DNA of 64,000 bases, from positions 1 to 64,000 of the IMG/VR virus record IMGVR_UViG_3300033463_000029. The stretch is one strand, 5' to 3'. The first letter of the stretch is position 1, and every line of letters starts with the position of its first letter. A program made the position numbers and the translations under genes. The stretch is from a virus (taxonomy: Duplodnaviria; Caudoviricetes). The notes beneath the pieces are model-generated. The model did no database searches. It was not told where the DNA came from and saw only the letters and a list, made by a program, of their open reading frames with translations. Positions 1 to 64,000 of this stretch are shown here, piece after piece.

Positions 1-519
1 CTGACAAGAAATGATATAAAGAAACTGGAAGATATTAAATTGGATTGTAAGGAAAGTAAAGTTAGGGATGCATTCTTATTTGCAGTATATACAGGATTAA
101 GATTTAGTGATGTAACAACATTGAAAAATGAACACATTGTAAATGGTTGGTTGAGGAAGAAAATGATAAAGACAGAAATCAATCTTGAAATTCCATTGGA
201 GGATCTATTTGAAGGAAAGGCATTGGGGATTTTGAGCAAATATAAATCAGTAGAAGGATTCTCAAAATCAATTGGTGAAAATGGTGCAACCAATCAGATA
301 TTGAAAGTGGTAGCCCAGAAAGCAAAGTTAAGTAGAATACCAACATTCCATATGTCAAGACATACATTTGCAACCATATTATTGGAGGATGGTATTCCTA
401 TTACAACAGTTCAGAAATTACTTGGTCATACAAAGATATCAACAACAATGATATATAGTGAGATTAACGAAAAGACAATCCAAAATGACATCAAGAAGGC
501 ATTAAAGAAGAAAAAATAG
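1..519 (+). CDS. Tyrosine recombinase/integrase, C-terminal catalytic domain (5' partial)
   Basis: Motifs TGLRFSD, KT, HMSRHTFAT, LLGHT, TMIY (R-K-HxxR-H-Y). Frame is open from base 1, so the ORF-track start at 40 is internal. Confidence 0.93.
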   Translation: MTRNDIKKLEDIKLDCKESKVRDAFLFAVYTGLRFSDVTTLKNEHIVNGWLRKKMIKTEINLEIPLEDLFEGKALGILSKYKSVEGFSKSIGENGATNQILKVVAQKAKLSRIPTFHMSRHTFATILLEDGIPITTVQKLLGHTKISTTMIYSEINEKTIQNDIKKALKKKK

Positions 520-534
520 AAAAAGTTTGGAAAC

Positions 535-579
535 AACTTATTGAAAGAAAATGAATTAGAAAATGAAATTCAATAAGTT
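535..579. repeat. 11-bp perfect inverted repeat (AACTTATTGAA-N23-TTCAATAAGTT) just downstream of the recombinase
   Basis: Arms at 535-545 and 569-579; spacer contains AGAAAATGAA twice. Confidence 0.6.
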
Positions 580-659
580 ATATGGATTATGATTAAAAAT
601 TAAATGACAAAGATTTGTAGATTATTGCCATATATGCATATTGTTTGGGAAATAATTCA

Positions 660-703
660 AAAAATTTCACCTCAAAATCATCGAATTTTGAGGTGAAATT
701 TTT
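660..703. terminator. 19-bp-arm perfect hairpin between convergent genes, probable bidirectional terminator
   Basis: AAAAATTTCACCTCAAAAT-catcga-ATTTTGAGGTGAAATTTTT. Confidence 0.7.
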
Positions 704-932
704 ACTTTCTTTTATGATGTTTTTTGTGTTCTTCTTTGTATATTTGAACACCAATTGAATCATAAAAATTCTTATAAGATTCTTCAGTAAAAGGTCTGTC
801 TTCATAGTTATCTATAGAGTCAGCAGAACCCAAATCAATAGACTCACCCATAATGAAATCATCAGACTTTCTTACTATAAAGCAACCATCATTTGCATGG
901 TATAAAGTTTCATTTATCTGTTTCATAATCAA
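702..932 (-). CDS. Small protein downstream of tail-fibre-like gene (possible fibre-associated protein)
   Basis: 76-aa ORF 15 bp after the 910-aa gene, same strand. Confidence 0.55.
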   Translation of the reverse strand: MIMKQINETLYHANDGCFIVRKSDDFIMGESIDLGSADSIDNYEDRPFTEESYKNFYDSIGVQIYKEEHKKHHKRK

Positions 933-947
933 TGACTTATTTTATTA

Positions 948-3680
948 TTAAACATCAACTGTTGTTGAGTTAGCGTTTTGATATGTTGTCTTGAATGTAT
1001 CTGCCACAGTGTTGTGTGAAATAGTCTTTCTTGTACTTGTGTTATTAACACCTTGTGCAATAGTAAAATTCCTTAACATGTTTGCTGAACTTGTTGTCTG
1101 TGTGGAAGTTATAGTAATATATTGATTACCATTTTCTACAATGATATAATATATATAATCTTTATTGATTATTATGTTATTACAGTTGTTTCCAAACTGG
1201 TTATAATTACAATTGTTTCCAAAGGTGTTATTCCAGCAATCGTTTCCAAAGGTGTTGCTTCCACAGTTGTTTCCAAAGGTGTTATTCCAGCAATCGTTTC
1301 CAAACTGGTTATAATTACAATTGTTTCCAAAGGTATTGGAGTAACAATCGTTTCCAAAGGTGTTGGAGTAACAGTTGTTTCCAAAGGTGTTTGATTGAAA
1401 TGTGTTTCCAAAGGTGTTATTATATACTCCGTTTCCAAAGGTGTTATTCCAGCAATTGTTTCCAAAGGTATTGGAGTAACAATCGTTTCCAAAGGTGTTC
1501 CGATAACAATCGTTTCCAAAGGTGTTGCTTCCACAGTTGTTTCCAAAGGTATTATTCCCGCAATCGTTTCCAAAGGTGTTTGATTGAAATGTGTTTCCAA
1601 AGGTGTTATTATGGCATCCTCCTTCAAACTTATTTTTGTAGAATCCATAGAATTCACCATATTCATCTTCAATGCAACAAATGTCTGTATCTGTAACCAT
1701 ACAATTGTTTGGTAATGACATAAGTTCTAAAATAGGTTCTCTGTCGTAATCATCATAGTAATATGGTTTAAATACATTGTCATGATTTTTATAACAATAT
1801 CCTTCATCACTAAAATATGCATCTTGTTCTACTGTTACATCATGTGGTGTATCATCATTTGTATCAATCATACAGAATGTATATGTCCAATAAGGATTAC
1901 TACTATCAACAGTATATTTACCACCATTATCAGTTATACCATAAAGTCCAACCAAATCAGGAGAATTTATACAAGCAGTAATTTTATATCTCTTGAACTG
2001 TATATTCTTAAAGTCATAAGGACACTCATTATTCCATTCGTCCTTCATCCAATAGATAACACCCTTGCCGTTGGTTGCATCCGCCCAAGCATATTTTGCG
2101 GTATCATTGTCCAAATCGTACTTAAGCTCCCAAGCCTCTAAAGTAGAGCCTGAGAAATAAGTATCACCTGCGTGCCTTGCAGCTCTTGCATTTTCATTAA
2201 GAGTGTGGTCATCATCAGCAACTACGATAATGTCAAATTGATGCCCTGCTGCTTGAGTATTAGCCTGAACGGTAGTTGTATTGTAGTCAGTGATTCTATA
2301 TTGCATACCAGGAGTTAAACCCGCATTGTCACGAAGATATTTAAGGACTGACCATGTGATTTCAGTTAGACAACTAATATTATGAGTTATTTCACCCCAC
2401 TCATCGTTATCGTTTACCCAGCAATAATATGTTCCTGGAAGATTATCTCCAAATTGTTCTGACATAACGGCTGAGAAATGAATATATCCAGCATCCCAAT
2501 TCAAATCAGACACATAAAAATAAACATAACCGGACGCCCAATCAGCCTTAACGACCACCGTTTTGCCTTCGCCGAGAGCTTCGTTAATATCGTCGTATGT
2601 AGTCTGTCCGTATCGGGCAATAAACACGTCATGCTTTTCAGCAAGTTCAGCCAATGAAGCATCTATCTGGCTCTTGTTGTAGAACTTCTCGTCAATCTGG
2701 TCTTTCGTGTAGAGATAATCATTCGATGATAGATATGCGAGCTCTATACAGCCGCTTGTATTTCCCTGCGGATCCGAAAATTCAACCCAAGCCGATTCTC
2801 CTTTCTTTCTTTCAAACTCAAACGACTTGAGCTCGATTCCCAAGTCTTCTATTGAAGTTATAACAGGCTCCGCGAGTTTCAACACAATCTTGAAACTTTG
2901 CTGCTTGAGATAATTCACGCACTGTGAATAATTTGCGAACGTCTCTCCTTCTATGTTCTTGAATCCATCTATGAACACATTGACTGATGAACCTTTCTTT
3001 GACGAAAGTACGCTGTTCTTTTGTGAAACTTCACAAAGCTTGTTATCCCACTGCACGTTGTTCAATGTCATATACAGATCAGGATATACTCCCATTATCG
3101 AAGATATCCTTATTTGCAATCTGCCGTTTCCGGATGAACCACTCCAAGAGAACGTGGTGTTGCCGGAAGCATCCTTTGCAGGAAGTGAAGAGATAAAATC
3201 AGAAATCTGAAGAACCTTGCAGTGACGCTCGAATTTACTATGAATGAAATCCACTCTGTCGTATCCGTAGTAAAGAGCTGCGCTTTTTGTCTTGTCACCT
3301 CCAGTCTGATAAAGTATAACGTCATCCGCGCCATCAACAAGAGAAAGCACGTCTCCGAACGATCCTTTTACGCCGTTTGAGTCTATCACTATATAGTCGT
3401 CATCCGCGTTAAGATTTTTTGCACTCACTGAAAGTATTTCATATCGTGTATCCTTATCGTTTTCTTCTGGACCGTTTATAATGACCTTATACAAACCAGA
3501 AGAAGAGTCTAACTGTGCGTCGAAATAATTCTTTACCTTGACACACTGGACGTCTTCCTTAATTACCTGTATTGTAGAATCGAGATCCCTCCCGTTTTCA
3601 TCAACAACAGCCTTGAAGTTAGTAAACGGATATAGTGGGGATTTGTCTTTCTTTTTAAATTTCAAGATATCGTTTGCCAT
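948..3680 (-). CDS. Large virion/tail-fibre-like protein with C-terminal beta-helix-type xNTFGNxCx repeats
   Basis: 910 aa; YTKDQIDEKFYNKSQID linker, YRITDY..FDIIV..WELKYDLDND..GKGVIYWMKDEWNNECPYDFKNI block, 16 repeats; ATAAATA motif upstream. Confidence 0.65.
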   Translation of the reverse strand: MANDILKFKKKDKSPLYPFTNFKAVVDENGRDLDSTIQVIKEDVQCVKVKNYFDAQLDSSSGLYKVIINGPEENDKDTRYEILSVSAKNLNADDDYIVIDSNGVKGSFGDVLSLVDGADDVILYQTGGDKTKSAALYYGYDRVDFIHSKFERHCKVLQISDFISSLPAKDASGNTTFSWSGSSGNGRLQIRISSIMGVYPDLYMTLNNVQWDNKLCEVSQKNSVLSSKKGSSVNVFIDGFKNIEGETFANYSQCVNYLKQQSFKIVLKLAEPVITSIEDLGIELKSFEFERKKGESAWVEFSDPQGNTSGCIELAYLSSNDYLYTKDQIDEKFYNKSQIDASLAELAEKHDVFIARYGQTTYDDINEALGEGKTVVVKADWASGYVYFYVSDLNWDAGYIHFSAVMSEQFGDNLPGTYYCWVNDNDEWGEITHNISCLTEITWSVLKYLRDNAGLTPGMQYRITDYNTTTVQANTQAAGHQFDIIVVADDDHTLNENARAARHAGDTYFSGSTLEAWELKYDLDNDTAKYAWADATNGKGVIYWMKDEWNNECPYDFKNIQFKRYKITACINSPDLVGLYGITDNGGKYTVDSSNPYWTYTFCMIDTNDDTPHDVTVEQDAYFSDEGYCYKNHDNVFKPYYYDDYDREPILELMSLPNNCMVTDTDICCIEDEYGEFYGFYKNKFEGGCHNNTFGNTFQSNTFGNDCGNNTFGNNCGSNTFGNDCYRNTFGNDCYSNTFGNNCWNNTFGNGVYNNTFGNTFQSNTFGNNCYSNTFGNDCYSNTFGNNCNYNQFGNDCWNNTFGNNCGSNTFGNDCWNNTFGNNCNYNQFGNNCNNIIINKDYIYYIIVENGNQYITITSTQTTSSANMLRNFTIAQGVNNTSTRKTISHNTVADTFKTTYQNANSTTVDV
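1187..1612 (-). repeat. Intragenic tandem repeat, 16 x 27 bp (9 aa), core GTTTCCAAAGGT on + strand
   Basis: 16 FGN units in the protein; some units are exact duplicates (TFQSNTFGN x2, NCNYNQFGN x2). Confidence 0.95.
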
Positions 3681-3774
3681 ATATCTTTTATCATTGGTTT
3701 TTACGTTTTTATATTTATTCGCCGGTAATCCTTAAAAAACGAACCAACGCCGATGTTAAAATATTTCCGAAATT

Positions 3775-3810
3775 ATTTGCATATTAAAAAAATTATCCTT
3801 ACATTTGCAT
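3775..3810 (+). promoter_or_regulatory. Bacteroidota-type promoter (-33 TTTG, -7 TACATTTG) for the + strand cluster 3831-8164
   Basis: tttgc...ccttTACATTTGca upstream of ATG 3831. Confidence 0.75.
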
Positions 3811-3830
3811 CGTGATATTTTTAAGTCGAT

Positions 3831-4433
3831 ATGAAAAGAACCAATCCAAATCACGATCCGAAGCATCGTAGTATGTGGATCAAATACAACAAGATGAATA
3901 AACAGCATTTCGGAGACAATGATGTCAAGAAATACTGTGACGCCGAGTATGACGGTAAAACTTTAGAAGATGTTATAAGAAAAGCGATTCGGGAAGAAAG
4001 GGACTATTGGATGATTCCGTATCGGGACGTCGAAGCGGAAGAATATCCATGGGATTATCCGGAAGAGAAAAAGAAATACGTCCGCGAGTATTTCGAACCG
4101 GACGATTGTTGTACAATCAGGGAAGCCCTGTCCGAAGACGATTCGAAATATAGAAGCACATGGATGGCAAGAAGATATCAGCGCATCAGGGTACCATCTA
4201 TGAAAAGGACAAACAAGGAATGGGAAAACTTTTACAGAACATTCCCAAGAGTCGCGGCGGAAGTCGCTACAGGCAAGGAAAGGTTCCTTGACGGGGCAAA
4301 GCTTAAGTATATACCACTGTTCAAAAGAATTCTGGACGAAGAGTGGCCGGAAGACTTAAAAATGTGGACGGAGGAACAATACGACAGAATGACAAACAAA
4401 ACAAACGGTTATAAATCATACAAATCTCTTTAA
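3831..4433 (+). CDS. Hypothetical phage protein
   Basis: 200-aa ORF after promoter, first of a tightly packed operon. Confidence 0.7.
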   Translation: MKRTNPNHDPKHRSMWIKYNKMNKQHFGDNDVKKYCDAEYDGKTLEDVIRKAIREERDYWMIPYRDVEAEEYPWDYPEEKKKYVREYFEPDDCCTIREALSEDDSKYRSTWMARRYQRIRVPSMKRTNKEWENFYRTFPRVAAEVATGKERFLDGAKLKYIPLFKRILDEEWPEDLKMWTEEQYDRMTNKTNGYKSYKSL

Positions 4434-5341
4434 AATATGACAAAGCCAAAATTTAAGTGGATGGTCATCCACCACGTCGATAAAAGAGGAATTTATTTCG
4501 AGCCGACTGACGGAAGCGGAGATTTGTACGTCTTCTACTGGAATCCGCTGAGAGTTATCTCTACAATATTCGGAAGTCCGGATTGGGCATTGGGCTGGTT
4601 CCCGATGCTGTCAAAACATATAAAAGGAGAATGGTAAAATGAAAGAAGCAGTTATCGTGGTTATAGTTTTAATCGTTGCCGTCGTGATGAATTTCTTCAT
4701 CGGAAACGCAATCAGGAACAAGCAGGACGAGAGAGATCGACTGCTCGACAACAAGTTATGATAGAAAAGGAAGACAAAATAAAAGTTAGCTTCAGCATAA
4801 AGCTGACGAAAATCTACACGATTGAAGACATCGAAAGCTTCGTCGAACTCAGTCAATTCACACACGAGGAAAAAGACAGTATACAAAACATTCTTCGTGA
4901 AATGGTTACGATGGACATCATAGATGCCATACGCGACGGAAAGGGTACATTTAAAATAGAAGGATGATATGAAAACTTTAATCATTTGCTTATCTGTCAT
5001 TATCGGACTACTCGTTATGATTTTTGGCGCTGTTCTCAGACTCATTGTGGATTTGGACAGTGTTCTTAAAACTATAAGAGAGAAAGATGAAACTAAAAGA
5101 GTTTAAGAAAAAATTATCAAAAGAGGTTGAAAAATACCCTTGGATATACAAGGGTGAAGCTTGGATTGAAAATATCCTCAATCTCGATCCTTCGTACGAT
5201 AATATGTACGTATATGAGGAATGGTCTCCCGTCTGTGTACAGAATGGCGGAAACGCCGTTATGAGATTATCAAATTTTGCAATTATAGGAAGACCGCCTA
5301 TGAGGGAAATGAAATATGAACTAACAAATTAAAAAATAGTT

Positions 5342-5773
5342 ATGAAGAAATATTTTATTATTGCGCTGTTTATCTGTTTGTTTACGTCCTGTTACGATAT
5401 TCAGGACAAGGCTAGGTTACAGTCTGAGTGTGATACGCTTGTTAGCGAAAAGAGTGCTCTTAACAAATCAATCTCAGAATTACAGGAAGATATAAGAAAT
5501 TTAAATGCCGAGAAACGGGCTTTAACGAATGGAAGAGAACCGAGGTATATCGTGAAATTCAAAATCAAGCAGGGAACGTTCACCATAGATATCTTTGAAC
5601 ACGTCAAGAATGAAATGAATTCAATCGAGATTGAAGTTCCTGTATGTAAAGAATATTACAATAAACTTTCCATCGGTCAAGACCTAACGGACAAATTCAA
5701 ATGGGGTTCTCTTGTAATGGACGGTGACTTCAGTACGCTTCATATGAAAGTAGTAGGAAAACGAATTGAATAG
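5342..5773 (+). CDS. Putative lipoprotein with coiled coil
   Basis: Signal peptide with FTSC lipobox followed by a heptad stretch. Confidence 0.6.
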   Translation: MKKYFIIALFICLFTSCYDIQDKARLQSECDTLVSEKSALNKSISELQEDIRNLNAEKRALTNGREPRYIVKFKIKQGTFTIDIFEHVKNEMNSIEIEVPVCKEYYNKLSIGQDLTDKFKWGSLVMDGDFSTLHMKVVGKRIE

Positions 5774-5789
5774 ATTTAATCAATAAGAT

Positions 5790-6179
5790 ATGTTAGTCAA
5801 CAAAAAATCGTCAAGCACATCAAGAGTAAAGTTCATCTCTTATGACGGTGAATATCCTAATCTTTGTTCTGGGGTTCTTATCCTGGAAATTGATGGTGTC
5901 CAGTATAAGTTTGGTCATCACTATCAACATTATCATTATGATGAGAAAACAAAGGAGTGGAGACATACTGATGAGGATCCCGAACATCCAAACTTCAACA
6001 GTTTCTGGACTTCTGGTGGTTCTGTATCAGCAGATGAGGACTGGAACTGGGATGTGAGAACTGGTGAATGGGAGATCAATGTAGATGAGCTCCCAGAACA
6101 GTTCTGGGATGTGGCGCCCGAAATAGATGAGGTCTTCAATGAGAATGTACCTTATGGATGTTGTGGAGGTTGTATATAA
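5790..6179 (+). CDS. Conserved phage hypothetical protein (YDGEYPNLCSG...GCCGGCI)
   Basis: Operon position and Cys motif at the C-terminus. Confidence 0.65.
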   Translation: MLVNKKSSSTSRVKFISYDGEYPNLCSGVLILEIDGVQYKFGHHYQHYHYDEKTKEWRHTDEDPEHPNFNSFWTSGGSVSADEDWNWDVRTGEWEINVDELPEQFWDVAPEIDEVFNENVPYGCCGGCI

Positions 6180-6204
6180 AATTAAACTATAAAATATTAT
6201 TATC

Positions 6205-7194
6205 ATGAGTATGGTTCAATGGGCAGAGCAGGAATGCCGAATCGCCTGCAAAAGAGAAAATCCAGATTATAATTTTGACAGCGACGACTTTGATTATGGT
6301 TGCAGCTGTTACAAATCCGCGCTTAAAGCATACAAATCTCTCATGGAAGATTTTTACAGCGAGGCATCATGGAATTTCACAAAACGGATACTCGAAAGAC
6401 TTATGGACAACAAGCCTCTTACTCCGATAACGGATGATGACTTTTTCATAAACGGGGAAGAGGTAGCTAAATTGAATGATAGCGAATATCTTAAAGAACG
6501 CGGATTAAAATCTGATATACAGTGTCCTAGAATGCCAAGTCTTTTCCGAAAGGAATACCTTGACGGTAGAGTAGTTTATCAGGACATCAACAGAGATTAT
6601 TTCGTGGACATCGAACACCCATCTTATACATATTCAAGCAATTCAAGTTTTCTCGATGAGATGTTTCCGATTACGATGCCTTACACACCAAAGAAAGGAA
6701 AATATGCAATTTATGCCCAAACGTTTCTTTGTGACAAAAACAATGGGGATTCTGACACAACGGGAATTCTATATGTCGTTACACCAGAGGGAGAAAAGGT
6801 TGATGTCGGCATATACATGACGGAGAAAGATAAGAAAATGGTTCGGATCAGCAAAGAAGAGTATGAGGAACTTCTCTCAAAACGCATTGACAAAGTCAGT
6901 GTGAAAGCGGCAGACCATTTGATCTGGACTTTGATTTCAAACTCAGCGTCAGATAAAGAAATTGATCGCAGAGAGATGGAATGGAGAAAACTCCCCGAAG
7001 AAGAAAAAACAAAGATAAAGAACGAACTGCTTGAAAAGTGTAAGTTCTTTGATAATCCAGATAATTGGAAATATAATGTTTTCGGAATTCATCAGTCTCT
7101 GTGCACCGGAAACAAATCAAATCTTGAAGGCGTCAAAGAACTTGAAGATATTTCTGATTTCCTACAGGAAGTTTTGAAAAAAATATCAAACTAA
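6205..7194 (+). CDS. Conserved phage hypothetical protein
   Basis: 329 aa; YGCSCYKSALKAY...KPLTPI motif. Confidence 0.7.
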   Translation: MSMVQWAEQECRIACKRENPDYNFDSDDFDYGCSCYKSALKAYKSLMEDFYSEASWNFTKRILERLMDNKPLTPITDDDFFINGEEVAKLNDSEYLKERGLKSDIQCPRMPSLFRKEYLDGRVVYQDINRDYFVDIEHPSYTYSSNSSFLDEMFPITMPYTPKKGKYAIYAQTFLCDKNNGDSDTTGILYVVTPEGEKVDVGIYMTEKDKKMVRISKEEYEELLSKRIDKVSVKAADHLIWTLISNSASDKEIDRREMEWRKLPEEEKTKIKNELLEKCKFFDNPDNWKYNVFGIHQSLCTGNKSNLEGVKELEDISDFLQEVLKKISN

Positions 7195-7635
7195 TTTATT
7201 GAACATCAATGAAAAAATATAAGTTTGACTATATTAAAGAATCCGTAGAAAAATGGGCTCCAGATGTACCTAGGACATTGGAGACCATAGAATTCCTACC
7301 TTTCGGAATTCTATTGTTTCCTCCGTATATGGATCCTTATGGAGAAATCATAGAAGACCTTAACGATTGGTATAAACAAAGGCACGAATACTGTGTAAAA
7401 TTAGCAGACGAATATAAAATGAAAACAGAAGAAGAAACATTCACTGTTCCGAAATGGGTTTTAGAGGACATCGAAAATACCCTCAGGATACAAAATAACA
7501 TAAATTCTGAAAAAAAGACCGGTGAGACATGCCAAGACAGAAACGTAAGGCAGTCTCTGATGTGTGTCAGGAAAATACTGTCCGGTGAAGAACTCACGGG
7601 AGGAGAAAGGCTTGAATCTCTTAATTAAAACAGTT

Positions 7636-7851
7636 ATGGGACCGAATAAAATTTATATTCACAGAAGAGACGTATCGTTTTCGGAAACGAAGGAAGACCC
7701 AACAGACATAGAATTTATCAACAAAGATGAACTTCTAAGTCGAATAGATGATGTCATTGCTTCCACAAACAAAGATGGGATCGCATCAGGAATAGCAAGA
7801 CTGGCACTGAATCACGTAAAGAACATAATAAACAAAATGGAAAATGACTGA
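7636..7851 (+). CDS. Distant member of family D (PxKIYI...DIEF/Y.xKD.LL)
   Basis: MGPNKIYI...DIEFINKDELL resembles 18363-18617; ATG at 7636. Confidence 0.5.
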   Translation: MGPNKIYIHRRDVSFSETKEDPTDIEFINKDELLSRIDDVIASTNKDGIASGIARLALNHVKNIINKMEND

Positions 7852-8157
7852 AAGATTGCATACAATAAAATATGAACAAGGGTTCATACTGAAAACAAAA
7901 TGCCCGAACGGAATCAAATGTATGGTAGGAAGCCTCGTCTGCGAGAAATGTGCAAACTTTGTTGAAAACAATTACGATAAACAAGAAGTTTTGTGCAGAT
8001 CAATTCCACCAGAAATTAAAGAAGCCGAAAAAGCGTATCCGTGGGACGAAGGTGAAGGCGGAGATGAAGATTGGCTTAATGAAGAAAAGAAAAAAATAGA
8101 AAAGCTCAGGAAAGCTTTTATAAAAGGATGGGACGCTCATAAAGAATACATCAATAA

Positions 8158-8191
8158 AAAATAAAGACCGGGAAATCCCGGTCTTTATTTT
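8158..8191. terminator. Bidirectional intrinsic terminator
   Basis: ATAAAGACCGGGA-aa-TCCCGGTCTTTAT flanked by A/T tracts, between convergent clusters. Confidence 0.88.
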
Positions 8192-8209
8192 ATAAAGATT
8201 TTCGCTGAT

Positions 8210-8494
8210 TTAATTTACATTCAACCTGTCCAGCTCAGCTGCGACAAAAGCACCGACCTTCTTGAGATTTTCAACGTATCCTTCATCGTTGAAATGTTTA
8301 ATATCAAACGGCCAGTCTTCTATGGAGGTTGATGCAATCATACAGTTTTCATCTCCGATTGCCCTCTTCAAATATGACAACGCCCCCATAAGGAGTTCTT
8401 TGTTTTTATAACCGGCATCGTGTCCGGGAGTATAACCGTACTTTGCGATCTGTTTGTTTCTCTCTTCCTGTATAAGTTCTATTCCTGTTTTCAT
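8210..8494 (-). CDS. Conserved phage protein (ER.xQ...GY/WT..HD...WP...L.K.GA..AAELDRL family)
   Basis: Motif pattern; own promoter TATATTTG at 8518-8525. Confidence 0.65.
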   Translation of the reverse strand: MKTGIELIQEERNKQIAKYGYTPGHDAGYKNKELLMGALSYLKRAIGDENCMIASTSIEDWPFDIKHFNDEGYVENLKKVGAFVAAELDRLNVN

Positions 8495-8529
8495 GTTTTA
8501 TTATCTTTTATTCTTTACAAATATACGTA

Positions 8530-9273
8530 TTATTCTTCAAATAAAAAAGGCTTTGGCGCCAATTTTACCAATTCGCTGTGAAGTTTGTTATAAATTGGCT
8601 TATATTTGGCTTTATATTCCTCCCAAGACGCATCTTTCATATTATAGTATATGTCATTCCAGAAATCGTTAGCCTGCGAAAAATCGACGATTTTGCCGTA
8701 TTTACAAAGCTGGGCGCCGAACATAAGAATTCTGAGACAATGAAACAAAGATTTCTGACCTTTATACACATCAAGGTCTTTCTCTACGGTCATCTTCTTG
8801 TGAGCCTTAACCCAAGAGTTGCTGGCAACCTTGCAGAAGGATTCCCTAATCTTCCAGTTGTTCTTTATGAAGTATTTTGAGAATTTCTCCATTCCATACG
8901 AATGCTCACAAAACAAGCACTCGATTGACATTATGTCATAATCCTTTATTCTCTTTATGAATGTTGACTCTGACATATATTGTCTGTCAGAAACTGGATA
9001 ATCAGGATCACGGTATTCAAAAATCCCGTTTGTGTGTTTGTCAAGGTAATCTGAGTATTTGTCCGGGACAACGACGACCCTATCTTCATCAGATTTATCA
9101 GTCATTGTTCCATACACCTGAGAACCGTAACAAGAAAACGCAACGGCATCCAAATCCATATGTTCTTTTATGCACTCACGTTTACAGCAATTGTCATAAA
9201 ATATAACATACGGACAGGTGCAAGATACACCAGCCGGAAGGTTTCTATATTTACAATTCTCTATTGTGCCCAT
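8530..9273 (-). CDS. DNA polymerase beta-superfamily nucleotidyltransferase
   Basis: YGSQVYGT...SDED (GS..DxD) motif plus helical C-terminus KSLFHCLR; likely ATG at 9273. Confidence 0.75.
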   Translation of the reverse strand: MGTIENCKYRNLPAGVSCTCPYVIFYDNCCKRECIKEHMDLDAVAFSCYGSQVYGTMTDKSDEDRVVVVPDKYSDYLDKHTNGIFEYRDPDYPVSDRQYMSESTFIKRIKDYDIMSIECLFCEHSYGMEKFSKYFIKNNWKIRESFCKVASNSWVKAHKKMTVEKDLDVYKGQKSLFHCLRILMFGAQLCKYGKIVDFSQANDFWNDIYYNMKDASWEEYKAKYKPIYNKLHSELVKLAPKPFLFEE

Positions 9274-10588
9274 TATATTATGTGAAGTTTCTTTGCATAA
9301 CCGATGCATTCTTCTAGCAAATCATCAAGGTATTTGTACACCTTTGTATACTCTGCGTTAGCACCGTCACGGTCATCATCTATACACATCAATCTGTAAA
9401 AAGAATCTGACAAAAGACCAGAGAAATAAGAATTCATTATTTTGTTTTCGCTAAACTTCTTTCTATATTCCCTAATCTTCTCGGCAATTTCATTCGATGC
9501 AAGCGTAACTGGATATACAATTGTTGCCGAACTTGCACCACATTCTATTCCGTACGAGTAAAGTGTATTGTTTTCTCCAACCACGCAGAGTTCAGCGCAG
9601 TCATTAAAAACAAGATCACCGACCTTGACGTTCCCAAGGCGTTCTATAATCTTTTTGTATCTGTTTTCTAATTCCATGATATTGAAGTTTTTCCGTTAAA
9701 TTTATTATAAAGCCATTTTGCCCCAGCTATGAAAGCGTCCCGCTTCTCTTGGTTGGTTGAGTATACGCTAGAGCTGATTTCCGTTTCCATTCTAGGAAAT
9801 TCATCTTCTTCAAGAGAAACCCACTTCTTTATTTTAGAAGTTTCTATGTCCCACCCATATTCAGTCCTGTAACCATCTATGGATTTGACATAATGAAGAA
9901 TTTCGGGAGTCTTATGTCTTCCTACCGTCGCAAAAATCTTTTTTGCTGTAGGTTTATCCGTTCTCCAAATCATAATTAAACTTTTGTTTTCAGATGTTTT
10001 CTTAGTAACTTGACGATATCGTCGGCTTCTGTTTTTGTATAATTTAACGTTTCTGTTAAATAATTCATAACAGGGATTTGTCCATAACCATTATTATTAC
10101 ACAAATCATCAATAAATTTATCCAGCATACCGAAGCACAAAGAGTCTAAGGAAGATTCGCCCGAATCAATTTTATTAGATAAAAGAAAGTCTTTTAACTC
10201 AGATAAAGATTCCTTGCTGATGTTTGTAATACACTCTCCGTGCTTTGTTCTTACGCCCGTTGTGTACACCGTGCCCTCTCTATCATAAACAGATGAAATG
10301 TCATTTATGTTTATGATATAGGTTCCGGTTGGCTCTTCATACTTGTCCTCTACCTCTATCCAAGGCAAGTTTATTCTTATGTGCTTGTATTCCTTCGTGC
10401 TGTTATTTTCAAGGTTTGGATTCAAAACTCTACCCTTCATTTCCGAGATAGCCCATCTAGCTCCCCGCTCAAATCCACCTGCTCCGCACGCACACTCAAG
10501 ACATCTTCCGCCAGCTGGTATAGGAAACGCTTTGTCCTTCGCTTCCTGTATGTCTTCTTCTGTTATAAAAATATCTTCAGGTTTCATC

Positions 10589-10975
10589 TTATTGTTTTGG
10601 AATTAAGTTTACAGCTATTATTTTGAAACTTTTCACATCTCCAGTTTCTCCAGTTTCTCCGTATCCATCCAACGCAACCGCGCTGCTCTCGATAATTTTG
10701 TCAGCAATCTTTCCGTTCTCTGTCGGAAGTGTTTCTATCTCAGCCCAAACCTCTCCTTTGTCGTTAATTGCGACATCCTTTAATACGTGTGAAGCGTTTC
10801 TCAAATCGACATGAGTAATACGTTCGAGGTTACCGAGTTGACCAACAACCGTGTGATCCTTCAGTCTTTCTTTCATATCGTTTACTGCGCTTTCGAGAAC
10901 TTCACGTGTATAAACTCTTCCATTTGCAATCGCTTTATCTGCCTCAACTATTGCTTTTACTTGATACCTTGGCAT
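10589..10975 (-). CDS. T4 gp21-like prohead protease paralog, catalytic residues apparently lost
   Basis: NGRVYTREVL, GQLG, ASHV, IETLPTENGKI resemble gp21; ELGHP is QLGNL and SSRG is ALDG. Confidence 0.7.
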   Translation of the reverse strand: MPRYQVKAIVEADKAIANGRVYTREVLESAVNDMKERLKDHTVVGQLGNLERITHVDLRNASHVLKDVAINDKGEVWAEIETLPTENGKIADKIIESSAVALDGYGETGETGDVKSFKIIAVNLIPKQ

Positions 10976-11217
10976 TTTTAATATTGTTTCTTTTTTCTAA
11001 ATATGCAGTTAATTTATGAAGCATCATCCAGTGTGTTGGTTTTTCACACACAGAGTCTATATGCATCGCCTTTCCGTCAAGAATTTTCTTTGCAAATCCA
11101 TAATAATCTATAACCTCTATACCATACTCACCGAATTCTGCAAGAACGACATTGATGCCGGAATCACGTATGTTGTCGAACAGTTTGTCTATCGTGTTCC
11201 ATTTCGGAGCATTCATA

Positions 11218-11730
11218 CTACTCAATCCTTTTAATTGTATCTATACCTCGTATTCCGTTATAACCAATCAAATGCGCATACGGATATTCAATGACATCAC
11301 TATATTCAGGATTCGGATCAAACACTATGTTGAAGTTTATATCGCACAACACAGAATGAAGATGATCCCTAGGATTATCATGTACATTCGTATATTTTGG
11401 AGAATAAACAGATGCCATGAAAATTCCATCTATGCCATCGTCCTCTTTGAGCTGGCTTATCTGCCTCGCGTCTTCCGAATAGATGATTTTATTACTACAG
11501 CAATATGTTGGATCTTCTATATACAATACGTTCGGGTTGAATAAAAATTCTCCGCCCAACTCATATCCATGTTCTTTAAAAAGTTTTTTTGCTCCTTCCC
11601 ACCACTCTTCTCCCGGAAGTTCTATAAAATTAGGAACATCATCATATTCCAAACCCAAAATAGAACATATTGTGCATTTAAAGCAATCTCCCCTCTTTGG
11701 ATCCTGAATCCTCTGGTAAACATTTCTCAT
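11218..11730 (-). CDS. Phage protein with papain/C39-like Cys-His-Asp pattern
   Basis: Q...GDCFKC..SIL...VPNF, HSV, FDPNP. Confidence 0.45.
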   Translation of the reverse strand: MRNVYQRIQDPKRGDCFKCTICSILGLEYDDVPNFIELPGEEWWEGAKKLFKEHGYELGGEFLFNPNVLYIEDPTYCCSNKIIYSEDARQISQLKEDDGIDGIFMASVYSPKYTNVHDNPRDHLHSVLCDINFNIVFDPNPEYSDVIEYPYAHLIGYNGIRGIDTIKRIE

Positions 11731-11732
11731 AC

Positions 11733-12209
11733 CTATTTCTGGTTATATCTGTTCATTATTTCATCACTGAACGTAGTAATTCTTCCTGATACATCCATAT
11801 AACCATCAAACCCGTTCATGACCATAAGTGAAACATCTTTTGTTTGCGCCCAGCTTGGAATAAATCCAATGACTGGTTTTCCGAGAGCCTTTGCGAAGCC
11901 CATCTCCCACACAGTCCCCGTGTCGCTATAGTGACCTGTATACATAGCAACAACGACATCAGCATCCTTGATTGCCTGAACATCCATATCAAAAACCTTC
12001 TTTGCCCAGACGTTATTCGGGAGATCATATCCACCGGGAATTTCGTGTTCCATAGGTATGAACAGTTCTGGAACTCCCCTTACACCGCAGGGAAGCGATG
12101 CTGCTGAAGCTCCGCCATGACTGAATGAGAACCTTACTTTTTCAATCATATCCTTCAAAGATGTTCTCTCCTGTTCGTTGAAAAAAGGACCTGCTATATA
12201 AATTTTCAT
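11733..12209 (-). CDS. Nucleoside 2-deoxyribosyltransferase family protein
   Basis: IYIAGPFF, D..AIKDADVVVA, DTGTVWEMGFAKALGKP. Confidence 0.9.
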   Translation of the reverse strand: MKIYIAGPFFNEQERTSLKDMIEKVRFSFSHGGASAASLPCGVRGVPELFIPMEHEIPGGYDLPNNVWAKKVFDMDVQAIKDADVVVAMYTGHYSDTGTVWEMGFAKALGKPVIGFIPSWAQTKDVSLMVMNGFDGYMDVSGRITTFSDEIMNRYNQK

Positions 12210-13045
12210 TTCTTAACTAAAAGTTTACGTTCAACATTATTATTCATTACGCAGAATTCATAACACCTATGACAGTTTGATATGAACACTTTATAAAATT
12301 TTTTATTAAATTCCTTGAAACGATTTCGAAATCCACCATCAATATAGTCATTTATGTTTGCATATTGCAGAACACCCATTCCGCATTTGTAGATGTCACC
12401 TTCCTCATCTATGAGAAAAGAATACATCTCTGTTGGTTTATGACAATAACATCCGAACATAGAATACAGTCCACAATGAAACTGACTTCTTCCAACAGGA
12501 ACAATGGATTCTTCCTTTGTTTCTTCAGGCGTCGCCACGTTGCACTTTGCACCAATTGATTTGAAAAATGATTCAGCTGCGTCAACGTTTTTATTCGTAT
12601 GCCACTTGTCCTTTGATATTGAGAAATGAATCTTGTTTCCGTATTTCTCGACAAGTTTCTTCAACTTCTCCTTTGTTGGCTCGCTGTTAACCCAGTCTCC
12701 ATTTGTAACAATTCTGGCAAATTTTGTTGACGATATAAGTTTGTCAAAAATCTCAAACCAGTCCTTATTACAGAAGAATTCTCCTCCCATAAGGTTGAGG
12801 TGCCTAACTCCGTTGTTCTTCACAAACGCCGCAATCTTCTCAGCCATGTCAACACTCATCATTATGTTGCTTTCTGGAGAAGATTCAAAACAGCAATGTG
12901 AACACTTTTGTGTGCACTTGTTTGTTATTCTAACTGTTGCATGAAGAAACCGATAACATTCGTTAACAAGCTTACACTCTTTACAATTGCAATTGTGCAA
13001 GCCGTTGCATGTTTCTTCCAAGCATATGTCACAAGGCGAATTCAT
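12206..13045 (-). CDS. Radical SAM enzyme with N- and C-terminal Cys clusters
   Basis: CTQKCSHCC (CxxxCxxC), GGEF, VTNG, GDIYKC; overlaps the deoxyribosyltransferase start. Confidence 0.9.
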   Translation of the reverse strand: MNSPCDICLEETCNGLHNCNCKECKLVNECYRFLHATVRITNKCTQKCSHCCFESSPESNIMMSVDMAEKIAAFVKNNGVRHLNLMGGEFFCNKDWFEIFDKLISSTKFARIVTNGDWVNSEPTKEKLKKLVEKYGNKIHFSISKDKWHTNKNVDAAESFFKSIGAKCNVATPEETKEESIVPVGRSQFHCGLYSMFGCYCHKPTEMYSFLIDEEGDIYKCGMGVLQYANINDYIDGGFRNRFKEFNKKFYKVFISNCHRCYEFCVMNNNVERKLLVKK

Positions 13046-14573
13046 TTTAATCCCACTCAGCGTGAATACGAATATTTCTGTTCGGTTTTATCTCTTTTTG
13101 ATATGTCCAGAATTCGACGTTGTACTTCTCCCTGAGCCAATTCCAATTGGAATAGTGCTTATCTTTGTTCTTTTCGTTTCCTGCTGTAAACCCTACAGTG
13201 TCGCGGAATGTTCCAACCCTTCCGTTTAAGGTTATATAAATTACAGGTTCATATATGTTATCAGGAGCATCTTTTGCGTCCTTCCAAATGAATGTTACAG
13301 ATGTCATATTTAATAATGATTGATTTCAAAATAGTCAATGATAATTCCGATTTCGTAGTTTCCAAAATCATCGAGTTCCTTCAGATCCACAATCATCGCA
13401 TTATAAAGATGAAGACCATATTTCTTCGTATCGATAATCATATCTTTTGCACAGTCTATTTTTCTTACTGGCTCTCTATCGTATATGTGATGAATGTAGT
13501 TTATTGCAAACTCAGGTGGACAGTCGGTTTTCATCTTGATATTATTGATTACGCCGGTTGTCTTCAGCTTAACCTCACCGAACTCCATTTCTCTGTCAAG
13601 AGATTCAGGAACCTCAACGGCATACGCACAGATATCATATTCCATCTCTGTAACGTGATCCATAAACTCCACCCACTCCGTTTCAATCTGAAACTCTCTT
13701 TTCTTGAATTTTTCGTGGTTGATTCCAACTTTAGGACCGCAAATTTTAAGAGTATAACCTTCTATTTCAAGGTTTGGAAATCTGTTGTGAAATCTAACGA
13801 TTTCGTTGTACGTCATCTTTTTCATATCAATACGGATGTTCGACTCTTGGATACGAAGTCCAAGATATGCCAGTTACCTTTACTCTTCTGTCAGGAACAT
13901 TGACAAGTTTTGATTTAACGTATGAGTGCGACGGATACCCTCTATTGTCTGCATAGAAATCACAACGAAGGTTTATTGCGTTTGTGTAACAAACCTCAGA
14001 TGTAAAAACTGGAGAGCACTCCTTAACAGTATTATTGAAGTTTACGATTTCGGTCGTATAAACATGATGCTCCTCATCATCGCCTTCATAAACATATGTA
14101 ACGTCAACATCATACTTGAATGTCGAACTCTTTACATAGTCTTTATAGCATTCCCTACAACAAAGGAACACTATGGCAAAAGCCATTATGAACCCAACGA
14201 TTCCAAGTATGTCTTCTTTACAGATTTTCATGTTTACGTCTCAATGTAAAGGTTATTGTTTTCGTTGTGTCGGATTCGTGAATAACGGTAAGTGTATCAT
14301 ACACCGGTTCATATTCCGTTGCGCAATAAGTTCTGTTTTCGAATCTTTCGTTTTCTAGCGCGACGGCATCCTTTATATTTTGTTTGCTGAGTGCATTTAT
14401 GTTCCAGCAAAGAGAAATCAACAAAAGCGAAGCGAACGCGTTCAACACGTCCGAATCACTTTTGATTTTGAACTTCTTTGGTAAAGCGATGTTAATGTAG
14501 ACGAAAAATCCGATCATCAGGAGGCATGTAACAATGCTCCATACAGTTAACCACCAAGGCATATCCGCTCCTC

Positions 14574-15023
14574 CTAATCGCTATACTCGTCTTCATCACC
14601 ACGATCGTCACCGATGGGGTTATCGAACCCATACTTGACGGCGGTAGCCTTGAACAGAGGAAGTCCGTACATTGCGTAATCGTCGCTGGACCAGTCTTCG
14701 AGACCTTCCTCAAGAATCCAGTTCCACATTTTGACGACGTTAAACATGAAGCTTGAGCTGATTCCGCGCTTGTCGAGAGCCTTTTCGAAACCGAATTCCA
14801 CATCACGTTCGAGCTGCTTGAGAACATTTTCTCTCGTGAATGGAATTAAGTTTTCGTTCCACTTCTCTTCACTGTTATACTCTTCATTCGGCTGGATACC
14901 GAACTTGTCAAGAAGGTTGAACGGAATGAATTGACAGAGCCTGCTGAAGTCACGACCGTCGAGGCACTGTGACTCGAACTTTTTCTCCTCTGCGAGTTTT
15001 GCAAGTTGTTCTAGAGTTTTCAT
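14574..15023 (-). CDS. Conserved phage hypothetical protein (DVEFGFEKAL..RGISS...YGLPLFKATA)
   Basis: Clean ORF directly behind promoter at 15050-15057. Confidence 0.7.
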   Translation of the reverse strand: MKTLEQLAKLAEEKKFESQCLDGRDFSRLCQFIPFNLLDKFGIQPNEEYNSEEKWNENLIPFTRENVLKQLERDVEFGFEKALDKRGISSSFMFNVVKMWNWILEEGLEDWSSDDYAMYGLPLFKATAVKYGFDNPIGDDRGDEDEYSD

Positions 15024-15047
15024 TTTTATCGTTGTTTAAAATTCTGA

Positions 15048-15082
15048 TGCAAATGTAATACAAAAAATCGAATAAAACAAGA
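15048..15082 (-). promoter_or_regulatory. Bacteroidota-type promoter; near-duplicate of 22848-22881
   Basis: TGCAAA(T/G)GTAATACAAAAAAT...ATAAAACAA shared by both sites. Confidence 0.75.
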
Positions 15083-16256
15083 GTTTACTGAATTTTTATA
15101 TAAATTTTATCGAGAGTGCCTTCCCCAACTTCTTCTGTTACCGTTCCGTTAAGGAAAGCAATTCTGCGTAAAACATATGTCACGACGGCTGATCCGGGTT
15201 TCCAATTTATTTCTGATATTTCCCAAACACCGGCATCCCGCGTTCCCAGTTTCGTAAATCTGTCACCGACCTGATATTTAGCTTCTGTTCTCATAATATA
15301 TTATTGATTTTAGTTTTCGAATATATCTCCAACCCAAACATCCTTTCCACATTCGGGACAGGTTGTTACATACTCACATATTGGTCTGTACCAGTAACAG
15401 TCCTCTCTCTGAAATGTAAATTCACACCCACAGTTAAGACAACGTGCTTCATGAATCTCATCTGGATTTTGATTTCCGTGTTTAGTTATGTTTTTCATTG
15501 TGTTCTATTTCTTTTAATGGTTTAATTATTCCTTCTATTATAGCCCAGATGCAAAATACAATCAGAGACAAATCAAGAATAACACACAACACGCCTACGA
15601 AAAATTCATTCTTCAGTAAGGAAATCGTGGATGATGCCATTCCCATCACAGCACAAACAAACCCAATCGCGCCTATAACGATGACAATGTATATAAACAG
15701 TTGCGTTGGCGTTAGACTAACGTTTTTCATTACTAAGTTCCTTTTTAAGACCTTCGTAAAACCCTTTCATGTCTTCAACTGTCCTGAAACAGATGAAGCT
15801 GTTTATTGTAGCATCCCAATAATGTACAATGTTCTCAGCGTCAAGTTCTTCGTGTATCGAATCTATCTGTTCTTTCGGCATTTCGAATGTCCACAGATTG
15901 ACAGCGAAGTTTGTTTTCAACGCTTCTTTAATCAGTTTGATTGATTCCTCTCGTGAAAGGTCAAAATAATCCTTCCTTCCGTTGGTTGGCGGACCGATGT
16001 ATTCTTTTATTCTTTCGCTATATTCGCTCATATCTAAACTGTATTACCATTCCCAGCCGAGCCAGTTTCTTTTTCTGTTCTTGTCGGCTGGTTCATCTTC
16101 ATTTTCAATTCTCTTATTCTGGAGACGAATCCACTTATTCATCTGTTTTTTCGCCCACCTGTATGATTTGCGCTTCCTCCGTTTTTCGGAGTACATATAC
16201 GGCTCAAGCTGTTCTCTATAAAGTGACATAATTAAAACATTTTTGTATACACTGTC

Positions 16257-16790
16257 TTAAAATCCCATACATTCTCTGTTAAAAGAGATTATAGGGTTGT
16301 TGGATGATACGTATCCGTGATAAACGGCGCTTCTAATTTGGTCTACCGGATCAAAAATACATCTACTCAATATACTGCACATCAAATTATTTGAACAGTC
16401 TATAAGGTTTTGGTTCTCAGGAAGACTATACATTCTAGCCTCCCTCAACTCAGATACGAACATTCCTGTTGCAAACGCGTTCAAATCATACTTCTCTGCA
16501 AAAATGTTCGCGTTACACCAGAAGCACACGACTTCTTTGTCTCTAAAAAACTGCAAGTCGGCGGACGTTATAATGTACCTCCAGTCATATCTCATATCGA
16601 GAAGACCGAGTTCGTTTCCGTGCCCCAAGAAAACAATCCTGTCATGTGTCTGAAGGGCATCCCTTACGATTCGGCTCGAAATGTGATTTCCCGTGATTAG
16701 AGTAACATTATCCCACTGCAAGTAGTCCTGATATACAGCAGAACAAAATGCAGTAGTTGGATCTGTTGGATGTATGAATAACGTTCTCAT
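16257..16790 (-). CDS. Possible caspase/C25-like fold protein
   Basis: IVFLGHG...FWCNA His-Gly/Cys dyad pattern. Confidence 0.45.
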   Translation of the reverse strand: MRTLFIHPTDPTTAFCSAVYQDYLQWDNVTLITGNHISSRIVRDALQTHDRIVFLGHGNELGLLDMRYDWRYIITSADLQFFRDKEVVCFWCNANIFAEKYDLNAFATGMFVSELREARMYSLPENQNLIDCSNNLMCSILSRCIFDPVDQIRSAVYHGYVSSNNPIISFNRECMGF

Positions 16791-17152
16791 TAAGTTTCGC
16801 TCAAAATGTCTATCATTTTGTATGCTTGGTCTTCTCCATATGTCTTTTTAAGACGATTGAACATCTCTTCACGGAAGTCATTATCTGACCAAACCTTATC
16901 AATTTTCTCTTTAAGTTTTTTCTTTTTGTATATCTGTATATCAGCAGACAGTGGATTTATTATGTCACTTTCAGTGATGAACGATCCTCCACCGTTCTTT
17001 GTGACGCTGATGAAATACACTGTTTCTACGCCCGGAATTTTTTCAACTCGCAACACAACATCATCATGCATATCGCCATCCTCGTCTTTCCAGTATATGA
17101 CATCACCCACATTAGGGTAGTTTTCGCCTATTATTTTTATTTCATGTTTCAT
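16790..17152 (-). CDS. Hypothetical protein (start corrected to lie downstream of promoter 17161-17192)
   Basis: TTTG-N-TATCTTTG promoter lies inside the ORF-track call; ATG at 17152. Confidence 0.6.
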   Translation of the reverse strand: MKHEIKIIGENYPNVGDVIYWKDEDGDMHDDVVLRVEKIPGVETVYFISVTKNGGGSFITESDIINPLSADIQIYKKKKLKEKIDKVWSDNDFREEMFNRLKKTYGEDQAYKMIDILSET

Positions 17153-17196
17153 ATCTGTCGCAAAGATAATGAATATATTTTGAATTTCCAAATGTT

Positions 17197-17382
17197 TTAT
17201 TTATACATTCCTTCTTTTAGTTCAAGAACAAATGTTTTATCATTTATAGTAGTTTTTATACCTGTAACGACAATAAAAGCACCATTCATACCTTCAGCGT
17301 GTGCATTAAAACCAAAAGCTTTATTATTTCTACCTTCAGCAACAGTATTTGGCATATATGCAGATTTAGCAAATATTAACAT
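17197..17382 (-). CDS. Small ORF ending in a family-C C-terminal tag (LELKEGMYK)
   Basis: Last ~30 bp match the 3' ends of 17419-17877 and 29606-30028. Confidence 0.55.
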   Translation of the reverse strand: MLIFAKSAYMPNTVAEGRNNKAFGFNAHAEGMNGAFIVVTGIKTTINDKTFVLELKEGMYK

Positions 17383-17418
17383 GTTTTTCTCCTTTTATTT
17401 TCTCAAAAATTTCATACT

Positions 17419-17877
17419 CTATTCAGTTTTGTACATTCCTTCTTTTGCTTCAAGAGCAAGCCCCATGGGGATTAAGCCGCGATAGTCGAAGTGGTTTTCG
17501 TTGAGCCAATCGCTCGCTTCACACATGCAACTGTCATCACTACAGTATTGATACTCAAGAATGCTGTTAAGTGTTTTTTTCTCTTCCTCAGTCATAGAGG
17601 ACATTGGACGGAGATAAGGCATGATTTTCTCAGCAAAACTAATAACAAGACCTCCACCAACTTCAAAACAAAAATCGCCTCTATCGTCAAAACTGAAACC
17701 TGTTAGTTTTTCATCCCTATGAATTGGTCCGAAATCATCAACTCGTTCTACTAAACAGATAACCCCATATTTTAGTCTTGCTGTTAAATCGGTTATCAAC
17801 AAATTTCGCTCCTCATTAGACATAAGAATCAGATGTCCGTCTTCTGTGCGTTGAAATTGTTTTCTTTCCTGTGCCAT
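17419..17877 (-). CDS. Family C paralog (DL.ARL.YG...PYLRPMSSMT...HFDYRGLIPMGLALEAKEGMY)
   Basis: Shares blocks with 29606-30028 and 30744-31178. Confidence 0.8.
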   Translation of the reverse strand: MAQERKQFQRTEDGHLILMSNEERNLLITDLTARLKYGVICLVERVDDFGPIHRDEKLTGFSFDDRGDFCFEVGGGLVISFAEKIMPYLRPMSSMTEEEKKTLNSILEYQYCSDDSCMCEASDWLNENHFDYRGLIPMGLALEAKEGMYKTE

Positions 17878-18362
17878 ACTATTTTTGTGTTAATTTCCTA
17901 TATTTTATCAACATAAACACTTCTTCCGCTTCTTTTATGAAGTGATCTTTTTCAAAGAAAGAACTGTATCTTTTGTTTGCCTCTTCTATGATTTCTTGTT
18001 CAGTTTTTATTTCTTTGCAATTAGCCGCCCAAAAATCCGCTTCCCTTCTTGCCTCAAAGCATCTTTCCTCTGTATTTTCTCTTATTTGTGCTGACCTTTT
18101 ATCAGAATACTCACTCATACATTATATGGTTCTATAAGGTAAAATTAAGTAAACCATCTTCCTTGTCCCACCTCCTTGTCCCATGTTAAGCACCATGTTA
18201 TGTTAACATTTGACAATGACAGTTCTTTGAGTTTTTTCAAAGCGTCATCGATTTCATCGAACTCATATACCTCAGCGGAACCGTTTTTCATTACATAAGG
18301 TTTACCCTCATGGATATGCCAAAAGCCGTAGATATAATATTTTCTCTTTTTTTCTTCCGGTG

Positions 18363-18617
18363 TCATAGTGATTCAATTTTGTTAATTACATCTTGAAAAG
18401 CCCATTTCTTTCCTTCACATCTTATCGTATCAACCACAATAACTGTGTCAGGGTGTGAGTAACATTCTACCGCCATTTTAAGCCACTCAAGCAGAGTATC
18501 CTTGCGGACGTATTCAATGTCACTGGATTCAATTCGTTTTGTGTTTATAGGAGAACCATCCCAATCAATATGAGTTGGAAATACATTATCAGCTATATAA
18601 ATCTTATCTGGTATCAT
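18363..18617 (-). CDS. Family D paralog (PDK...EY.RKD.LLEW...I.KIESL)
   Basis: Shares blocks with 23191-23403. Confidence 0.75.
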   Translation of the reverse strand: MIPDKIYIADNVFPTHIDWDGSPINTKRIESSDIEYVRKDTLLEWLKMAVECYSHPDTVIVVDTIRCEGKKWAFQDVINKIESL

Positions 18618-18736
18618 TGCATTACGGTTTTAATCAATTTATCCTTATAGTAGATTTCAATCTTATACCACCCGTTATAATTTTCTACTACCCTTGCAGT
18701 AATGTCCTTTGGGTCAATATCTTCTTGTGTCATAAT

Positions 18737-19063
18737 TTATTCCTCCTTTCTTGCGGTTTTGCCAAGTTCGTAAAAGTAGCGAGCAAAATTCCTAATAGCA
18801 AGACTTTGCTCTCCATTCATTGGACCAAACGCATCATCTAATAATGTGGCCTTCTTGTTTTTTAATTCTTTATCCAGATCCACCTCCGGCTGATCCTGTT
18901 GTAGAGAGGAGACAATTGAAAGGATTTTATTGTATCCATTTAATTCTGCTTCCCATTCTTTATAGTTAGCCGCATAAAAAAGTTTAATCATTAATGATTT
19001 AAGCTCATTTTTCAACTTTTCTATTTTGCCAATCAGTTTCTCTGAGTCAATATATTTGTTCAT
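18737..19063 (-). CDS. Family B paralog (YID.EKL...SLQQ.QP..DL...AR.F.E.G..ARK)
   Basis: Shares blocks with 19277-19699 and 24433-24981. Confidence 0.8.
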   Translation of the reverse strand: MNKYIDSEKLIGKIEKLKNELKSLMIKLFYAANYKEWEAELNGYNKILSIVSSLQQDQPEVDLDKELKNKKATLLDDAFGPMNGEQSLAIRNFARYFYELGKTARKEE

Positions 19064-19276
19064 TTTTCGAACCATTTCAAAGTTTCATAATCAATTTGGA
19101 TTAAAACGGAATCCGTGCCGTTTCTATAATCCGATGCAACCATAGACAGTGTACCGTTGGAATACATATTTCCCCTGTCAACTTGAACATTTATTGCGCA
19201 GTCGTGACCGATGTCCGTGCGAATTTCCTGTAGCCTGTCAATAAGCCCGTCGAGAGTCATTAATTTATTTTCCATT

Positions 19277-19699
19277 TTAATTCTTCTTATAAACCTCTTC
19301 TTCAACTAAACTTTGTTCATCCCACGTACCTTCATCTTCGAAAGTATAAACCCATCCATCTTCTTCGTCAAACTCAACGTTTACAATTTTACCGAGAGGA
19401 TACTCTCCTTCTTCATTTGAAGTACAGATGTAATGTGCAAGAACATCACCGACATTCCACCTCGGCTTTCTCCCATGAACATATTCAGTGGACAGATAAC
19501 CGTATTCTGGTTGCTCATCCGGCTGCTCCTGCTGGAGAGAGGTGATGATGGAAATAAGTTCGTTGAGTGTTTTTATTTCCACGTCTCTTTTTATTGATGC
19601 CCCAAATTCCGCCTCAATAAAAGGGCATTCATCAATACTCTTTTTTCGCCTTTCTATCTCGGCAACTAACTTTTCCGCGTCAATGTATTTGCACTTCAT
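19277..19699 (-). CDS. Family B N-half fused to an unrelated C-terminal domain
   Basis: YIDAEKL...SLQQEQP, then diverges. Confidence 0.75.
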   Translation of the reverse strand: MKCKYIDAEKLVAEIERRKKSIDECPFIEAEFGASIKRDVEIKTLNELISIITSLQQEQPDEQPEYGYLSTEYVHGRKPRWNVGDVLAHYICTSNEEGEYPLGKIVNVEFDEEDGWVYTFEDEGTWDEQSLVEEEVYKKN

Positions 19700-19701
19700 T
19701 T

Positions 19702-20277
19702 TTAAATCATTAGTTGTTTCTTGATATAATTTACTTTATCGATTACCGGATAAGACAGCGATCTATCGTATGTTCCATCTGTTCTCGCGAACGAGTAATC
19801 TATAGCATCCAGAAGTAACATAAGTAGATCTCGATAGTTTAACAATTGTATATTGTAAATAAGTTCGATGAGTTTCTTTGCCCACTTATCTGTGTCTGAC
19901 TCTATTTCGCTATCGTCCTTTCTGTTGGCGGCATCTTGCAGATACTGAAGCATAAAAGATTTAAACATTTCTAAATCTACAACAGGACGCTTATGTCCAT
20001 AAAGATATTCTTCAACTGTAGGACCAACATCATTCCACTTTTCCAAATCTTTCCACTCCTTTTCAAGTTGTTCCTTTGGAGTGGTTGCCAGATGGTGCCT
20101 TAGCTGTTCAACCAAATCCACCTTTGGTTTCTCGTCGTTGGCGTCTTTCTTCCGAACAATCACTTTACCGTCTTTGATCTCAGCCTCCATTCCTTCAGGG
20201 ATTGTATATTCAAACCCACAAAGTTCAGAGTCATGTGCCCCAAACGGCACGTCGATTTTATCTTTCATAATAATCAA
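19702..20277 (-). CDS. Mosaic hypothetical protein (PFGA.DSEL...IPEGMEAEIKDG; VDL modules)
   Basis: Two PxVDL motifs like those in family B. Confidence 0.65.
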   Translation of the reverse strand: MIIMKDKIDVPFGAHDSELCGFEYTIPEGMEAEIKDGKVIVRKKDANDEKPKVDLVEQLRHHLATTPKEQLEKEWKDLEKWNDVGPTVEEYLYGHKRPVVDLEMFKSFMLQYLQDAANRKDDSEIESDTDKWAKKLIELIYNIQLLNYRDLLMLLLDAIDYSFARTDGTYDRSLSYPVIDKVNYIKKQLMI

Positions 20278-20488
20278 GTATAAAGTTCGTAAATTCTATA
20301 AACTCGTCTTGGATCAATATCAAGCCAGCAACCAAGTTCTTCGCTGTAGACCTCAACAAGATTGCTATCCGGTTCCCACCTTGGCCATCTTATAAGCTTT
20401 TTTCGAAGATGGGCTTCGTCTTTAAACGGATGCATATACAAAACTAGAGCTTTTCCTTTGTTCCAAATGTGCTTTTTACGTTTCATAT

Positions 20489-20510
20489 CTAAATCAAATT
20501 TTCAAAACAA
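20489..20510 (-). repeat. Orphan family-A 3' end (encodes CFENLI*) behind an unrelated cargo gene
   Basis: + strand ctaaatcaaattttcaaaacaa versus family-A ctaaatcaaattttcaagacaa. Confidence 0.85.
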
Positions 20511-20897
20511 TTATCCTCCAAACTCCTTTTTAAGTTCCTCATACTGAGCCTTACGCTTTTCCTTCTCTTGGACAGCCTTTTCTTTGTTTCTCTTTTCTTG
20601 CTCAGCTTCCCATTCCTTGTTTTCCATTTCAACGATTTTGAGAAGTTTATCATTGGACATTGTGAGGAAGTCTGTCGGGAAATCTCCGTAATGCTCTTCA
20701 TGTCCACCATATCTCCAATACTCATCACCTCTCCATGCGACAGAATCACCGTCTATACTGAATCTCTCTGCATAGCAGATATCAGAGCACTCTCCGTGAC
20801 GTTTCTTGCTGTCCTTTAAGATATTGCAAACACGTTCACATTCGTTTGTAATTTTTTCGCTCAATTCGACATACTGTGTTAATTCTTCTTTTGTCAT
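20511..20897 (-). CDS. Cargo hypothetical protein between A1 and an orphan A end
   Basis: 128-aa ORF starting 2 bp after the A1 stop. Confidence 0.7.
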   Translation of the reverse strand: MTKEELTQYVELSEKITNECERVCNILKDSKKRHGECSDICYAERFSIDGDSVAWRGDEYWRYGGHEEHYGDFPTDFLTMSNDKLLKIVEMENKEWEAEQEKRNKEKAVQEKEKRKAQYEELKKEFGG

Positions 20898-20899
20898 AA

Positions 20900-21319
20900 C
20901 TAAATCAAATTTTTAAGGCAATACCTAATAGCTCTATCATATCCGCTTTCAGGATTTTCATAAACCCACCCTTGGGAAAAAGTTTCATTTGTTTTGGCGA
21001 CAACTATCTTAATGTCCCAAAGAAACTTTTCGTGATCAAGTATGCTGTCTATGATTGGTATGATGACAATTCCCTTCTCGTCCCTCAACCACTTCATTGC
21101 CATTTGAAGAGTAGGGGCGGAAATCATAATCGGACTCCATTCACATTCTGAATTAGTGTAAGTAAGTATCTGTTCACCATACCCCTCACCACAAAAAACT
21201 CCAAGTGAAGATACAAGTTGTAACTCTCCATCGTGGTAAACAGAAATACATTTTTCATCAAACCCCTTTTCCTTAAGGAGTTTCGCAGTCTCGCAACTTA
21301 CATAATCTTCTGTAATCAT
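20900..21319 (-). CDS. Family A copy 1
   Basis: MITEDYVSCETAKLLKEKGFD / APTLQMAMKWLR / AIRYCLKNLI. Confidence 0.9.
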   Translation of the reverse strand: MITEDYVSCETAKLLKEKGFDEKCISVYHDGELQLVSSLGVFCGEGYGEQILTYTNSECEWSPIMISAPTLQMAMKWLRDEKGIVIIPIIDSILDHEKFLWDIKIVVAKTNETFSQGWVYENPESGYDRAIRYCLKNLI

Positions 21320-21504
21320 ACTAAATTCTCAATATTAGAAATCGCTTTACGAATTTTTCTTACCATGTATTTTTCGCGGCTCAATTTGTTTTTATCTAAT
21401 GCCGTAAAAGATTCTTTGCTACGCAAACGTTCAACAATTGCCTCATGACGTTGTAGGGAAGCACGTTTTTTCTCTAGCTGTTCTGCTTTTTGAATGTCAT
21501 CCAT
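21316..21504 (-). CDS. Cargo hypothetical protein between A2 and A1
   Basis: 62 aa, abuts both A genes. Confidence 0.65.
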   Translation of the reverse strand: MDDIQKAEQLEKKRASLQRHEAIVERLRSKESFTALDKNKLSREKYMVRKIRKAISNIENLV

Positions 21505-21507
21505 AAT

Positions 21508-21903
21508 CTAAATCAAATTTTCAAGACAATACTTTATCGCTGCTTCGCAGGCTTCTTCATATTTTTCCCATGTTTTTGCAAACAGTTTATGATACTCAGG
21601 ATGTTTTTCCTGATATGGAATATGATACTCTCCATTAAACCAATAATTGAATATGTAACTTTCAGCTTTGCCTGTAAGTTTTTCAAAAGAAAGTGGACCT
21701 ACCGCTATATGAAAGCCATAGTTATCCCTCAACCACTTCATTGCCATTTGGAGAGTTGGAGCATTGGTTTGTCCATAATGTTTTGCACAATGGGGAAGAA
21801 ACTCAAGAGTATAATTATCATATGAGTTTGTGACTCTACCATCAAACCCTTTCTCTTTCAAGAGTTTGGCTGTTTCAAATGATACGTAATCTTCTGTGAT
21901 CAT
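21508..21903 (-). CDS. Family A copy 2
   Basis: MITEDYVSFETAKLLKEKGFD / APTLQMAMKWLR / EEACEAAIKYCLENLI. Confidence 0.9.
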   Translation of the reverse strand: MITEDYVSFETAKLLKEKGFDGRVTNSYDNYTLEFLPHCAKHYGQTNAPTLQMAMKWLRDNYGFHIAVGPLSFEKLTGKAESYIFNYWFNGEYHIPYQEKHPEYHKLFAKTWEKYEEACEAAIKYCLENLI

Positions 21904-21905
21904 AT

Positions 21906-22217
21906 CTATTTTTCTATATCAAACAACATATCTTCTGTCACATTGTAACCCCCGTCCGTATCCACACAACAGATTTCAAAGGGGTTTTCACACTCCTGTA
22001 TTTTTTGAATCAGTTCTTGTTTCAGTTCATTGATTCTTTCCTGAGTGAAATACTTTTTCCTGACAGTTTCTTCTGCTGCATCAAGTTCTTCATCAGTAGA
22101 AACAAACCCCTCTGAAGGGAAAGGTTTTGTATAGATGGTTATGTCATTGATTCTTGACAAATCCCATTTCAAGTTGCAGTCAAACACAAAGACATCATTA
22201 TCTACAAATTTCTTCAT
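21906..22217 (-). CDS. Cargo hypothetical protein between A3 and A2
   Basis: 103 aa with 2-bp gaps to both A genes. Confidence 0.7.
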   Translation of the reverse strand: MKKFVDNDVFVFDCNLKWDLSRINDITIYTKPFPSEGFVSTDEELDAAEETVRKKYFTQERINELKQELIQKIQECENPFEICCVDTDGGYNVTEDMLFDIEK

Positions 22218-22219
22218 AT

Positions 22220-22627
22220 CTAAATCAAATTTTCAAGACAATATTTAATAGCGGCGTCGACGGCTTGTTCATGGGAGTCAAATCCATTTCCCCCAATTTT
22301 GCTTGTTTTTGATTTAATCACAATGTCTTTGCTGTTATAGGTAAATTGAATTGTTGGCATATAATTTTCCGCACCAATGCAATCAACCATTATATGAAGA
22401 TTGTGAACTTTCCTCAGCCATTTTGTTGCCATTTGAAGAGTTGGGGCAGAGCATATAAACTTGTAATTTTCTTCAAACCTATTATGGTCGTCAAATTCAA
22501 TACTTGTATATTTTTCACCCCCAAATTGTGAGGTATATTCAGAATACCACACTTCACAATGGCAGTCAAACCCTTTCTCTTTCAAGAGTTTGGCTATTTC
22601 AAAGCTAACGTAATCTTCTGTGATCAT
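22220..22627 (-). CDS. Family A copy 3
   Basis: MITEDYVSFEIAKLLKEKGFD / APTLQMATKWLR / AAIKYCLENLI. Confidence 0.9.
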   Translation of the reverse strand: MITEDYVSFEIAKLLKEKGFDCHCEVWYSEYTSQFGGEKYTSIEFDDHNRFEENYKFICSAPTLQMATKWLRKVHNLHIMVDCIGAENYMPTIQFTYNSKDIVIKSKTSKIGGNGFDSHEQAVDAAIKYCLENLI

Positions 22628-22847
22628 AGTTAAAAAGAGTCTATATCATAATAAACGTGAGCCATCATCTTAGATATTTCTCCATCTCTGTCGAGAGAGA
22701 AAAACTCTTCCATGTCGGCTATTATTTCCTCTTTAGTGTGAGTTTTCTTATACTCTTCCCACTTGTCAATGGCTTCAGTCCAATGTTTAATTGTTTCCAT
22801 AATTACTCCTGTTTTATATTAAGCAAGATCCATTTCTTTTTTCTTAA

Positions 22848-22881
22848 TGCAAAGGTAATACAAAAAATAATATAAAACAAA
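22848..22881 (-). promoter_or_regulatory. Bacteroidota-type promoter (TACCTTTG) upstream of the A3-A1 block
   Basis: -7 element at 22850-22857 with TTTG at the -33 position. Confidence 0.75.
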
Positions 22882-23190
22882 TTTTCCAGAAACTTTTTTG
22901 AAAGCGCGATAGTCAATGTGATATCAGTTAGTATTATAATTTTAATTTTTGGGCATTATATATCTGTTCTCCAAAGTTATTCTATTTCAATTAAGTTATC
23001 AGAGAGTTTGATATCAAGGAAATTCGATTGCAATTTGCTGAAAATACCTTCTTTAAGAATGCCAAACTGAATATTAAAGTCATTACCAATCGTAACACAC
23101 ATACCTGTTCCTTCCCACTCTGGTTTCATATAATATTTCCCATATTGTATATTGGTAATATTCATACTATTTTCTTTGTCGCTTCTTTTG

Positions 23191-23403
23191 TCATAGCGAT
23201 TCGATTTTGTCAATTAACCCACGGAAGTATTCGTCATGTATCTTTGTGTAGTCGGAGTGAACTTCGACCATTCTCTTATGATTCTCTTTCGCCCACTCAA
23301 GCAGAGCGTCCTTGCGGATATACTCTGTCTCATCCTCAATGCCGAAGATTCCAATGTCGGAAAATAGAGCCTCATTAAATACAAGTTTGTCCGGTGCTTT
23401 CAT
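23191..23403 (-). CDS. Family D paralog
   Basis: APDK...EYIRKDALLEW...LIDKIESL. Confidence 0.75.
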   Translation of the reverse strand: MKAPDKLVFNEALFSDIGIFGIEDETEYIRKDALLEWAKENHKRMVEVHSDYTKIHDEYFRGLIDKIESL

Positions 23404-23424
23404 ATCTGTTTCTCCTTTCTTGCG

Positions 23425-23661
23425 TTAAGCATATTTTAATCGCATTCTTTCAACCCAAGCGAGTGCATCTTCTCTTGAATCAAATTCTTCATTTTCAAGA
23501 ACCCATTCTAACCATTCCTCCGTGTTGCAAAATGGACAAGGGTCATCACCTCCGATTGTTAAAACTCCATTTTCATAAGAATCTAAATCCCATAGATAAC
23601 CATCTATACAAGTGGCATCCGGATATGAAGCGCCAAAATGTGGGAATTGTATATTACACAT
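23425..23661 (-). CDS. Cys-motif phage protein (FGASYPDATCIDGYLWDLDS...CPFCN)
   Basis: Motif; likely ATG at 23661. Confidence 0.65.
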   Translation of the reverse strand: MCNIQFPHFGASYPDATCIDGYLWDLDSYENGVLTIGGDDPCPFCNTEEWLEWVLENEEFDSREDALAWVERMRLKYA

Positions 23662-24265
23662 AGCTATTACTTTTTGTGTTTTAACCGCCAATCAAGTCCT
23701 TAACTTCTGACAGTAAATCGTGTGCCTGTTCAAGATTATCTTGAAACCACGGTTCATACTCTTCAGGCTCAATAGCATCCCTAATCCTTGCGAGTTCGAG
23801 GGATATTTCTTCGACAAGAGATATTAAATTTTCAATTTTCATATCTATTTCTCCTTTCTTGCGTTTTTACCAATTATTGTATCATTAGACATATTAACTA
23901 ATTACCAGTCTGCATAAAGGCAATCTATGTAGTCTTTTGGGTTGTACCATCTGTTCGTTGAGTCTTTAATATATCCTTTATTCAAAAACTCCCTTTCTTT
24001 TTCTTTCTCTTTTTCTTTATTATGAGAAGTTTGTTCTTGATTTGTGCTATAATCATTCATATCAGGAGTTGGTACATCTCCTGTTCCTAAACATACACCG
24101 TAATCATTCATATTTTATTTCTCCTTTCTTGTATCAGTCTTCAATATAAACATACCACCACATAAACTGCCTTGTGTATCCATTGTTAAACCACCAACAG
24201 AAATCACGGCGCATCCCAAACTCCACTTTGCCAATCTTGAATCTAAAGAGATAATCACCCATATC

Positions 24266-24436
24266 TTATTCCTCCGTTCTTGAGTTAAGTTCCTCTATTC
24301 TTTTGAGCCAATATTTTTTTCTTTTCTTATTCCCCGTTGCCATCGCAACACCGAGATAATAGTGGGCATCAGCAAGCCTATGGGATATATCATCATTTGT
24401 GACGATTGTTTCCCCGTCTTTATGTTCAATAATCAT
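24266..24436 (-). CDS. 56-aa ORF ending LNSRTEE (family-B-like tail); not in the ORF track
   Basis: ATG overlaps the stop of 24433-24981; read manually. Confidence 0.55.
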   Translation of the reverse strand: MIIEHKDGETIVTNDDISHRLADAHYYLGVAMATGNKKRKKYWLKRIEELNSRTEE

Positions 24437-24981
24437 TTCTTTCTTGCGTTAAGATGAATTGATCCCCATTCAGCGAAGTGACGGGCCATTGCATCTAATG
24501 TGGTTTCGTTCAAATACTCTCTTTCATCTGTAAACGGAACTTTATACTTGATTATCTCCCTATCCAAATCCGCCTCCGACTGATCCTGATCCATCCAATC
24601 GGCATCATCGTCGTAAGTCCACCACCCATTTTCTTTGAGATAACTCCTTATTTCCGTGAGACGATTTTCCGGTATGGCATGAATGTAATTAAGCAAATTC
24701 TCCCTATAGCATTTGCCTTCATCATAAACATAATCATCTAAAACAATGGTTTCCCGAAGAGGTTTGAACGATTGCAACTTACAAATAGCATAGTTTACTC
24801 TCGTTCTTTTGTTCGGAAGTTTATTTTCCTCTGGCTGCTCCTGCTGGAGAGAGTCGATGAAGTCAAGCACCATCATCTTCATATCTTCACGACCATCATT
24901 ATAGTCGGCACTTATTTGCGGAATCAATCTAATACTTTCTATTCCAGCAATCAGTTTTTCTGCGTCAATGTATCTATTCAT
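24433..24981 (-). CDS. Family B paralog with a long insert between two QP/QS-E-x-DL modules
   Basis: YIDAEKL...SLQQEQP...QDQSEADLDRE...ARHFAEWG..LNARKK. Confidence 0.8.
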   Translation of the reverse strand: MNRYIDAEKLIAGIESIRLIPQISADYNDGREDMKMMVLDFIDSLQQEQPEENKLPNKRTRVNYAICKLQSFKPLRETIVLDDYVYDEGKCYRENLLNYIHAIPENRLTEIRSYLKENGWWTYDDDADWMDQDQSEADLDREIIKYKVPFTDEREYLNETTLDAMARHFAEWGSIHLNARKK

Positions 24982-25210
24982 ATTAAGTCTTGATAATATA
25001 CTTCAACCATGTCTTGTAAATTGTTATGTCCGCGATATGTCCGCACCCAGTACAGGAATAATTTATGTTCAATATCATCCCCAAATCTATCGCGTATTAT
25101 TTGTTTTGCGACCTCCTTTGGTTTCCTATTGCGAAACATTGCATAATCCCAATCTTGCCCGCAAAGATGAAACCTACTATAAGGTCCTCTCCTACTGACT
25201 CGTCTTATGT

Positions 25211-26257
25211 TCATAGACTATATAATTTATTGAGGTCATCATATAGTGTATTAAGAACCAAATCATCGTCACTTCTACCATACTCCGCCAAATATCCAAT
25301 GCCCTTTTTCAAAGCAATCATCTGCTCCTCACTGGGTTTCCAATGAGGCTGGTCGAGATTGGCTTCTTTTGCCGGATAAGGAGTTTCTTTACTCTTGATA
25401 TCATAGCCTCCACCCAGCACTTCATCAGGGTTAATAATGTAATCAAATTGTCCCGGTTCATCTTTGATTTTATAGCCAATAACACCGCATGGAAATTCCA
25501 TTGTTCCGTACACCTTGTAAATTTTTCCAGCATACTTTATTTTCATAGGTTCACTTTCTTGCTTTGGCTGAAGATTGAACCTTTCGGGAAGGGATTTGAG
25601 GAAATCCATTTGATTATCCGTTAGCATAGCATCATCTTGCGTAACTTCAAGCTTTCCTATTATTGCGTCGTAGTAATCCTTATCCCCATCGCTCCACTCT
25701 GCGGGCTTCAATTCCAGCTTAGCCGCATTCAAGAGCTCAGCCGAATGTTCTTTAGCCCACTGTGCCACATCTACTTCTTCTCCGTGTAAATATTGTTGCC
25801 ACCCGTCGCTAAATGCAGAAAAGAGCACGCTTTCAAAATAAGACAGTTCTGTCTCTTCGTTATCAATCTCCGTTGACTTCTGTTCTGAACGATACATTTC
25901 CGCTAATTCGCCATTATCATCCATTATACCAGCTGATTTAAGAAATTTTATTGCAGCTTCTTTATTTTTAGTTATGTCTTTGACAACATCTTCAATAGAC
26001 TTCTTTTGTTTTTCGAAGTAGGCAATCCCCCATTTATAAGCCTCAATATCTTTTTGCCTGCTGCATCCTGCTGCATCTTGTTCTTCTGCCCCCTTAAGAG
26101 AAACCTTTAGACAATCAACAAGACGTTTCCTTATCCTCTCGTCCTCACTCTCTATAGTCACGAGACCAAGGGCATGCAGTGCCTCTAAATCTTCTTCATC
26201 TAAAGCCCATTTATCAAAACGGCTTCTAACTCTTTCTATCGCTTCTTTTGTTTTCAT
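25211..26257 (-). CDS. Multi-module mosaic protein (ESEDERIRK, ELSYFE, AEWSDGD, WKPSEEQM modules)
   Basis: 348 aa; modules shared with genes at 38-43 kb. Confidence 0.75.
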   Translation of the reverse strand: MKTKEAIERVRSRFDKWALDEEDLEALHALGLVTIESEDERIRKRLVDCLKVSLKGAEEQDAAGCSRQKDIEAYKWGIAYFEKQKKSIEDVVKDITKNKEAAIKFLKSAGIMDDNGELAEMYRSEQKSTEIDNEETELSYFESVLFSAFSDGWQQYLHGEEVDVAQWAKEHSAELLNAAKLELKPAEWSDGDKDYYDAIIGKLEVTQDDAMLTDNQMDFLKSLPERFNLQPKQESEPMKIKYAGKIYKVYGTMEFPCGVIGYKIKDEPGQFDYIINPDEVLGGGYDIKSKETPYPAKEANLDQPHWKPSEEQMIALKKGIGYLAEYGRSDDDLVLNTLYDDLNKLYSL

Positions 26258-26259
26258 AA

Positions 26260-26721
26260 TTAAATCAAATTTTCAAGACAATACTTTATCGCTGATTCAC
26301 AGGCTTGTTCATAAGTGGCAAACTCGCAATATGTCCCTCTTTTGATATTATCTTCAAATGGGTGATACGACTTATCCTTATCGTTATTGTCTATAATCAA
26401 TGCAGTATACGCCTTAGGACCAGCCTTTCCAATAATAATATCTATATTATGCACATCCCTTAACCACTTCATTGCCATCTGAAGAGTAGGAGCCAAATAT
26501 CCTTCAACCTTATTATTAAGGTTATATTCATAGGCATATTGCTTAGCAGCAGCATCAACCGATTCCCTGTTAACAACTGTTTCACCTTCAACAAACCATG
26601 GTGCCCCCACAAGAGTTTGCGAATCATCATGTGATTCCCACACTTTATAGCATGGTCCATCAAACCCCTTTTCTTTAAGGAGTTTAGCCGTTTCAAAACT
26701 AACGTAGTCTTCTGTAATCAT
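26260..26721 (-). CDS. Family A copy 4
   Basis: Same three constant blocks. Confidence 0.9.
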   Translation of the reverse strand: MITEDYVSFETAKLLKEKGFDGPCYKVWESHDDSQTLVGAPWFVEGETVVNRESVDAAAKQYAYEYNLNNKVEGYLAPTLQMAMKWLRDVHNIDIIIGKAGPKAYTALIIDNNDKDKSYHPFEDNIKRGTYCEFATYEQACESAIKYCLENLI

Positions 26722-27529
26722 AATTATTTTGCATAAAAATTTATATACGGTTCTATACTAACAATTCCATAAAAAGGTTTCTTTATTCCATTCTTTTCAT
26801 CAGAAAAAGTTCCCGGAATCACCTTCATTAAAAACCCCTTCTCGCTAGTACCATCAGCCCATTCATATGGGTCTTCACAATCAATCTTGTTTAAATGCTG
26901 TTTCACAATCTCTGACACTATATGGGCATCAAAGTCAAAGGGGTATTTCTTCCACTCTTCATCATCACCCCATCCAAGACAGTATTTTCCATCTTTTGTT
27001 ACTTGGTAGGAAATGCCACTCTTGCCTATTCCGTGCATATCTATGGCGAATTTGATTGTCGGCTCCAATTGATCCATTGTGCCAGACACTTCAAAAACCT
27101 GTTCGCTTGAAAACATAATCTATTTACATTTTATTTTTTCTATTGTAACAATTGTTTCATGACATTTTTTGCAAATATAACAATTCGCTTGAAATTCAGG
27201 ATGATGCATCATTGGCGTCGGCAACAAGTAGTCGTAGTTTTCTCCAGTCTTGTTATGCCAATACTCAGCACCTTGAACCCATTCGTGCTTACAAGGAAAT
27301 AACCAATATCTTATTTTTCTTAATATTGACATCTGGCTATATTTCTTCATCGGTGTCCGATATCTTGCCGTAGTCTCCGTCTAATACATGGTTACATTCT
27401 TCCGAGATATCCTCAACCGTACATTGTGTAAATGCATCAGCATTATAATTTTTATTATTAATCAATAAATCGCATTTATGAACAATATATTTCATCAGCG
27501 ATAATAGTTCTTTTCGAGTCATATATACT

Positions 27530-27967
27530 TCATCTCATTTTTTCAAGCAAATGTATGATCGCATCTTCTTCCGCTTCCTCCGGCGTGTCGAATCCTTTCA
27601 CATTATAACAGGTTGATTCGTCGCACCATTTTACCGTTTCTGTGTTTACCATTACCCAATAATACTTCGCAATGTTAAACTTGTTCGATATACTATGGTT
27701 TGTGATTCTGATTTCAATATGAACATTATATTTTTCCCTCAACCATTTCTTTACCCTTTGCACATTTGGGGCATAGCATAAAAACTTATAAGATTCATTA
27801 AATCTATTTCTATCATCGAATTGGATATTGATGTATTTTCTGTCTCCTGAAGGATCACCTCCCCATGCTGACGTGTATTCAGCATACCATATTTTACAAG
27901 GTTCATTAAACCCATTCTCTTTGAGGAGTTTAGCAATTTCAAAGCTAACGTGGTTTTCTGTAGTCAT
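27530..27967 (-). CDS. Family A copy 5 (divergent)
   Basis: MTTENHVSFEIAKLLKENGFN / APNVQRVKKWLR / EEAEEDAI. Confidence 0.85.
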   Translation of the reverse strand: MTTENHVSFEIAKLLKENGFNEPCKIWYAEYTSAWGGDPSGDRKYINIQFDDRNRFNESYKFLCYAPNVQRVKKWLREKYNVHIEIRITNHSISNKFNIAKYYWVMVNTETVKWCDESTCYNVKGFDTPEEAEEDAIIHLLEKMR

Positions 27968-27981
27968 AATTTAAATCAAAT

Positions 27982-28218
27982 TTATCTTGTAATATTATCG
28001 TCACGCTTTCCCCATAATTTACGCTTGAATGTTTCAACCTCGTCTTTATTGGTTGCAGTTAAAGCCATTATTAATGCTATAGTATTAACCAAAGGTAATA
28101 TTAGAACAATTACAGATATCGGGCTTGGGTCAATATTTCTGTATGCATACGTGACAGCTAAAACTAATACGCTTAGGAGATAAATTACTAATCCTATTCC
28201 AAATATTAATGGTATCAT
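27982..28218 (-). CDS. Cargo membrane protein followed by an orphan A 3' stub (27971-27983)
   Basis: Two hydrophobic helices; ttaaatcaaattt follows its stop. Confidence 0.65.
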   Translation of the reverse strand: MIPLIFGIGLVIYLLSVLVLAVTYAYRNIDPSPISVIVLILPLVNTIALIMALTATNKDEVETFKRKLWGKRDDNITR

Positions 28219-28220
28219 AA

Positions 28221-28625
28221 TTAAATCAATTTTTCAAGACAATATTTTATTGCTGCTTCACATGCTTTTTCAAAAGATGTTTCATCACAAATGGCTACGC
28301 AGTAATAGTCATCAACATCTTCTGTATGATATAGGCTGGACTTCCGTTTAACCTTATATATGTCAGCTGTTATCCAATAATAGTCGGTAAAACTCAGTCT
28401 CGGATGAATAGCGATGAACAAATGATGTTCTTCTCTCAACCACTTCATCGCCATTTGAAGGGTTGGGCACATCACAGAAGATAGAGCACAGTCGGAATTT
28501 GACATCATTTCACCGTTCTCGTGTATTTCCCCAGTACCGCCATACCAAACGCGACATAATTCATCAAACCCCTTTTCCTTCAGGAGTTTGGCTGTTTCAA
28601 AACTCACATAATCTTCTGTAATCAT
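28221..28625 (-). CDS. Family A copy 6
   Basis: Same three constant blocks. Confidence 0.9.
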   Translation of the reverse strand: MITEDYVSFETAKLLKEKGFDELCRVWYGGTGEIHENGEMMSNSDCALSSVMCPTLQMAMKWLREEHHLFIAIHPRLSFTDYYWITADIYKVKRKSSLYHTEDVDDYYCVAICDETSFEKACEAAIKYCLEKLI

Positions 28626-28633
28626 TTCACAAT

Positions 28634-29026
28634 TTAATCTTTATCGATCCATAATCCATACTTCTTTGTGAAGTCATCGAACAGTTTTTCAATAACTTTA
28701 CCGAATACATGATAGTGGAAATTATCTGCTTCTTTAGAAGGCTTCGGACGATTATCGTATCCTTCAAACTTATGTTCATAAAGGATTGTTCTTACCTCCT
28801 GAATTACATTTGCATCTATAATGAACTGTTCGTAATCAAATCCGGGTTCATTGAATTTATCCTTCAGAAACCACGTAAGACCATCAACACAAGGAAGGCA
28901 ATCTATTTCACTATACCATTCTTCTTTGTTTTTCTCACTCTGTTTCTGATAATATTCAATGTCAAACATAACAAAACCCCTTGTGTTTTGATTATCTTTT
29001 GGTGTGTATCCTAAATAATATGTCAT
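28634..29026 (-). CDS. Cargo hypothetical protein between A7/A-remnant and A6
   Basis: 130-aa ORF. Confidence 0.7.
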   Translation of the reverse strand: MTYYLGYTPKDNQNTRGFVMFDIEYYQKQSEKNKEEWYSEIDCLPCVDGLTWFLKDKFNEPGFDYEQFIIDANVIQEVRTILYEHKFEGYDNRPKPSKEADNFHYHVFGKVIEKLFDDFTKKYGLWIDKD

Positions 29027-29053
29027 TTGTTTCTGAGTTTAAAAATTGAAAAG

Positions 29054-29086
29054 CTAATCAAAACTAACGTAATCTTCAGTTATCAC
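29054..29086 (-). pseudogene. Orphan family-A 5' end (VITEDYVSFD*)
   Basis: GTG ATA ACT GAA GAT TAC GTT AGT TTT GAT TAG, 2 bp after the A7 stop. Confidence 0.85.
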
Positions 29087-29088
29087 AT

Positions 29089-29421
29089 CTAAATCAAATT
29101 TTCAAGGCAATATTTAATAGCCGCTTCGCAGGCTTCTTCGTAGGTAGGATATGAGTCAAGAGTATCAAATGGTAATCGTTTATCCTTAAATATTAGGACT
29201 GAGTAACCATTTTTTCTATCAGGAGTCACTGATGTATCAATGTTATGGACGTTCCTCAGCCACTTCATCGCCATCTGAATAGTGGGAGCATATACACCGT
29301 CCGGAGACTCCTGATCATAATCAGGTTCAGGAAAGAACTTCATAGTTTTGCATTCCCAGTCAAACCCCTTTTCCTTCATGAGTTTGGCGGTCTCGAAACT
29401 AACATGGTCTTCTATTATCAT
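29089..29421 (-). CDS. Family A copy 7
   Basis: MIIEDHVSFETAKLMKEKGFD / APTIQMAMKWLR / EEACEAAIKYCLENLI. Confidence 0.9.
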   Translation of the reverse strand: MIIEDHVSFETAKLMKEKGFDWECKTMKFFPEPDYDQESPDGVYAPTIQMAMKWLRNVHNIDTSVTPDRKNGYSVLIFKDKRLPFDTLDSYPTYEEACEAAIKYCLENLI

Positions 29422-29605
29422 TGGTCTTCGTTTTTTAATTTATGCCACACTTCAGACACCTTCTTAAAATCCTCATCATTCAATGTCCAAACTGCATATT
29501 CAAACAACAATTTATTTTTGTTTGGGACCAATGCTATCACCCTTTCGACATCAACTTCACATTCACCGTATGGGTCGAATGTGACCGTAACAATTCTATT
29601 CATAT

Positions 29606-30028
29606 CTATTCAGTTTTAGTTTTATACATTCCTTCCTTTGCTTCAAGAGCAAGACCCATAGGAATAAGTCCACGATGGTCAAAATGATGGGAGTTAAGAA
29701 ACTCTTCCTTATGGGTTACAGGGGTAAATTTATATTTTTTTCCTGCCCACACAAACGATTTTTCATCTTCCAGACAAGCATCGCAGTATTCCACCCATTC
29801 TTTACTGGTCATAGTTGACATCGAGCGAAGATAAGGCTTCACCTCTTCAATAAGGGGAGAACCCGATGTCATTGACATGAACGGCTTGAGTACAGTGACT
29901 CTACCGAAACCGATATCGATTATATTGTAATCTTCGCCATGCCACTGGACCATAAGTCCATAATACGGCAACCTTGCACATAAATCGATATAAAGAAGAT
30001 CCTTATCTTCGTCAGTCATCTTTTTCAT
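29606..30028 (-). CDS. Family C paralog
   Basis: DLCARLPY...KPYLRSMSTMT...HFDHRGLIPMGLALEAKEGMYK. Confidence 0.8.
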   Translation of the reverse strand: MKKMTDEDKDLLYIDLCARLPYYGLMVQWHGEDYNIIDIGFGRVTVLKPFMSMTSGSPLIEEVKPYLRSMSTMTSKEWVEYCDACLEDEKSFVWAGKKYKFTPVTHKEEFLNSHHFDHRGLIPMGLALEAKEGMYKTKTE

Positions 30029-30743
30029 TTTCTTTAAGTTTTATCGGTTCACCGTTCTTGACAGCTTCAATCATATCAAGAACTATCGCCGTTTCAACAA
30101 ACCCACCAACTGGTATTCCGCTGCACAAATTATCATATATCTCACCAAAGTCTTCTCCGTAAGCCGCTATACACTGTTCTCTGAGGCTTGGCTTTCGTTT
30201 AAACAAGTCTTTTATTTTCTTTATTATGCTCATACTAAATGCATTTTTGATTTTTCAACACAAATATCAAATGATTATTCTAAAATTATAGGTTCGATAT
30301 AATGATAATAATCCATAAAATACTTCTTATGAAGAAACACCCGCATTATTATAGGCTCTCCGGAATAAGCGAAGTCCATTTCAAACAGTTTCTCCCCGCT
30401 CTCCGTGTCCACAACTGCATATATTCCGATCAAACTTCCATCGTTTAATTCGATCAGGGTGTCAAGATTTTTTGATATGTATATTTTATCTTCAATGTTG
30501 TCAATGAAAATAAACTCTTTTGCTTTCTCTTTATCCATATTTAAACTTTTTTGCTATGAAATTTACATCGTGTTCCATCTTTTGATAATGAGCCTGCGCT
30601 TCTTGCAGAAATCATTCTAAACATAGACTTAACATTACAGACAAGAACTTTTTTCACTTCTCTTCTGCACTTCAACCTGCTCTGATTGTCAACCCTCCAA
30701 TAACAATCTTTGCATATGAAATCTAGTTTTGCCATATCCGAGA

Positions 30744-31178
30744 TTACTTATACATCTGTTCTGGAGCTTTGATTGCGAATCCTTTTTCGATCCATCCGCG
30801 ATAATCGAGACGATGCTTGTTATAAAAATCTATTTCAAACGCACTTGCCGCAGCACCTATTATTGTATGACCAGACTCTTCCGACTCCAAATGTTTAAGC
30901 TCAATCTCAAGAACTTGTTTAAACTCGTATTCTTCTTCATCTGTTATACTAGACAGCGGTCTAAGATACATTTTAACAGTAGCACCACTGTCAATAAATT
31001 CGCAAACATCATCAATGCTAAAATCTTGGCACATATCTCCTTTCGCGTAACCTCCAACGACGCCTTCTATTATGCGTTCATCGAGCGGGGAGTTTGGGTC
31101 ATATACTTGTATATTGACTCCGTTTGCCAACCGAGCACAAAGATCTATTATAAAAATCTCCTTATCCTCTTTTGTCAT
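30744..31178 (-). CDS. Family C paralog (divergent)
   Basis: DLCARL...YLRPLSSIT...LDYRGWIEKGFAIKAPEQMYK. Confidence 0.75.
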   Translation of the reverse strand: MTKEDKEIFIIDLCARLANGVNIQVYDPNSPLDERIIEGVVGGYAKGDMCQDFSIDDVCEFIDSGATVKMYLRPLSSITDEEEYEFKQVLEIELKHLESEESGHTIIGAAASAFEIDFYNKHRLDYRGWIEKGFAIKAPEQMYK

Positions 31179-32344
31179 AATGTGAAATCTTTTCTTTTAG
31201 TTCCAAAAGTTCATTCTTTGATTTTGTAAGTCTGTCTACTTCCGGAATCAACTCATTAAGTTTTTCATTTATTTCTTTACTGATGGTATCAACCCTGTTT
31301 TTCCTATATTCTTCCTCGCTTGACGCTGGGGTTAACCAGAAATAAGTTGTACCATAAGTCTTTTTGTTAAACGCCTGCAATTCCAGCGTTCCATTTTCCT
31401 CATATGTATAACACTCCGCCATCTCCAAATCATACCCTTCTTCTGTAATCTTATCAGCAGACACATACCTGTCGACAAACATCTTCAATTCATCTGATGC
31501 AAGTCTTAAATCAATACTATCGAGAATACTTTTGTCCCAATCCCTCCTCTTATTATATTCTTCTACAAATACCTTTACTTTTTCTTTCATATTAATAAAT
31601 GCCTATTTTTAAATTACATTGCGTCTGGATCTCCACCATCGTTGGCGATGCCTGAAATAAACTCTACTGCACCATTATAAAAATTTCTGTCGTCAATACA
31701 GCTTTTCTTGACGACATATAAGCTTCCGGCGAAACTGAATAGCATTAAATCGTTTCCGAATGCCTTCCATTTTTTCGCTAATCTTTTTAAAGAATCGATT
31801 AGCTTGCATTCTTCACTGCTACAGGGCGTTCCGTCACCAGCTTTATATTTTATTTCGTTCTCCATTATGCAACAATTAATTACAATTTTGTTTAAAACGG
31901 CAATTCTTCATTGTCAATCTCACCAGATTCCAGCATTTTGTCATGCATTTCACAAATTTTTAACAATTCTGGATCCATTCCATTCATTTCCATATCCGCA
32001 TAGCTTTCACACATCTCCAGAAGTTTTTTCTCATAATCAGGATCATTGTATGGAATCAAGTCACAGAAATGAGTTTTTGCATACTCTATGAGAAGTTCTC
32101 TCTCATTTGTCGTATCCATCATTCGCCGTGCTTATGTTTGAAATAATCAATTGCGACGGAGCCAAGAAATATTCCAATAACCGTTTCTCCGTCTGGTTCT
32201 TTTCCTGAAATCCACGCCAAAAGCGCTGTGAAAAGAATCGCCAACAGAAGGTAAATAAAGAACTCAAGATAAGGTTTAAATTTGTCAATCATATTCGTAT
32301 ATTTTTAATCTGTTGCAAATATACGAAATGTTTTTTATAAAAAC

Positions 32345-32373
32345 AAATGAATCCGAAAAAATCGGATTCATTT
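32345..32373. terminator. Hairpin/terminator adjoining a promoter (TATATTTG at 32316-32323)
   Basis: AAATGAATCCGA-aaaaa-TCGGATTCATTT. Confidence 0.7.
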
Positions 32374-32856
32374 TTTTATTGAATTTTCAAAAATGTCTTC
32401 TAGTTTGGAACCGTACACCCCAGTGGCTTCGCTAAATCTGGATCTCCCGAACTCTTCGACAAGGTATTCTTCTCCAGAAACTGTTATCTTTTTGTTCGTG
32501 TTAAGCCTCAACCACTCGGCAAGACCGTGCCCGACTTCGTGTCCAACCGTTATTCTTGCCTGAGCTTCTATGTTGAAATCATCAAGAGCGTTACGTTTGG
32601 AGAGTTCATCGAATATTTTAATTTCGTTTACAGCTATTGAAAGTATTCCAGTTTTGGCAAGACTGAATCTTCGTCTTTCGTATGCACCAAGCCAATTCGC
32701 CTTTCTGCCGGTAAACGGATAATCTTCATTCAACTGTATTTTTATACTTGGTGTTACAGTCGACACGAAATTTTGCAAATTCTCAATCTCGTCATAAACG
32801 TATTCCATAAAAGATTTGTGGAATCTATCCCACCCGGATGTCTGTTCTGGTCTCAT
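32368..32856 (-). CDS. Putative zincin-like metallopeptidase (HEVGH)
   Basis: HExxH plus downstream EE; ATAAATA immediately upstream. Confidence 0.55.
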   Translation of the reverse strand: MRPEQTSGWDRFHKSFMEYVYDEIENLQNFVSTVTPSIKIQLNEDYPFTGRKANWLGAYERRRFSLAKTGILSIAVNEIKIFDELSKRNALDDFNIEAQARITVGHEVGHGLAEWLRLNTNKKITVSGEEYLVEEFGRSRFSEATGVYGSKLEDIFENSIKK

Positions 32857-32919
32857 AAATTATTTATGCGATTTCATATAAATTGATACCATATCAATTT
32901 GTTTATTCGAGAATTTCAA

Positions 32920-33333
32920 TTATTCTGTTTTACCAATATAGTCGTTCTCTAAAAGCCACACGACACACTTGTATAACACATCAATAAGAGGCTGACTAAC
33001 AGCAAACTCTGAAAATCCCTTATGATGATAATGTCCATTCCAATACCCGGATAGGTATTCAATATGATCAAAATCAGAATGTCTGATATAAAATTGCTTG
33101 CTATCGTTATCTACAATTGAACGCGGAAGCAGTTTGATTAAAGCGTCCACAGACCAGCACGGTATATAGAATTCCTTTGCCGTATATCCGCTCCAAGCGC
33201 AAGGATACGGACTGTTATTATAATGTGAGGTTTCGGAATCTATACCCCAACACATATCGGCTGTATTTGGATCCAGCCCAAGGTCAAACAACCTTTTTGA
33301 TTTTTCTAATGACGTGTAAAACATATTATTCAA
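32920..33333 (-). CDS. Possible distant relative of family A (YTSLEKSKRLFDLGLD...PCWS..LIKLLP)
   Basis: N-terminal helix pattern parallels YVSFETAKLLKEKGFD. Confidence 0.5.
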   Translation of the reverse strand: MNNMFYTSLEKSKRLFDLGLDPNTADMCWGIDSETSHYNNSPYPCAWSGYTAKEFYIPCWSVDALIKLLPRSIVDNDSKQFYIRHSDFDHIEYLSGYWNGHYHHKGFSEFAVSQPLIDVLYKCVVWLLENDYIGKTE

Positions 33334-34018
33334 GTTCTTTACATTCTTCTTCTGTATACATAGAGTGAAGCTTATTGAGCCACCAATTTGTTTTAACTTT
33401 TACGGACGGTCTCCTCTGTCCTTTTAGAAGTGTACTCCTTTTAAAAACAACACCTTCTTTCACATTCGGGAACACAGCATCAGGTTGAGTCCAGTCATTG
33501 CTTTGAATCTTCTCCACTATATCTGAGTTGAGCGGTCCGGAATAGATAAGTTCAGGAATTTCTATACCACTGTCTTTGAAAAGCCTGTAATACTCCTTCG
33601 GCTCCATATATCCCTTCTTTTTGAGGAACACATCAATCAGAGCCAGACGCATATCACCATTGGTATAATCCCAGAAATCATGTTTCCCGGCAAATGAATT
33701 TGGACCATACCATTCAAAGAAGAATGTTATTTCCTCTATGCCCTGGAATACGTCACCTTTTTTCCAGTTATCCTTTATTATTTTGATTAGTTTTTCATCT
33801 AGTTTATGTACTTTAAACCACTCTACAGCATAAGCAAGTTCACTTTCACTATGTTCATCTACCTGTACAGTTCTTGAACCAAATGATACAAAACAGTTGG
33901 CTTTTGGTTTGAAAGTGGCACAGAAGTTCTGACCATCCAGTTTATTGAATCCCCATACCATCTCCCCTTTCAGTGTCCCATCATCCTGAATTCTCGGTAT
34001 GCTATCGTAGTGTTTCAT
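33326..34018 (-). CDS. ATP-dependent RNA ligase-like nucleotidyltransferase
   Basis: KLDGQN (motif I), FFEWYG, EGVVFK, VKVK. Confidence 0.8.
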   Translation of the reverse strand: MKHYDSIPRIQDDGTLKGEMVWGFNKLDGQNFCATFKPKANCFVSFGSRTVQVDEHSESELAYAVEWFKVHKLDEKLIKIIKDNWKKGDVFQGIEEITFFFEWYGPNSFAGKHDFWDYTNGDMRLALIDVFLKKKGYMEPKEYYRLFKDSGIEIPELIYSGPLNSDIVEKIQSNDWTQPDAVFPNVKEGVVFKRSTLLKGQRRPSVKVKTNWWLNKLHSMYTEEECKELE

Positions 34019-35072
34019 TTCCTTATTATTCTCCTAATTTCTTTTTTATATCTTCAAAGTTTGCACACTTTTCAGCATATGTGTAGAGGTAGTAATCAAA
34101 CTCATCAATATCTGCTATCCATGTTCCAATTGTACAATGGAATCTGAACTTCTGACCACAAACTGGACATTCAAATACCCCCATCTTGCCAATATTAGTT
34201 TCTGTCCAACCTATAAGTTTAGGTTTTTCAAGAGTCTTCTCTGAACTATAAAATCCTTTATGGTCAAAAAATCCACTCTTGTCACACTCAGGACAGTTAA
34301 AATCCGCAGCATAAGGAATGTCCTCATACTGTGGAATCTTTGGAATTATATCAACTAATCTCATATTAACCTACATTTTCACTTAACCAATCATAATATT
34401 CATTAAGAAGGTCAGACAGCTGTTTCAGACAAGGATGGGTTTCAATTGAATCCATCATTTCATCATAGTCACCGCACGTGAACATACTGATGAACTCATC
34501 TGTGAAGAAATCCCACCCAAGTTCTGATGTTAGTTTTTTCAGCAGAGGTTCAAACTTTTCTACCCAATCTGCATAATGTTTCTTCTCATCAAATGGAGTC
34601 CATCTTGTAATCCAATCCCCGTCATAGAGGATTTCATCCATAAATCTCTTTGATAGTTCTTTAGTATTCATATTAACTTATAATCAAATCATTTTCGTCT
34701 TCAATAAAATCATTATGATAACCGCAATGAGGGCACTGCTCCTCATCGCTTTCAAATTGGCTGCTATAATCCGGATAATACTCTTCTATCTCATCTTGTG
34801 TCAATTCTGCTCCGCAGAATGCACATTTCTTTGTACCCTGAAAATATCTTTTCATCTCTAAATGAAATAAAAATTCTTAACTCCGTTTCTGATGATATTC
34901 ACATCTACGTCTGAAAGTTCATTTTCCTTTGCCGCGATCCACCCCTCAATCCAGAACGTTGCAATCTGGATTGCCATCGTGTCCTTCTTTCCCCACGCCT
35001 TTACGCCGAACTCAATTGCGTCCTCAATGATTGGATAATCTTCAATACAACTCATAATGTTATTATTGTTAC

Positions 35073-35134
35073 AAAATAAAAAATCCGTACACTGTGCAAA
35101 TGTACGGATAATTTTTTGAATTTCCAAATTTTAT
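35073..35134 (-). promoter_or_regulatory. Promoter-plus-stem-loop cassette, copy 1
   Basis: 41 bp (35094-35134) identical to 45966-46006; TACATTTG lies inside an ATCCGTACA...TGTACGGAT hairpin followed by a T-run. Confidence 0.85.
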
Positions 35135-35141
35135 ATGAATT

Positions 35142-35939
35142 TTAATCTGTCATAAATGTATACTCATCATCCACGTATGAAAGATCAAGCTCCGACAAAG
35201 CTTCGGATGCGCTCCAGTAATATTTTTCATTCTCTTGGCTTAACCACATCATGCCTCCTTTTACATCAACAGGAACAATGCCTAGAACAGCTAATACGTT
35301 TTTTACGGTTTCTGCATCAGGATGAGAAAAAGATTCCTTCAATAATTTTTTTCTTCTTCTGTCATGGTAACTTTCATTTGCATTAGAAACGCTTTTGAGG
35401 TTAGATTGAATATTACAATTAGGTACGTTTCGAACAATGATGTCAAACGCGTCAGTTATTGTTGTTAAAGGATAAGATGTGTAAAACCATAAAGTGCCTT
35501 CACCATCATTTCTATCATATAGAATTTCATAGTCATAACAATCTTCACGATCAGCAAAAACGTCATCAAACTCTAGTCCCAATTCTTTTGGAAAATCTAT
35601 AGATATTAAATAATCATAACCGGTATGATGATTTTGAAGTTGTAGAGTAATCAAATATGGATCATTTTGATTTAATAGATTATAAGTTGCGTCGATTACT
35701 GGACGCCCGTTGTCATCAACTTCAAATTCGATTTTTTTACCATCTGCAAAAGAATAAAACTTATTAAGACAGTCATTAAGAACCATTGCCGTGCCATCAA
35801 GTTTATTTCTATCGATGTCGTCTCGATTTGCTGGAACAGCCGATTCTTTTAAATGTGTTCTTCTTCTGTTATAATAACTTTCGTTAATATTAGAAACATT
35901 TTTTCGGCTAGATTTATTGTCGTAATTTACAAATTCCAT
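35142..35939 (-). CDS. Probable head-packaged protein with duplicated xNES/LKES motifs
   Basis: VSNINESYYNRRRTHLKES and VSNANESYHDRRRKKLLKES; ATAAATA at 35961-35967. Confidence 0.6.
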   Translation of the reverse strand: MEFVNYDNKSSRKNVSNINESYYNRRRTHLKESAVPANRDDIDRNKLDGTAMVLNDCLNKFYSFADGKKIEFEVDDNGRPVIDATYNLLNQNDPYLITLQLQNHHTGYDYLISIDFPKELGLEFDDVFADREDCYDYEILYDRNDGEGTLWFYTSYPLTTITDAFDIIVRNVPNCNIQSNLKSVSNANESYHDRRRKKLLKESFSHPDAETVKNVLAVLGIVPVDVKGGMMWLSQENEKYYWSASEALSELDLSYVDDEYTFMTD

Positions 35940-35980
35940 TTTAATTATGTTTACTTTTATTATTTATTTTTCATTTAACA

Positions 35981-36013
35981 ATAAAGAACGCCCAAACGTA
36001 GAGCGTTCTTTAT
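35981..36013 (-). terminator. Intrinsic terminator
   Basis: ATAAAGAACGC...GCGTTCTTTAT. Confidence 0.7.
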
Positions 36014-36383
36014 CAAATTTGTAAACATATGACTGCGCTATGGCGCAAGGATTATTTCGATGTTTTTCTTTGCTTCTTTGTACAAATACATATAGTCCGG
36101 TTTATCCAGCTTAATCTTTTCGAAAACCGACACGTCTTCCAAATCATAGGAATCGTTGTCATATAAAATATAATCTCCATCTATTCCTAAGAATATAGAA
36201 TAATCTTCTTCGATTATGTCAACCATTGACATATCATATCTGTTTTTTGACATCGTTGTGTCTGTGCTTAACAAAACAGATGATATGCATCTTCCAACGA
36301 ATTCCTTCGCTTCTTCGGTCTCACAGTTACACACTTCAAATCGAGATTTGAATTCATCGACTATTATATCAACAAGAGCTGAT

Positions 36384-36584
36384 CTAATAGATTCTCGGCT
36401 TTCTTTTACTATGTATCCTTCCATCTTTAATATATTCTGAGCTTTTTGTTTTTCTGTGCATTTCTCCAGCCATATAATGTATTATAGGAAGTTCCTTTCC
36501 AGATTTTTTGTCTAAAACTTTTACATATTTTTTGACAAAATATATCGGATCTTCAATGCATCTTTTCACCTCATCATTTTCCAT
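36384..36584 (-). CDS. Mini-protein resembling the N-terminus of T4 gp17-type large terminase
   Basis: EVKRCIEDPIYFVKKYVKV...G; no Walker A or nuclease domain. Confidence 0.6.
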   Translation of the reverse strand: MENDEVKRCIEDPIYFVKKYVKVLDKKSGKELPIIHYMAGEMHRKTKSSEYIKDGRIHSKRKPRIY

Positions 36585-38303
36585 TTGTAAGCTTTTTATT
36601 GTTTTCTTCTGTTACTGACTTTATCCAATCTTCCAGTTTTCCTTTAGTAAGTTTCCTTCTGATAAAATCTGGACAATATGAATTATCTTTTACGGTATGA
36701 AGTTCCTCTGCACCAAAAATTCCAATATTATGTGAATGACAGTAACATATTCCAAACCCATTGAATTTTTCAAGCTTCCCCTGAACCATACGATATCCGT
36801 ATGATTCTATCATTTTATACCACCAACAATTTTTGCAGTGTCCGTAATTCATACCTTATGTCTCAATTCTGGAAAAAGAAACATTATTGTTTCATCATCA
36901 TATGCTCCTGAACCAAGTGCTGCACGAGCCCTCTCAAGAGCTGGCTCGTTTACATTGTTCTCGGTGTCAAACACAAGGTTATCTTCAGATATCCATCCAA
37001 GTATGTAATCCTTCGGATTCAGAATTCTGTCAGAAACAAATTCGGCAATATTCTCATCGTCGTTGAAGCCAAGATTATAAAACTTTAAGTAGTTGAACCC
37101 CGACCACCGCGTATCTTCGATTACCTTTTTATATGCGTTGTCTAGAAACTTCTTCCGTTCGTCAGGAGACAATCTATGAAAGAACTTAGTGTGGGTGTGA
37201 ACAAGTTTTCCATCCGGCTCCTTTGTTATGTTTTCAACCGGATATAAATCTGGGTTGCCGACGCAAGAATGATATACTATGTTGCAGTTCTTTGTCGCAC
37301 ATACCCAATAGTAATCATCGGCATGATCAACAGCACCTAGAACAATCACCTCGCCTTGGTTGTGACCGTCGGCATATCTTCCGCACATTGTCTTGCAATC
37401 TTCCTTGATTGCAAACCAGTTTTTATCGTGTTCTTTTTCCATAGTGCAAATATACTAAAAAGAAATAAAAAAACAAATTATTTGTTATTTAACAGACGAC
37501 TAATCCAATTCCTCACAACTTCTACTTCTTTAATAAGATGTTCTCTTGCTTCCTTATTTGTCTTGAACGGATCATATCCGGCGCCAACAATTTGACCCTT
37601 TGAGTTTGCAATGTAATAAAATCTACCTCTCCCCATGAACAAACATCTTAACAAGTTTAAATTGTGTTTCATCAAAACGAATGTGGTCCTGAACGATATG
37701 TCCGAAATTAAATTCTCCGTCTAATTCTGTACCGCCACCATATTCGATATGACATATTATGTATTCGGGCTGCACATCATTCTTCAAGAAAAAATCAACA
37801 TCAAAATCTTTAACAATATCATCTGATTCATAATGAAACATATACTCCGGCGGAAGCTCTGGTTGAATCCTTTTTATCGCAAGTTCAGCAAGATTTTCGA
37901 ACCTTTCTTTTGAAAACATCTCGCTATGTAGATTAACCTTATCCCACTTTGTCATCCGAATCAAATCAAGCAATGTTATTTCAAACATAGACCATTTATT
38001 ATGATTGACATAATATTGAAACGCAACGACCCCGCTCTGTTCATCTTCGTTAAAGTTTACCCTAGCCCAAATGTTAGGATATTTCTTATATTGTATCACA
38101 CCAGAAAGACCGCGACCGAGGCTTTTGTACATATACGCATTGAATCCAGCATCTTCAAGCTTCTTTGGAAATTCCTCCTCAACAGAAGAAAAAAATTCAT
38201 CATTTCTTTCTTTTGCTTTCCTTTCCATCGCAGCCTTAATTTGTTCAGGAGACTCTGAATACAACAGGGAAAATATTGGTACAAACATACGAATTCTTTT
38301 ATT

Positions 38304-38921
38304 TTATTCTTGAACTGCCATTGCAACATCGCCGCCCATCATATAACTAATCTTCTGCATCACAAGTTTATAATCTTCGACATAACCTTGATTTTCAAGA
38401 CAGTCTGCAAGTCCCTTACAGTATTGTATAAACGTCTTCTTTGTTTTGCTTGGTTTCTTCAGCAACGCATCCCATGCATAATCTATCACTCTAAGAACAG
38501 GAGTGAAATGTAAACATGTGCATTTGCTTTCATCATATACTATACTTAGTAACTGTTTAGAATAATAGGCAACACCTTCCGGTGTTATTTTTCCACCATT
38601 TCCGTCGCTGAATGAATCAACAATCTCTTTTAATTTTGCTTCAAATCTTGTAAACTCAGGCTCATCGGTAATTATAAACAGATCCATATAATCCTTAAGA
38701 CCACCAAGTGTTCCAAAAATGGAATAATTATATGCAATTTCTCCGCAATCAGAATCTTCATCCTTTGCGTCTTCGCTATAATCAACGAGAACTACTATAG
38801 GGAAATCACCACAAGCATCCCAGCAAACTATTCTTGCCGGTAATCCGCATCTTGTTTCAAGTTTATATTTTCCAGATATAAGCTGCTCTTTATAATTTAT
38901 GTTAAACGGTATTTTTTTCAT
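38304..38921 (-). CDS. Family E paralog (PFNI.Y...SG.Y...T..G...I..WD...PI...DL.I.TDEPE.T.FE)
   Basis: Shares its N-domain with 40220-40894 and 42272-42847. Confidence 0.75.
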   Translation of the reverse strand: MKKIPFNINYKEQLISGKYKLETRCGLPARIVCWDACGDFPIVVLVDYSEDAKDEDSDCGEIAYNYSIFGTLGGLKDYMDLFIITDEPEFTRFEAKLKEIVDSFSDGNGGKITPEGVAYYSKQLLSIVYDESKCTCLHFTPVLRVIDYAWDALLKKPSKTKKTFIQYCKGLADCLENQGYVEDYKLVMQKISYMMGGDVAMAVQE

Positions 38922-39184
38922 ATTAATTCCAATAAACATTTTGTTGAAAAATCAAATTCATCAGGATAATCGGAAAGATTTCCATATCCATCTATCGTAA
39001 CCTTTATGTCTGTCCCATCATTTTTGTGAACAATCAGATAATATCCCCACTTATGCTCAGTCTTTATCTGCACCCTGAAATCCAGCAATTCACAAAAAGT
39101 CTCGGCATTTCCAAGAAATTCTCCGTCTGAGTTAAATGCATCTGCACTAAACTCGCCGACATGTTTGTTAATTACAGCCATAGT

Positions 39185-39679
39185 TTATAACTCAATTTTC
39201 ATTTTTATCCCTATGAGTTTCAATGCATGCTGAAGTTCATGGACAAACCTAATGTTACAGATATGAAAATCATTTTGTCCTTCTCCATCTGGGGTCCTGC
39301 ACCAACCTGTCACGAGAGTGTCAATTCCGTATATAGGATGATCATAAACAGTAACTTGAACTATCGACTGTGGAATTGATTCTATATCGACAGCAATTGA
39401 GTATTTCTTATACAGTCCATCCTTTACTTCCTCAAGAGAAAACCCAATCTTTTTAAGAATATCGTCGTTTAATGGTATACCTTCGATAGCACGCTTTCGC
39501 ACACCAACGGTTAAAAGAGACTCCCCGGTTTTTGTTTTACCCAACACAGAAAATGTCCTTGGTTTCAAAGAACCTTCCGTCGGTTCTACCCCAGAAATCT
39601 GTCCAATGCCATCATAATGTTTTGAGGAGACTTTGACAAAATCCCTCAACATCACTTCATCTGGTTCAATCGTTTTCAT
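39185..39679 (-). CDS. YopX-like/phage hypothetical protein
   Basis: IEGIPL..DILKKIGF...I.FVHELQHAL pattern. Confidence 0.5.
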   Translation of the reverse strand: MKTIEPDEVMLRDFVKVSSKHYDGIGQISGVEPTEGSLKPRTFSVLGKTKTGESLLTVGVRKRAIEGIPLNDDILKKIGFSLEEVKDGLYKKYSIAVDIESIPQSIVQVTVYDHPIYGIDTLVTGWCRTPDGEGQNDFHICNIRFVHELQHALKLIGIKMKIEL

Positions 39680-40219
39680 CTTCTGATACTTCTAATTTCA
39701 TTTTTCCTTCAAGTAACAGACGGAATTTTGTGTGAACAGGAGACACAGATGCTATCATAGATTTTTGCTCGGCTGAAAGCTTATCCCAATCTCCACTCTT
39801 CAGCATATCTCTAACATAATCATCCATATCATAAAATCGGTTCTTTCCATAACCGTCATTCATCGCATATATTACATAATGATACGAATAATGCCAGCCG
39901 TAAAAATCGTTGTCATACCGTTTCCATTCTCCGCCGTTATAGAATTCATCAAGGCACTGCTGAGCTTCCTCTGGCGTATCAAACCAACCACGAGCCAGTT
40001 CAGGTTTACTTTCGCTGGAATCGATATCGTGTTTCTTCACTTCGAATATTCCGTAATATGTGTCGTATTTTCCTCTGGTCTTCATACAAGCAACGCCATT
40101 AAACCAACGCAGACAATAACACCAACAAGAACACCGCACACAAACCCAAGTCCATATGAGGTATCAATGTCAAAATCATCAAACTCGTAAAGCATCTTTT
40201 ATTATTTTTTTATTCTACT

Positions 40220-40894
40220 TTATTCGTTTGGCAACCGTTCAAGTTCGTTTAACACGATATACGTGTCGTCCGGACTGATTGTCGAACTCATCCTATAGCT
40301 GCCTGAATAATTCTTAATCAAGTATGCGTTCTCTGCTCCACCAGCAAACCCGTTCACCATCTTTTTCCACTTTGGAACATCTTGCAAAACGCTTATCTTT
40401 CCAGCTTTAAACCCTTCTTTGTATCCAAATTCGCGGGCGCATTCAAACGGCTCGTATACAACTTTCTTCTTACTTTGTCTTTCTTCTTCAGAGAGCAGCT
40501 CAAACCCACGAGACAAGAGCTCCTTTTGTGCCAGAGGAAGGAGGAGATCTACCATATCCTTTATTGATTTCAAATCGTCGGAATAATCCGTTCCGTGACT
40601 CTTTAAAAGCTCATAAATGGCTGATTGAAACTCGGTTAACTCAGGCTCGTCGGTTACTACAACAAGATTATAAGCGTTATTGTACACAGCTGCTCCCTGA
40701 GGATCATATTCGCCGTCCTTATCATACCATAAACTTGTATCCCCATCTTCTTTATGAATAATAGCAAGAATTGGATACTTGCCGTGATTGTATTCAAATC
40801 CGATTATATCCACGTCGTCTCCACTTATGGTTACAACTTTATATCGTCCAGATTCTATATCCGGCTGATACTTAATATTGAAATCTCTTTTCAT
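40220..40894 (-). CDS. Family E paralog with C-terminal PKWKK module
   Basis: FNIKYQPDIESGRYKV...TDEPELTEFQ...PKWKK. Confidence 0.75.
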   Translation of the reverse strand: MKRDFNIKYQPDIESGRYKVVTISGDDVDIIGFEYNHGKYPILAIIHKEDGDTSLWYDKDGEYDPQGAAVYNNAYNLVVVTDEPELTEFQSAIYELLKSHGTDYSDDLKSIKDMVDLLLPLAQKELLSRGFELLSEEERQSKKKVVYEPFECAREFGYKEGFKAGKISVLQDVPKWKKMVNGFAGGAENAYLIKNYSGSYRMSSTISPDDTYIVLNELERLPNE

Positions 40895-41048
40895 ATCTAC
40901 CAAGCGATTTGTTTTCCTTCTGAATATATTTTGTCAGTTTCACCTCTCCTTAATTTTGTGTGAAAAATTTTCTTTAACTTCTTCTTCACCTTAAGCCAAC
41001 TCTTGTTTGTACTTTCGGTGAATTCTTTCGGATATTCTTTAAGTGAAA

Positions 41049-41690
41049 TCATTTTCTTTTTGATATTGTAATTTCAACTTCAATCGGTTCGTCTTCCCAT
41101 TTCAGTTCAGGGAAATATTCCCAAGGAAGGTGAAACATTATTGTATTTGACGACCAGCAATTTCCATTTCTTTCTGGTTTTTCCTTGTGAACAATTAGTC
41201 CGTCACCAAGAAACGGATCGTTATTGAAATCCCTAGCAACCCAGCCATGAATTTTTTCATCACGACTCGTGCTCGTTTGATTGATAACAGCCCGAAAACG
41301 ATTTTTAAACCAATTCATATCATCTTCATCTGGGCACACCCCTTGATTGACATCATTGATTATTGTATCAAAATGCTTAATATCATCCCTACTCCACTTT
41401 GTTTTATTATATTCTTTCTCCATCATTCTAGTAAACCCTCTATCGATGTTATCTTTCATCGTCATTGTTTCTGAAGCATATACTTCTGGCTCTTCCTGCT
41501 TTTCATAAATCGGACAACCAATACAGTGAGACCTTACACAGTATTCTGGGCAGTCTTTCTTTGTTGAAGAAATTATTTCAGTCATCGCTTTAATATAACC
41601 GTCTCTTTTAAGGGAATTGCGATATTCCTCTGCCAAACTTGTATATGGATAAGCGTCGTACGCTTTCTTCTCTATTTCTTCCTTACTCAT
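41049..41690 (-). CDS. Family F paralog (EEIEKKA..YP...GWVARD...P.LKWED.P.EVE) with insert
   Basis: Tandem with 41687-42007; ~100-aa insert includes a KWSRDD module. Confidence 0.75.
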   Translation of the reverse strand: MSKEEIEKKAYDAYPYTSLAEEYRNSLKRDGYIKAMTEIISSTKKDCPEYCVRSHCIGCPIYEKQEEPEVYASETMTMKDNIDRGFTRMMEKEYNKTKWSRDDIKHFDTIINDVNQGVCPDEDDMNWFKNRFRAVINQTSTSRDEKIHGWVARDFNNDPFLGDGLIVHKEKPERNGNCWSSNTIMFHLPWEYFPELKWEDEPIEVEITISKRK

Positions 41691-42007
41691 ATTTTATTGA
41701 TTATAAGTTCAACTTCCTTCGGTCCATCTTCCCATTTCAAATCTGGATAAAGAGAAGAATCAAGTTCAGTGTAGAATGAATCATGTTTCCATCCATAACT
41801 ATCATCTGCAACAGGCTTTTCTCCGAATAGCAACAAACGACCCTTGCGAAGAAAAATATCTTCCCTTGCCACCCATCCCTTAATCTTTGGTAATGACATT
41901 ATATCAGACATCGCTCTCGAATACCCCTCACGAAGTTTTATATTATCATACAACCCCTCATGTGGATAAATTTCCAAAGCTTTCTTCTCTATTTCTTCCT
42001 TGTTCAT
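41687..42007 (-). CDS. Family F paralog (short form)
   Basis: EEIEKKA..YP...GWVARE...PDLKWEDGPKEVE. Confidence 0.75.
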   Translation of the reverse strand: MNKEEIEKKALEIYPHEGLYDNIKLREGYSRAMSDIMSLPKIKGWVAREDIFLRKGRLLLFGEKPVADDSYGWKHDSFYTELDSSLYPDLKWEDGPKEVELIINKI

Positions 42008-42271
42008 TGCTGCTGACCGTTGTTAATACCATCTCCATTACACGTTGTATATCCATATCCGTCTGTTGTCCAACGCTTCGGGCAATTTATACAGTCCATG
42101 AATGGATTTGTGCATATACCATCCTTTGCAAAACAAGGTGGATAACTTTGACCGTTAAATGGTTCAGGTACCAAGACCTGACGCGTCAACAAATCTCTGG
42201 CGTCTCTTTCTGCCAAAAGTTCAGCAAGACGTCGCTTCGAAAGTTTCATGTAATCATCTACCGTCATATGT

Positions 42272-42847
42272 TCAATCTTCTATTTTTGTAACACGAGTTG
42301 ATATGTGTCGTAACCAAGCTATTTGCTTCTTATCTAACTCTACGCCACGAGATCCGTCAGATATTATCGTCCTAAGCATCGTTTCGTCATCATCTGTCCA
42401 CCCGGAAAGCTCCTTTGTTTTTGACTTATAACCAGCAACGAAACCCCAAGCGACTTCTTCTGGATGCCACCCGTCCTCCTTCTTTGTAAATCTATCGGAC
42501 CACCGTTTAGCCATCTTGTGTAAATCCTCGTTAGCCTTCATCACTTCAAGGATGTTCGGTTCCCACCCAGAATCATCATCCGGTATAATTATACACAGAT
42601 TCAACCAACTCGGTCTCTTTATTCCAGCAATCTTCCCACCAATCGTATAATGGAAAGCCTCAGGATACGTTTCTCCTTCAGGAACAATCAACGCAGCAAT
42701 AGGATATGGATCAGGATAATCCCAAGCCACTATTTTTACTGCGTCACCACCTTCAGTGACAACAGAAACGCTTCCGTCTTCGATATCGTTTCTGTAGCTT
42801 ATATCGAACGGAACCTTAATCTTTGCAACAACACCCTTCTTGCTCAT
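42272..42847 (-). CDS. Family E paralog with C-terminal WTDDDE module
   Basis: VPFDISY...IEDG...TEGG..V.I..WD...PIAA. Confidence 0.7.
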   Translation of the reverse strand: MSKKGVVAKIKVPFDISYRNDIEDGSVSVVTEGGDAVKIVAWDYPDPYPIAALIVPEGETYPEAFHYTIGGKIAGIKRPSWLNLCIIIPDDDSGWEPNILEVMKANEDLHKMAKRWSDRFTKKEDGWHPEEVAWGFVAGYKSKTKELSGWTDDDETMLRTIISDGSRGVELDKKQIAWLRHISTRVTKIED

Positions 42848-45800
42848 TGTAAAATTTCTTGTATTTTTCTTCGTCTACGCTAAAATAGTCGCACTCGAAA
42901 CTAAGAGAACCATAAATGCCTTGAGTTTTACCCTCTGCGTTTCTAATTTTGCTTATGAATTTCATAAGTTCCTCTTTTTTACAAGGAGAACCGTCGCTAA
43001 AAGTGTACCCCCTGCACACTTTACATTGGTCTGGATACCATATCCAAGCCTCTCTTCCGTCTGGCAAAACAGCTTTCATATGAATTATTCATCTTTTTTA
43101 TATCCGCAAAGCTCAGCTAGCGAATTACACCTTTCATACAACAAACCCTCACACTGCTTATAGATTGCTTCCATCACCGGCTCAGGAATGTCTATCTCCA
43201 TCGGGTGTGTCCAATAATTCGGAAACCACCTCAACGAGTATGTGACGGTTTTCTTAAGTTTCGGAATGTCAACAAAACCAAAATCTTTCTGGTCGAGAAA
43301 CAAAGAAATCTTCTCAATTTCAGCCGACAGCGGAAGTTCTGTTCCGAAAACTTTATAGGCATACAGCCTGAGTTCTTTGATGTCCTTTTTTGTCCAAGTT
43401 GTCATTATTAAAATATTTTAAAATAAACATAGCAGCAGCGCGGACAAAACAACGGCCGCTGCGGGAATAATCATAACCACGGTATAAGTTAACCTATCCT
43501 TGTCTATATGATGTTTTTCTTTTGTATCCTTCATATGCTTTTGCAAATATACTGGAATTTTTTGTTTTTGCGAATTTTACTCAATTTCGCTTATTTCAAA
43601 ATGAATCCAACGCCCTTCAAACTGTTGAGGAACTTTATATTCTGGGTGCTCGTCAATCCAATACCAGTAATCGTCTTCCGTATCAACCCCGTCTTTGTTG
43701 ATGTATGAACCGAACTTGTAATATTTTTCGTTGTCCATGCTGAGAAGACTTATGTCTAGGAAGTATTTCTTTGAATCCTTTTTGAACGGCTCAAGATACT
43801 TTATAAGCGCATCTTCTGTGTCACAATAACCATAATCTATTAAAGAACCTTTAATGCTCTTTACCTCATTGAATACACCAAGAGTAACGAAGACATCATC
43901 ACACGTATAAAACGGCGTTCCGTCGTCGAGAGCATTCTCTTCGCAGATTTTAAGAACGTGATTTCTGCTATCCGGATCCTTCCAATTCTTTTCTATGGAT
44001 TCGTTGTCTATTGTAAGTTTTGGAAACATATCTTTTTAATTTTCAGTTATTACATCAAACCGCTGCTGCCCGAAGATTGACCAGCCCTCAGGAAGAATAG
44101 TGAATTGCCAAGGATCTTTACTTCTCGCTTCTTCATATTCTTTCTCGGCTTTTCTTCTGCGCTCCTCCTTTTCTTCTTCCTTTTGACGTTTTTCTCTTTC
44201 TTTTCTTTCCCGTTCTCTACGTTCGTCTTCTTCAACAGCTTTCCTGAAACGCGCATCGCGTTCCATTTCTTCACGGAGTTCCTTATCGGATTTTCTCTCC
44301 CTGTATATCGGTATAAAAATTACAGTCATTTTTTGATTTCGTGTTTCTTTATTTCCCTTCCGTCATCGTATATGACAGTTGTTTCGCCAGACTTCTTCGG
44401 GACGAGTTTCTTTGTTAAACAAATCCCCTTGTATGTAACGTATGGCTTTCCGGAATACAGGGTCTCTCCATAGTATCCAGTTATCTTTATGATTTGAGCG
44501 TTCGCTTCTATGATGTCATCAATATCAAAACGTCTGTTCTCATCAGCCCACTTCTTTAAAATGGAATAGCGGAGCTTCCTATACTTCAATTTAATTTCTG
44601 CCTCTTCGTCAACCTTTCGCTTATTAAGCAAGATCAGAGCATCTTGTAATTCCTTTTCTGTCATATTGTTTAATATTTTCTTATGTATGAACTAAACTCT
44701 TCACCAATTTCTCCACAATAATATTCGATAACATTAAGAACAAAATTTGCAGTGGCTCCACTATGTTTTTTGCTATCGAAATGATGCTTCAATTCTCCAA
44801 ACCTAGCTCTTGGTTTTTCATCATTGTTGAGGCATTTTATGTAATGAATAACTTCTTCGAGAATACAAATGTTATCTATATTCGCAGATACGGTCTCTTT
44901 CCAATCGTTATGCTTTTCTTGTGGGATAACAGCTGTACCGGCTGAATAATATTTGTCAATTAGTGATTTCTTGTAAGCCTCTTCACTTCCATATTTTTTC
45001 TCAACCCACCTCCTGTGTTCTTCCTTCATCGCATCTGTTTCCATTTTCATCCGCTCGCACATCTGTTCGTGTTCAATTTTTTCTCTTAGCCGTTCTTCTA
45101 ACTCTTCTTTCTTGGTTTTTCCGTAATATGCTATATACAATTCATCCTCTGACATAGAAGAATCAACATATGTTCCATTGAAATACGAGAATAAGAGAGT
45201 CCCATTCTGATATTTTTTCTTTTCAGTCAAAAACCAGTCATAGAGATTCTCAAAGCTCATCATGTATGGCAAATCAACTTTCTTCTCCATCACTCTCTTG
45301 GTAAAAGTTTTTCAATGTCATCAAGTTTTATAGCATAACCATCTTTTATTAGGTATTTCATTTGAAACCCTCCGATGTGAAAATAAGAAGCGTCATCGTA
45401 ATCTATCTTTTTCCACGTAGGAAGAATATCGATGACTTCAACATCTGACAAACTCAACCTCATGAATCGACCATCCTCATGTTCGACTTCAACAACGGGT
45501 TCTCCGCCGTTCACGTTTTGGATACGTTTTTATATCGGTGACTTTCCAAATGTCGCCGATTTCAGGACTTGTCATTTCGAACAACATGTTGTTATTCTTT
45601 ATGACATCGAGTATGTGCTGAGTTATTTTTATTACTTTCATTTTTCAACAAATTCTGGTTTCCATACAACTGTACTGTCAACAGCCAAAGAATCAACATA
45701 CGTTACCTTTAGCGTTGTTTTTCCGCGATAAACATCAAGTGGTGTCGGATCCTTACGTATAGGATCAATAAGATTCCATAAAATCATTCCTGTAACAACG

Positions 45801-45933
45801 AGACCTATCCCACCGAAAAGACCAGCAAAGCTAATGTCTGGATCCTTAATGACTGCCCAGATGAACATCGCCAGAAAAATCAGAAAAAACAAAATTGTAA
45901 AAATCCAAGTCGCTACCATATAGTTTTAAATTT

Positions 45934-46006
45934 AAAATAAAAAAATCCGTACATTACATCTTACGGTGCAAATGTACGGATAATTTTTTGAATTTCCAAA
46001 TTTTAT
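45934..46006 (-). promoter_or_regulatory. Promoter-plus-stem-loop cassette, copy 2
   Basis: Same as 35073-35134 with a longer hairpin loop. Confidence 0.85.
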
Positions 46007-46464
46007 CTGGAATTTATTGCATCTTCCATCAAAGACATTGCTTCGTCTGTAAAAAGTCCCTCTTTGTCGAAAAACTTCATAACCTTTATCCAGTCTATAC
46101 AACGACTTCCACGACTGTCTGTAGTAAAGAATGAGCCGACGTTCCTGTCATCTATGCAATATTCCCCATATGCTTTTGGAGAAGACGTCCACGAACTCTG
46201 GTCAGGGTCAAGCTGAACACCATATAAAGGTATTTCTCTTTCCTCAAACCACTTCACGGCTGCATCGAGATATTTTTCCTCGGAACGCATGGTGGAAAGA
46301 ATCAATTTGTGCCCACTAACAACAAGCATTTTCAAAACTAAAACCGCAAACGGCAAATCCTTTCCAACATTCGGATACATATGCTCTACAACTGTTCCGT
46401 CGAAATCGATTACTATTTTCACAGGCTTGACGCCGGTTATATATTGCTGCATAATCTTTGACAT
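46003..46464 (-). CDS. HAD-superfamily hydrolase
   Basis: IVIDFDGTVV (DxDGT), STMR, K, IDDRN. Confidence 0.85.
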   Translation of the reverse strand: MSKIMQQYITGVKPVKIVIDFDGTVVEHMYPNVGKDLPFAVLVLKMLVVSGHKLILSTMRSEEKYLDAAVKWFEEREIPLYGVQLDPDQSSWTSSPKAYGEYCIDDRNVGSFFTTDSRGSRCIDWIKVMKFFDKEGLFTDEAMSLMEDAINSR

Positions 46465-47175
46465 AGGATATCAATAATTTAAGTATTTATTTTGATGAAA
46501 GATATTCATCATATCTGTCCCAGCTCTTACTCCTTCCGTGTTTTATGTCTTTCCCGGACGCCCATGTTATGTCACCTATTAAAAAATATGACGGTACGAT
46601 AGCGAAAACGAGGTCAAAAAAATAAACCTTTTCTCCAAACCAGTATCCATATCCGTACTTTATTGAGAAAACTTTAAGCGGTTTGTACTTTTTTATATTG
46701 TACAAAAGATTGTTGAACCATTTCTTCATATTACATGTATTCTCCGATTTTATATCTTGTTGCCATTTTGAAAATCTCTCCATTCTTTCTTCTGTGGTTT
46801 TCGTAACCAAGACCATATACGGTAATGTTAGAATCCGTACACGCCTGCCAAGAGCCATATTTCGCAGACTCAGCCAAGTCATCTGCACTGAACGACACTT
46901 GATAAATGTCAGTGAGACCATTTTTGTTTATATAATCGATACAAGTCTGAACTAGAATCTCCTGCAACTCTTTTATGTGATCTATCTTTGTTATGTTCGG
47001 CTTTGGATCATCTTCAAGTTGCTCAACAATAGGATTTTCTTCCCATTGTCTAACAATGTCGTTCAGATACGGATGTTTGTCCGAGATTCTTATTTTCTTT
47101 GGTTCGCTCATAAAAAAACACCGGATTTTTGATTTCCGGTGCAAATATACTGATTTTTTTGTGTATTGCAAAATA

Positions 47176-48120
47176 TTACATCGATGGTCTGGATTCTCCT
47201 TCAACTTCCACCATAAGAAAACCTCTGTCGCCAACCCACACGTTTGTTATTTCGGCGGCATCGACGCAGTTCGAACGTTCATATATTCTAAATGTTCCGT
47301 CCTGCAACTCAACTACGCTCCTTATACCTTGTGCACAAAAAACATGAATACAATTTACTGCTGGAATTATTTCTCCAAGAACGTTTAAAATGATAAACCA
47401 TCCTTTATCTTTCCAATAAGCATAGTATGTGGTTGATGTAGATTTTCTTTTCTGATTAATTAAATCTATACATTTATTCTTTTTGAAACAAATATCATCA
47501 GCCCAATCCTCGAAGAATATCTTTCCACTTCGTTTATCGATTCCGTTAGCCTTCCCATCCTGTCTCTTTACGAAAAAGCACATTCCTCCGTTATCAGCAA
47601 TGTTTAAAATTTCTCCATTACAAATGTCTGAATTGTATCTTCTTGAATATATTTTTCGATTTTTCGTTCTCGACATTTTTATAGGAATATGTTCAACAAC
47701 ATTTTCGGAAACTATGTTTATTATAGACCATTCTTTAACAACAAGCTTCTCACCATCCGTTAATTTAGACCCACCGTTTCTATTATGTATAAAGAAAAAG
47801 CCTTCTTTTGGTCTTTCTTGAACAATATATACACCATAATCACTTTCTAGTATTCTCTCCATTCCATCATGTTCCGTAGTGATTATAGTATATTTCCCTT
47901 TGTTCGTGTTAAAATTATATGATGTTATTACATATTCTTCTTTTGGACCTCTCATTACAACCGAGAAGCCGTCCTCAGACAGATACTCTTCTCCATCGTA
48001 AGAACTTTTAAGCATTGCAAAATTTCCCAACCTATGAAAGTCATGACCACCCTTAACACAGCAAACCCAATGCTTATCCTTCCTTAATTCATCTATCAAA
48101 GTTTTGTCTAAACCATTCAT
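47176..48120 (-). CDS. Beta-rich repeat protein (KR.DGK.N.I...W.DD), paralog 1
   Basis: VKRQDGKANGID...EDWADDI. Confidence 0.6.
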   Translation of the reverse strand: MNGLDKTLIDELRKDKHWVCCVKGGHDFHRLGNFAMLKSSYDGEEYLSEDGFSVVMRGPKEEYVITSYNFNTNKGKYTIITTEHDGMERILESDYGVYIVQERPKEGFFFIHNRNGGSKLTDGEKLVVKEWSIINIVSENVVEHIPIKMSRTKNRKIYSRRYNSDICNGEILNIADNGGMCFFVKRQDGKANGIDKRSGKIFFEDWADDICFKKNKCIDLINQKRKSTSTTYYAYWKDKGWFIILNVLGEIIPAVNCIHVFCAQGIRSVVELQDGTFRIYERSNCVDAAEITNVWVGDRGFLMVEVEGESRPSM

Positions 48121-48160
48121 ACAGTATTTATTCTTTCAGATAACCATTGATAAATATTAT
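48121..48160. promoter_or_regulatory. Back-to-back ATAAATA (T4-late-like) motifs for divergent genes
   Basis: tatttat at 48125-48131 and ataaata at 48150-48156. Confidence 0.6.
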
Positions 48161-49441
48161 ATGAAATTCGAGATGACAAAAAACGTATTGTGGTTGGATG
48201 GTGATATACTTTCAACAAATTTTGAGATAAGATGCGATGGAACGTTTGTTACACCACGTCCAGCATTTTTTGATGTGGTTTGTAAATTTGATAACGGAAA
48301 GAAGATTCTGGTAGAAACGAACGACAGCAGAATTTATTACGTTTTTGACATAACGAAAAAGAAAGACAATTACAAACAGCTCATAGAGAGAAACTACTAC
48401 GAAACAAAAAACATAAATGGGAAAACTTTTGTAATTGCTTTACTATGCGAATGGGATCATATGAGAAACCCAGAAAACGGTGATTGCTATTTACTAAAAA
48501 ACAGCAAATCCATAATACCTATACCAGAAGATTGTGGAAATTTGATGTATGTTGAAGAACTTAGGAAAATAGCACACACAAATCGAGATACACAAGACGT
48601 TGAAAACATCTACGTCTGCACATTAAACAAAAAAAGCAGAAAGCCATATTATAACATTTTAGCCGGAGATAAATGGTTGTTGAATGAATGGGTTACAAAT
48701 AAGCCACTAAAATCAGGAAAATACATTTTAGTTGGTTCTGACGAATCTAGAAACGAATGGGATATAGTGTATGACGGATTAGAGATTATCCCTGAAGGAC
48801 CGTTCATATGTAAGGCAACATCAGAGGACTTTAGAGTTGAAAAATTAGGGTTTTCTTCTCCAATATTTGTTAAAAGAAAAGATGGAAAATGTAACGTTAT
48901 TGAATCAGACGCTCCAGCCACAAATAGTTTTTTCGTATTCGATAAATTCTACGACGATCTTTGTATAACAAAAATAAAGAGAGAAGATTATACCAAAAAA
49001 GCTCTTGCTGTAAAAGATGGAGATACTACTTATGTAAATATTCCTACAATGGATTCATACCATCGCAGAACATTCCTTTTAGAGTCTGACAAACCTCCTG
49101 TTGAAATCTATATAGACGGAAGAACATTTGCAATATTAACAGTAGGAGATTACTATAAAATATTTTATCGCGAAAAGCAAAAATACGTTCTTGAAAATGA
49201 AAAAATTGAAAGCATAATGCTTGGTGGTCAAAGAAAAGAACAACCATGGAGAGGAGGAGGGCAAAAAGAGGGATATGCGTTTATTGCAGCATTCACAGAA
49301 GATGGTAAAAAATTCTTAGCGATACCGAGACTAGATAGCGGCGAAATGTTCAGAGAAGAACTAGAGATAAACTATAATAAAAACTCCGGAGAACTTAAAA
49401 TAAAAGATTTAGACGGAAGAGAGTATACAATAACAATATAA
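48161..49441 (+). CDS. Beta-rich repeat protein, paralog 2
   Basis: KPYYNIL..WLLNEW...GPF...VKRKDGKCNVI; ATG at 48161. Confidence 0.65.
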   Translation: MKFEMTKNVLWLDGDILSTNFEIRCDGTFVTPRPAFFDVVCKFDNGKKILVETNDSRIYYVFDITKKKDNYKQLIERNYYETKNINGKTFVIALLCEWDHMRNPENGDCYLLKNSKSIIPIPEDCGNLMYVEELRKIAHTNRDTQDVENIYVCTLNKKSRKPYYNILAGDKWLLNEWVTNKPLKSGKYILVGSDESRNEWDIVYDGLEIIPEGPFICKATSEDFRVEKLGFSSPIFVKRKDGKCNVIESDAPATNSFFVFDKFYDDLCITKIKREDYTKKALAVKDGDTTYVNIPTMDSYHRRTFLLESDKPPVEIYIDGRTFAILTVGDYYKIFYREKQKYVLENEKIESIMLGGQRKEQPWRGGGQKEGYAFIAAFTEDGKKFLAIPRLDSGEMFREELEINYNKNSGELKIKDLDGREYTITI

Positions 49442-49473
49442 ATTAAATGGCGGAACTGTTCCGCCATTTAATT
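49441..49473. terminator. Bidirectional intrinsic terminator
   Basis: AATTAAATGGCGGAAC-t-GTTCCGCCATTTAATT. Confidence 0.85.
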
Positions 49474-49833
49474 ATTACAACGTAACTTTATAACTTTCAA
49501 CATAATCCCCGCAACACTCACAAGGTTCATCATCCGCATAAACCTCATCAAACATATTATACGATATAAACTGAAGGAGGTCGTTTAAGTTAAATTTCAA
49601 TATTTTGTTTTTGAAAATTTTACTGTTCGCTATTCTTGTTAAAATGTTATGCCTCTCTTCATCGGTCAGATCAATCTCCTCTTTACCGTTTACAGTTAAA
49701 CTATCACATATACATCCGCGAGTCATCTCTATAACGAGTTGATCGTTTTTTTCTTCGCTGTTCATAATACAATTATGTTTTTGCAAATATACTGATTTTC
49801 GATAAATATAGAAAATCTTAATCACGTAAAGTT

Positions 49834-51531
49834 TTGAAATCATACAGTTTTAAAAATATAAACGAATCTGAATCGAAATTCGAAATAAGGAAGGATGATA
49901 TAATCCTTAAGGACGGCAGATCTGTTGCACAAACATACTTCCCAGGAAGACCTTGCAGAGTAATTCCAGATGTTAATAAAGATGTCGGCGGAGATGCGTT
50001 GCTGTACAGGGTTGCAACCGCAGACGGAAGAAAAAACGATATGGAAGCCGTTATGATTTCAAAAGTAACAGAAGATGTCGTTGCGGATGTTTGCGTTTCA
50101 ACCGTATGGTGGTGCGGCGGAGACCTTAAGGATTTTCTTGAAATGGACTTCTATACGCGATTTGACAAATATGGAAGCGCGATAGTAAATTCAAAAACAG
50201 GAAAACTTGTAACAGATATAAAAGGTTCAAACAGCACTCTGTTTGGTAATATAATATATTCATTAAGTGATGATGTTTTGACAGTTTGGGATTATTGTAA
50301 CGGTCAACTCAAAGAGATATTTAAAGGAAAAACTGGCAGAGCACCGGACGAATGGCAGATAGGAGACTACAATGCGTTAGATGTTGTTGTGATAAGCACG
50401 GAATGGGGCGAATTTCAACTATATTGTGCAGATAAACACAAATTTATAACATCTGGATGGTGCACAGGATATAAAGAACAAAGCTGCTCAACAAGACGAG
50501 ATTTCGCAAATAAAGATTGTGACGAAACTGATATACAATACTTATCAATACAATATGATGGATACAACCAAAACAAAAGGATTGTAATTTATGATGTTGA
50601 CACCCTTGAACCGGTAGATATCGAACCGGTAAGTGAAGTTTTTGATCTTCCAAACTGCTACATTCCAGTATTAAAAAGTTTATCGAAACCTTACAAATAT
50701 AACATATTGGGTTCAGACAATAAACTTGTGTTAGATGAATGGGCAACTGAAATAAAAGAACTGAAAGAAAAATACTGCGAGCTCGGATATATAATCAAAT
50801 GTGAATATGATGATGGAACATTTGATATTGTTGGTGGGGAGAGCGCGTGTATTTTAGAAAATGGACCATTTGACAAGATGGAGTACATCGAAGAGAATAA
50901 CACGCATGGAGACCTCGTTTGTTTCCGTAGAAAAAGCGACGGAAAGTCTAATATAGTCGATGCGGAAACACTTGAAGATAAAAAATATTATGATGATTTT
51001 CAGTGGTCCTTGCCCGAATGGGCAGATGACATTCTGTTACTGAAAACGAAAAAAACATCACAAATTATAATAGAATATGGGAATGAACATAAGACGTATT
51101 ATTTCCGAAAACTTATTGATGGAATAACAAAACTTTACTCAAACGATGAACTAAACGTTTGCATTGTGCTTAATGATGATGGAGTGTCGATTATCGAAAA
51201 GTTGGACGAGGAAGAATCCGGAGAATACATTTACAGTTTCGAACCAGAACCAAATTATTATGTAAAAGATGCAGAAGACATAAGCATTTTTTTCAAAGGT
51301 GAAATAATCTTAGTAACTTATAAAGATAAATGTAAATTTATAGATTCATATGGTTCAGATATTCACTTCTATCATGTTGATGGAATAGAAAATAACACAT
51401 ACTTCGAAGATGCGGACGACTGTAAAAAAAATAAAGATGATGATTACATCTACCATGTGAAAGCAAATGGAAGATGGATGTGGATAGATGATTATTCTGA
51501 TGAATATGACGAAAATGGCGAGCCAATTTAG
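49834..51531 (+). CDS. Beta-rich repeat protein, paralog 3, with N-terminal NINESE motif
   Basis: KPYKYNIL..LVLDEW...GPF...RRKSDGKSNIV...EWADDI; ATAAATA at 49802. Confidence 0.65.
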   Translation: MKSYSFKNINESESKFEIRKDDIILKDGRSVAQTYFPGRPCRVIPDVNKDVGGDALLYRVATADGRKNDMEAVMISKVTEDVVADVCVSTVWWCGGDLKDFLEMDFYTRFDKYGSAIVNSKTGKLVTDIKGSNSTLFGNIIYSLSDDVLTVWDYCNGQLKEIFKGKTGRAPDEWQIGDYNALDVVVISTEWGEFQLYCADKHKFITSGWCTGYKEQSCSTRRDFANKDCDETDIQYLSIQYDGYNQNKRIVIYDVDTLEPVDIEPVSEVFDLPNCYIPVLKSLSKPYKYNILGSDNKLVLDEWATEIKELKEKYCELGYIIKCEYDDGTFDIVGGESACILENGPFDKMEYIEENNTHGDLVCFRRKSDGKSNIVDAETLEDKKYYDDFQWSLPEWADDILLLKTKKTSQIIIEYGNEHKTYYFRKLIDGITKLYSNDELNVCIVLNDDGVSIIEKLDEEESGEYIYSFEPEPNYYVKDAEDISIFFKGEIILVTYKDKCKFIDSYGSDIHFYHVDGIENNTYFEDADDCKKNKDDDYIYHVKANGRWMWIDDYSDEYDENGEPI

Positions 51532-51542
51532 CTCGCCATTTT
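51512..51542. terminator. Bidirectional intrinsic terminator
   Basis: AAAATGGCGAGC-caattta-GCTCGCCATTTT. Confidence 0.85.
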
Positions 51543-52636
51543 TAATCCGAATAAGTTTTGAAGTAATTGTCTATGACGACAACCGGAGTTCCTTTATCCC
51601 CAGACCCAGACATCAGGTCCATCAATGATGCGATCTGGTCTCTCATCTGTCTTGGAGTAGTTCCTTCTGAAGCCATATTCCCGATAAGGTTCTTCTCCTT
51701 CTCCCTGATTTCTTTCTTGATGGCTTCATTCAGCTCATCCCCATTCAAATCACCATACTTGTCGTCAGCGAAAGCCTTTATTTTGATTTCGTTCGCTGTT
51801 CCAAGAAGAATGTCTTCATCAGTAAATGCTGGCATTGTTACTGGATCAGCGAACTCCCAAATCTCACCAACAGGGGAACAGAAGCAGCCGTCTCCATAAA
51901 CACAAACAATAACATCTACGCCGAGTCTCGTTTTTATTACATCCTTAAGGTCGCAGCAAACGCCGAGAGCATATCCACGGCTTGGGAACAACTTAAGTTT
52001 TTCTTCCGTAGCTTTGTTCGAACCAAGAAGACCGTACTCACAGCGATCATCGAAAATGTCAGCCAAGGTGAAATAGTTTCCTTCAGCAACAAGAGCAAAT
52101 CCGGGTCTGTGCTTAAAATCATGAAGACCGCAATAAAGAATCTTCTTTACCTCGGTTTCTTCGACAGCGTCTTCATATGTTCTGTAAAACTTAACGGTAC
52201 AGTTCTCTGCTTCGCATATTTCTTTATAATAGTTCTGAATGTCAACGCCGGTAAACGGGTTGATGCCTGATGGGTTGCCAACTTCATCAAAATCTGGAGC
52301 TATGACCGTTAAAGAATCTGCATATCTCGCGATTCCTTTAAGAATCATAGAAAACCTGTTTCTGGAATAGATTGGCTTTGCGACAACAAGATTTCTGTCA
52401 TCTGTTCCGTACCTTTTTTCAAGTTCCTTTGCGATTTCATCAACCGTAACGTAATTCCCCTGTGCTCTGGCGACAACGGATTCCGTTATTCCAATGATAG
52501 TTTTGTCGTGAAGGTCAACCCCAGCACGCATAAGGGAATCATAAACTGTCTTTACAACATTATCTCCCTCTCTCATAATCGGTGTCCTCACGCCGACGCT
52601 GACGACGCCGACATTGTTGTTTTCGGTGTTAATCAT
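51542..52636 (-). CDS. CofE-like (F420-0:gamma-glutamyl ligase family) protein
   Basis: GVRTPI.REGD, GITESVVARAQGN, GTTPR...D...SL.DL.SGSGDKGTPVV. Confidence 0.85.
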   Translation of the reverse strand: MINTENNNVGVVSVGVRTPIMREGDNVVKTVYDSLMRAGVDLHDKTIIGITESVVARAQGNYVTVDEIAKELEKRYGTDDRNLVVAKPIYSRNRFSMILKGIARYADSLTVIAPDFDEVGNPSGINPFTGVDIQNYYKEICEAENCTVKFYRTYEDAVEETEVKKILYCGLHDFKHRPGFALVAEGNYFTLADIFDDRCEYGLLGSNKATEEKLKLFPSRGYALGVCCDLKDVIKTRLGVDVIVCVYGDGCFCSPVGEIWEFADPVTMPAFTDEDILLGTANEIKIKAFADDKYGDLNGDELNEAIKKEIREKEKNLIGNMASEGTTPRQMRDQIASLMDLMSGSGDKGTPVVVIDNYFKTYSD

Positions 52637-53133
52637 ACTTATTTTCTATTTTTTGTGTTTTTACCTATTTCTGTTTTAATGTTTTCATAAATCTGTGAAA
52701 TGTTAGGCTTCCGTTCAACTTTTGAATCAACCGGACGGGCAAGAATAGAATACAGTGTATTTGGTTGCAAACAAACTGTTTTTGGAAGAGTTATGACTTT
52801 TCCGCTGTCATCCGTTTTGCCGTCGAAATAAGTCTCGGTGTAATCTCCGATTGTGCCTCTCTTTTCAAATTCATAACAAGAACCGCCTCTTATTTCTGGG
52901 CATTCGCCTGGATTTACACCTGCTTTTGGATCATAAACAACCGGAACCCCGATAAGTTTCAACCCGTCTTCTTCATCAAGCAGAGTCGAAACGATGTATG
53001 ACTTTCCGTCAGTCTTACATCTCAACGTATCCCCCAATTCTATGAAATGAAGGTCATCCGTTATTTTTAGCCCGCGATCTCTAAATCGCTTAGCGATACG
53101 AGCTTTTAATAAATCTGAATATTTTTTCATTTT

Positions 53134-54360
53134 TTAAACGTTACAGTTTTCAAGTATTCTTTTGAGAGCAGGAATAAACCTGTCATCATATTCATCATCA
53201 ACCTTTGACACAAGAAAATAGTCTGAAACCTCTTTCTTTGATGTGCCGTCTTTGTCAATGAACGTTGAATCACAATAAAGACTATCCACGGGAATCGAAT
53301 CAACTTCAACAAGGAACAGATGCATATCCTTATGCTTCAGATACTGGTGAACGCCGAGATCAACGAAAGAATCTTTCATCTCTGACAAATCGAGACCGGT
53401 CTCTTCTCTGCATTCTCTTATGGCTGTGTCTATGTCTTCTTCTCCGACATTCGAGCATCCCTTTGGTAAGTCAATGAGTTTGAATGAACCGGTTGGTCTA
53501 CACGCCAAAAAGAAACCGTTCTTATCACGAACAACAACACCACACGTTATCAGTCTTCCTTCAGGTGTTGTTTTCAAATTTTCAAAGCTACCGCTTGGTT
53601 TTTCTTCAACAAAATTGATTCGTTTCTCAATATAGTTTCTTCCTGCTTCTTTGAACACGGGAATTTCGTAATCAATGTGCCAGCCGGTATCCCGCTTAAC
53701 GCAGCACACCCCATATTTATATCGCTTTTCAAGAGTCTCCCAATTAAAGTTCTTTTCGGAAATCATCATCTCCTTAAGGACTTTGGTATTCTTTCCGTTA
53801 AGCTGTTTCTGGCTGTAGAAACTTTGTGCGCAAGAAAGAATCGAATTCCTTATTGCATCTAGCTGCCTCCACAGAACACAATTTGTAACCTCCTCAACGG
53901 GAACGTTAAATGCGCGGCAATCAAAAACAGCTAGTTTATTTGCAGATGTTTTATATCTGTCATCAAGTGATGTCGAAACGTTTTGCCTAAACGCCTCGTT
54001 AAATTTTACTGATGCTAACGCGGCCGCAATTGAACACATCTTTTGAGCTTCATAGTCAAACCATGCATCAGACTCAAGCGTCTTGTAATCTACGAGCACA
54101 AGAGTTATTTCGTCAGACTGCGTGTAACCCAGAACACACCCCTGAATATTTTCGCAGAGATATTTCATTGTCTGGTGCATCGCGTCGGCGAACAGTTCAT
54201 CAAATGGTTTCTTAAACCCGTGTGTAAAAGTGTGAAAACTTTTCCCATCGAGCCTCATTATAACTGGCGTTCTACGGGAAAGATAAGTTCTAGACCTCAT
54301 TTCATAATAGGTCTTCATTCTATTTCCAAGTGCATCGTTTTTCATATTAGAATGATACAT
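53134..54360 (-). CDS. Thg1-like (tRNA-His guanylyltransferase, 3'-5' polymerase) domain fused to a Nudix hydrolase
   Basis: RLDGKSFH.FT, YTQSDEITL, FDCR, WRQLDAIRNS; Nudix box PKG....GEEDIDTAIRECREETGL. Confidence 0.92.
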   Translation of the reverse strand: MYHSNMKNDALGNRMKTYYEMRSRTYLSRRTPVIMRLDGKSFHTFTHGFKKPFDELFADAMHQTMKYLCENIQGCVLGYTQSDEITLVLVDYKTLESDAWFDYEAQKMCSIAAALASVKFNEAFRQNVSTSLDDRYKTSANKLAVFDCRAFNVPVEEVTNCVLWRQLDAIRNSILSCAQSFYSQKQLNGKNTKVLKEMMISEKNFNWETLEKRYKYGVCCVKRDTGWHIDYEIPVFKEAGRNYIEKRINFVEEKPSGSFENLKTTPEGRLITCGVVVRDKNGFFLACRPTGSFKLIDLPKGCSNVGEEDIDTAIRECREETGLDLSEMKDSFVDLGVHQYLKHKDMHLFLVEVDSIPVDSLYCDSTFIDKDGTSKKEVSDYFLVSKVDDEYDDRFIPALKRILENCNV

Positions 54361-54370
54361 TTAAATTATA

Positions 54371-54452
54371 CTCGATAAGTTATAATCCCAAACTACATCC
54401 GTTCGAATGTACCCGATATGATATAATATCAAATTACATCCGTTCGAATGTA
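54371..54452. repeat. 41-bp tandem duplication with an identical 18-bp hairpin core TACATCCGTTCGAATGTA
   Basis: 54371-54411 versus 54412-54452, 6 mismatches by eye. Confidence 0.85.
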
Positions 54453-54454
54453 TT

Positions 54455-54910
54455 TTAGTTTTGTAATTTAGATTTTACTATTCTGGATACAACGGAACCA
54501 TCCACTTGTCCAGAGTAAGTTTTGTTGATGATCCCCATAACCTTCCCCATATCTTTCATAGACGTGGCTCCTACATTTGCTATCGTTTCATTAACGATTT
54601 TCTCGACCTCATCTTCTGTAAGCATTTTTGGAAGATAGTTCATAAGAACAAACATTTCCTGCTGCTCATTATCAGCAAGTTCATCTCTACCAGCCTGAGA
54701 ATAAATGTCCATGCTCTCCTTTCTTTGCTTGACTAGTTTTTGAATAACCTTTATGATGTCACTGTCATCGAGGTCCTTTTTTCCGCCGGGAGCAGTTTTA
54801 ACTTCCATAATCGCCGTCTTAACGGACCGTAATGCAGCAACAGTTCTCTCAAGTCTGTCTTTCATTGCATTAACCAGATCTTTCTGGATTTTAACTTCAA
54901 GTGTGTTCAT
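54455..54910 (-). CDS. GatB/YqeY domain protein
   Basis: AMKD..LRSVK.AI...KLVKQRKES..Y..AGR.ELA..E...YLP...MKDMGKVMG. Confidence 0.92.
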   Translation of the reverse strand: MNTLEVKIQKDLVNAMKDRLERTVAALRSVKTAIMEVKTAPGGKKDLDDSDIIKVIQKLVKQRKESMDIYSQAGRDELADNEQQEMFVLMNYLPKMLTEDEVEKIVNETIANVGATSMKDMGKVMGIINKTYSGQVDGSVVSRIVKSKLQN

Positions 54911-55257
54911 ATTACTTAAGCATTAAAAATTATCATTTGATTCACTGTTTATCATAATCTGTCTTATTGTCTCTGTTTTTTCCGATATGGTATCCATCGC
55001 AATATAGACATTTATAAACACTGAAATGTGTGTTGTGTTTCTGCCCCATCTTGTCTGCCGCTTTTTGTGCAGACTCAAAATGGTTATATGTTATCTTTGG
55101 TTCACCGGTATGCTGGTTAATATGAGAATTGATACTTAACCCGCCCCATGCATTCCCGGTGATGAAGAAATTTCTAAACCAAGTCTTTCTCTTAAACTGG
55201 TCCTTAATCCATATCTTGAAATTCTTCCACTTTATTTTTGGTTTATCTTTCATTTTT

Positions 55258-55872
55258 TTACATTTGTTTTGGTTCAAAATATAAAAGCGTAGGATTGTTC
55301 TTTTGTATAACAACATCTGGAAACTTTTCAGAAAATCGTTTTGTATTAAATTTTGAACAAACCAAATGATATCCAGATCTTGTTGGCACGGTTGCCTTTA
55401 TGTCGCCGCCACAATCATATATCATTTGAGTATATTTAGCAATATCTGAAATATCGTCAACATCATCAATGTCAACTATATATCTTCTTTTCTCCCTAAC
55501 AAACGATTTTCCGCAAGCGGTCGGATACATCGATATCACCCCGGCATAATTTTGAGAAACATATGTCCTAACAGTGTCTTCAACAACAAGATTTGCTACA
55601 TTTTTATAATTCCTAGGTGTTGGATTTATGTACGCACGTCCGTTTGTAACCCGGCACAGTAAACAAATTTCATCCTTTAAATCAAAAAGTTGTTCCTTGC
55701 TTGTAATCCTATAAAATTTAACAAGACGATTCTTGTTGTTTCCGGACACCTTGTTTCCGTCCTTTCCCCTAACGAGAACCTGAAGAAAATAAAATTCATC
55801 GTCATCCAGACTCATCGGTCCATCGAACAACAAATCACCAAGCAATTCAAAATTATCTACAACATTTTTCAT
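55258..55872 (-). CDS. Conserved phage protein, possible primase-polymerase (AEP)-like fold
   Basis: YIVDIDD and TRSGYHL motifs. Confidence 0.5.
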   Translation of the reverse strand: MKNVVDNFELLGDLLFDGPMSLDDDEFYFLQVLVRGKDGNKVSGNNKNRLVKFYRITSKEQLFDLKDEICLLCRVTNGRAYINPTPRNYKNVANLVVEDTVRTYVSQNYAGVISMYPTACGKSFVREKRRYIVDIDDVDDISDIAKYTQMIYDCGGDIKATVPTRSGYHLVCSKFNTKRFSEKFPDVVIQKNNPTLLYFEPKQM

Positions 55873-56122
55873 ACTGCAAATATATGAATATTATTTCAAA
55901 TTAGCAAAAAAAATTAACAATTTTCTTGTTCACAATTTTCTGTGCGACCCGCTATATCTAAACACAGAAAATCACAATTTTTCTTTGTACAACCGTCTGC
56001 TCCTCCATATCCAAGAGAAACTCTATTGTAAAAATTATCTCCGATACAAACCTTTGCTTTTGGGTTTACATCTTTAAGAGCATCAATCAAATCAGTAACT
56101 GTTTCTATATTAGCCATATAAT

Positions 56123-56884
56123 TTAAAATAAACTTTTACTTTCATCCAATGTAAAATCAATCTCAGGAATTTTTCTCCAAGCAACTATATTTTTGCCATC
56201 TCTCCATTTTCCATCAACTGTTCCGTTTATTGATATTGTTCCATCTGAATCACAGGTAAGAACATCTTCAGATTCGAACCACGTTTTTGTTTCCTGAGTA
56301 GCAGCATCATATTTTGACAGCCGGTGTTCAAACGGAAGTTTATCTATGCATCTAATCCACTCTGGTTCTTTTTTCTCATACTCTGTATTTTTCCGTCTAA
56401 GAGACCAATATCTAAGCGTACCCAAACGGGCAATTTCATACATATCTTCAACATACATCTTTGTGCCCTTTGGTCTATTGCACTTTCTTTGAAGAGAAAG
56501 CCACCCGGATTCCTCAGAAAAAGAGTATATCCCCGGACCATAATACCGCATCGAAGACTCGTCTATGAATTTTGATGCTGCTTGAGCCATTACTTTCGGC
56601 ACAACATAATAAAACTCGCTTATTCTGTCATCAGAATGATATGAGCGTTTCTTAAAATCGGCAATGAAATCGGACCAAGATCTCTTTATTTCATATTCGG
56701 TCAAAAACCCAGATCTTGACACTTTCACCAAGTCTGCCTCGTGCTCAACAAAGAATCCCCAAGACACGTTCGGAACATACAGATTTTCTCGTATATCATT
56801 TCCTACTATTAAATCCTCTATCTCCTTTACTGTCCTTTTTGTCAACAGCCCGGTTTTCTTAAAAGTAAAATCTTCTTCAAGCAT
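56123..56884 (-). CDS. MmcB-like PD-(D/E)XK domain fused to a DUF551-like domain
   Basis: EADL...EYEIKRSWSDF.AD..K; WIRCIDKLP...VAWRKIP. Confidence 0.65.
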   Translation of the reverse strand: MLEEDFTFKKTGLLTKRTVKEIEDLIVGNDIRENLYVPNVSWGFFVEHEADLVKVSRSGFLTEYEIKRSWSDFIADFKKRSYHSDDRISEFYYVVPKVMAQAASKFIDESSMRYYGPGIYSFSEESGWLSLQRKCNRPKGTKMYVEDMYEIARLGTLRYWSLRRKNTEYEKKEPEWIRCIDKLPFEHRLSKYDAATQETKTWFESEDVLTCDSDGTISINGTVDGKWRDGKNIVAWRKIPEIDFTLDESKSLF

Positions 56885-57459
56885 TAAATCCAGTCGTTTA
56901 TTTCGCTTTCAGCTAAGATGATACCCATCTTTTTCATATCATCTATCTTGAACAAAAAGTCATAAATTTCTTCGTTCGCTATTCTGTTGAGCTTAAATAT
57001 GTTTGATGAATATGCTGCGGCAGACTTCCACATATGCATATCTATAAGAAGATATTTGTATGCATATATTTTTCCGTCTTGAATTCCATCACGGCAAAGA
57101 ATAACATAAACCCTGCTTGCATGCGTATTTAGAGACCAACCGTAGTTTCCATGGCTTATGACTTCGAACGGAAGGTTGCCGGTGTTTGCTGCACGAGTAT
57201 CTATCTTTATTTCAACGGGCGTAAACGACGGATCCGTTACAGTGTCGAATGAATCTTTAACTTCTTTTCCATCTTTTGATATAACAAAGTCAACGTCTAT
57301 CTTCTGCCAGAATGGTCTTCCAGAAACATCGCAAATCTTCCACCCCCTCGATTCTGCTGATGGAGCAACGGAATTATAGAAGAATCTCTCTCCTATTTTT
57401 CCATATGTTTCGATGTCTTTATAAAAATTTGGTTTTCTTGATGTTTCGTATACACTCAT
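56884..57459 (-). CDS. PD-(D/E)XK nuclease-like protein
   Basis: G.IGE...DVDF...VEIKID...TGNL.FE..S...GW. Confidence 0.65.
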   Translation of the reverse strand: MSVYETSRKPNFYKDIETYGKIGERFFYNSVAPSAESRGWKICDVSGRPFWQKIDVDFVISKDGKEVKDSFDTVTDPSFTPVEIKIDTRAANTGNLPFEVISHGNYGWSLNTHASRVYVILCRDGIQDGKIYAYKYLLIDMHMWKSAAAYSSNIFKLNRIANEEIYDFLFKIDDMKKMGIILAESEINDWI

Positions 57460-58198
57460 AACACGTAGAAATTTTCTATTTCATAGTTAATGTATTTCAT
57501 CCCATCAAGCTCAGGTGAATCTATCAAAAACTTTCCGTATTTTTCCGCTGCGTCTTTATCGGAATAAACAGCGGATACGTGCTTCGTTGTCTTCCCTTCA
57601 GCGTTTCGCAATTCTCCAACAACTACAAACACGCCGTCAACGTTGATTTTTTCTAATTTACTCATATGTTTCTTAAGAAAACGTTTTTGCAAATATACAG
57701 AAAAAATGGATAAATAAAAAAAGAAAAACTTTAATTTATGATTGATATAGAGAAAATAGTGTCCGATTGCATATCAGTTGATTCCGTTTCAACAAAATAC
57801 GGAATAGGGAAATATTCTGAAACAAATTTCCTTCGTGTTGAAATCGCAACATCACCGGTTGAATTCATCGCGGAATTCAATGGAAAACCGATATCAGAAT
57901 ATTATGGAATCTTGATACCGGATAATGAGCCCAATGTACTTTATGTTGGAAAGTTGGTTGCAGATTTGTTCGATTATCTATACAAAGCTGGCGCATTTGA
58001 TGATAGAGGAAATGAACAAGTTTCAGATATTGTTGATGAAGTTGCAAAGGTGGTAAGTTATCTAAAAAGAGATGGTGGAGCAATTTCATTAACATTCTGG
58101 AAATCAATTACACCTGATGTTTATAAAACAATACTTGAAGAGGCTCTTGAAAATGAACCTGAACCAATAGATTTTAGTTCAGAAGACTTGTTCAATAT

Positions 58199-59053
58199 AT
58201 GATTGAATTCTTAAAAGAGCTTATAAAAATTATTTTAAGTCTTTTCTCAAAAAAAGATGACGAGAATAACGGAACAGTTGTGACTGAACCAACGAACGGT
58301 TCGGAAACTGATCCTGAACCAATAACAGATCCTGAACCAGCACAACAGGAGCAAAACAACGCAGAAGAAACAGAAAGCCAAAACACTAATAATATGGAAG
58401 AAAGCGTATACTCAAAAATCAGAGTCCACATTGATTACGGACACGCATCAACGACTCCTGGTAAGAGATCAAGTTACCTTTGTAGTGGCGTTCTCCCAGC
58501 AATCGAAGTTTATGAATGGAAGTCAAACAGAGAGATTGGTGGAAGAATAAAAGAAGGTCTTGAGAATCTTGGCTTCAGTGTCCATGTCGTAACACCGGAG
58601 AACGACGTGGATGTACCTCTAACTCAAAGATATCTCCGAGCAAACAATGATAAGAAACAACATCCAGAGATGAAGCACCTATTCCTTTCTGTACATTCAA
58701 ACGCTCACGGTCACGGTGACGCTTGGACAACAGCAAGAGGGTGGAGCGTATATACAACAAAGGGACAGAATAACAGTGATAAATTCGCTGACTGTGTATA
58801 TTATCAGGCGAAAGAAAATCTTCCTAAACTTGGTGCAACAACAAGACAGCAGATGTCAGACGGAGATCCGGATTATGAAGAGAACTTCACTGTTATCTAT
58901 GGCGCAAACATGCCAGCAATTCTAACAGAGAACCTTTTCTATACAAATGTTGAAGACGCAAAGATTCTTCTGTCAGAAGAAGGAAAAAGACTTCTCGCTG
59001 ATATACACATAAACGGCATAAAAGATTACGCAGACAAATATCTTTTGAAATGA
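58199..59053 (+). CDS. N-acetylmuramoyl-L-alanine amidase (Amidase_3), probable endolysin
   Basis: IDYGH, E, LSVHSNA, PAILTENLFY; N-terminal hydrophobic helix and acidic linker. Confidence 0.9.
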   Translation: MIEFLKELIKIILSLFSKKDDENNGTVVTEPTNGSETDPEPITDPEPAQQEQNNAEETESQNTNNMEESVYSKIRVHIDYGHASTTPGKRSSYLCSGVLPAIEVYEWKSNREIGGRIKEGLENLGFSVHVVTPENDVDVPLTQRYLRANNDKKQHPEMKHLFLSVHSNAHGHGDAWTTARGWSVYTTKGQNNSDKFADCVYYQAKENLPKLGATTRQQMSDGDPDYEENFTVIYGANMPAILTENLFYTNVEDAKILLSEEGKRLLADIHINGIKDYADKYLLK

Positions 59054-59540
59054 ACGTAGAACTTAAAAGACCAAAGGAATACATAAACGGAAAGCCATAT
59101 TATGCAATTACGGCAATAACCGGGATCCTTGAGCAAATACTTGGAGAAAAAATATCAACATCCGACGCAAGGAGGATAATGGTAGAATATGCAAAGATTA
59201 AAACGATTTCGTGCGCCAACGAAAGATTTTACGGAACGTTGTATAGCAAAGAAGATGCAGACTGGTGGTTTGTAACTCCAAGCACACAGGTGAAACTGAA
59301 AGAATTTTATCGACAGATAAAAGAAATGAGAGAAGCGGCAATAAAAGCAGCAACACAAAAAACAAAAAAACCGGTTTCAACATTTAGTTCAAAAACGCCA
59401 GAAGAGATAAGAAAAGAGAACGAAAGAAAAATGGCTGAACTAATCAAAGCTCAAGAAGAAAAGGAACGCAGGTCAAAAGAAGAAGATATGGACTACGTAT
59501 CCGATGAACTTTTAAGAAACGACGGAGTATATTATACACG

Positions 59541-60092
59541 ATGAACCTTATATGTAACAATTGTGTCGGTGCAAGAGTGTATGAAGCACTTAACAAACAA
59601 TACACAAACCCATTCATCTGGTCTTTAGTTAGACCGGATGAATTTGTTTATCTTATAAACAACTATAACAATATTGATTTTAATAAAAGAGAACTTATCC
59701 TTATAAACAATACGCTGTCAATAAGAATAGACAACAAAGTCACGGCTGTTTTTGTGCATCATATAAAAGACGAAAGATATTCAGAATATACAAAGCTTAG
59801 CATAAACAACCAGATGCAGGCAAGATATAAACATATGGATGAATTTATATTGGATAGATACGATGCACGTGTTTCTAGAATGACAGAATCTCCTATTTTT
59901 TTAATAAGTGACAGGCACAATTCATTTTGTAACGGAACATATACGTTTAAACCTGAAAGCTTAAATGGAATAAAAGATTTTTCAAACGTAACTTTCATAG
60001 GAAGCGAAAGAACAAATTTATGCAAAAGCCTGCTATGCAACGGAAACGCGTCAACAGCAGGCTTAGCGAAATTCTATCTAAAGAACAAGTAA
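59541..60092 (+). CDS. DUF1919-like protein
   Basis: ICNNCVG..Y......NPF motif. Confidence 0.6.
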   Translation: MNLICNNCVGARVYEALNKQYTNPFIWSLVRPDEFVYLINNYNNIDFNKRELILINNTLSIRIDNKVTAVFVHHIKDERYSEYTKLSINNQMQARYKHMDEFILDRYDARVSRMTESPIFLISDRHNSFCNGTYTFKPESLNGIKDFSNVTFIGSERTNLCKSLLCNGNASTAGLAKFYLKNK

Positions 60093-60093
60093 A

Positions 60094-61956
60094 CTATTTC
60101 TTCACAAGATTTTTTATCTGGTTTATCGCGGCAAAACTGCCGGTCAGTTTATACGTTCTTCCCTTGTACTTATAAACAACACCCTCGCTTGGGTATATTT
60201 CTGGATTGTCTCCAAGACGAGTAAGCAAATATTCCAACTTCTCGATCTTTCTCTCGTCCTTTGATGCAGACACGATGTCTATCGCATCAACTATACCCTT
60301 CTTAATCTTCTCTACGGCCGCCTTTTCGTTTCCTTCATTCTTTATGCCCTTTAATGACTTTATAACGTCGTTTCCGATGTCGATGAAGAGTTTATCCACC
60401 GGAAGCATTAAACGCTTAAGAAGGGCTTCTTTTTTGCCTTTATCGAGGGATTTTAGCTTCTCTCTGTGTTTCTCATCAAAAACAGACCATGCTACCCGTG
60501 TTGTTCCAAGAAGTCTTCCAACAGCAAGGTCGATTTCCTCATTAGTCATATCTGAAAATCCGTTAAAAGTGAGGTATCTTTTCAGAGCAACTTTTTTGAA
60601 ATCCTTAATCGTGTTATCGAACGTAAGCTCATATTCCTCGCACAGATCCATAAGCTTTAATATGTGCTTAGAAACAAGAGCTCCCCTTTCATCAGAGACG
60701 GCAGATATAAACACATTCTGCGGGCTGTTTGTCTTAAAATATGTGTGATTCGTTATCTTCATCGCATCTAACACAAGAGGCTTAAGTCTCTCTACGTTTG
60801 ATGAATGAACTTCTATTATCGATGGCGGAGATGTTGAATCAATATTATAATCTGTGCAAGTTGCCAGAAATCCGTTCAGGTTGATAATGTTTTCAACATA
60901 TGGTATTACGTTTTGAGCATCAATATCTGCGATTTCAAAATTACACCAAGTTCTGTAAACGAGTCTATCAAGTTTATCGTCCTCATTGAAAACTTCCTTC
61001 GCCGATCTGATATTCTTAAATATCGCCGCAATGGTTTCAGCCCCGTTAACAAACGCCTTGTGCACCGAATCTGTCCAATTCTTATTTTCCTTTATGTCGT
61101 CAAGCGTCATCGGATGATCAATCATTTGACTCTTATTGCGGGCAAATATAGGCTTTCCGGTTGTATCAACTGAAGCCATTATGTTCATTCCATCTATTTT
61201 CTCAGTTATGTCTTCAACATTTCCATTAAATATGTCGATAATCATATCATTTATTTCTTGGAAAGTCATATCATCCTCCTCATATGGATGGTTAATGTGA
61301 CCCGGAGCCGCACTCTCAAACACCCCTGCATTTCTCATATCGTTTTTCAAATCAACGTAATATGATGAAATAAATGGTCTGTGTGGAAAATATCTATAAG
61401 GATATGCTGCTTCAAAGTTTTTTGGATCTGAATTCCTCAAATCGTCCCTGATAATTCGAGATGATATTATTTCTCCATCAAGTCCATCTGTTCTTCCTGA
61501 ATATTTCAAAGGAAGTTTAGTTGGGCAAGCCATCGCAGTTATTCCTTCTTTATGATATTTTCCATCAATTTTAAATGCGTCTACAAAATCAAGGACACGC
61601 TTTTGATCTTCATCTTTAGTAGATGCAAGCATAAGATAATATCCATTACCGTATTGTTTTGTTGCTACTATATTATATGCTTCCCTCACCGGACTACCAT
61701 CGCATATAATATAATCAATCTTATCCTGACAAAGACCGCTGTGCAAAACATCATCCAAGAAGTATTTTGTCGTGTCAGCCTGAACACCATCCCTTGTTTT
61801 TCTTGAGAAAATAAGATGCAATCTAACATTAGCCTGATAATTAAACATCTTATCAACGGCTTCAATAGCGTTTATTGCCAAATCCATATGACCTCCGTGG
61901 AAAGGTTTAAATCCACCGGGATACAATATATGAACGTTAAGCTTTAGTTTTTTCAT
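60094..61956 (-). CDS. Fusion of an HxGH nucleotidyltransferase (cytidyltransferase-like) and a ligase-like domain
   Basis: PGGFKPFHGGH and ISS..IR; then HINHPYE, TEKIDG.N, EGVV, KLTG; VFES linker. Confidence 0.75.
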   Translation of the reverse strand: MKKLKLNVHILYPGGFKPFHGGHMDLAINAIEAVDKMFNYQANVRLHLIFSRKTRDGVQADTTKYFLDDVLHSGLCQDKIDYIICDGSPVREAYNIVATKQYGNGYYLMLASTKDEDQKRVLDFVDAFKIDGKYHKEGITAMACPTKLPLKYSGRTDGLDGEIISSRIIRDDLRNSDPKNFEAAYPYRYFPHRPFISSYYVDLKNDMRNAGVFESAAPGHINHPYEEDDMTFQEINDMIIDIFNGNVEDITEKIDGMNIMASVDTTGKPIFARNKSQMIDHPMTLDDIKENKNWTDSVHKAFVNGAETIAAIFKNIRSAKEVFNEDDKLDRLVYRTWCNFEIADIDAQNVIPYVENIINLNGFLATCTDYNIDSTSPPSIIEVHSSNVERLKPLVLDAMKITNHTYFKTNSPQNVFISAVSDERGALVSKHILKLMDLCEEYELTFDNTIKDFKKVALKRYLTFNGFSDMTNEEIDLAVGRLLGTTRVAWSVFDEKHREKLKSLDKGKKEALLKRLMLPVDKLFIDIGNDVIKSLKGIKNEGNEKAAVEKIKKGIVDAIDIVSASKDERKIEKLEYLLTRLGDNPEIYPSEGVVYKYKGRTYKLTGSFAAINQIKNLVKK

Positions 61957-62188
61957 TTATAGTTTCTTTTATTGTTTTCCATTTTCCAACAGGACATTCG
62001 GAATCTTCTGCCTTTGTCTTAGCAGCCAACACACATCCACAATGCTTGCATATTCCAGATATGTTATCATCACATTCATTGCAGATGTCCATTCTGGCAT
62101 CAAATTCTCTTTTATATTTGATGTCAGATATCTTATCAATAAGCCAGTTTGTCCAGCCCTGTATTATTAACTTTAACTTAAATAACAT
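61937..62188 (-). CDS. Small Cys-rich protein (R..IC..C...C..CGC...K...CP..KW)
   Basis: Motif; ATAAATA at 62196-62202 places the start at 62188. Confidence 0.65.
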   Translation of the reverse strand: MLFKLKLIIQGWTNWLIDKISDIKYKREFDARMDICNECDDNISGICKHCGCVLAAKTKAEDSECPVGKWKTIKETINEKTKA

Positions 62189-62204
62189 GTCTCTATATTT
62201 ATCG

Positions 62205-62231
62205 AAAAAGCCCGGACATAGAATGCCGGGC
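62205..62231 (-). terminator. Terminator after dnaK
   Basis: GCCCGGCAT...ATGTCCGGGC-TTTTT on the minus strand. Confidence 0.65.
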
Positions 62232-62265
62232 AAACAAATTGAAAAAAGGAGGTGTATCAATCTGT

Positions 62266-64000
62266 TTATTTAGAATTTGGAGAAAATCCGTCGAAGTTGA
62301 ATCCACCTTGTCCAAACGGGTTTGTTGATGAATCCTTTGCGGAATCTTTATAAAGTTCCTCGGCAGCTTTGTACAAAGACTGCTTAAGAGCTTCAGCCGC
62401 CGCAGAAATCGTTTCAACATCCCTATCTTCAGGTTTGACGTTATAAACGCTCTTGAGACTTTCGAGTTTTCCGGATATTTCTGATTTCACACTTTCTGAA
62501 ATCTTGTCTCCGTTCTCCGACAACTGCTTTTCCGCAGTAAAGATTAAATTCTCCGCGTCGTTGAGCTTGTTCTGACGTTCGACTCTGGCTTTATCATCAG
62601 CTTCATGAGCCTCAGCGTCTTTCCTCATCCTTTCGATTTCAGCATCGTCAAGCGAAGACGAGCCTTCGATCTTGATGGACTGTTCCTTGTTTGTTGCCAA
62701 ATCTGTTGCACTGACATTCAATATGCCGTTGGTGTCAATGTCAAATTTAACCTTTATCTTCGGAACACCACGTCTTGCTGGCGCAATACCTTCAAGATTA
62801 AATTCGCCGAGAAGTTTATTCTCGCTCGCAATCTTTCTGTTTCCCTGTGTGATAACAACAGTTATCGCTGGCTGATTGTCTTCTGCTGTCGTGAAAATAT
62901 GCTCTTTCGACACGGGAATTGTAGTGTTCGCTTCAATCATTGTAGTTGCAACATCACCGAGTGTGGTTATGTTAAGATTAAGCGGAGTCACGTCAAGAAG
63001 AACGATGTCGCTTCCCATGTCTCCTGAAAGGACAGCCCCCTGTATAGCCGCGCCTAAAGCAACAGCCTCGTCAGGATTCACGCTCTTGTTTGGCTCTTTC
63101 TTGAAATACTCGCGAACAAATTCCTGAACTTTTGGAACTCTGGTGGTTCCACCAACAAGTAGAATCTCGTCTATATCGTTTATTCCAAGATTGGCAGAAG
63201 AAAGCGCACCTTTGCACAAATCCTCAACCTTTTTGATGAAGCCTTCAGCAAGATTTTCAAATTGAGCTCTTGTAAGAGTTGAGCTAAAGTGTTGTGGAAC
63301 TCCATCGATTGCAGTAAGATAAGGAAGGTTGATGTCTGTTGTCTTTGCATTTGAAAGCTCAATCTTAGCTTTCTCCGCAGCTTCAACGACACGCTGATAT
63401 GCCATGTGGTCTTTCTTTACGTCTGCGCCACACTGTTTCTTAACTTCTCCACAAATCCAATCTGTAATCAATTGATCAAGGTCTCTACCACCTAGAACCA
63501 TATCTCCGTTTGTGCTGACAACCTCAAATACTCCGTTACCAAGATCAAGAATTGACACGTCGGCGGTGCTGCCACCCAAATCAAGAACAAGAATCTTCAT
63601 ATCCTTGTCGAGCTTATCAAGACCGAATGCAAGGGCAGCGGCAGTAGGTTCGTTGATAATTCTCTTACAATCCAATCCGGCTATTTTAGCTGCTTCAACT
63701 GTTGCTGTTCTCTGCTGATCGTCAAAATATGCAGGAACCGTTATAACGGCTTCTTTAACCTCCTGACCAAGATAATCCTCGGCAGACTTCTTAAGTTTTC
63801 TTAAAACTTCTGCGCTGATTTCCTGAGGCGTAAACTCCTTTCCGTCAATCTTTACACGAATCGTGTCGTTTGGTCCCTCAACAATATCATAAGAAAAGTC
63901 TTTTGCGTACTTTGATGCTCGCTTCCAAGAATTTCCTATGAATCGTTTTATAACCTCAACTGTAGTTTTTGGATTAACAACGGCAGATCTCTTTGCTGCG
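62266..64000 (-). CDS. dnaK: Hsp70 chaperone DnaK (5' partial)
   Basis: AVITVPAYF, IINEPTAAALAFG, DLGG, LVGG.TRVP, NPDEAVALGAAIQ; frame stays open to the window end. Confidence 0.97.
   Translation of the reverse strand, partial: AAKRSAVVNPKTTVEVIKRFIGNSWKRASKYAKDFSYDIVEGPNDTIRVKIDGKEFTPQEISAEVLRKLKKSAEDYLGQEVKEAVITVPAYFDDQQRTATVEAAKIAGLDCKRIINEPTAAALAFGLDKLDKDMKILVLDLGGSTADVSILDLGNGVFEVVSTNGDMVLGGRDLDQLITDWICGEVKKQCGADVKKDHMAYQRVVEAAEKAKIELSNAKTTDINLPYLTAIDGVPQHFSSTLTRAQFENLAEGFIKKVEDLCKGALSSANLGINDIDEILLVGGTTRVPKVQEFVREYFKKEPNKSVNPDEAVALGAAIQGAVLSGDMGSDIVLLDVTPLNLNITTLGDVATTMIEANTTIPVSKEHIFTTAEDNQPAITVVITQGNRKIASENKLLGEFNLEGIAPARRGVPKIKVKFDIDTNGILNVSATDLATNKEQSIKIEGSSSLDDAEIERMRKDAEAHEADDKARVERQNKLNDAENLIFTAEKQLSENGDKISESVKSEISGKLESLKSVYNVKPEDRDVETISAAAEALKQSLYKAAEELYKDSAKDSSTNPFGQGGFNFDGFSPNSK

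Follow-up and report, generated by a model that had tools for sequence, protein, structure and literature searches.

We found that homology between phages starts and stops at the three constant blocks of one small-protein gene family, here called family A, and that these blocks are repeated within the genome and across co-circulating phages. The constant blocks probably act as exchange points, both for segments of the protein itself and for neighbouring genes, by way of ordinary recombination and without a dedicated machine. The array which carries the family lies in the 64,000-nt stretch of DNA analysed here (the window). It forms a hyperplastic region of accessory genes in a jumbo phage from cattle rumen, and the host of this phage is probably a member of the Bacteroidota.

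Family A and its array

Seven family A paralogues were found on the minus strand, sharing 28–48% protein identity. All of them match the phrog_12005 profile (E 1e-9 to 2e-15), covering positions 2–127 of its 137, or 2–97 only in the case of A5. At a threshold of 90% identity the family comprises at least 7,999 clusters, none of which is named, and it was found in 291 IMG/VR stretches, mostly on contigs of 100–410 kb. The carriers are mostly phage contigs from ruminant gut samples. Several carriers are classed as bacterial MAGs. Each A gene consists of the constant blocks N (MITEDYVSFETAKLLKEKGFD), M (the middle block, APTLQMAMKWLR) and C (AIKYCLENLI*), alternating with two hypervariable slots, V1 and V2.

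As modelled, the small A protein has an alpha/beta fold in which N, M and C form three helices and V1 and V2 contribute strands and loops. The AlphaFold2 model of A3 has a pLDDT of 81.8 and a pTM of 0.77, with pLDDT > 90 in the constant helices. Residues 60–135 of this model could be aligned to double-stranded RNA-binding domains (dsRBDs) by VIA-align (Z 5–6, rmsd 2.5–3.0 Å over 61–68 residues), and the best Foldseek match to the dsRBD-like alpha-beta-beta-beta-alpha fold had an E value of 0.1, a weak match in the range expected of a common arrangement. The constant helices might provide a common scaffold or docking face and the variable sheet might carry diverse binding specificities, perhaps directed against host factors or defences.

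In the direction of transcription, A7 (29089–29421, 110 aa; E 5.9e-15) is followed directly past its stop codon by an orphan A 5′ stub (29056–29088) which reads GTG-ITEDYVSFD-stop and was picked up as an orphan N-block match, and then by a 130-aa cargo gene of no known Pfam or PHROG family (28634–29026), a homologue of which was absent from the 75 related loci from other phages that formed our comparison set (labelled L001, L020 etc.). A6 (28221–28625, 134 aa) is followed by a 78-aa cargo gene, the product of which is hydrophobic and probably a membrane protein (27982–28218), and by a probable orphan A 3′ stub (AAATTTGATTTAA, 27973–27985) located 3 nt ahead of the start codon of A5, with the junction spacing of the directly tandem A–A pairs of L001. 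As this stub has only 13 nt, nothing but its position speaks for the 3′ scar which the preliminary description had placed beside A5. A5 (27530–27967, 145 aa; E 1.1e-12) has diverged from the other copies and does not carry the 3′ element described below; three cargo genes of 61, 76 and 130 aa (26724–27522) separate it from A4 (26260–26721, 153 aa). About 11 small or unknown genes lie between A4 and A3 (22630–26257), a run which includes a 348-aa gene (25211–26257), a second, GGAG-containing junction repeat 5′ of tiny genes at 23407–24282, and the only long non-coding gap (22801–23190). The array then continues with A3 (22220–22627, 135 aa; E 2.2e-15), a 103-aa cargo gene (21906–22217), A2 (21508–21903, 131 aa), a 62-aa cargo gene (21316–21504), A1 (20900–21319, 139 aa), a 128-aa cargo gene with a weak match to phrog_31358 (20511–20897) and, between the stop codon of this gene and the next start codon, an orphan A 3′ stub with 21 of 23 nt (20490–20512). 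All of these features are on the minus strand. The seven A genes, three orphan ends and interleaved cargo of the preliminary description were thus all found where it had placed them and in the same order.

The cargo genes are tightly packed in the same orientation and, as had been claimed, are unrelated to each other; none matched any Pfam or PHROG family of known function. Junction gaps are small, as described, with most running from −4 to +8 nt, and the distance from one A gene to the next is irregular (188 to 3632 nt). Cargo is not always present: 25 of the 73 neighbouring A pairs in relatives are tandem pairs without it, and pure head-to-tail A arrays were found in L001 (six copies) and L070 (four copies). 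Terminator-like sites were no more frequent than in shuffled sequences. The long gap contains a Bacteroidota-type −7 box (TACCTTTG) at 22857, which makes it doubtful that the array is all under one promoter.

Exchange of modules between phages

On the evidence of sequence comparison, V1, V2 and the content of the C-to-N interval are separately exchangeable modules. In pairwise comparisons of 122 copies, V1 identity was uncorrelated with V2 identity (r = 0.06). Where two copies had V1 identities of ≥ 70%, V2 identity was < 40% in 37 of 40 pairs, and where V2 was ≥ 70% identical, V1 was < 40% in 50 of 53 pairs. The copies fell into 87 V1 types and 85 V2 types, and 24 of the 26 multi-member V1 clusters had V2 types which were all different.

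Stretches of about 90% nucleotide identity to other phages stop at the constant blocks, with an identity of about 33% in the adjoining sequence, and comprise either one slot or one cargo gene plus the C and N blocks beside it; this supports recombination at the constant blocks. Single slots are shared in several of the A genes. A7 is 83–90% identical at the nucleotide level to a copy in L068 across M-V2-C (V2 90%) and 35% identical in V1, and A6 has 70% identity to L013:1011–1430 in V2 and 25% in V1. The opposite arrangement is seen in A4, which matches L020:6864–7325 at 81–91% across N-V1-M (V1 91%; dN/dS 0.08) and at 33% in V2. The V1 type of A5 is common to A3 (52%) and L044 (61%) and its V2 is unrelated. 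In A1, V1 has 100% amino acid identity to L002 and 91% to L001, the V2 segments of both being unrelated, and V2 has 72–82% identity to L008, L004 and L003, the V1 segments of all three being unrelated.

Cargo genes recur in the same manner. The 103-aa cargo gene has 91% nucleotide identity to L020:6553–6864 (dN/dS 0.20), and this identity ends within the N block of the A gene that follows, whose V1 in L020 is of the A4 type. The 62-aa cargo gene is 90% identical to its counterpart in L007, with 84% identity in the flanking C block and 83% in the flanking N block, and with 33% and 35% in the adjacent V2 and V1, respectively. The C-terminus of its product (KAISNIENLV) resembles the A C block, and its homologue in L054 ends in ...IENLI*. 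From the group of three cargo genes between A5 and A4, L073, L014 and L013 each carry the 130-aa gene immediately upstream of an A gene (60–70% amino acid identity), and in L071 and L059 the 61-aa gene again lies downstream of A genes. Orphan C-block ends also recur in other loci. Sub-modules were also covered, with an identity of about 95–97%, by contigs from other studies of cattle, which diverged at block edges; one of these contigs, at about 97% identity, covers 27791–28466 (M-V2-C of A6, the 78-aa cargo gene, the stub and the N end of A5) and departs from the window sequence inside the M block of A6.

In an all-against-all comparison, 84 of the 106 high-identity end points located in or next to A genes were in or abutting constant blocks. 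Of the 71 intragenic end points, 49 fell in N, M or C, compared to 41% expected by length (binomial P = 2.4e−6); it should be noted that BLAST matches cross conserved blocks by construction, so that these end points place a crossover only "in or at" a block. Against the relatives available, none with a near-identical genome, end points are enriched in the blocks. The stepped identity profiles, the enrichment of end points, the independence of V1 and V2 and the orphan ends all support gain, loss and re-pairing of units by recombination at constant blocks, in line with this part of the preliminary description. What is exchanged, however, is not A plus cargo, as had been proposed, but whatever lies between two blocks, be it V1, V2 or cargo.

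The 3′ element and selection on the blocks

The 23-nt 3′ element has seven matches at ≤ 3 mismatches, compared to 0 expected in shuffled sequences: six are at the ends of A genes, as the preliminary description had it, and one is the orphan at 20490–20512. The near-invariance at synonymous positions which had been claimed for the element does not extend to the family, as its Leu, Ile, Asn and Cys codons vary across the 122 copies and all three stop codons occur. Synonymous codon entropy in constant columns, relative to the expectation from codon usage, was 0.76 for N, 0.71 for M and 0.73 for C. Constraint on the 3′ block is thus not above that on the other two. Synonymous variation in the constant blocks indicates that selection acts on the protein, and modules shared between phages had dN/dS values of 0.08–0.24; the blocks are maintained by purifying selection on the protein. 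At synonymous sites, A copies from the same genome resembled one another hardly more than copies from different genomes did, which argues that exchange among the seven copies has not been recent or frequent.

Alternative explanations

The preliminary description had likened the A gene to CRISPR repeats and to the attC sites of integrons. In a dedicated capture system of this type an enzyme, for example the tyrosine recombinase at 1–519, would act at the 3′ element or the C|N junction to move A plus cargo under one promoter, and this would account for the tight packing and shared orientation of the cargo, the conserved 3′ element ahead of downstream start codons and the orphan copies which flank cargo; a Phage_integrase fragment is also present within the window. 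However, this fragment lies at the contig edge, 20 kb from the array, and no recombinase is linked to the array itself, as the preliminary description had recognised. The blocks are protein-coding, the 3′ element is synonymously variable family-wide with three stop codons in use, and breakpoints fall in three blocks, one of which (M) lies in the middle of the gene. The cargo-free A pairs of relatives and the further promoter-like box inside the array are also at odds with capture. As single strands, the junctions showed no folding beyond that of shuffled sequences (z −0.1 to +1.0; eight junctions, both strands sampled), so a hairpin of the attC type is absent, and we regard a dedicated system as extremely improbable. 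Gene conversion by homing endonucleases, in which endonucleases borne in the slots cut the blocks of other copies and co-convert the flanking modules, would find good targets in conserved blocks. It is very improbable, given that the 135-kb fragment contained no GIY-YIG or HNH_3 match, that no cargo gene matched a nuclease family and that an endonuclease domain was absent from six longer or divergent members of other loci.

Ordinary tandem duplication and divergence, with ORFans inserted randomly by illegitimate recombination and the blocks having no role in exchange, is consistent with the pure head-to-tail arrays of L001 and L070, with copies that are old (synonymous identity being similar within and between genomes) and with the orphan stubs, the formation of which requires at least one non-homologous end. 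We nevertheless consider it unlikely, as divergence alone cannot produce the uncorrelated histories of V1 and V2, and as both the 90% vs 33% identity steps at block edges and the enrichment of end points in blocks are left unexplained. It is possible, if somewhat doubtful, that the conserved 3′ end persists mainly because translation of the downstream gene initiates or re-initiates there, a role which would account for its survival as stubs ahead of start codons and which would add to recombination and not replace it. The last six codons favour codons ending in A or T beyond genome usage (GAA 101 vs GAG 3; ATT in 100 of 112 Ile codons; AAT 85 vs AAC 18), and the three codons preceding them are synonymously saturated. 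Junctions have no more structure than shuffled sequences, and in most cases less; stubs lie 2–4 nt ahead of an ATG, with the spacing of intact junctions; and the GGAG-containing repeat precedes the tiny genes at 23407–24282. Against this role, the C block is under the same synonymous constraint as N and M, neither of which precedes a start codon, and A genes which are last in an array or single-copy retain the C-terminus without a close downstream gene.

Probable exchange at the constant blocks and its implications

Exchange at the constant blocks by ordinary recombination is therefore the explanation which we favour. It would proceed by general homologous recombination tolerant of diverged sequence, between paralogues and also between co-infecting phages, with no dedicated site-specific enzyme involved. 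Cargo lying between a C block and an N block could enter any A–A junction by double crossover. Orphan block ends are the debris of module exchanges. Phage recombinases are able to recombine diverged sequences (PMC3945230); no recombinase was found in the 135-kb fragment, which represents only about 25% of the genome. The constant blocks, at about 65–88% DNA identity over 48–63 nt, are a short and diverged substrate for homologous recombination, which counts against this explanation.

A more speculative and rather less probable extension is that the C|N junction of tandem A genes is a portable, integrase-free landing pad and that the A proteins are two-slot combinatorial binders. A gene which gained a C-block end and an N-block start would become a cassette movable between jumbo phages by homologous recombination, possibly through small circles as with the promoter-early stem-loops (PeSLs) discussed below, and the A proteins would act against host factors or defences. 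If this were true, rumen jumbo phages would carry a coding-sequence-based analogue of the integron, kept because the scaffold gene is itself useful.

Most genes in jumbo-phage accessory regions have no assigned function and their turnover is poorly understood. Here one family, with its at least 7,999 clusters, provides dozens of equivalent recombination joints per genome, and in the comparative data both its own variable segments and foreign neighbour genes are swapped at these joints. This offers a concrete path, open to testing, by which genes could flow among large phages of the rumen, and a combinatorially diversified small protein is a candidate host-interaction or anti-defence family. 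The constant blocks also break metagenome assemblies and confuse binning.

Comparison with known systems

Integron cassettes, which are recombined between attC and attI by IntI, resemble the array in being promoterless, unrelated small genes in one orientation with a recurring element between them. However, attC sites are folded hairpins, whereas in the array a coding gene of 330–460 nt recurs and breakpoints fall in three blocks; no IntI-type recombinase was found within 18000–32000, the sole integrase-family ORF being the fragment at 1–519. CRISPR arrays consist of short non-coding direct repeats (about 21–48 nt) with a regular period and unique spacers of similar length, in contrast to the irregularly spaced coding genes of the array, which are under purifying selection. 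The "genomic accordions" of poxviruses and the MGF families of ASFV are, like family A, tandem paralogue arrays in variable accessory regions which are thought to serve host interaction; we know of no two-slot reassortment or swapping of foreign genes at conserved blocks in these families.

In the modular theory of lambdoid phages, boundary or linker sequences are the sites of exchange. Phage mosaicism has been traced to relaxed homologous recombination (De Paepe et al. 2014, PMC3945230). In both cases, as in the array, short and imperfectly conserved sequences flank non-homologous modules, but these are found in single-copy genes or intergenic linkers of temperate phages, whereas the array has one family with dozens of joints per genome.

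The preliminary description knew of no named system with this layout, but two analogues exist. The gp38 adhesins of T2/T6-type phages have hypervariable segments (HVS) between conserved glycine-rich motifs (GRM) (Trojet et al. 2011, PMC3157838) and are, like the A proteins, small phage proteins with conserved core motifs and easily interchanged hypervariable segments. The likeness is one of architecture only, with no sequence relationship: gp38, an adhesin of the tail fibre, is encoded by a single-copy gene and has four segments, whereas family A occurs in many copies, each with two slots set between helix-coding blocks, and is located among early or accessory genes. The other analogue is found in T4-type phages, whose hyperplastic regions undergo modular shuffling at PeSLs (Arbiol et al. 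2010, PMC2839356; Comeau et al. 2014, PMC4122927). There too, short conserved repeats flank small ORFans in an accessory region, the boundaries of gain, loss and replacement between phages are at the repeats, and recombination between repeats is the proposed driver. PeSL mini-circles have been physically shown, whereas the comparison made here covered assembled contigs of other samples. PeSLs are intergenic cassettes of a promoter and a terminator stem-loop, whereas the array has coding blocks and no stem-loops, and these blocks, unlike PeSLs, also reshuffle the protein which carries them.

Results

Between positions 20489 and 29421 we found seven paralogues of one small gene (A1-A7, numbered by coordinate), all on the minus strand and with an overall identity to each other of 28-48%. 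All seven match phrog_12005 (here family A), a PHROG without assigned function. They have three near-constant stretches in common, termed the N block (MITEDYVSFETAKLLKEKGFD), the middle or M block (APTLQMAMKWLR) and the C block (AIKYCLENLI followed by the stop codon), which enclose two hypervariable slots, V1 between N and M and V2 between M and C. The sequence agrees with the preliminary description in gene order, in the tightness of the junctions and in the presence of three orphan A ends. These ends, all on the minus strand, comprise two 3' stubs, one at 20490-20512 and a short one at 27973-27985, and one 5' stub (29056-29088, GTG-ITEDYVSFD-stop). The 23-nt 3' element within the C block also held up, with 7 occurrences vs 0 in shuffles. 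Comparison among the interleaved "cargo" genes confirmed that they are mutually unrelated, and none matched anything of known function or a Pfam family. The sole long non-coding gap in the array (22801-23190) contains a Bacteroidota-type -7 box at 22857, which makes it unlikely that, as had been supposed, one promoter serves the entire array. The 62-aa cargo gene (21316-21504) ends in KAISNIENLV and its homologue in the related locus L054 in ...IENLI; as both ends resemble the family A C block, this gene may be a chimera retaining an A C-terminus.

The window makes up the first 64 kb of its parent IMG/VR virus record, which is 135 kb long and approximately 25% complete (CheckV). The GC content is 37.7%. 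Bovine gut metagenomes also contain the same DNA, and a megablast of positions 20000-30000 gave no match to GenBank phages. As the contig was estimated to be 25% of a very large genome, we checked for stop-codon recoding. ORFs became scarcely longer when TAG was read as sense, TGA or TAA as sense gave greater lengthening, and A genes stop with TAA, TAG or TGA, all at one position. From the TAG result, the use of all three stops and the GC content, we take the genetic code to be standard.

Pfam contained no family for A, and searching PDB sequences with a profile yielded no match below E 0.06. Profile searching found at least 7,999 family A clusters at 90% identity, none informatively named among the matches listed. 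In IMG/VR, 291 stretches carried family A, and 75 loci, mostly on 100-410 kb contigs from ruminant-gut samples, were taken for comparison. These contained 160 copies, in many loci as arrays, including head-to-tail arrays of six copies (L001) and four copies (L070). Of 73 neighbouring A pairs (six of them from the window), 25 lie immediately next to each other, gaps of 100-700 nt separate 26, and the remainder are farther apart. The alternation of A and cargo genes seen in the window is thus one extreme of a spectrum and not a defining layout. One family member (L049:8713-9444) is fused to a C-terminal DUF6794 domain (E 3e-24).

In prokaryote genome collections (loci L076-L096), family A was found chiefly on large contigs filed as rumen MAGs. 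Several of these contigs, of 280-410 kb, were filed as bacterial MAGs (Bacteroidales, Firmicutes, Bacilli) and are probably mis-binned jumbo-phage contigs. Lone distant copies in Bacteroides gallinarum DSM 18171 (L091) and on the Arachidicoccus ginsenosidivorans chromosome (L095) possibly sit in prophages. Locus L096 had an 85% best-segment match in the genome-collection scan but no nucleotide stretch of ≥ 100 nt in common with the array, and was set aside.

An AlphaFold2 model of A3, built from 122 sequences (mean pLDDT 81.8), places the constant blocks in three helices (residues 9-17, 64-75 and 119-134), with V1 and V2 as the strands and loops linking them. Residues 60-135 are modelled as alpha-beta-beta-beta-alpha with a weak likeness to dsRNA-binding domains (Z 5-6), which we treat as a common arrangement and not as a family assignment. 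Foldseek found no PDB match at E ≤ 0.001, BFVD matches were without exception uncharacterised phage proteins, and the ESM Atlas neighbours were viral clusters without names.

Four lines of evidence (slot assortment, steps in identity, the ends of matches and contigs from other studies) support the earlier proposal of recombination at the constant blocks. The two slots assort independently (V1 vs V2 pairwise identity: r = 0.06): V2 was < 40% identical in 37 of the 40 pairs with V1 ≥ 70% identical, as was V1 in 50 of the 53 pairs with V2 ≥ 70% identical. We distinguished 87 V1 and 85 V2 types, and 24 of the 26 multi-member V1 clusters were paired with V2 types that all differ.

Nucleotide identity to relatives shifts stepwise at the constant blocks. 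A4 and L020 are 91% identical in V1 and 33% in V2, A7 and L068 are 90% identical in V2 and 35% in V1, and A1 matches L001 and L002 in its N half but L003, L004 and L008 in its C half. The same holds for cargo: the 62-aa gene is 90% identical to its counterpart in L007, the flanking C and N blocks are 84% and 83% identical, and the adjoining V2 and V1 fall to 33% and 35%. In L020, a sequence with 91% nucleotide identity to the 103-aa cargo gene is joined by the N block to an A4-type V1.

An all-against-all comparison gave 106 high-identity match ends in or beside A genes, of which 84 lay in or abutting constant blocks; of the 71 inside A genes, 49 fell in N, M or C, vs 41% expected from length (p = 2.4e-6). 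Contigs of other cattle studies (approximately 95-97% identity) span sub-modules, with divergence beginning at block edges; one of them runs from A6 M-V2-C through the membrane-protein cargo and the stub into the N end of A5. Orphan C-block ends before start codons were also found in L013, L014, L046, L054 and L056, among others. Modules common to the window and its relatives have dN/dS values of 0.08-0.24, so slots and cargo genes are both genuine coding sequence. Homology between these phages begins and ends at the constant blocks, and V1, V2 and cargo can each be exchanged independently of the others. It should be noted that joints in contigs of four other cattle studies, which link constant blocks of different copies, were not counted as rearrangements of the window's phage, because contigs from other family members would yield the same pattern.

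The further suggestion, that the array is a dedicated CRISPR- or integron-like system, was not sustained. As single strands, the junctions did not fold beyond shuffles (z -0.1 to +1.0), so there is no attC-like site or palindromic CRISPR-type repeat. No recombinase lies in or adjoining the array, and the integrase fragment (1-519) is at the contig edge. Breakpoints are spread over three different blocks, one of them mid-gene. We found no endonuclease in the 135-kb fragment (GIY-YIG, HNH_3) or in the cargo genes and no RecA-type recombinase in the fragment, which as only about a quarter of the genome makes both absences uninformative. From other loci, six of the family A proteins that are longer or divergent, including the one with DUF6794, were scanned and contained no inserted endonuclease.

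A DNA signal in the 3' element would be expected to constrain synonymous sites, where the element had been described as nearly invariant. Conserved residues are encoded by varying codons across 122 family A copies, and synonymous codon entropy relative to the codon-usage expectation was similar in all three blocks (N 0.76, M 0.71, C 0.73). The C block is not special in this respect, and the Ala, Ile and Lys codons directly before the element are fully saturated synonymously. Given this variation and the varied stop codons, the constant blocks are maintained mainly by selection on the protein. Sharing of synonymous codons was barely higher within one genome than between genomes (N 0.61 vs 0.57, M 0.55 vs 0.53, C 0.67 vs 0.62), a marginal surplus in a test of concerted evolution, and the seven copies are therefore old paralogues without recent homogenisation. 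The last six codons of A genes favour A/T-ending codons far above genome usage; together with the unstructured junctions, this fits a secondary role of the 3' end as the translation-initiation region for the gene that follows, which could explain why stubs of that exact end persist before start codons.

Other repeats and gene families were also found nearby. A second junction repeat, CAAGAAAGGAGAAATAGATATG (minus-strand sense, including GGAG), has four copies within 23407-24282 (23407, 23846, 24116 and 24267), each directly upstream of the start of a tiny gene. A nucleotide match to L014 (24290..24108, 87%) terminates at two of these copies, and the 42-aa gene at 24134-24262 has 93-95% protein identity to genes in L062 and L014. 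Another expanded family includes the 140-aa gene at 29606-30028, which is without a match in Pfam or PHROG; across the 75 related loci it has 116 ORF matches, many of them close to A genes. Three paralogues of a family B (18737-19075, 19277-19699 and 24433-24981) have a common N-terminal block, KYIDAEKL...SLQQEQPE, at which contigs from other samples have loose ends (24833, 24867). In the same accessory region, a 329-aa protein (6205-7194) with an N-terminal Tad3 (type I Thoeris inhibitor) domain (E 1.2e-16) is a candidate anti-defence gene. The window also encodes an F420-0:gamma-glutamyl-ligase-like protein (51542-52636), a Thg1-like guanylyltransferase fused to NUDIX (53134-54360) and an Hsp70/DnaK homologue (62266-63999, continuing past the window end).

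Discussion

We infer that general mismatch-tolerant homologous recombination, which is documented for phage recombinases (PMC3945230), makes these exchanges, both among paralogues and among co-infecting phages. A gene with a C block on one side and an N block on the other would be able to enter, or replace another, at any A-A junction via a double crossover. The stubs require at least one non-homologous event and may be kept because they give the following gene its upstream region.

Family A, an unstudied family of very large size, is strikingly combinatorial, and its exchange mechanism is one case of a known principle. The nearest known process is the PeSL-mediated modular shuffling of hyperplastic regions in T4-type phages, whose repeats consist of promoter-terminator cassettes between genes and for which mini-circles have been demonstrated physically (PMC2839356, PMC4122927). 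The nearest known protein design is that of the gp38 adhesin, in which conserved core motifs alternate with hypervariable segments (PMC3157838). Family A differs from both in that coding blocks within a multi-copy family serve as the repeats, and in that the same joints reshuffle the protein and its neighbours.

Follow-up and report, generated by a model that had tools for sequence, protein, structure and literature searches.

Seven intact genes for small paralogous proteins, A1–A7 (110–153 aa, all assigned to phrog_12005), lie on the minus strand of the 64-kb stretch of DNA from a huge rumen phage analyzed here, referred to as the window. Each is a complete open reading frame with its own start codon, and the genes are packed tightly on one strand, surrounded by a long block of small genes to which no function is assigned; none of the 10 neighboring genes scanned matches any Pfam family. 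A profile search of the 135-kb record, in which the seven score with E-values of 3e-39 to 4e-63, revealed no copy beyond A1–A7. Every protein was divided into three constant blocks, C1 (aa 1–20), C2 (11 aa, PTLQMAMKWLR) and C3 (the last 16 aa), which frame the variable segments V1 and V2:

A1: 20900–21319, minus strand, 139 aa; C1 21260–21319, V1 21116–21259, C2 21083–21115, V2 20951–21082, C3 20903–20950
A2: 21508–21903, minus strand, 131 aa; C1 21844–21903, V1 21760–21843, C2 21727–21759, V2 21559–21726, C3 21511–21558
A3: 22220–22627, minus strand, 135 aa; C1 22568–22627, V1 22445–22567, C2 22412–22444, V2 22271–22411, C3 22223–22270
A4: 26260–26721, minus strand, 153 aa; C1 26662–26721, V1 26491–26661, C2 26458–26490, V2 26311–26457, C3 26263–26310
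A5: 27530–27967, minus strand, 145 aa, with the most divergent constant blocks; C1 27908–27967, V1 27770–27907, C2 27737–27769, V2 27581–27736, C3 27533–27580
A6: 28221–28625, minus strand, 134 aa; C1 28566–28625, V1 28467–28565, C2 28434–28466, V2 28272–28433, C3 28224–28271
A7: 29089–29421, minus strand, 110 aa, the shortest copy; C1 29362–29421, V1 29287–29361, C2 29254–29286, V2 29140–29253, C3 29092–29139

The constant-variable-constant-variable-constant architecture proposed in a preliminary description of this DNA was confirmed in all seven copies. Constant-block identity amounts to 73–95% among A1–A4, A6 and A7 and to 52–64% against A5. V1 (25–57 aa) and V2 (38–56 aa) are mutually only 12–33% identical across A1–A7, which is noise level, and cannot be aligned except for V1 of A3 and A5. 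As had been proposed, this pair combines a common V1 (52% identity) with different V2 segments (19%). The corresponding claim for A4 and A7, that their V2 segments share a start and an end, did not hold: the two are merely 33% identical, and the flanks of C2 and C3 are conserved family-wide (consensus KWLREVHxxxI ... YEEACEAAIKYC), so that VHNI.. after C2 and ..TYE before C3 are extensions of the constant blocks and therefore provide no evidence of a common module. Within-window evidence for reassortment, to which A3/A5 contributes and A4/A7 does not, is thus thin overall, and because only A3/A5 share a module there, reassortment is documented mostly in relatives.

Fragments of the constant blocks also occur at gene junctions:

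29054–29086, minus strand, orphan 5′ family-A piece: GTG plus nine C1 codons (VITEDYVSFD), then a stop
20489–20510, minus strand, orphan 3′ C3 piece: ..CFENLI plus stop
27971–27981, minus strand, 11-nt stub ATTTGATTTAA: C3 end plus stop, between the gene at 27982–28218 and the A5 start

The C1 piece begins 2 nt past the A7 stop, upstream of an unrelated gene (28634–29026), and is matched by blastn-short at 96% over 28 nt (E 1e-8). The C3 piece directly follows the stop of an unrelated gene (20511–20897), with the next ATG 2 nt further on, and is matched at 96% over 23 nt (E 8e-6); the stub is by itself too short for significance.

The phrog_12005 HMM (PHROGs, function unassigned) matches 7/7 proteins (E 1e-9 to 2.2e-15), covering approximately profile positions 2–127 of 137 in six of them and stopping at 97 in A5. 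At least 7999 matches were returned by the family search, and the family comprises 16,291 clusters at 50% identity (E ≤ 1e-3). A1–A7 are paralogues in a family of small, acidic Bacteroidota-phage proteins that is very large and has expanded strongly in 290–410-kb phages of the ruminant gut. The relatives originate from ruminant gut, and complete ones of 361–412 kb carry 4–12 copies each; distant single-copy homologues are found in Flavobacterium, Cellulophaga, Bacteroides and crAss-like phages. In 19 of 38 long relatives, an HNH_3 domain (with NUMOD4) sits in frame within the V1 slot, and a degenerate second copy of the C1 helix comes after it. At only 25% completeness, the 135-kb record of this phage shows no HNH_3 gene.

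AlphaFold (AF2) modeling of A4 and A5 predicts a compact α/β fold in which the conserved helices C1, C2 and C3 alternate with the three-stranded β-meanders V1 and V2. The A5 model (pLDDT 81.7, pTM 0.74) adopts an α-βββ-α-βββ-α order, with helices at residues 9–17, 69–80 and 129–144 and strands at 27–33, 43–49, 60–65, 82–89, 101–108 and 113–117. In both models the constant blocks are the confidently predicted part (pLDDT > 90), in line with the common fold that they had been expected to form. The earlier picture of a scaffold with two swappable inserts is retained as far as swapping and the common fold are concerned, but not as loops displayed on a scaffold, since the predicted β-meanders constitute one half of the structure.

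Comparisons with Pfam, the PDB and known folds yielded nothing beyond a generic dsRBD-like α-βββ-α arrangement (Z ≤ 6.5). The C2-V2-C3 half aligns to many dsRBDs (Z 4–5.8, rmsd ~3 Å over ~65 residues) and to 6q2z with Z 6.5, values below the tool's level for more than a common arrangement. In dsRBDs, a basic KKxAK-type motif at the start of helix 2 contacts RNA. This motif is absent here: helix C3 begins EEACEAAIKYC, family members are acidic, with a median pI of 4.9 and a net charge of −7 borne by the V modules, and no dsrm Pfam match was found in A1–A7 or among 120 members. PF18066 (Phage_ABA_S, a phage α-β-α sandwich domain of unassigned function) found no support at the sequence level either. 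It resembles family A in being a small phage α/β protein whose N-terminal helix ends in G-aromatic, and the feature-space lead toward it was weak (atlas score 0.76, for a cluster in which 15% of the members carry Phage_ABA_S). Its HMM (gathering score 27 bits) matches nothing in A1–A7 (E ≤ 1), the 120 members or the 135-kb record (E ≤ 10), and family A is not a member by sequence. The Bacillus cereus phage protein 1r7l_B aligns with Z 4.6 over 79 residues (model residues 8–152), which is within noise.

Reassortment of V1 and V2 is strongly supported, chiefly from relatives rather than from the window. Among 220 family members, sampled by profile and pattern searches and biased to common V1 types, identity in V1 does not correlate with identity in V2 (Spearman 0.03), with 1306 pairs combining V1 ≥ 60% with V2 < 30% and 232 pairs showing the reverse. 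The types number ~92 for V1 and ~122 for V2 and occur in 186 combinations (AMI 0.07), including 33 four-gamete quartets, and AU tests rejected V1-type clades on V2 data (ΔlnL 97–455, p 2e-5 to 1e-59). A database survey of the A4 V1 type, which corrects the sampling bias for this one module only, located it in 38 clusters with 29 different V2 types (38/38 carriers typed). The V1/V2 incongruence anticipated across homologues is therefore observed. In 38 DNA pairs with a common V1, V2 is shared in one, the upstream flank in none and the downstream flank in one. V1 and V2 each comprise hundreds of discrete types, individually conserved under purifying selection, and these types are re-paired almost at random relative to each other and to neighboring genes.

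Similarity breakpoints coincide with the borders of the constant blocks, supporting the suggestion that segments reassort through crossovers in these blocks: HSPs end 0–5 nt after C1, 3–4 nt before C2, 1–23 nt after C2 and 5–13 nt before C3. The orphan C1 and C3 pieces of the window count toward this reading as well. V1 of A1 is 98% identical at the nucleotide level to that of relative L002, including a 135-nt perfect run, with C1 at 80% and C2 at 64%; V2 of A1 is 74–77% identical in nucleotides to V2 of L003, L004 and L008, whose V1s are unrelated. A2 matches P0030 in the constants (98%) and V2 (96%) but only at 16% in V1, and its upstream gene is 95% nucleotide-identical to the gene upstream of L020:6864–7325, which carries an A4-type V1; L020 is a three-way mosaic. 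A3 has a V1 93% identical to that of P0013 (V2 23%) and a V2 89% identical to that of P0119 (V1 15%). V2 of A6 is 93–94% identical to V2 of P0118 and P0108, with unrelated V1s (24–32%), and V2 of A7 is 92% (aa) and 90% (nt) identical to that of L068:10001–10357, where V1 is again unrelated. Since any alignment method places a breakpoint at a block edge when the adjacent modules are unrelated, the crossover itself can be pinpointed only in isolated instances, A1/L002 being one.

At C1 and C3, the genes up- and downstream of the A genes have reassorted no less freely than V1 and V2, which raises an alternative in which the constant blocks matter chiefly as DNA, serving a selfish array of cassettes as recombination joints or homing-endonuclease targets for the shuffling of neighboring "cargo" genes, with A proteins of little function of their own. 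The orphan C1 and C3 pieces at gene junctions agree with such a scheme, as do the HNH endonucleases of relatives, lodged behind C1 with a duplicated C1-like helix, and the unusually fixed synonymous sites L14 CTC, G19 GGG, F20 TTT and the last C3 codons. Selection argues otherwise. Synonymous divergence in the constants is saturated (dS 1.6–2.0, dN 0.10–0.18) and their synonymous entropy reaches 77% of background, so that selection acts mainly at the protein level. Moreover, dN/dS inside module types is 0.15 for V1 and 0.12 for V2; the V modules are conserved cassettes, not fast-drifting loops. Together with seven of seven intact reading frames, confident folding in the AF2 models and the retention of single-copy distant homologues in small phages without arrays, these values leave the DNA-level alternative improbable.

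Somewhat less probable still is a "polyimmunity" array, in which immunity-like or superinfection-exclusion proteins would counter polymorphic toxins or phage/host effectors, one combination per toxin. Small, acidic, hypervariable proteins in heterogeneous tandem arrays would suit this role, and 8 of the 120 members scanned show weak Imm25 (PF15564) matches, the best with E 0.013; these nevertheless fall under the Pfam cut-off, none of the seven window copies shows one, and the neighboring genes scanned contain no toxin domain. Plain tandem duplication and drift, with conserved constants and two unconstrained loops diverging without exchange, is very unlikely. It would account for the window itself, where six of the seven V1 segments, like every V2, cannot be aligned with one another and a dS of 1.3 in the constants marks the paralogues as old, but it is refuted by modules of 40–57 aa that recur at 75–100% identity in many partnerships (the four-gamete quartets, the AU tests and the 29 V2 types joined to the A4 V1), by purifying selection on the modules and by the 135-nt perfect run within the otherwise diverged A1/L002 gene. 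Chimeric metagenome assembly at repeated constant blocks can be virtually dismissed: every relative does come from a metagenome assembly and the blocks are repeats, yet they are only ~65–90% identical in DNA between copies, with exact runs far below assembler k-mers, the very same mosaic proteins are seen on up to 10–16 independent contigs from several sources, and mosaic reading frames are intact.

Taken as a whole, the data are most probably explained by shuffled phrog_12005 paralogues that recombine at their constant blocks and form a two-module repertoire, putatively of binders or inhibitors, an explanation in which we have considerable confidence. Paralogues and co-infecting phages would exchange modules by recombining at the constant blocks, whose coding sequences are short and of low degeneracy, probably helped by double-strand breaks from the HNH homing endonucleases that occupy the V1 slot of some relatives. 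The invariant, largely charged helix residues may serve to dock a shared partner or to stabilize the fold, and the two independent β modules would confer specificity, so that the 4–12 different two-module combinations of each phage would constitute its repertoire. Their most plausible role would be an early, intracellular one, as binders or inhibitors locked in an arms race against host factors; a binder or anti-defense function of family A is purely inferential. A more ambitious version, which we offer tentatively and consider rather unlikely in its entirety, assigns three tasks to the same three helices: they would constitute the unvarying half of the fold, offer a docking surface to a shared partner and, at the DNA level, act as joints for recombination or homing endonucleases; hundreds of V1 and V2 modules would be re-paired continuously across the phage metapopulation, giving each huge Bacteroidota phage a private set of 4–12 inhibitors of defense or takeover targets.

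The A1–A7 family represents a natural combinatorial protein library. Should its members prove to be specific binders or inhibitors, it would open up a large and so far unexploited collection of phage counter-measures from Bacteroidota of the rumen and gut, exemplify in nature a minimal two-site binding scaffold, and serve as a tractable system for measuring recombination in phage populations and the share of homing endonucleases in it. Even with a mundane function, family A accounts for a sizeable share of the "dark" hyperplastic gene content of these huge phages.

In antigenic variation of the Neisseria pilE/pilS type, minicassettes framed by conserved blocks recombine between one expressed locus and silent partial copies. 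Family A likewise has variable segments framed by conserved blocks and newly combined, but all of its copies are complete reading frames with their own starts and exchange takes place between different phages; with 7/7 complete copies and only two short orphan pieces (plus the 11-nt stub), a silent-cassette system was rejected. A diversity-generating retroelement target, which would vary by adenine-directed point changes and come with a reverse transcriptase and a template/variable repeat pair, was also rejected: variation consists of whole-module replacement and the modules are conserved (dN/dS 0.12–0.15). The sole reverse transcriptase (RVT_1) trace in the record, 25% complete, is sub-threshold (12.9 bits) and 90 kb away.

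Modular shuffling in the hyperplastic regions of T4-type phages involves PeSL promoter/stem-loop cassettes (Arbiol et al. 2010, PMC2839356; Comeau et al. 2014, PMC4122927). Both systems place short conserved repeats among small variable genes as joints for module loss, gain and exchange, whereas PeSLs are non-coding, regulatory and intergenic, and the family-A joints are coding, subject to protein-level selection and also used for intragenic exchange. The gp38 tail-fiber adhesins of T-even phages carry hypervariable segments between glycine-rich motifs; the conserved motifs are thought to form a structural core and the hypervariable segments to determine specificity, and exchanges in or near the motifs generate chimeras with new combinations (Trojet et al. 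2011, PMC3157838, where the segment work of Tetart et al. 1996 and 1998 is cited). Family A similarly alternates conserved motifs with hypervariable segments and exchanges at the former. It has no sequence or fold relation to gp38, however: its constants are helical rather than glycine-rich, its variable parts are predicted to be folded β modules of 25–57 aa rather than omega loops, and its locus is a block of small genes whose neighbors lack Pfam matches, which led us to reject a gp38-type (GRM/HVS) adhesin, defined in addition by an N-terminal domain for tail-fiber attachment and a place in the tail-fiber locus. Family-A proteins are small, putatively non-virion and arrayed in 4–12 copies as opposed to a single adhesin, with shuffling near linkage equilibrium over hundreds of types. 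Sub-genic shuffling at conserved motifs is known from a few virion proteins (T-even gp38, tail fibers); here such shuffling is seen in a multi-copy, presumably non-virion family of 110–150-aa proteins, on a scale of 16,291 clusters at 50% identity and with near-free assortment across a 33-nt joint, C2.

The seven family-A paralogues (A1–A7; 110–153 aa) lie in an almost continuous series of small genes on the minus strand, which occupies 8.5–48 kb of the window:

20900–21319, minus strand, A1
21508–21903, minus strand, A2
22220–22627, minus strand, A3
26260–26721, minus strand, A4
27530–27967, minus strand, A5
28221–28625, minus strand, A6
29089–29421, minus strand, A7

All seven match phrog_12005, for which no function is assigned (E = 1e-9 to 2e-15). 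A profile built from them recovered the same seven genes (E = 3e-39 to 4e-63) and no eighth copy in the 135-kb record, of which the window forms the first 64 kb and which CheckV rates 25% complete. The same proteins are also carried by a 328,867-bp contig. Each protein is organized into three constant blocks, separated by variable modules V1 (between C1 and C2) and V2 (between C2 and C3):

C1, residues 1–20: MITEDYVSFETAKLLKEKGF
C2, 11 residues: PTLQMAMKWLR
C3, last 16 residues: EEACEAAIKYCLENLI

Among copies, the constant blocks are 73–95% identical, with A5 as an outlier at 52–64%, whereas V1 (25–57 aa) and V2 (38–56 aa) share 12–33% identity, the V1 of A3 and A5 excepted. The constant–variable architecture proposed in the preliminary description is thus correct. 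Its claim that modules are shared within the window stands for A3 and A5 (V1, 52%; V2, 19%) and fails for A4 and A7: their V2 modules are only 33% identical, and the ends they appeared to share (VHNI.., ..TYE) belong to stretches by which C2 and C3 are extended throughout the family (consensus KWLREVHxxxI ... YEEACEAAIKYC). Inside the window, therefore, one pair only, A3/A5, speaks for exchange.

Across the wider family, 220 clean members from 75 viral loci and a protein search were cut at the block boundaries, and their segments were compared. V1 and V2 identities were uncorrelated (Spearman 0.03); 1306 pairs combined V1 identity of at least 60% with V2 identity below 30%, and 232 pairs displayed the reverse. 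Module typing by single linkage at 50% sorted V1 into 92 types and V2 into 122, which occur in 186 combinations, with a V1/V2 adjusted mutual information of 0.07 (shuffled labels, 0.00 ± 0.02; full linkage, 1) and 33 four-gamete quartets; for four V1 types and five V2 types, the table of combinations is nearly full. AU tests on the V2 tree rejected every V1 type as a clade (ΔlnL 97–455; p = 2e-5 to 1e-59). The suspected incongruence of V1 and V2 is thereby established, and plain duplication followed by drift, which predicts congruent trees, is refuted. Because the 220-member sample is biased towards common V1 types, we searched separately with the V1 of A4 alone: 38 database clusters carry it at 74–100% identity, with 29 different V2 types. 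Individual pairs display the same discordance. A2 and its relative P0030 agree in the constants (98%) and V2 (96%) with V1 at 16%; A3 shares V1 with P0013 (93%; V2, 23%) and V2 with P0119 (89%; V1, 15%); and P0087 pairs the V2 type of A1 with the V1 type of A4. Within the array of a single genome, a module type recurs in 1 of 98 pairs for V1 (A3/A5) and 0 of 98 for V2, a near-absence that does not depart from random draws from a very large pool and leaves avoidance of repeated types indistinguishable from such draws. As an evolutionary reading, we regard module reassortment as highly probable.

Breakpoints were mapped in the 133 members with DNA (HSPs of ≥80% and ≥120 nt). HSP ends fall 0–5 nt after C1, 3–4 nt before C2, 1–23 nt after C2 and 5–13 nt before C3, and the commonest shared units are the upstream gene with C1, C1–V1–C2, C2–V2–C3 with downstream sequence, and C3 with the downstream gene. 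Neighbours are unlinked too: among 38 pairs sharing V1, V2 is shared in one, the upstream flank in none and the downstream flank in one. A perfectly identical stretch of 135 nt spanning V1 links A1 to a gene of a complete phage of 392.8 kb (L002), with C1 80% and C2 64% identical and V2 unrelated; judged from the sequence, this pair represents a recent single-module swap. A mosaic at the relative locus L020:6864–7325 joins the upstream gene of A2 (95%), the V1 of A4 (90%) and a third V2. Compensated frameshifts as the origin of seemingly unrelated modules were excluded, since the replaced module of discordant pairs retains no residual DNA similarity (41–52% nt identity against a baseline of 45.5 ± 5%) and HSPs stop at block edges. 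Three isolated block fragments, each at a junction of unrelated genes, resemble scars left by insertion or crossover within C1 and C3:

29054–29086, orphan C1 start (GTG, stop after 10 codons)
20489–20510, orphan C3 end
27971–27981, C3 stub of 11 nt

A 62-aa gene between A2 and A1 (21316–21504) is kept at 87–91% nt identity between two family-A genes of another phage (L007:5948–6947), one with V1 and V2 unrelated to those of A2, the other with an unrelated V1 and a V2 69% identical in nucleotides to that of A1; intervening genes are thus exchange units too. Two more families of small paralogues are interspersed with family A in the window:

18737–19075, family with (K/R)YIDAEKLI...SLQQEQPE
19277–19699, same family
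24433–24981, same family
29606–30028, family with ...DLCARLP/A...
30744–31178, same family

Many loci match the 5′ part of 29606–30028 (75–89% over ~80 nt), so these interleaved families may follow the same conserved-end pattern. In two relatives, split or partial family-A matches (G005:C1:366999–367349, model positions 1–33 and 47–133; G004:C1:60089–60445, positions 1–32 and 67–133) suggest broken copies or copies without a slot. Four relatives of 262–296 aa (P0121, P0122, P0173 and P0303) contain two family-A units in tandem, with two matched stretches, and probably represent adjacent copies fused by read-through, and P0338 (359 aa) joins a GNAT acetyltransferase to a family-A part.

In 19 of 38 long family members (P0311, P0313, P0328 and 16 more relatives; 285–308 aa), an HNH_3/NUMOD4 homing endonuclease is inserted in frame in the V1 slot; after it come another, degenerate C1-like helix (VKLLFEKGY), a short V1, C2 and a diverse V2. 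This arrangement suggests that homing-endonuclease breaks near C1 may help to drive module exchange. The incomplete 135-kb record (25%) contains neither an HNH_3 gene nor a RecA-family match, and RecT is absent. RecA-family matches were found in four complete relatives, strong in G005 only (418 bits; others, 29–31 bits).

Constant-block dS is 1.3 within the window and 1.6–2.0 family-wide, with dN of 0.10–0.18, and synonymous-site entropy in the constants amounts to 77% of background codon usage. The window paralogues are old, and these sequence measures indicate that protein-level selection maintains their constants; the dS values of 1.3–2.0 rule out recent gene conversion as the origin of constant-block identity. 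A few constant-block positions and the last C3 codons (GAA AAT TTG ATT TAG) show unusual fixation at synonymous sites. In six of the seven copies (C3 ends at 20900, 21508, 22220, 26260, 28221 and 29089), the next start codon follows 2–3 nt after the stop; it is ATG, or, after A7, the GTG of the orphan C1 piece. The C3 end may accordingly be under a further constraint, at the level of DNA or of translation, and could also provide the context in which translation of the following gene starts. Within a module type, dN/dS is 0.15 (V1) and 0.12 (V2) at dS 0.7–1.1, values biased downward by the choice of pairs with at least 60% amino-acid identity. The V modules are conserved cassettes, not drifting spacers.

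An AlphaFold2 model of A4, built on a mixed alignment, gave pLDDT >90 for the constant parts and poor prediction of the variable parts. With the alignment limited to rows carrying the V1 or V2 type of A5, the A5 model (pLDDT 81.7, pTM 0.74) displayed helix 9–17 (C1), three strands (V1), helix 69–80 (C2), three strands (V2) and helix 129–144 (C3). From this order, the constants are predicted to be helices and the variable segments beta-meanders, not loops. Foldseek and VIA-align searches with the two models disclosed nothing above a generic dsRBD-like arrangement: the C2–V2–C3 half resembles dsRBD-like α-βββ-α units (Z 4–6.5), tandem-dsRBD proteins lead the full-length Foldseek rows (E = 0.03), and BFVD returned uncharacterised phage proteins only. 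Since family members are acidic (median pI 4.9, net charge −7, with the charge residing in the V modules) and helix C3 begins EEACE, dsRNA binding is unlikely. A four-cysteine zinc site was not supported, the Cys positions being only 43–88% conserved and inconsistent in co-occurrence.

Profile searching returned at least 7999 significant family matches (7999 of 8000 scored candidates), and when all 1.84 billion representatives at 50% identity were searched, 16,291 clusters passed E ≤ 1e-3 and 5,131 passed E ≤ 1e-10. Viral contigs as long as 412 kb carry relatives, as do contigs in MAG bins from the ruminant gut (RUG and RGIG isolates; rumen, omasum, abomasum and colon); complete relatives of 361–412 kb have 4–12 copies each, in a few clusters. 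Among cultured phages of Bacteroidota, distant single copies, annotated as hypothetical in every case, are present in Flavobacterium FpV4 and Fpv3, Cellulophaga phi18:3 gp024, a Bacteroides cellulosilyticus phage and a crAss-like phage; this fits a Bacteroidota host for the window phage. The seven window proteins have no Pfam match (sub-threshold noise only, likewise for 120 members), profile search of PDB sequences and megablast of the region against GenBank phages gave no match, and no paper describing a phrog_12005-type family was found. Membership in Phage_ABA_S (PF18066), to which an atlas lead was weak only, was not confirmed by the HMM.

One tentative and somewhat doubtful functional reading is that the family proteins are putative intracellular binders or inhibitors. 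It draws on charged, presumably exposed helix residues that are nearly invariant across saturated divergence, two acidic beta modules that assort independently, a multi-copy repertoire in each genome, and a location in a long stretch of small genes, an arrangement that in other large phages houses early genes. In this scheme, the constant face would contact a shared partner or simply maintain the fold, and recognition of a variable target would fall to each V module. Alternatively, the array may be largely a set of selfish recombination joints, or the proteins may be immunity-like, for which weak Imm25 matches speak. That the mosaics arose as assembly artefacts is very improbable, since the DNA of the constant blocks reaches just 65–90% identity from copy to copy and the same mosaic protein turns up on as many as 16 contigs. 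Scanning the nearby cargo genes and the large ORFs against Pfam and PHROG was uninformative, except for a 408-aa protein (53134–54360, minus strand) in which a tRNA-His guanylyltransferase (Thg1-like, phrog_4717, E = 6e-82) is fused with a Nudix hydrolase domain.

The closest known principle to module exchange in family A is the T-even gp38 adhesin, whose conserved glycine-rich motifs form the core, divide the hypervariable segments and serve as sites of exchange (PMC3157838). At the gene-array level, the closest is PeSL-mediated shuffling in the hyperplastic regions of T4-type phages (PMC2839356, PMC4122927). Family A is set apart from these systems by its fold, by its nature as a small, multi-copy and presumably non-virion protein, by joints that are coding helices and by how far its modules assort.
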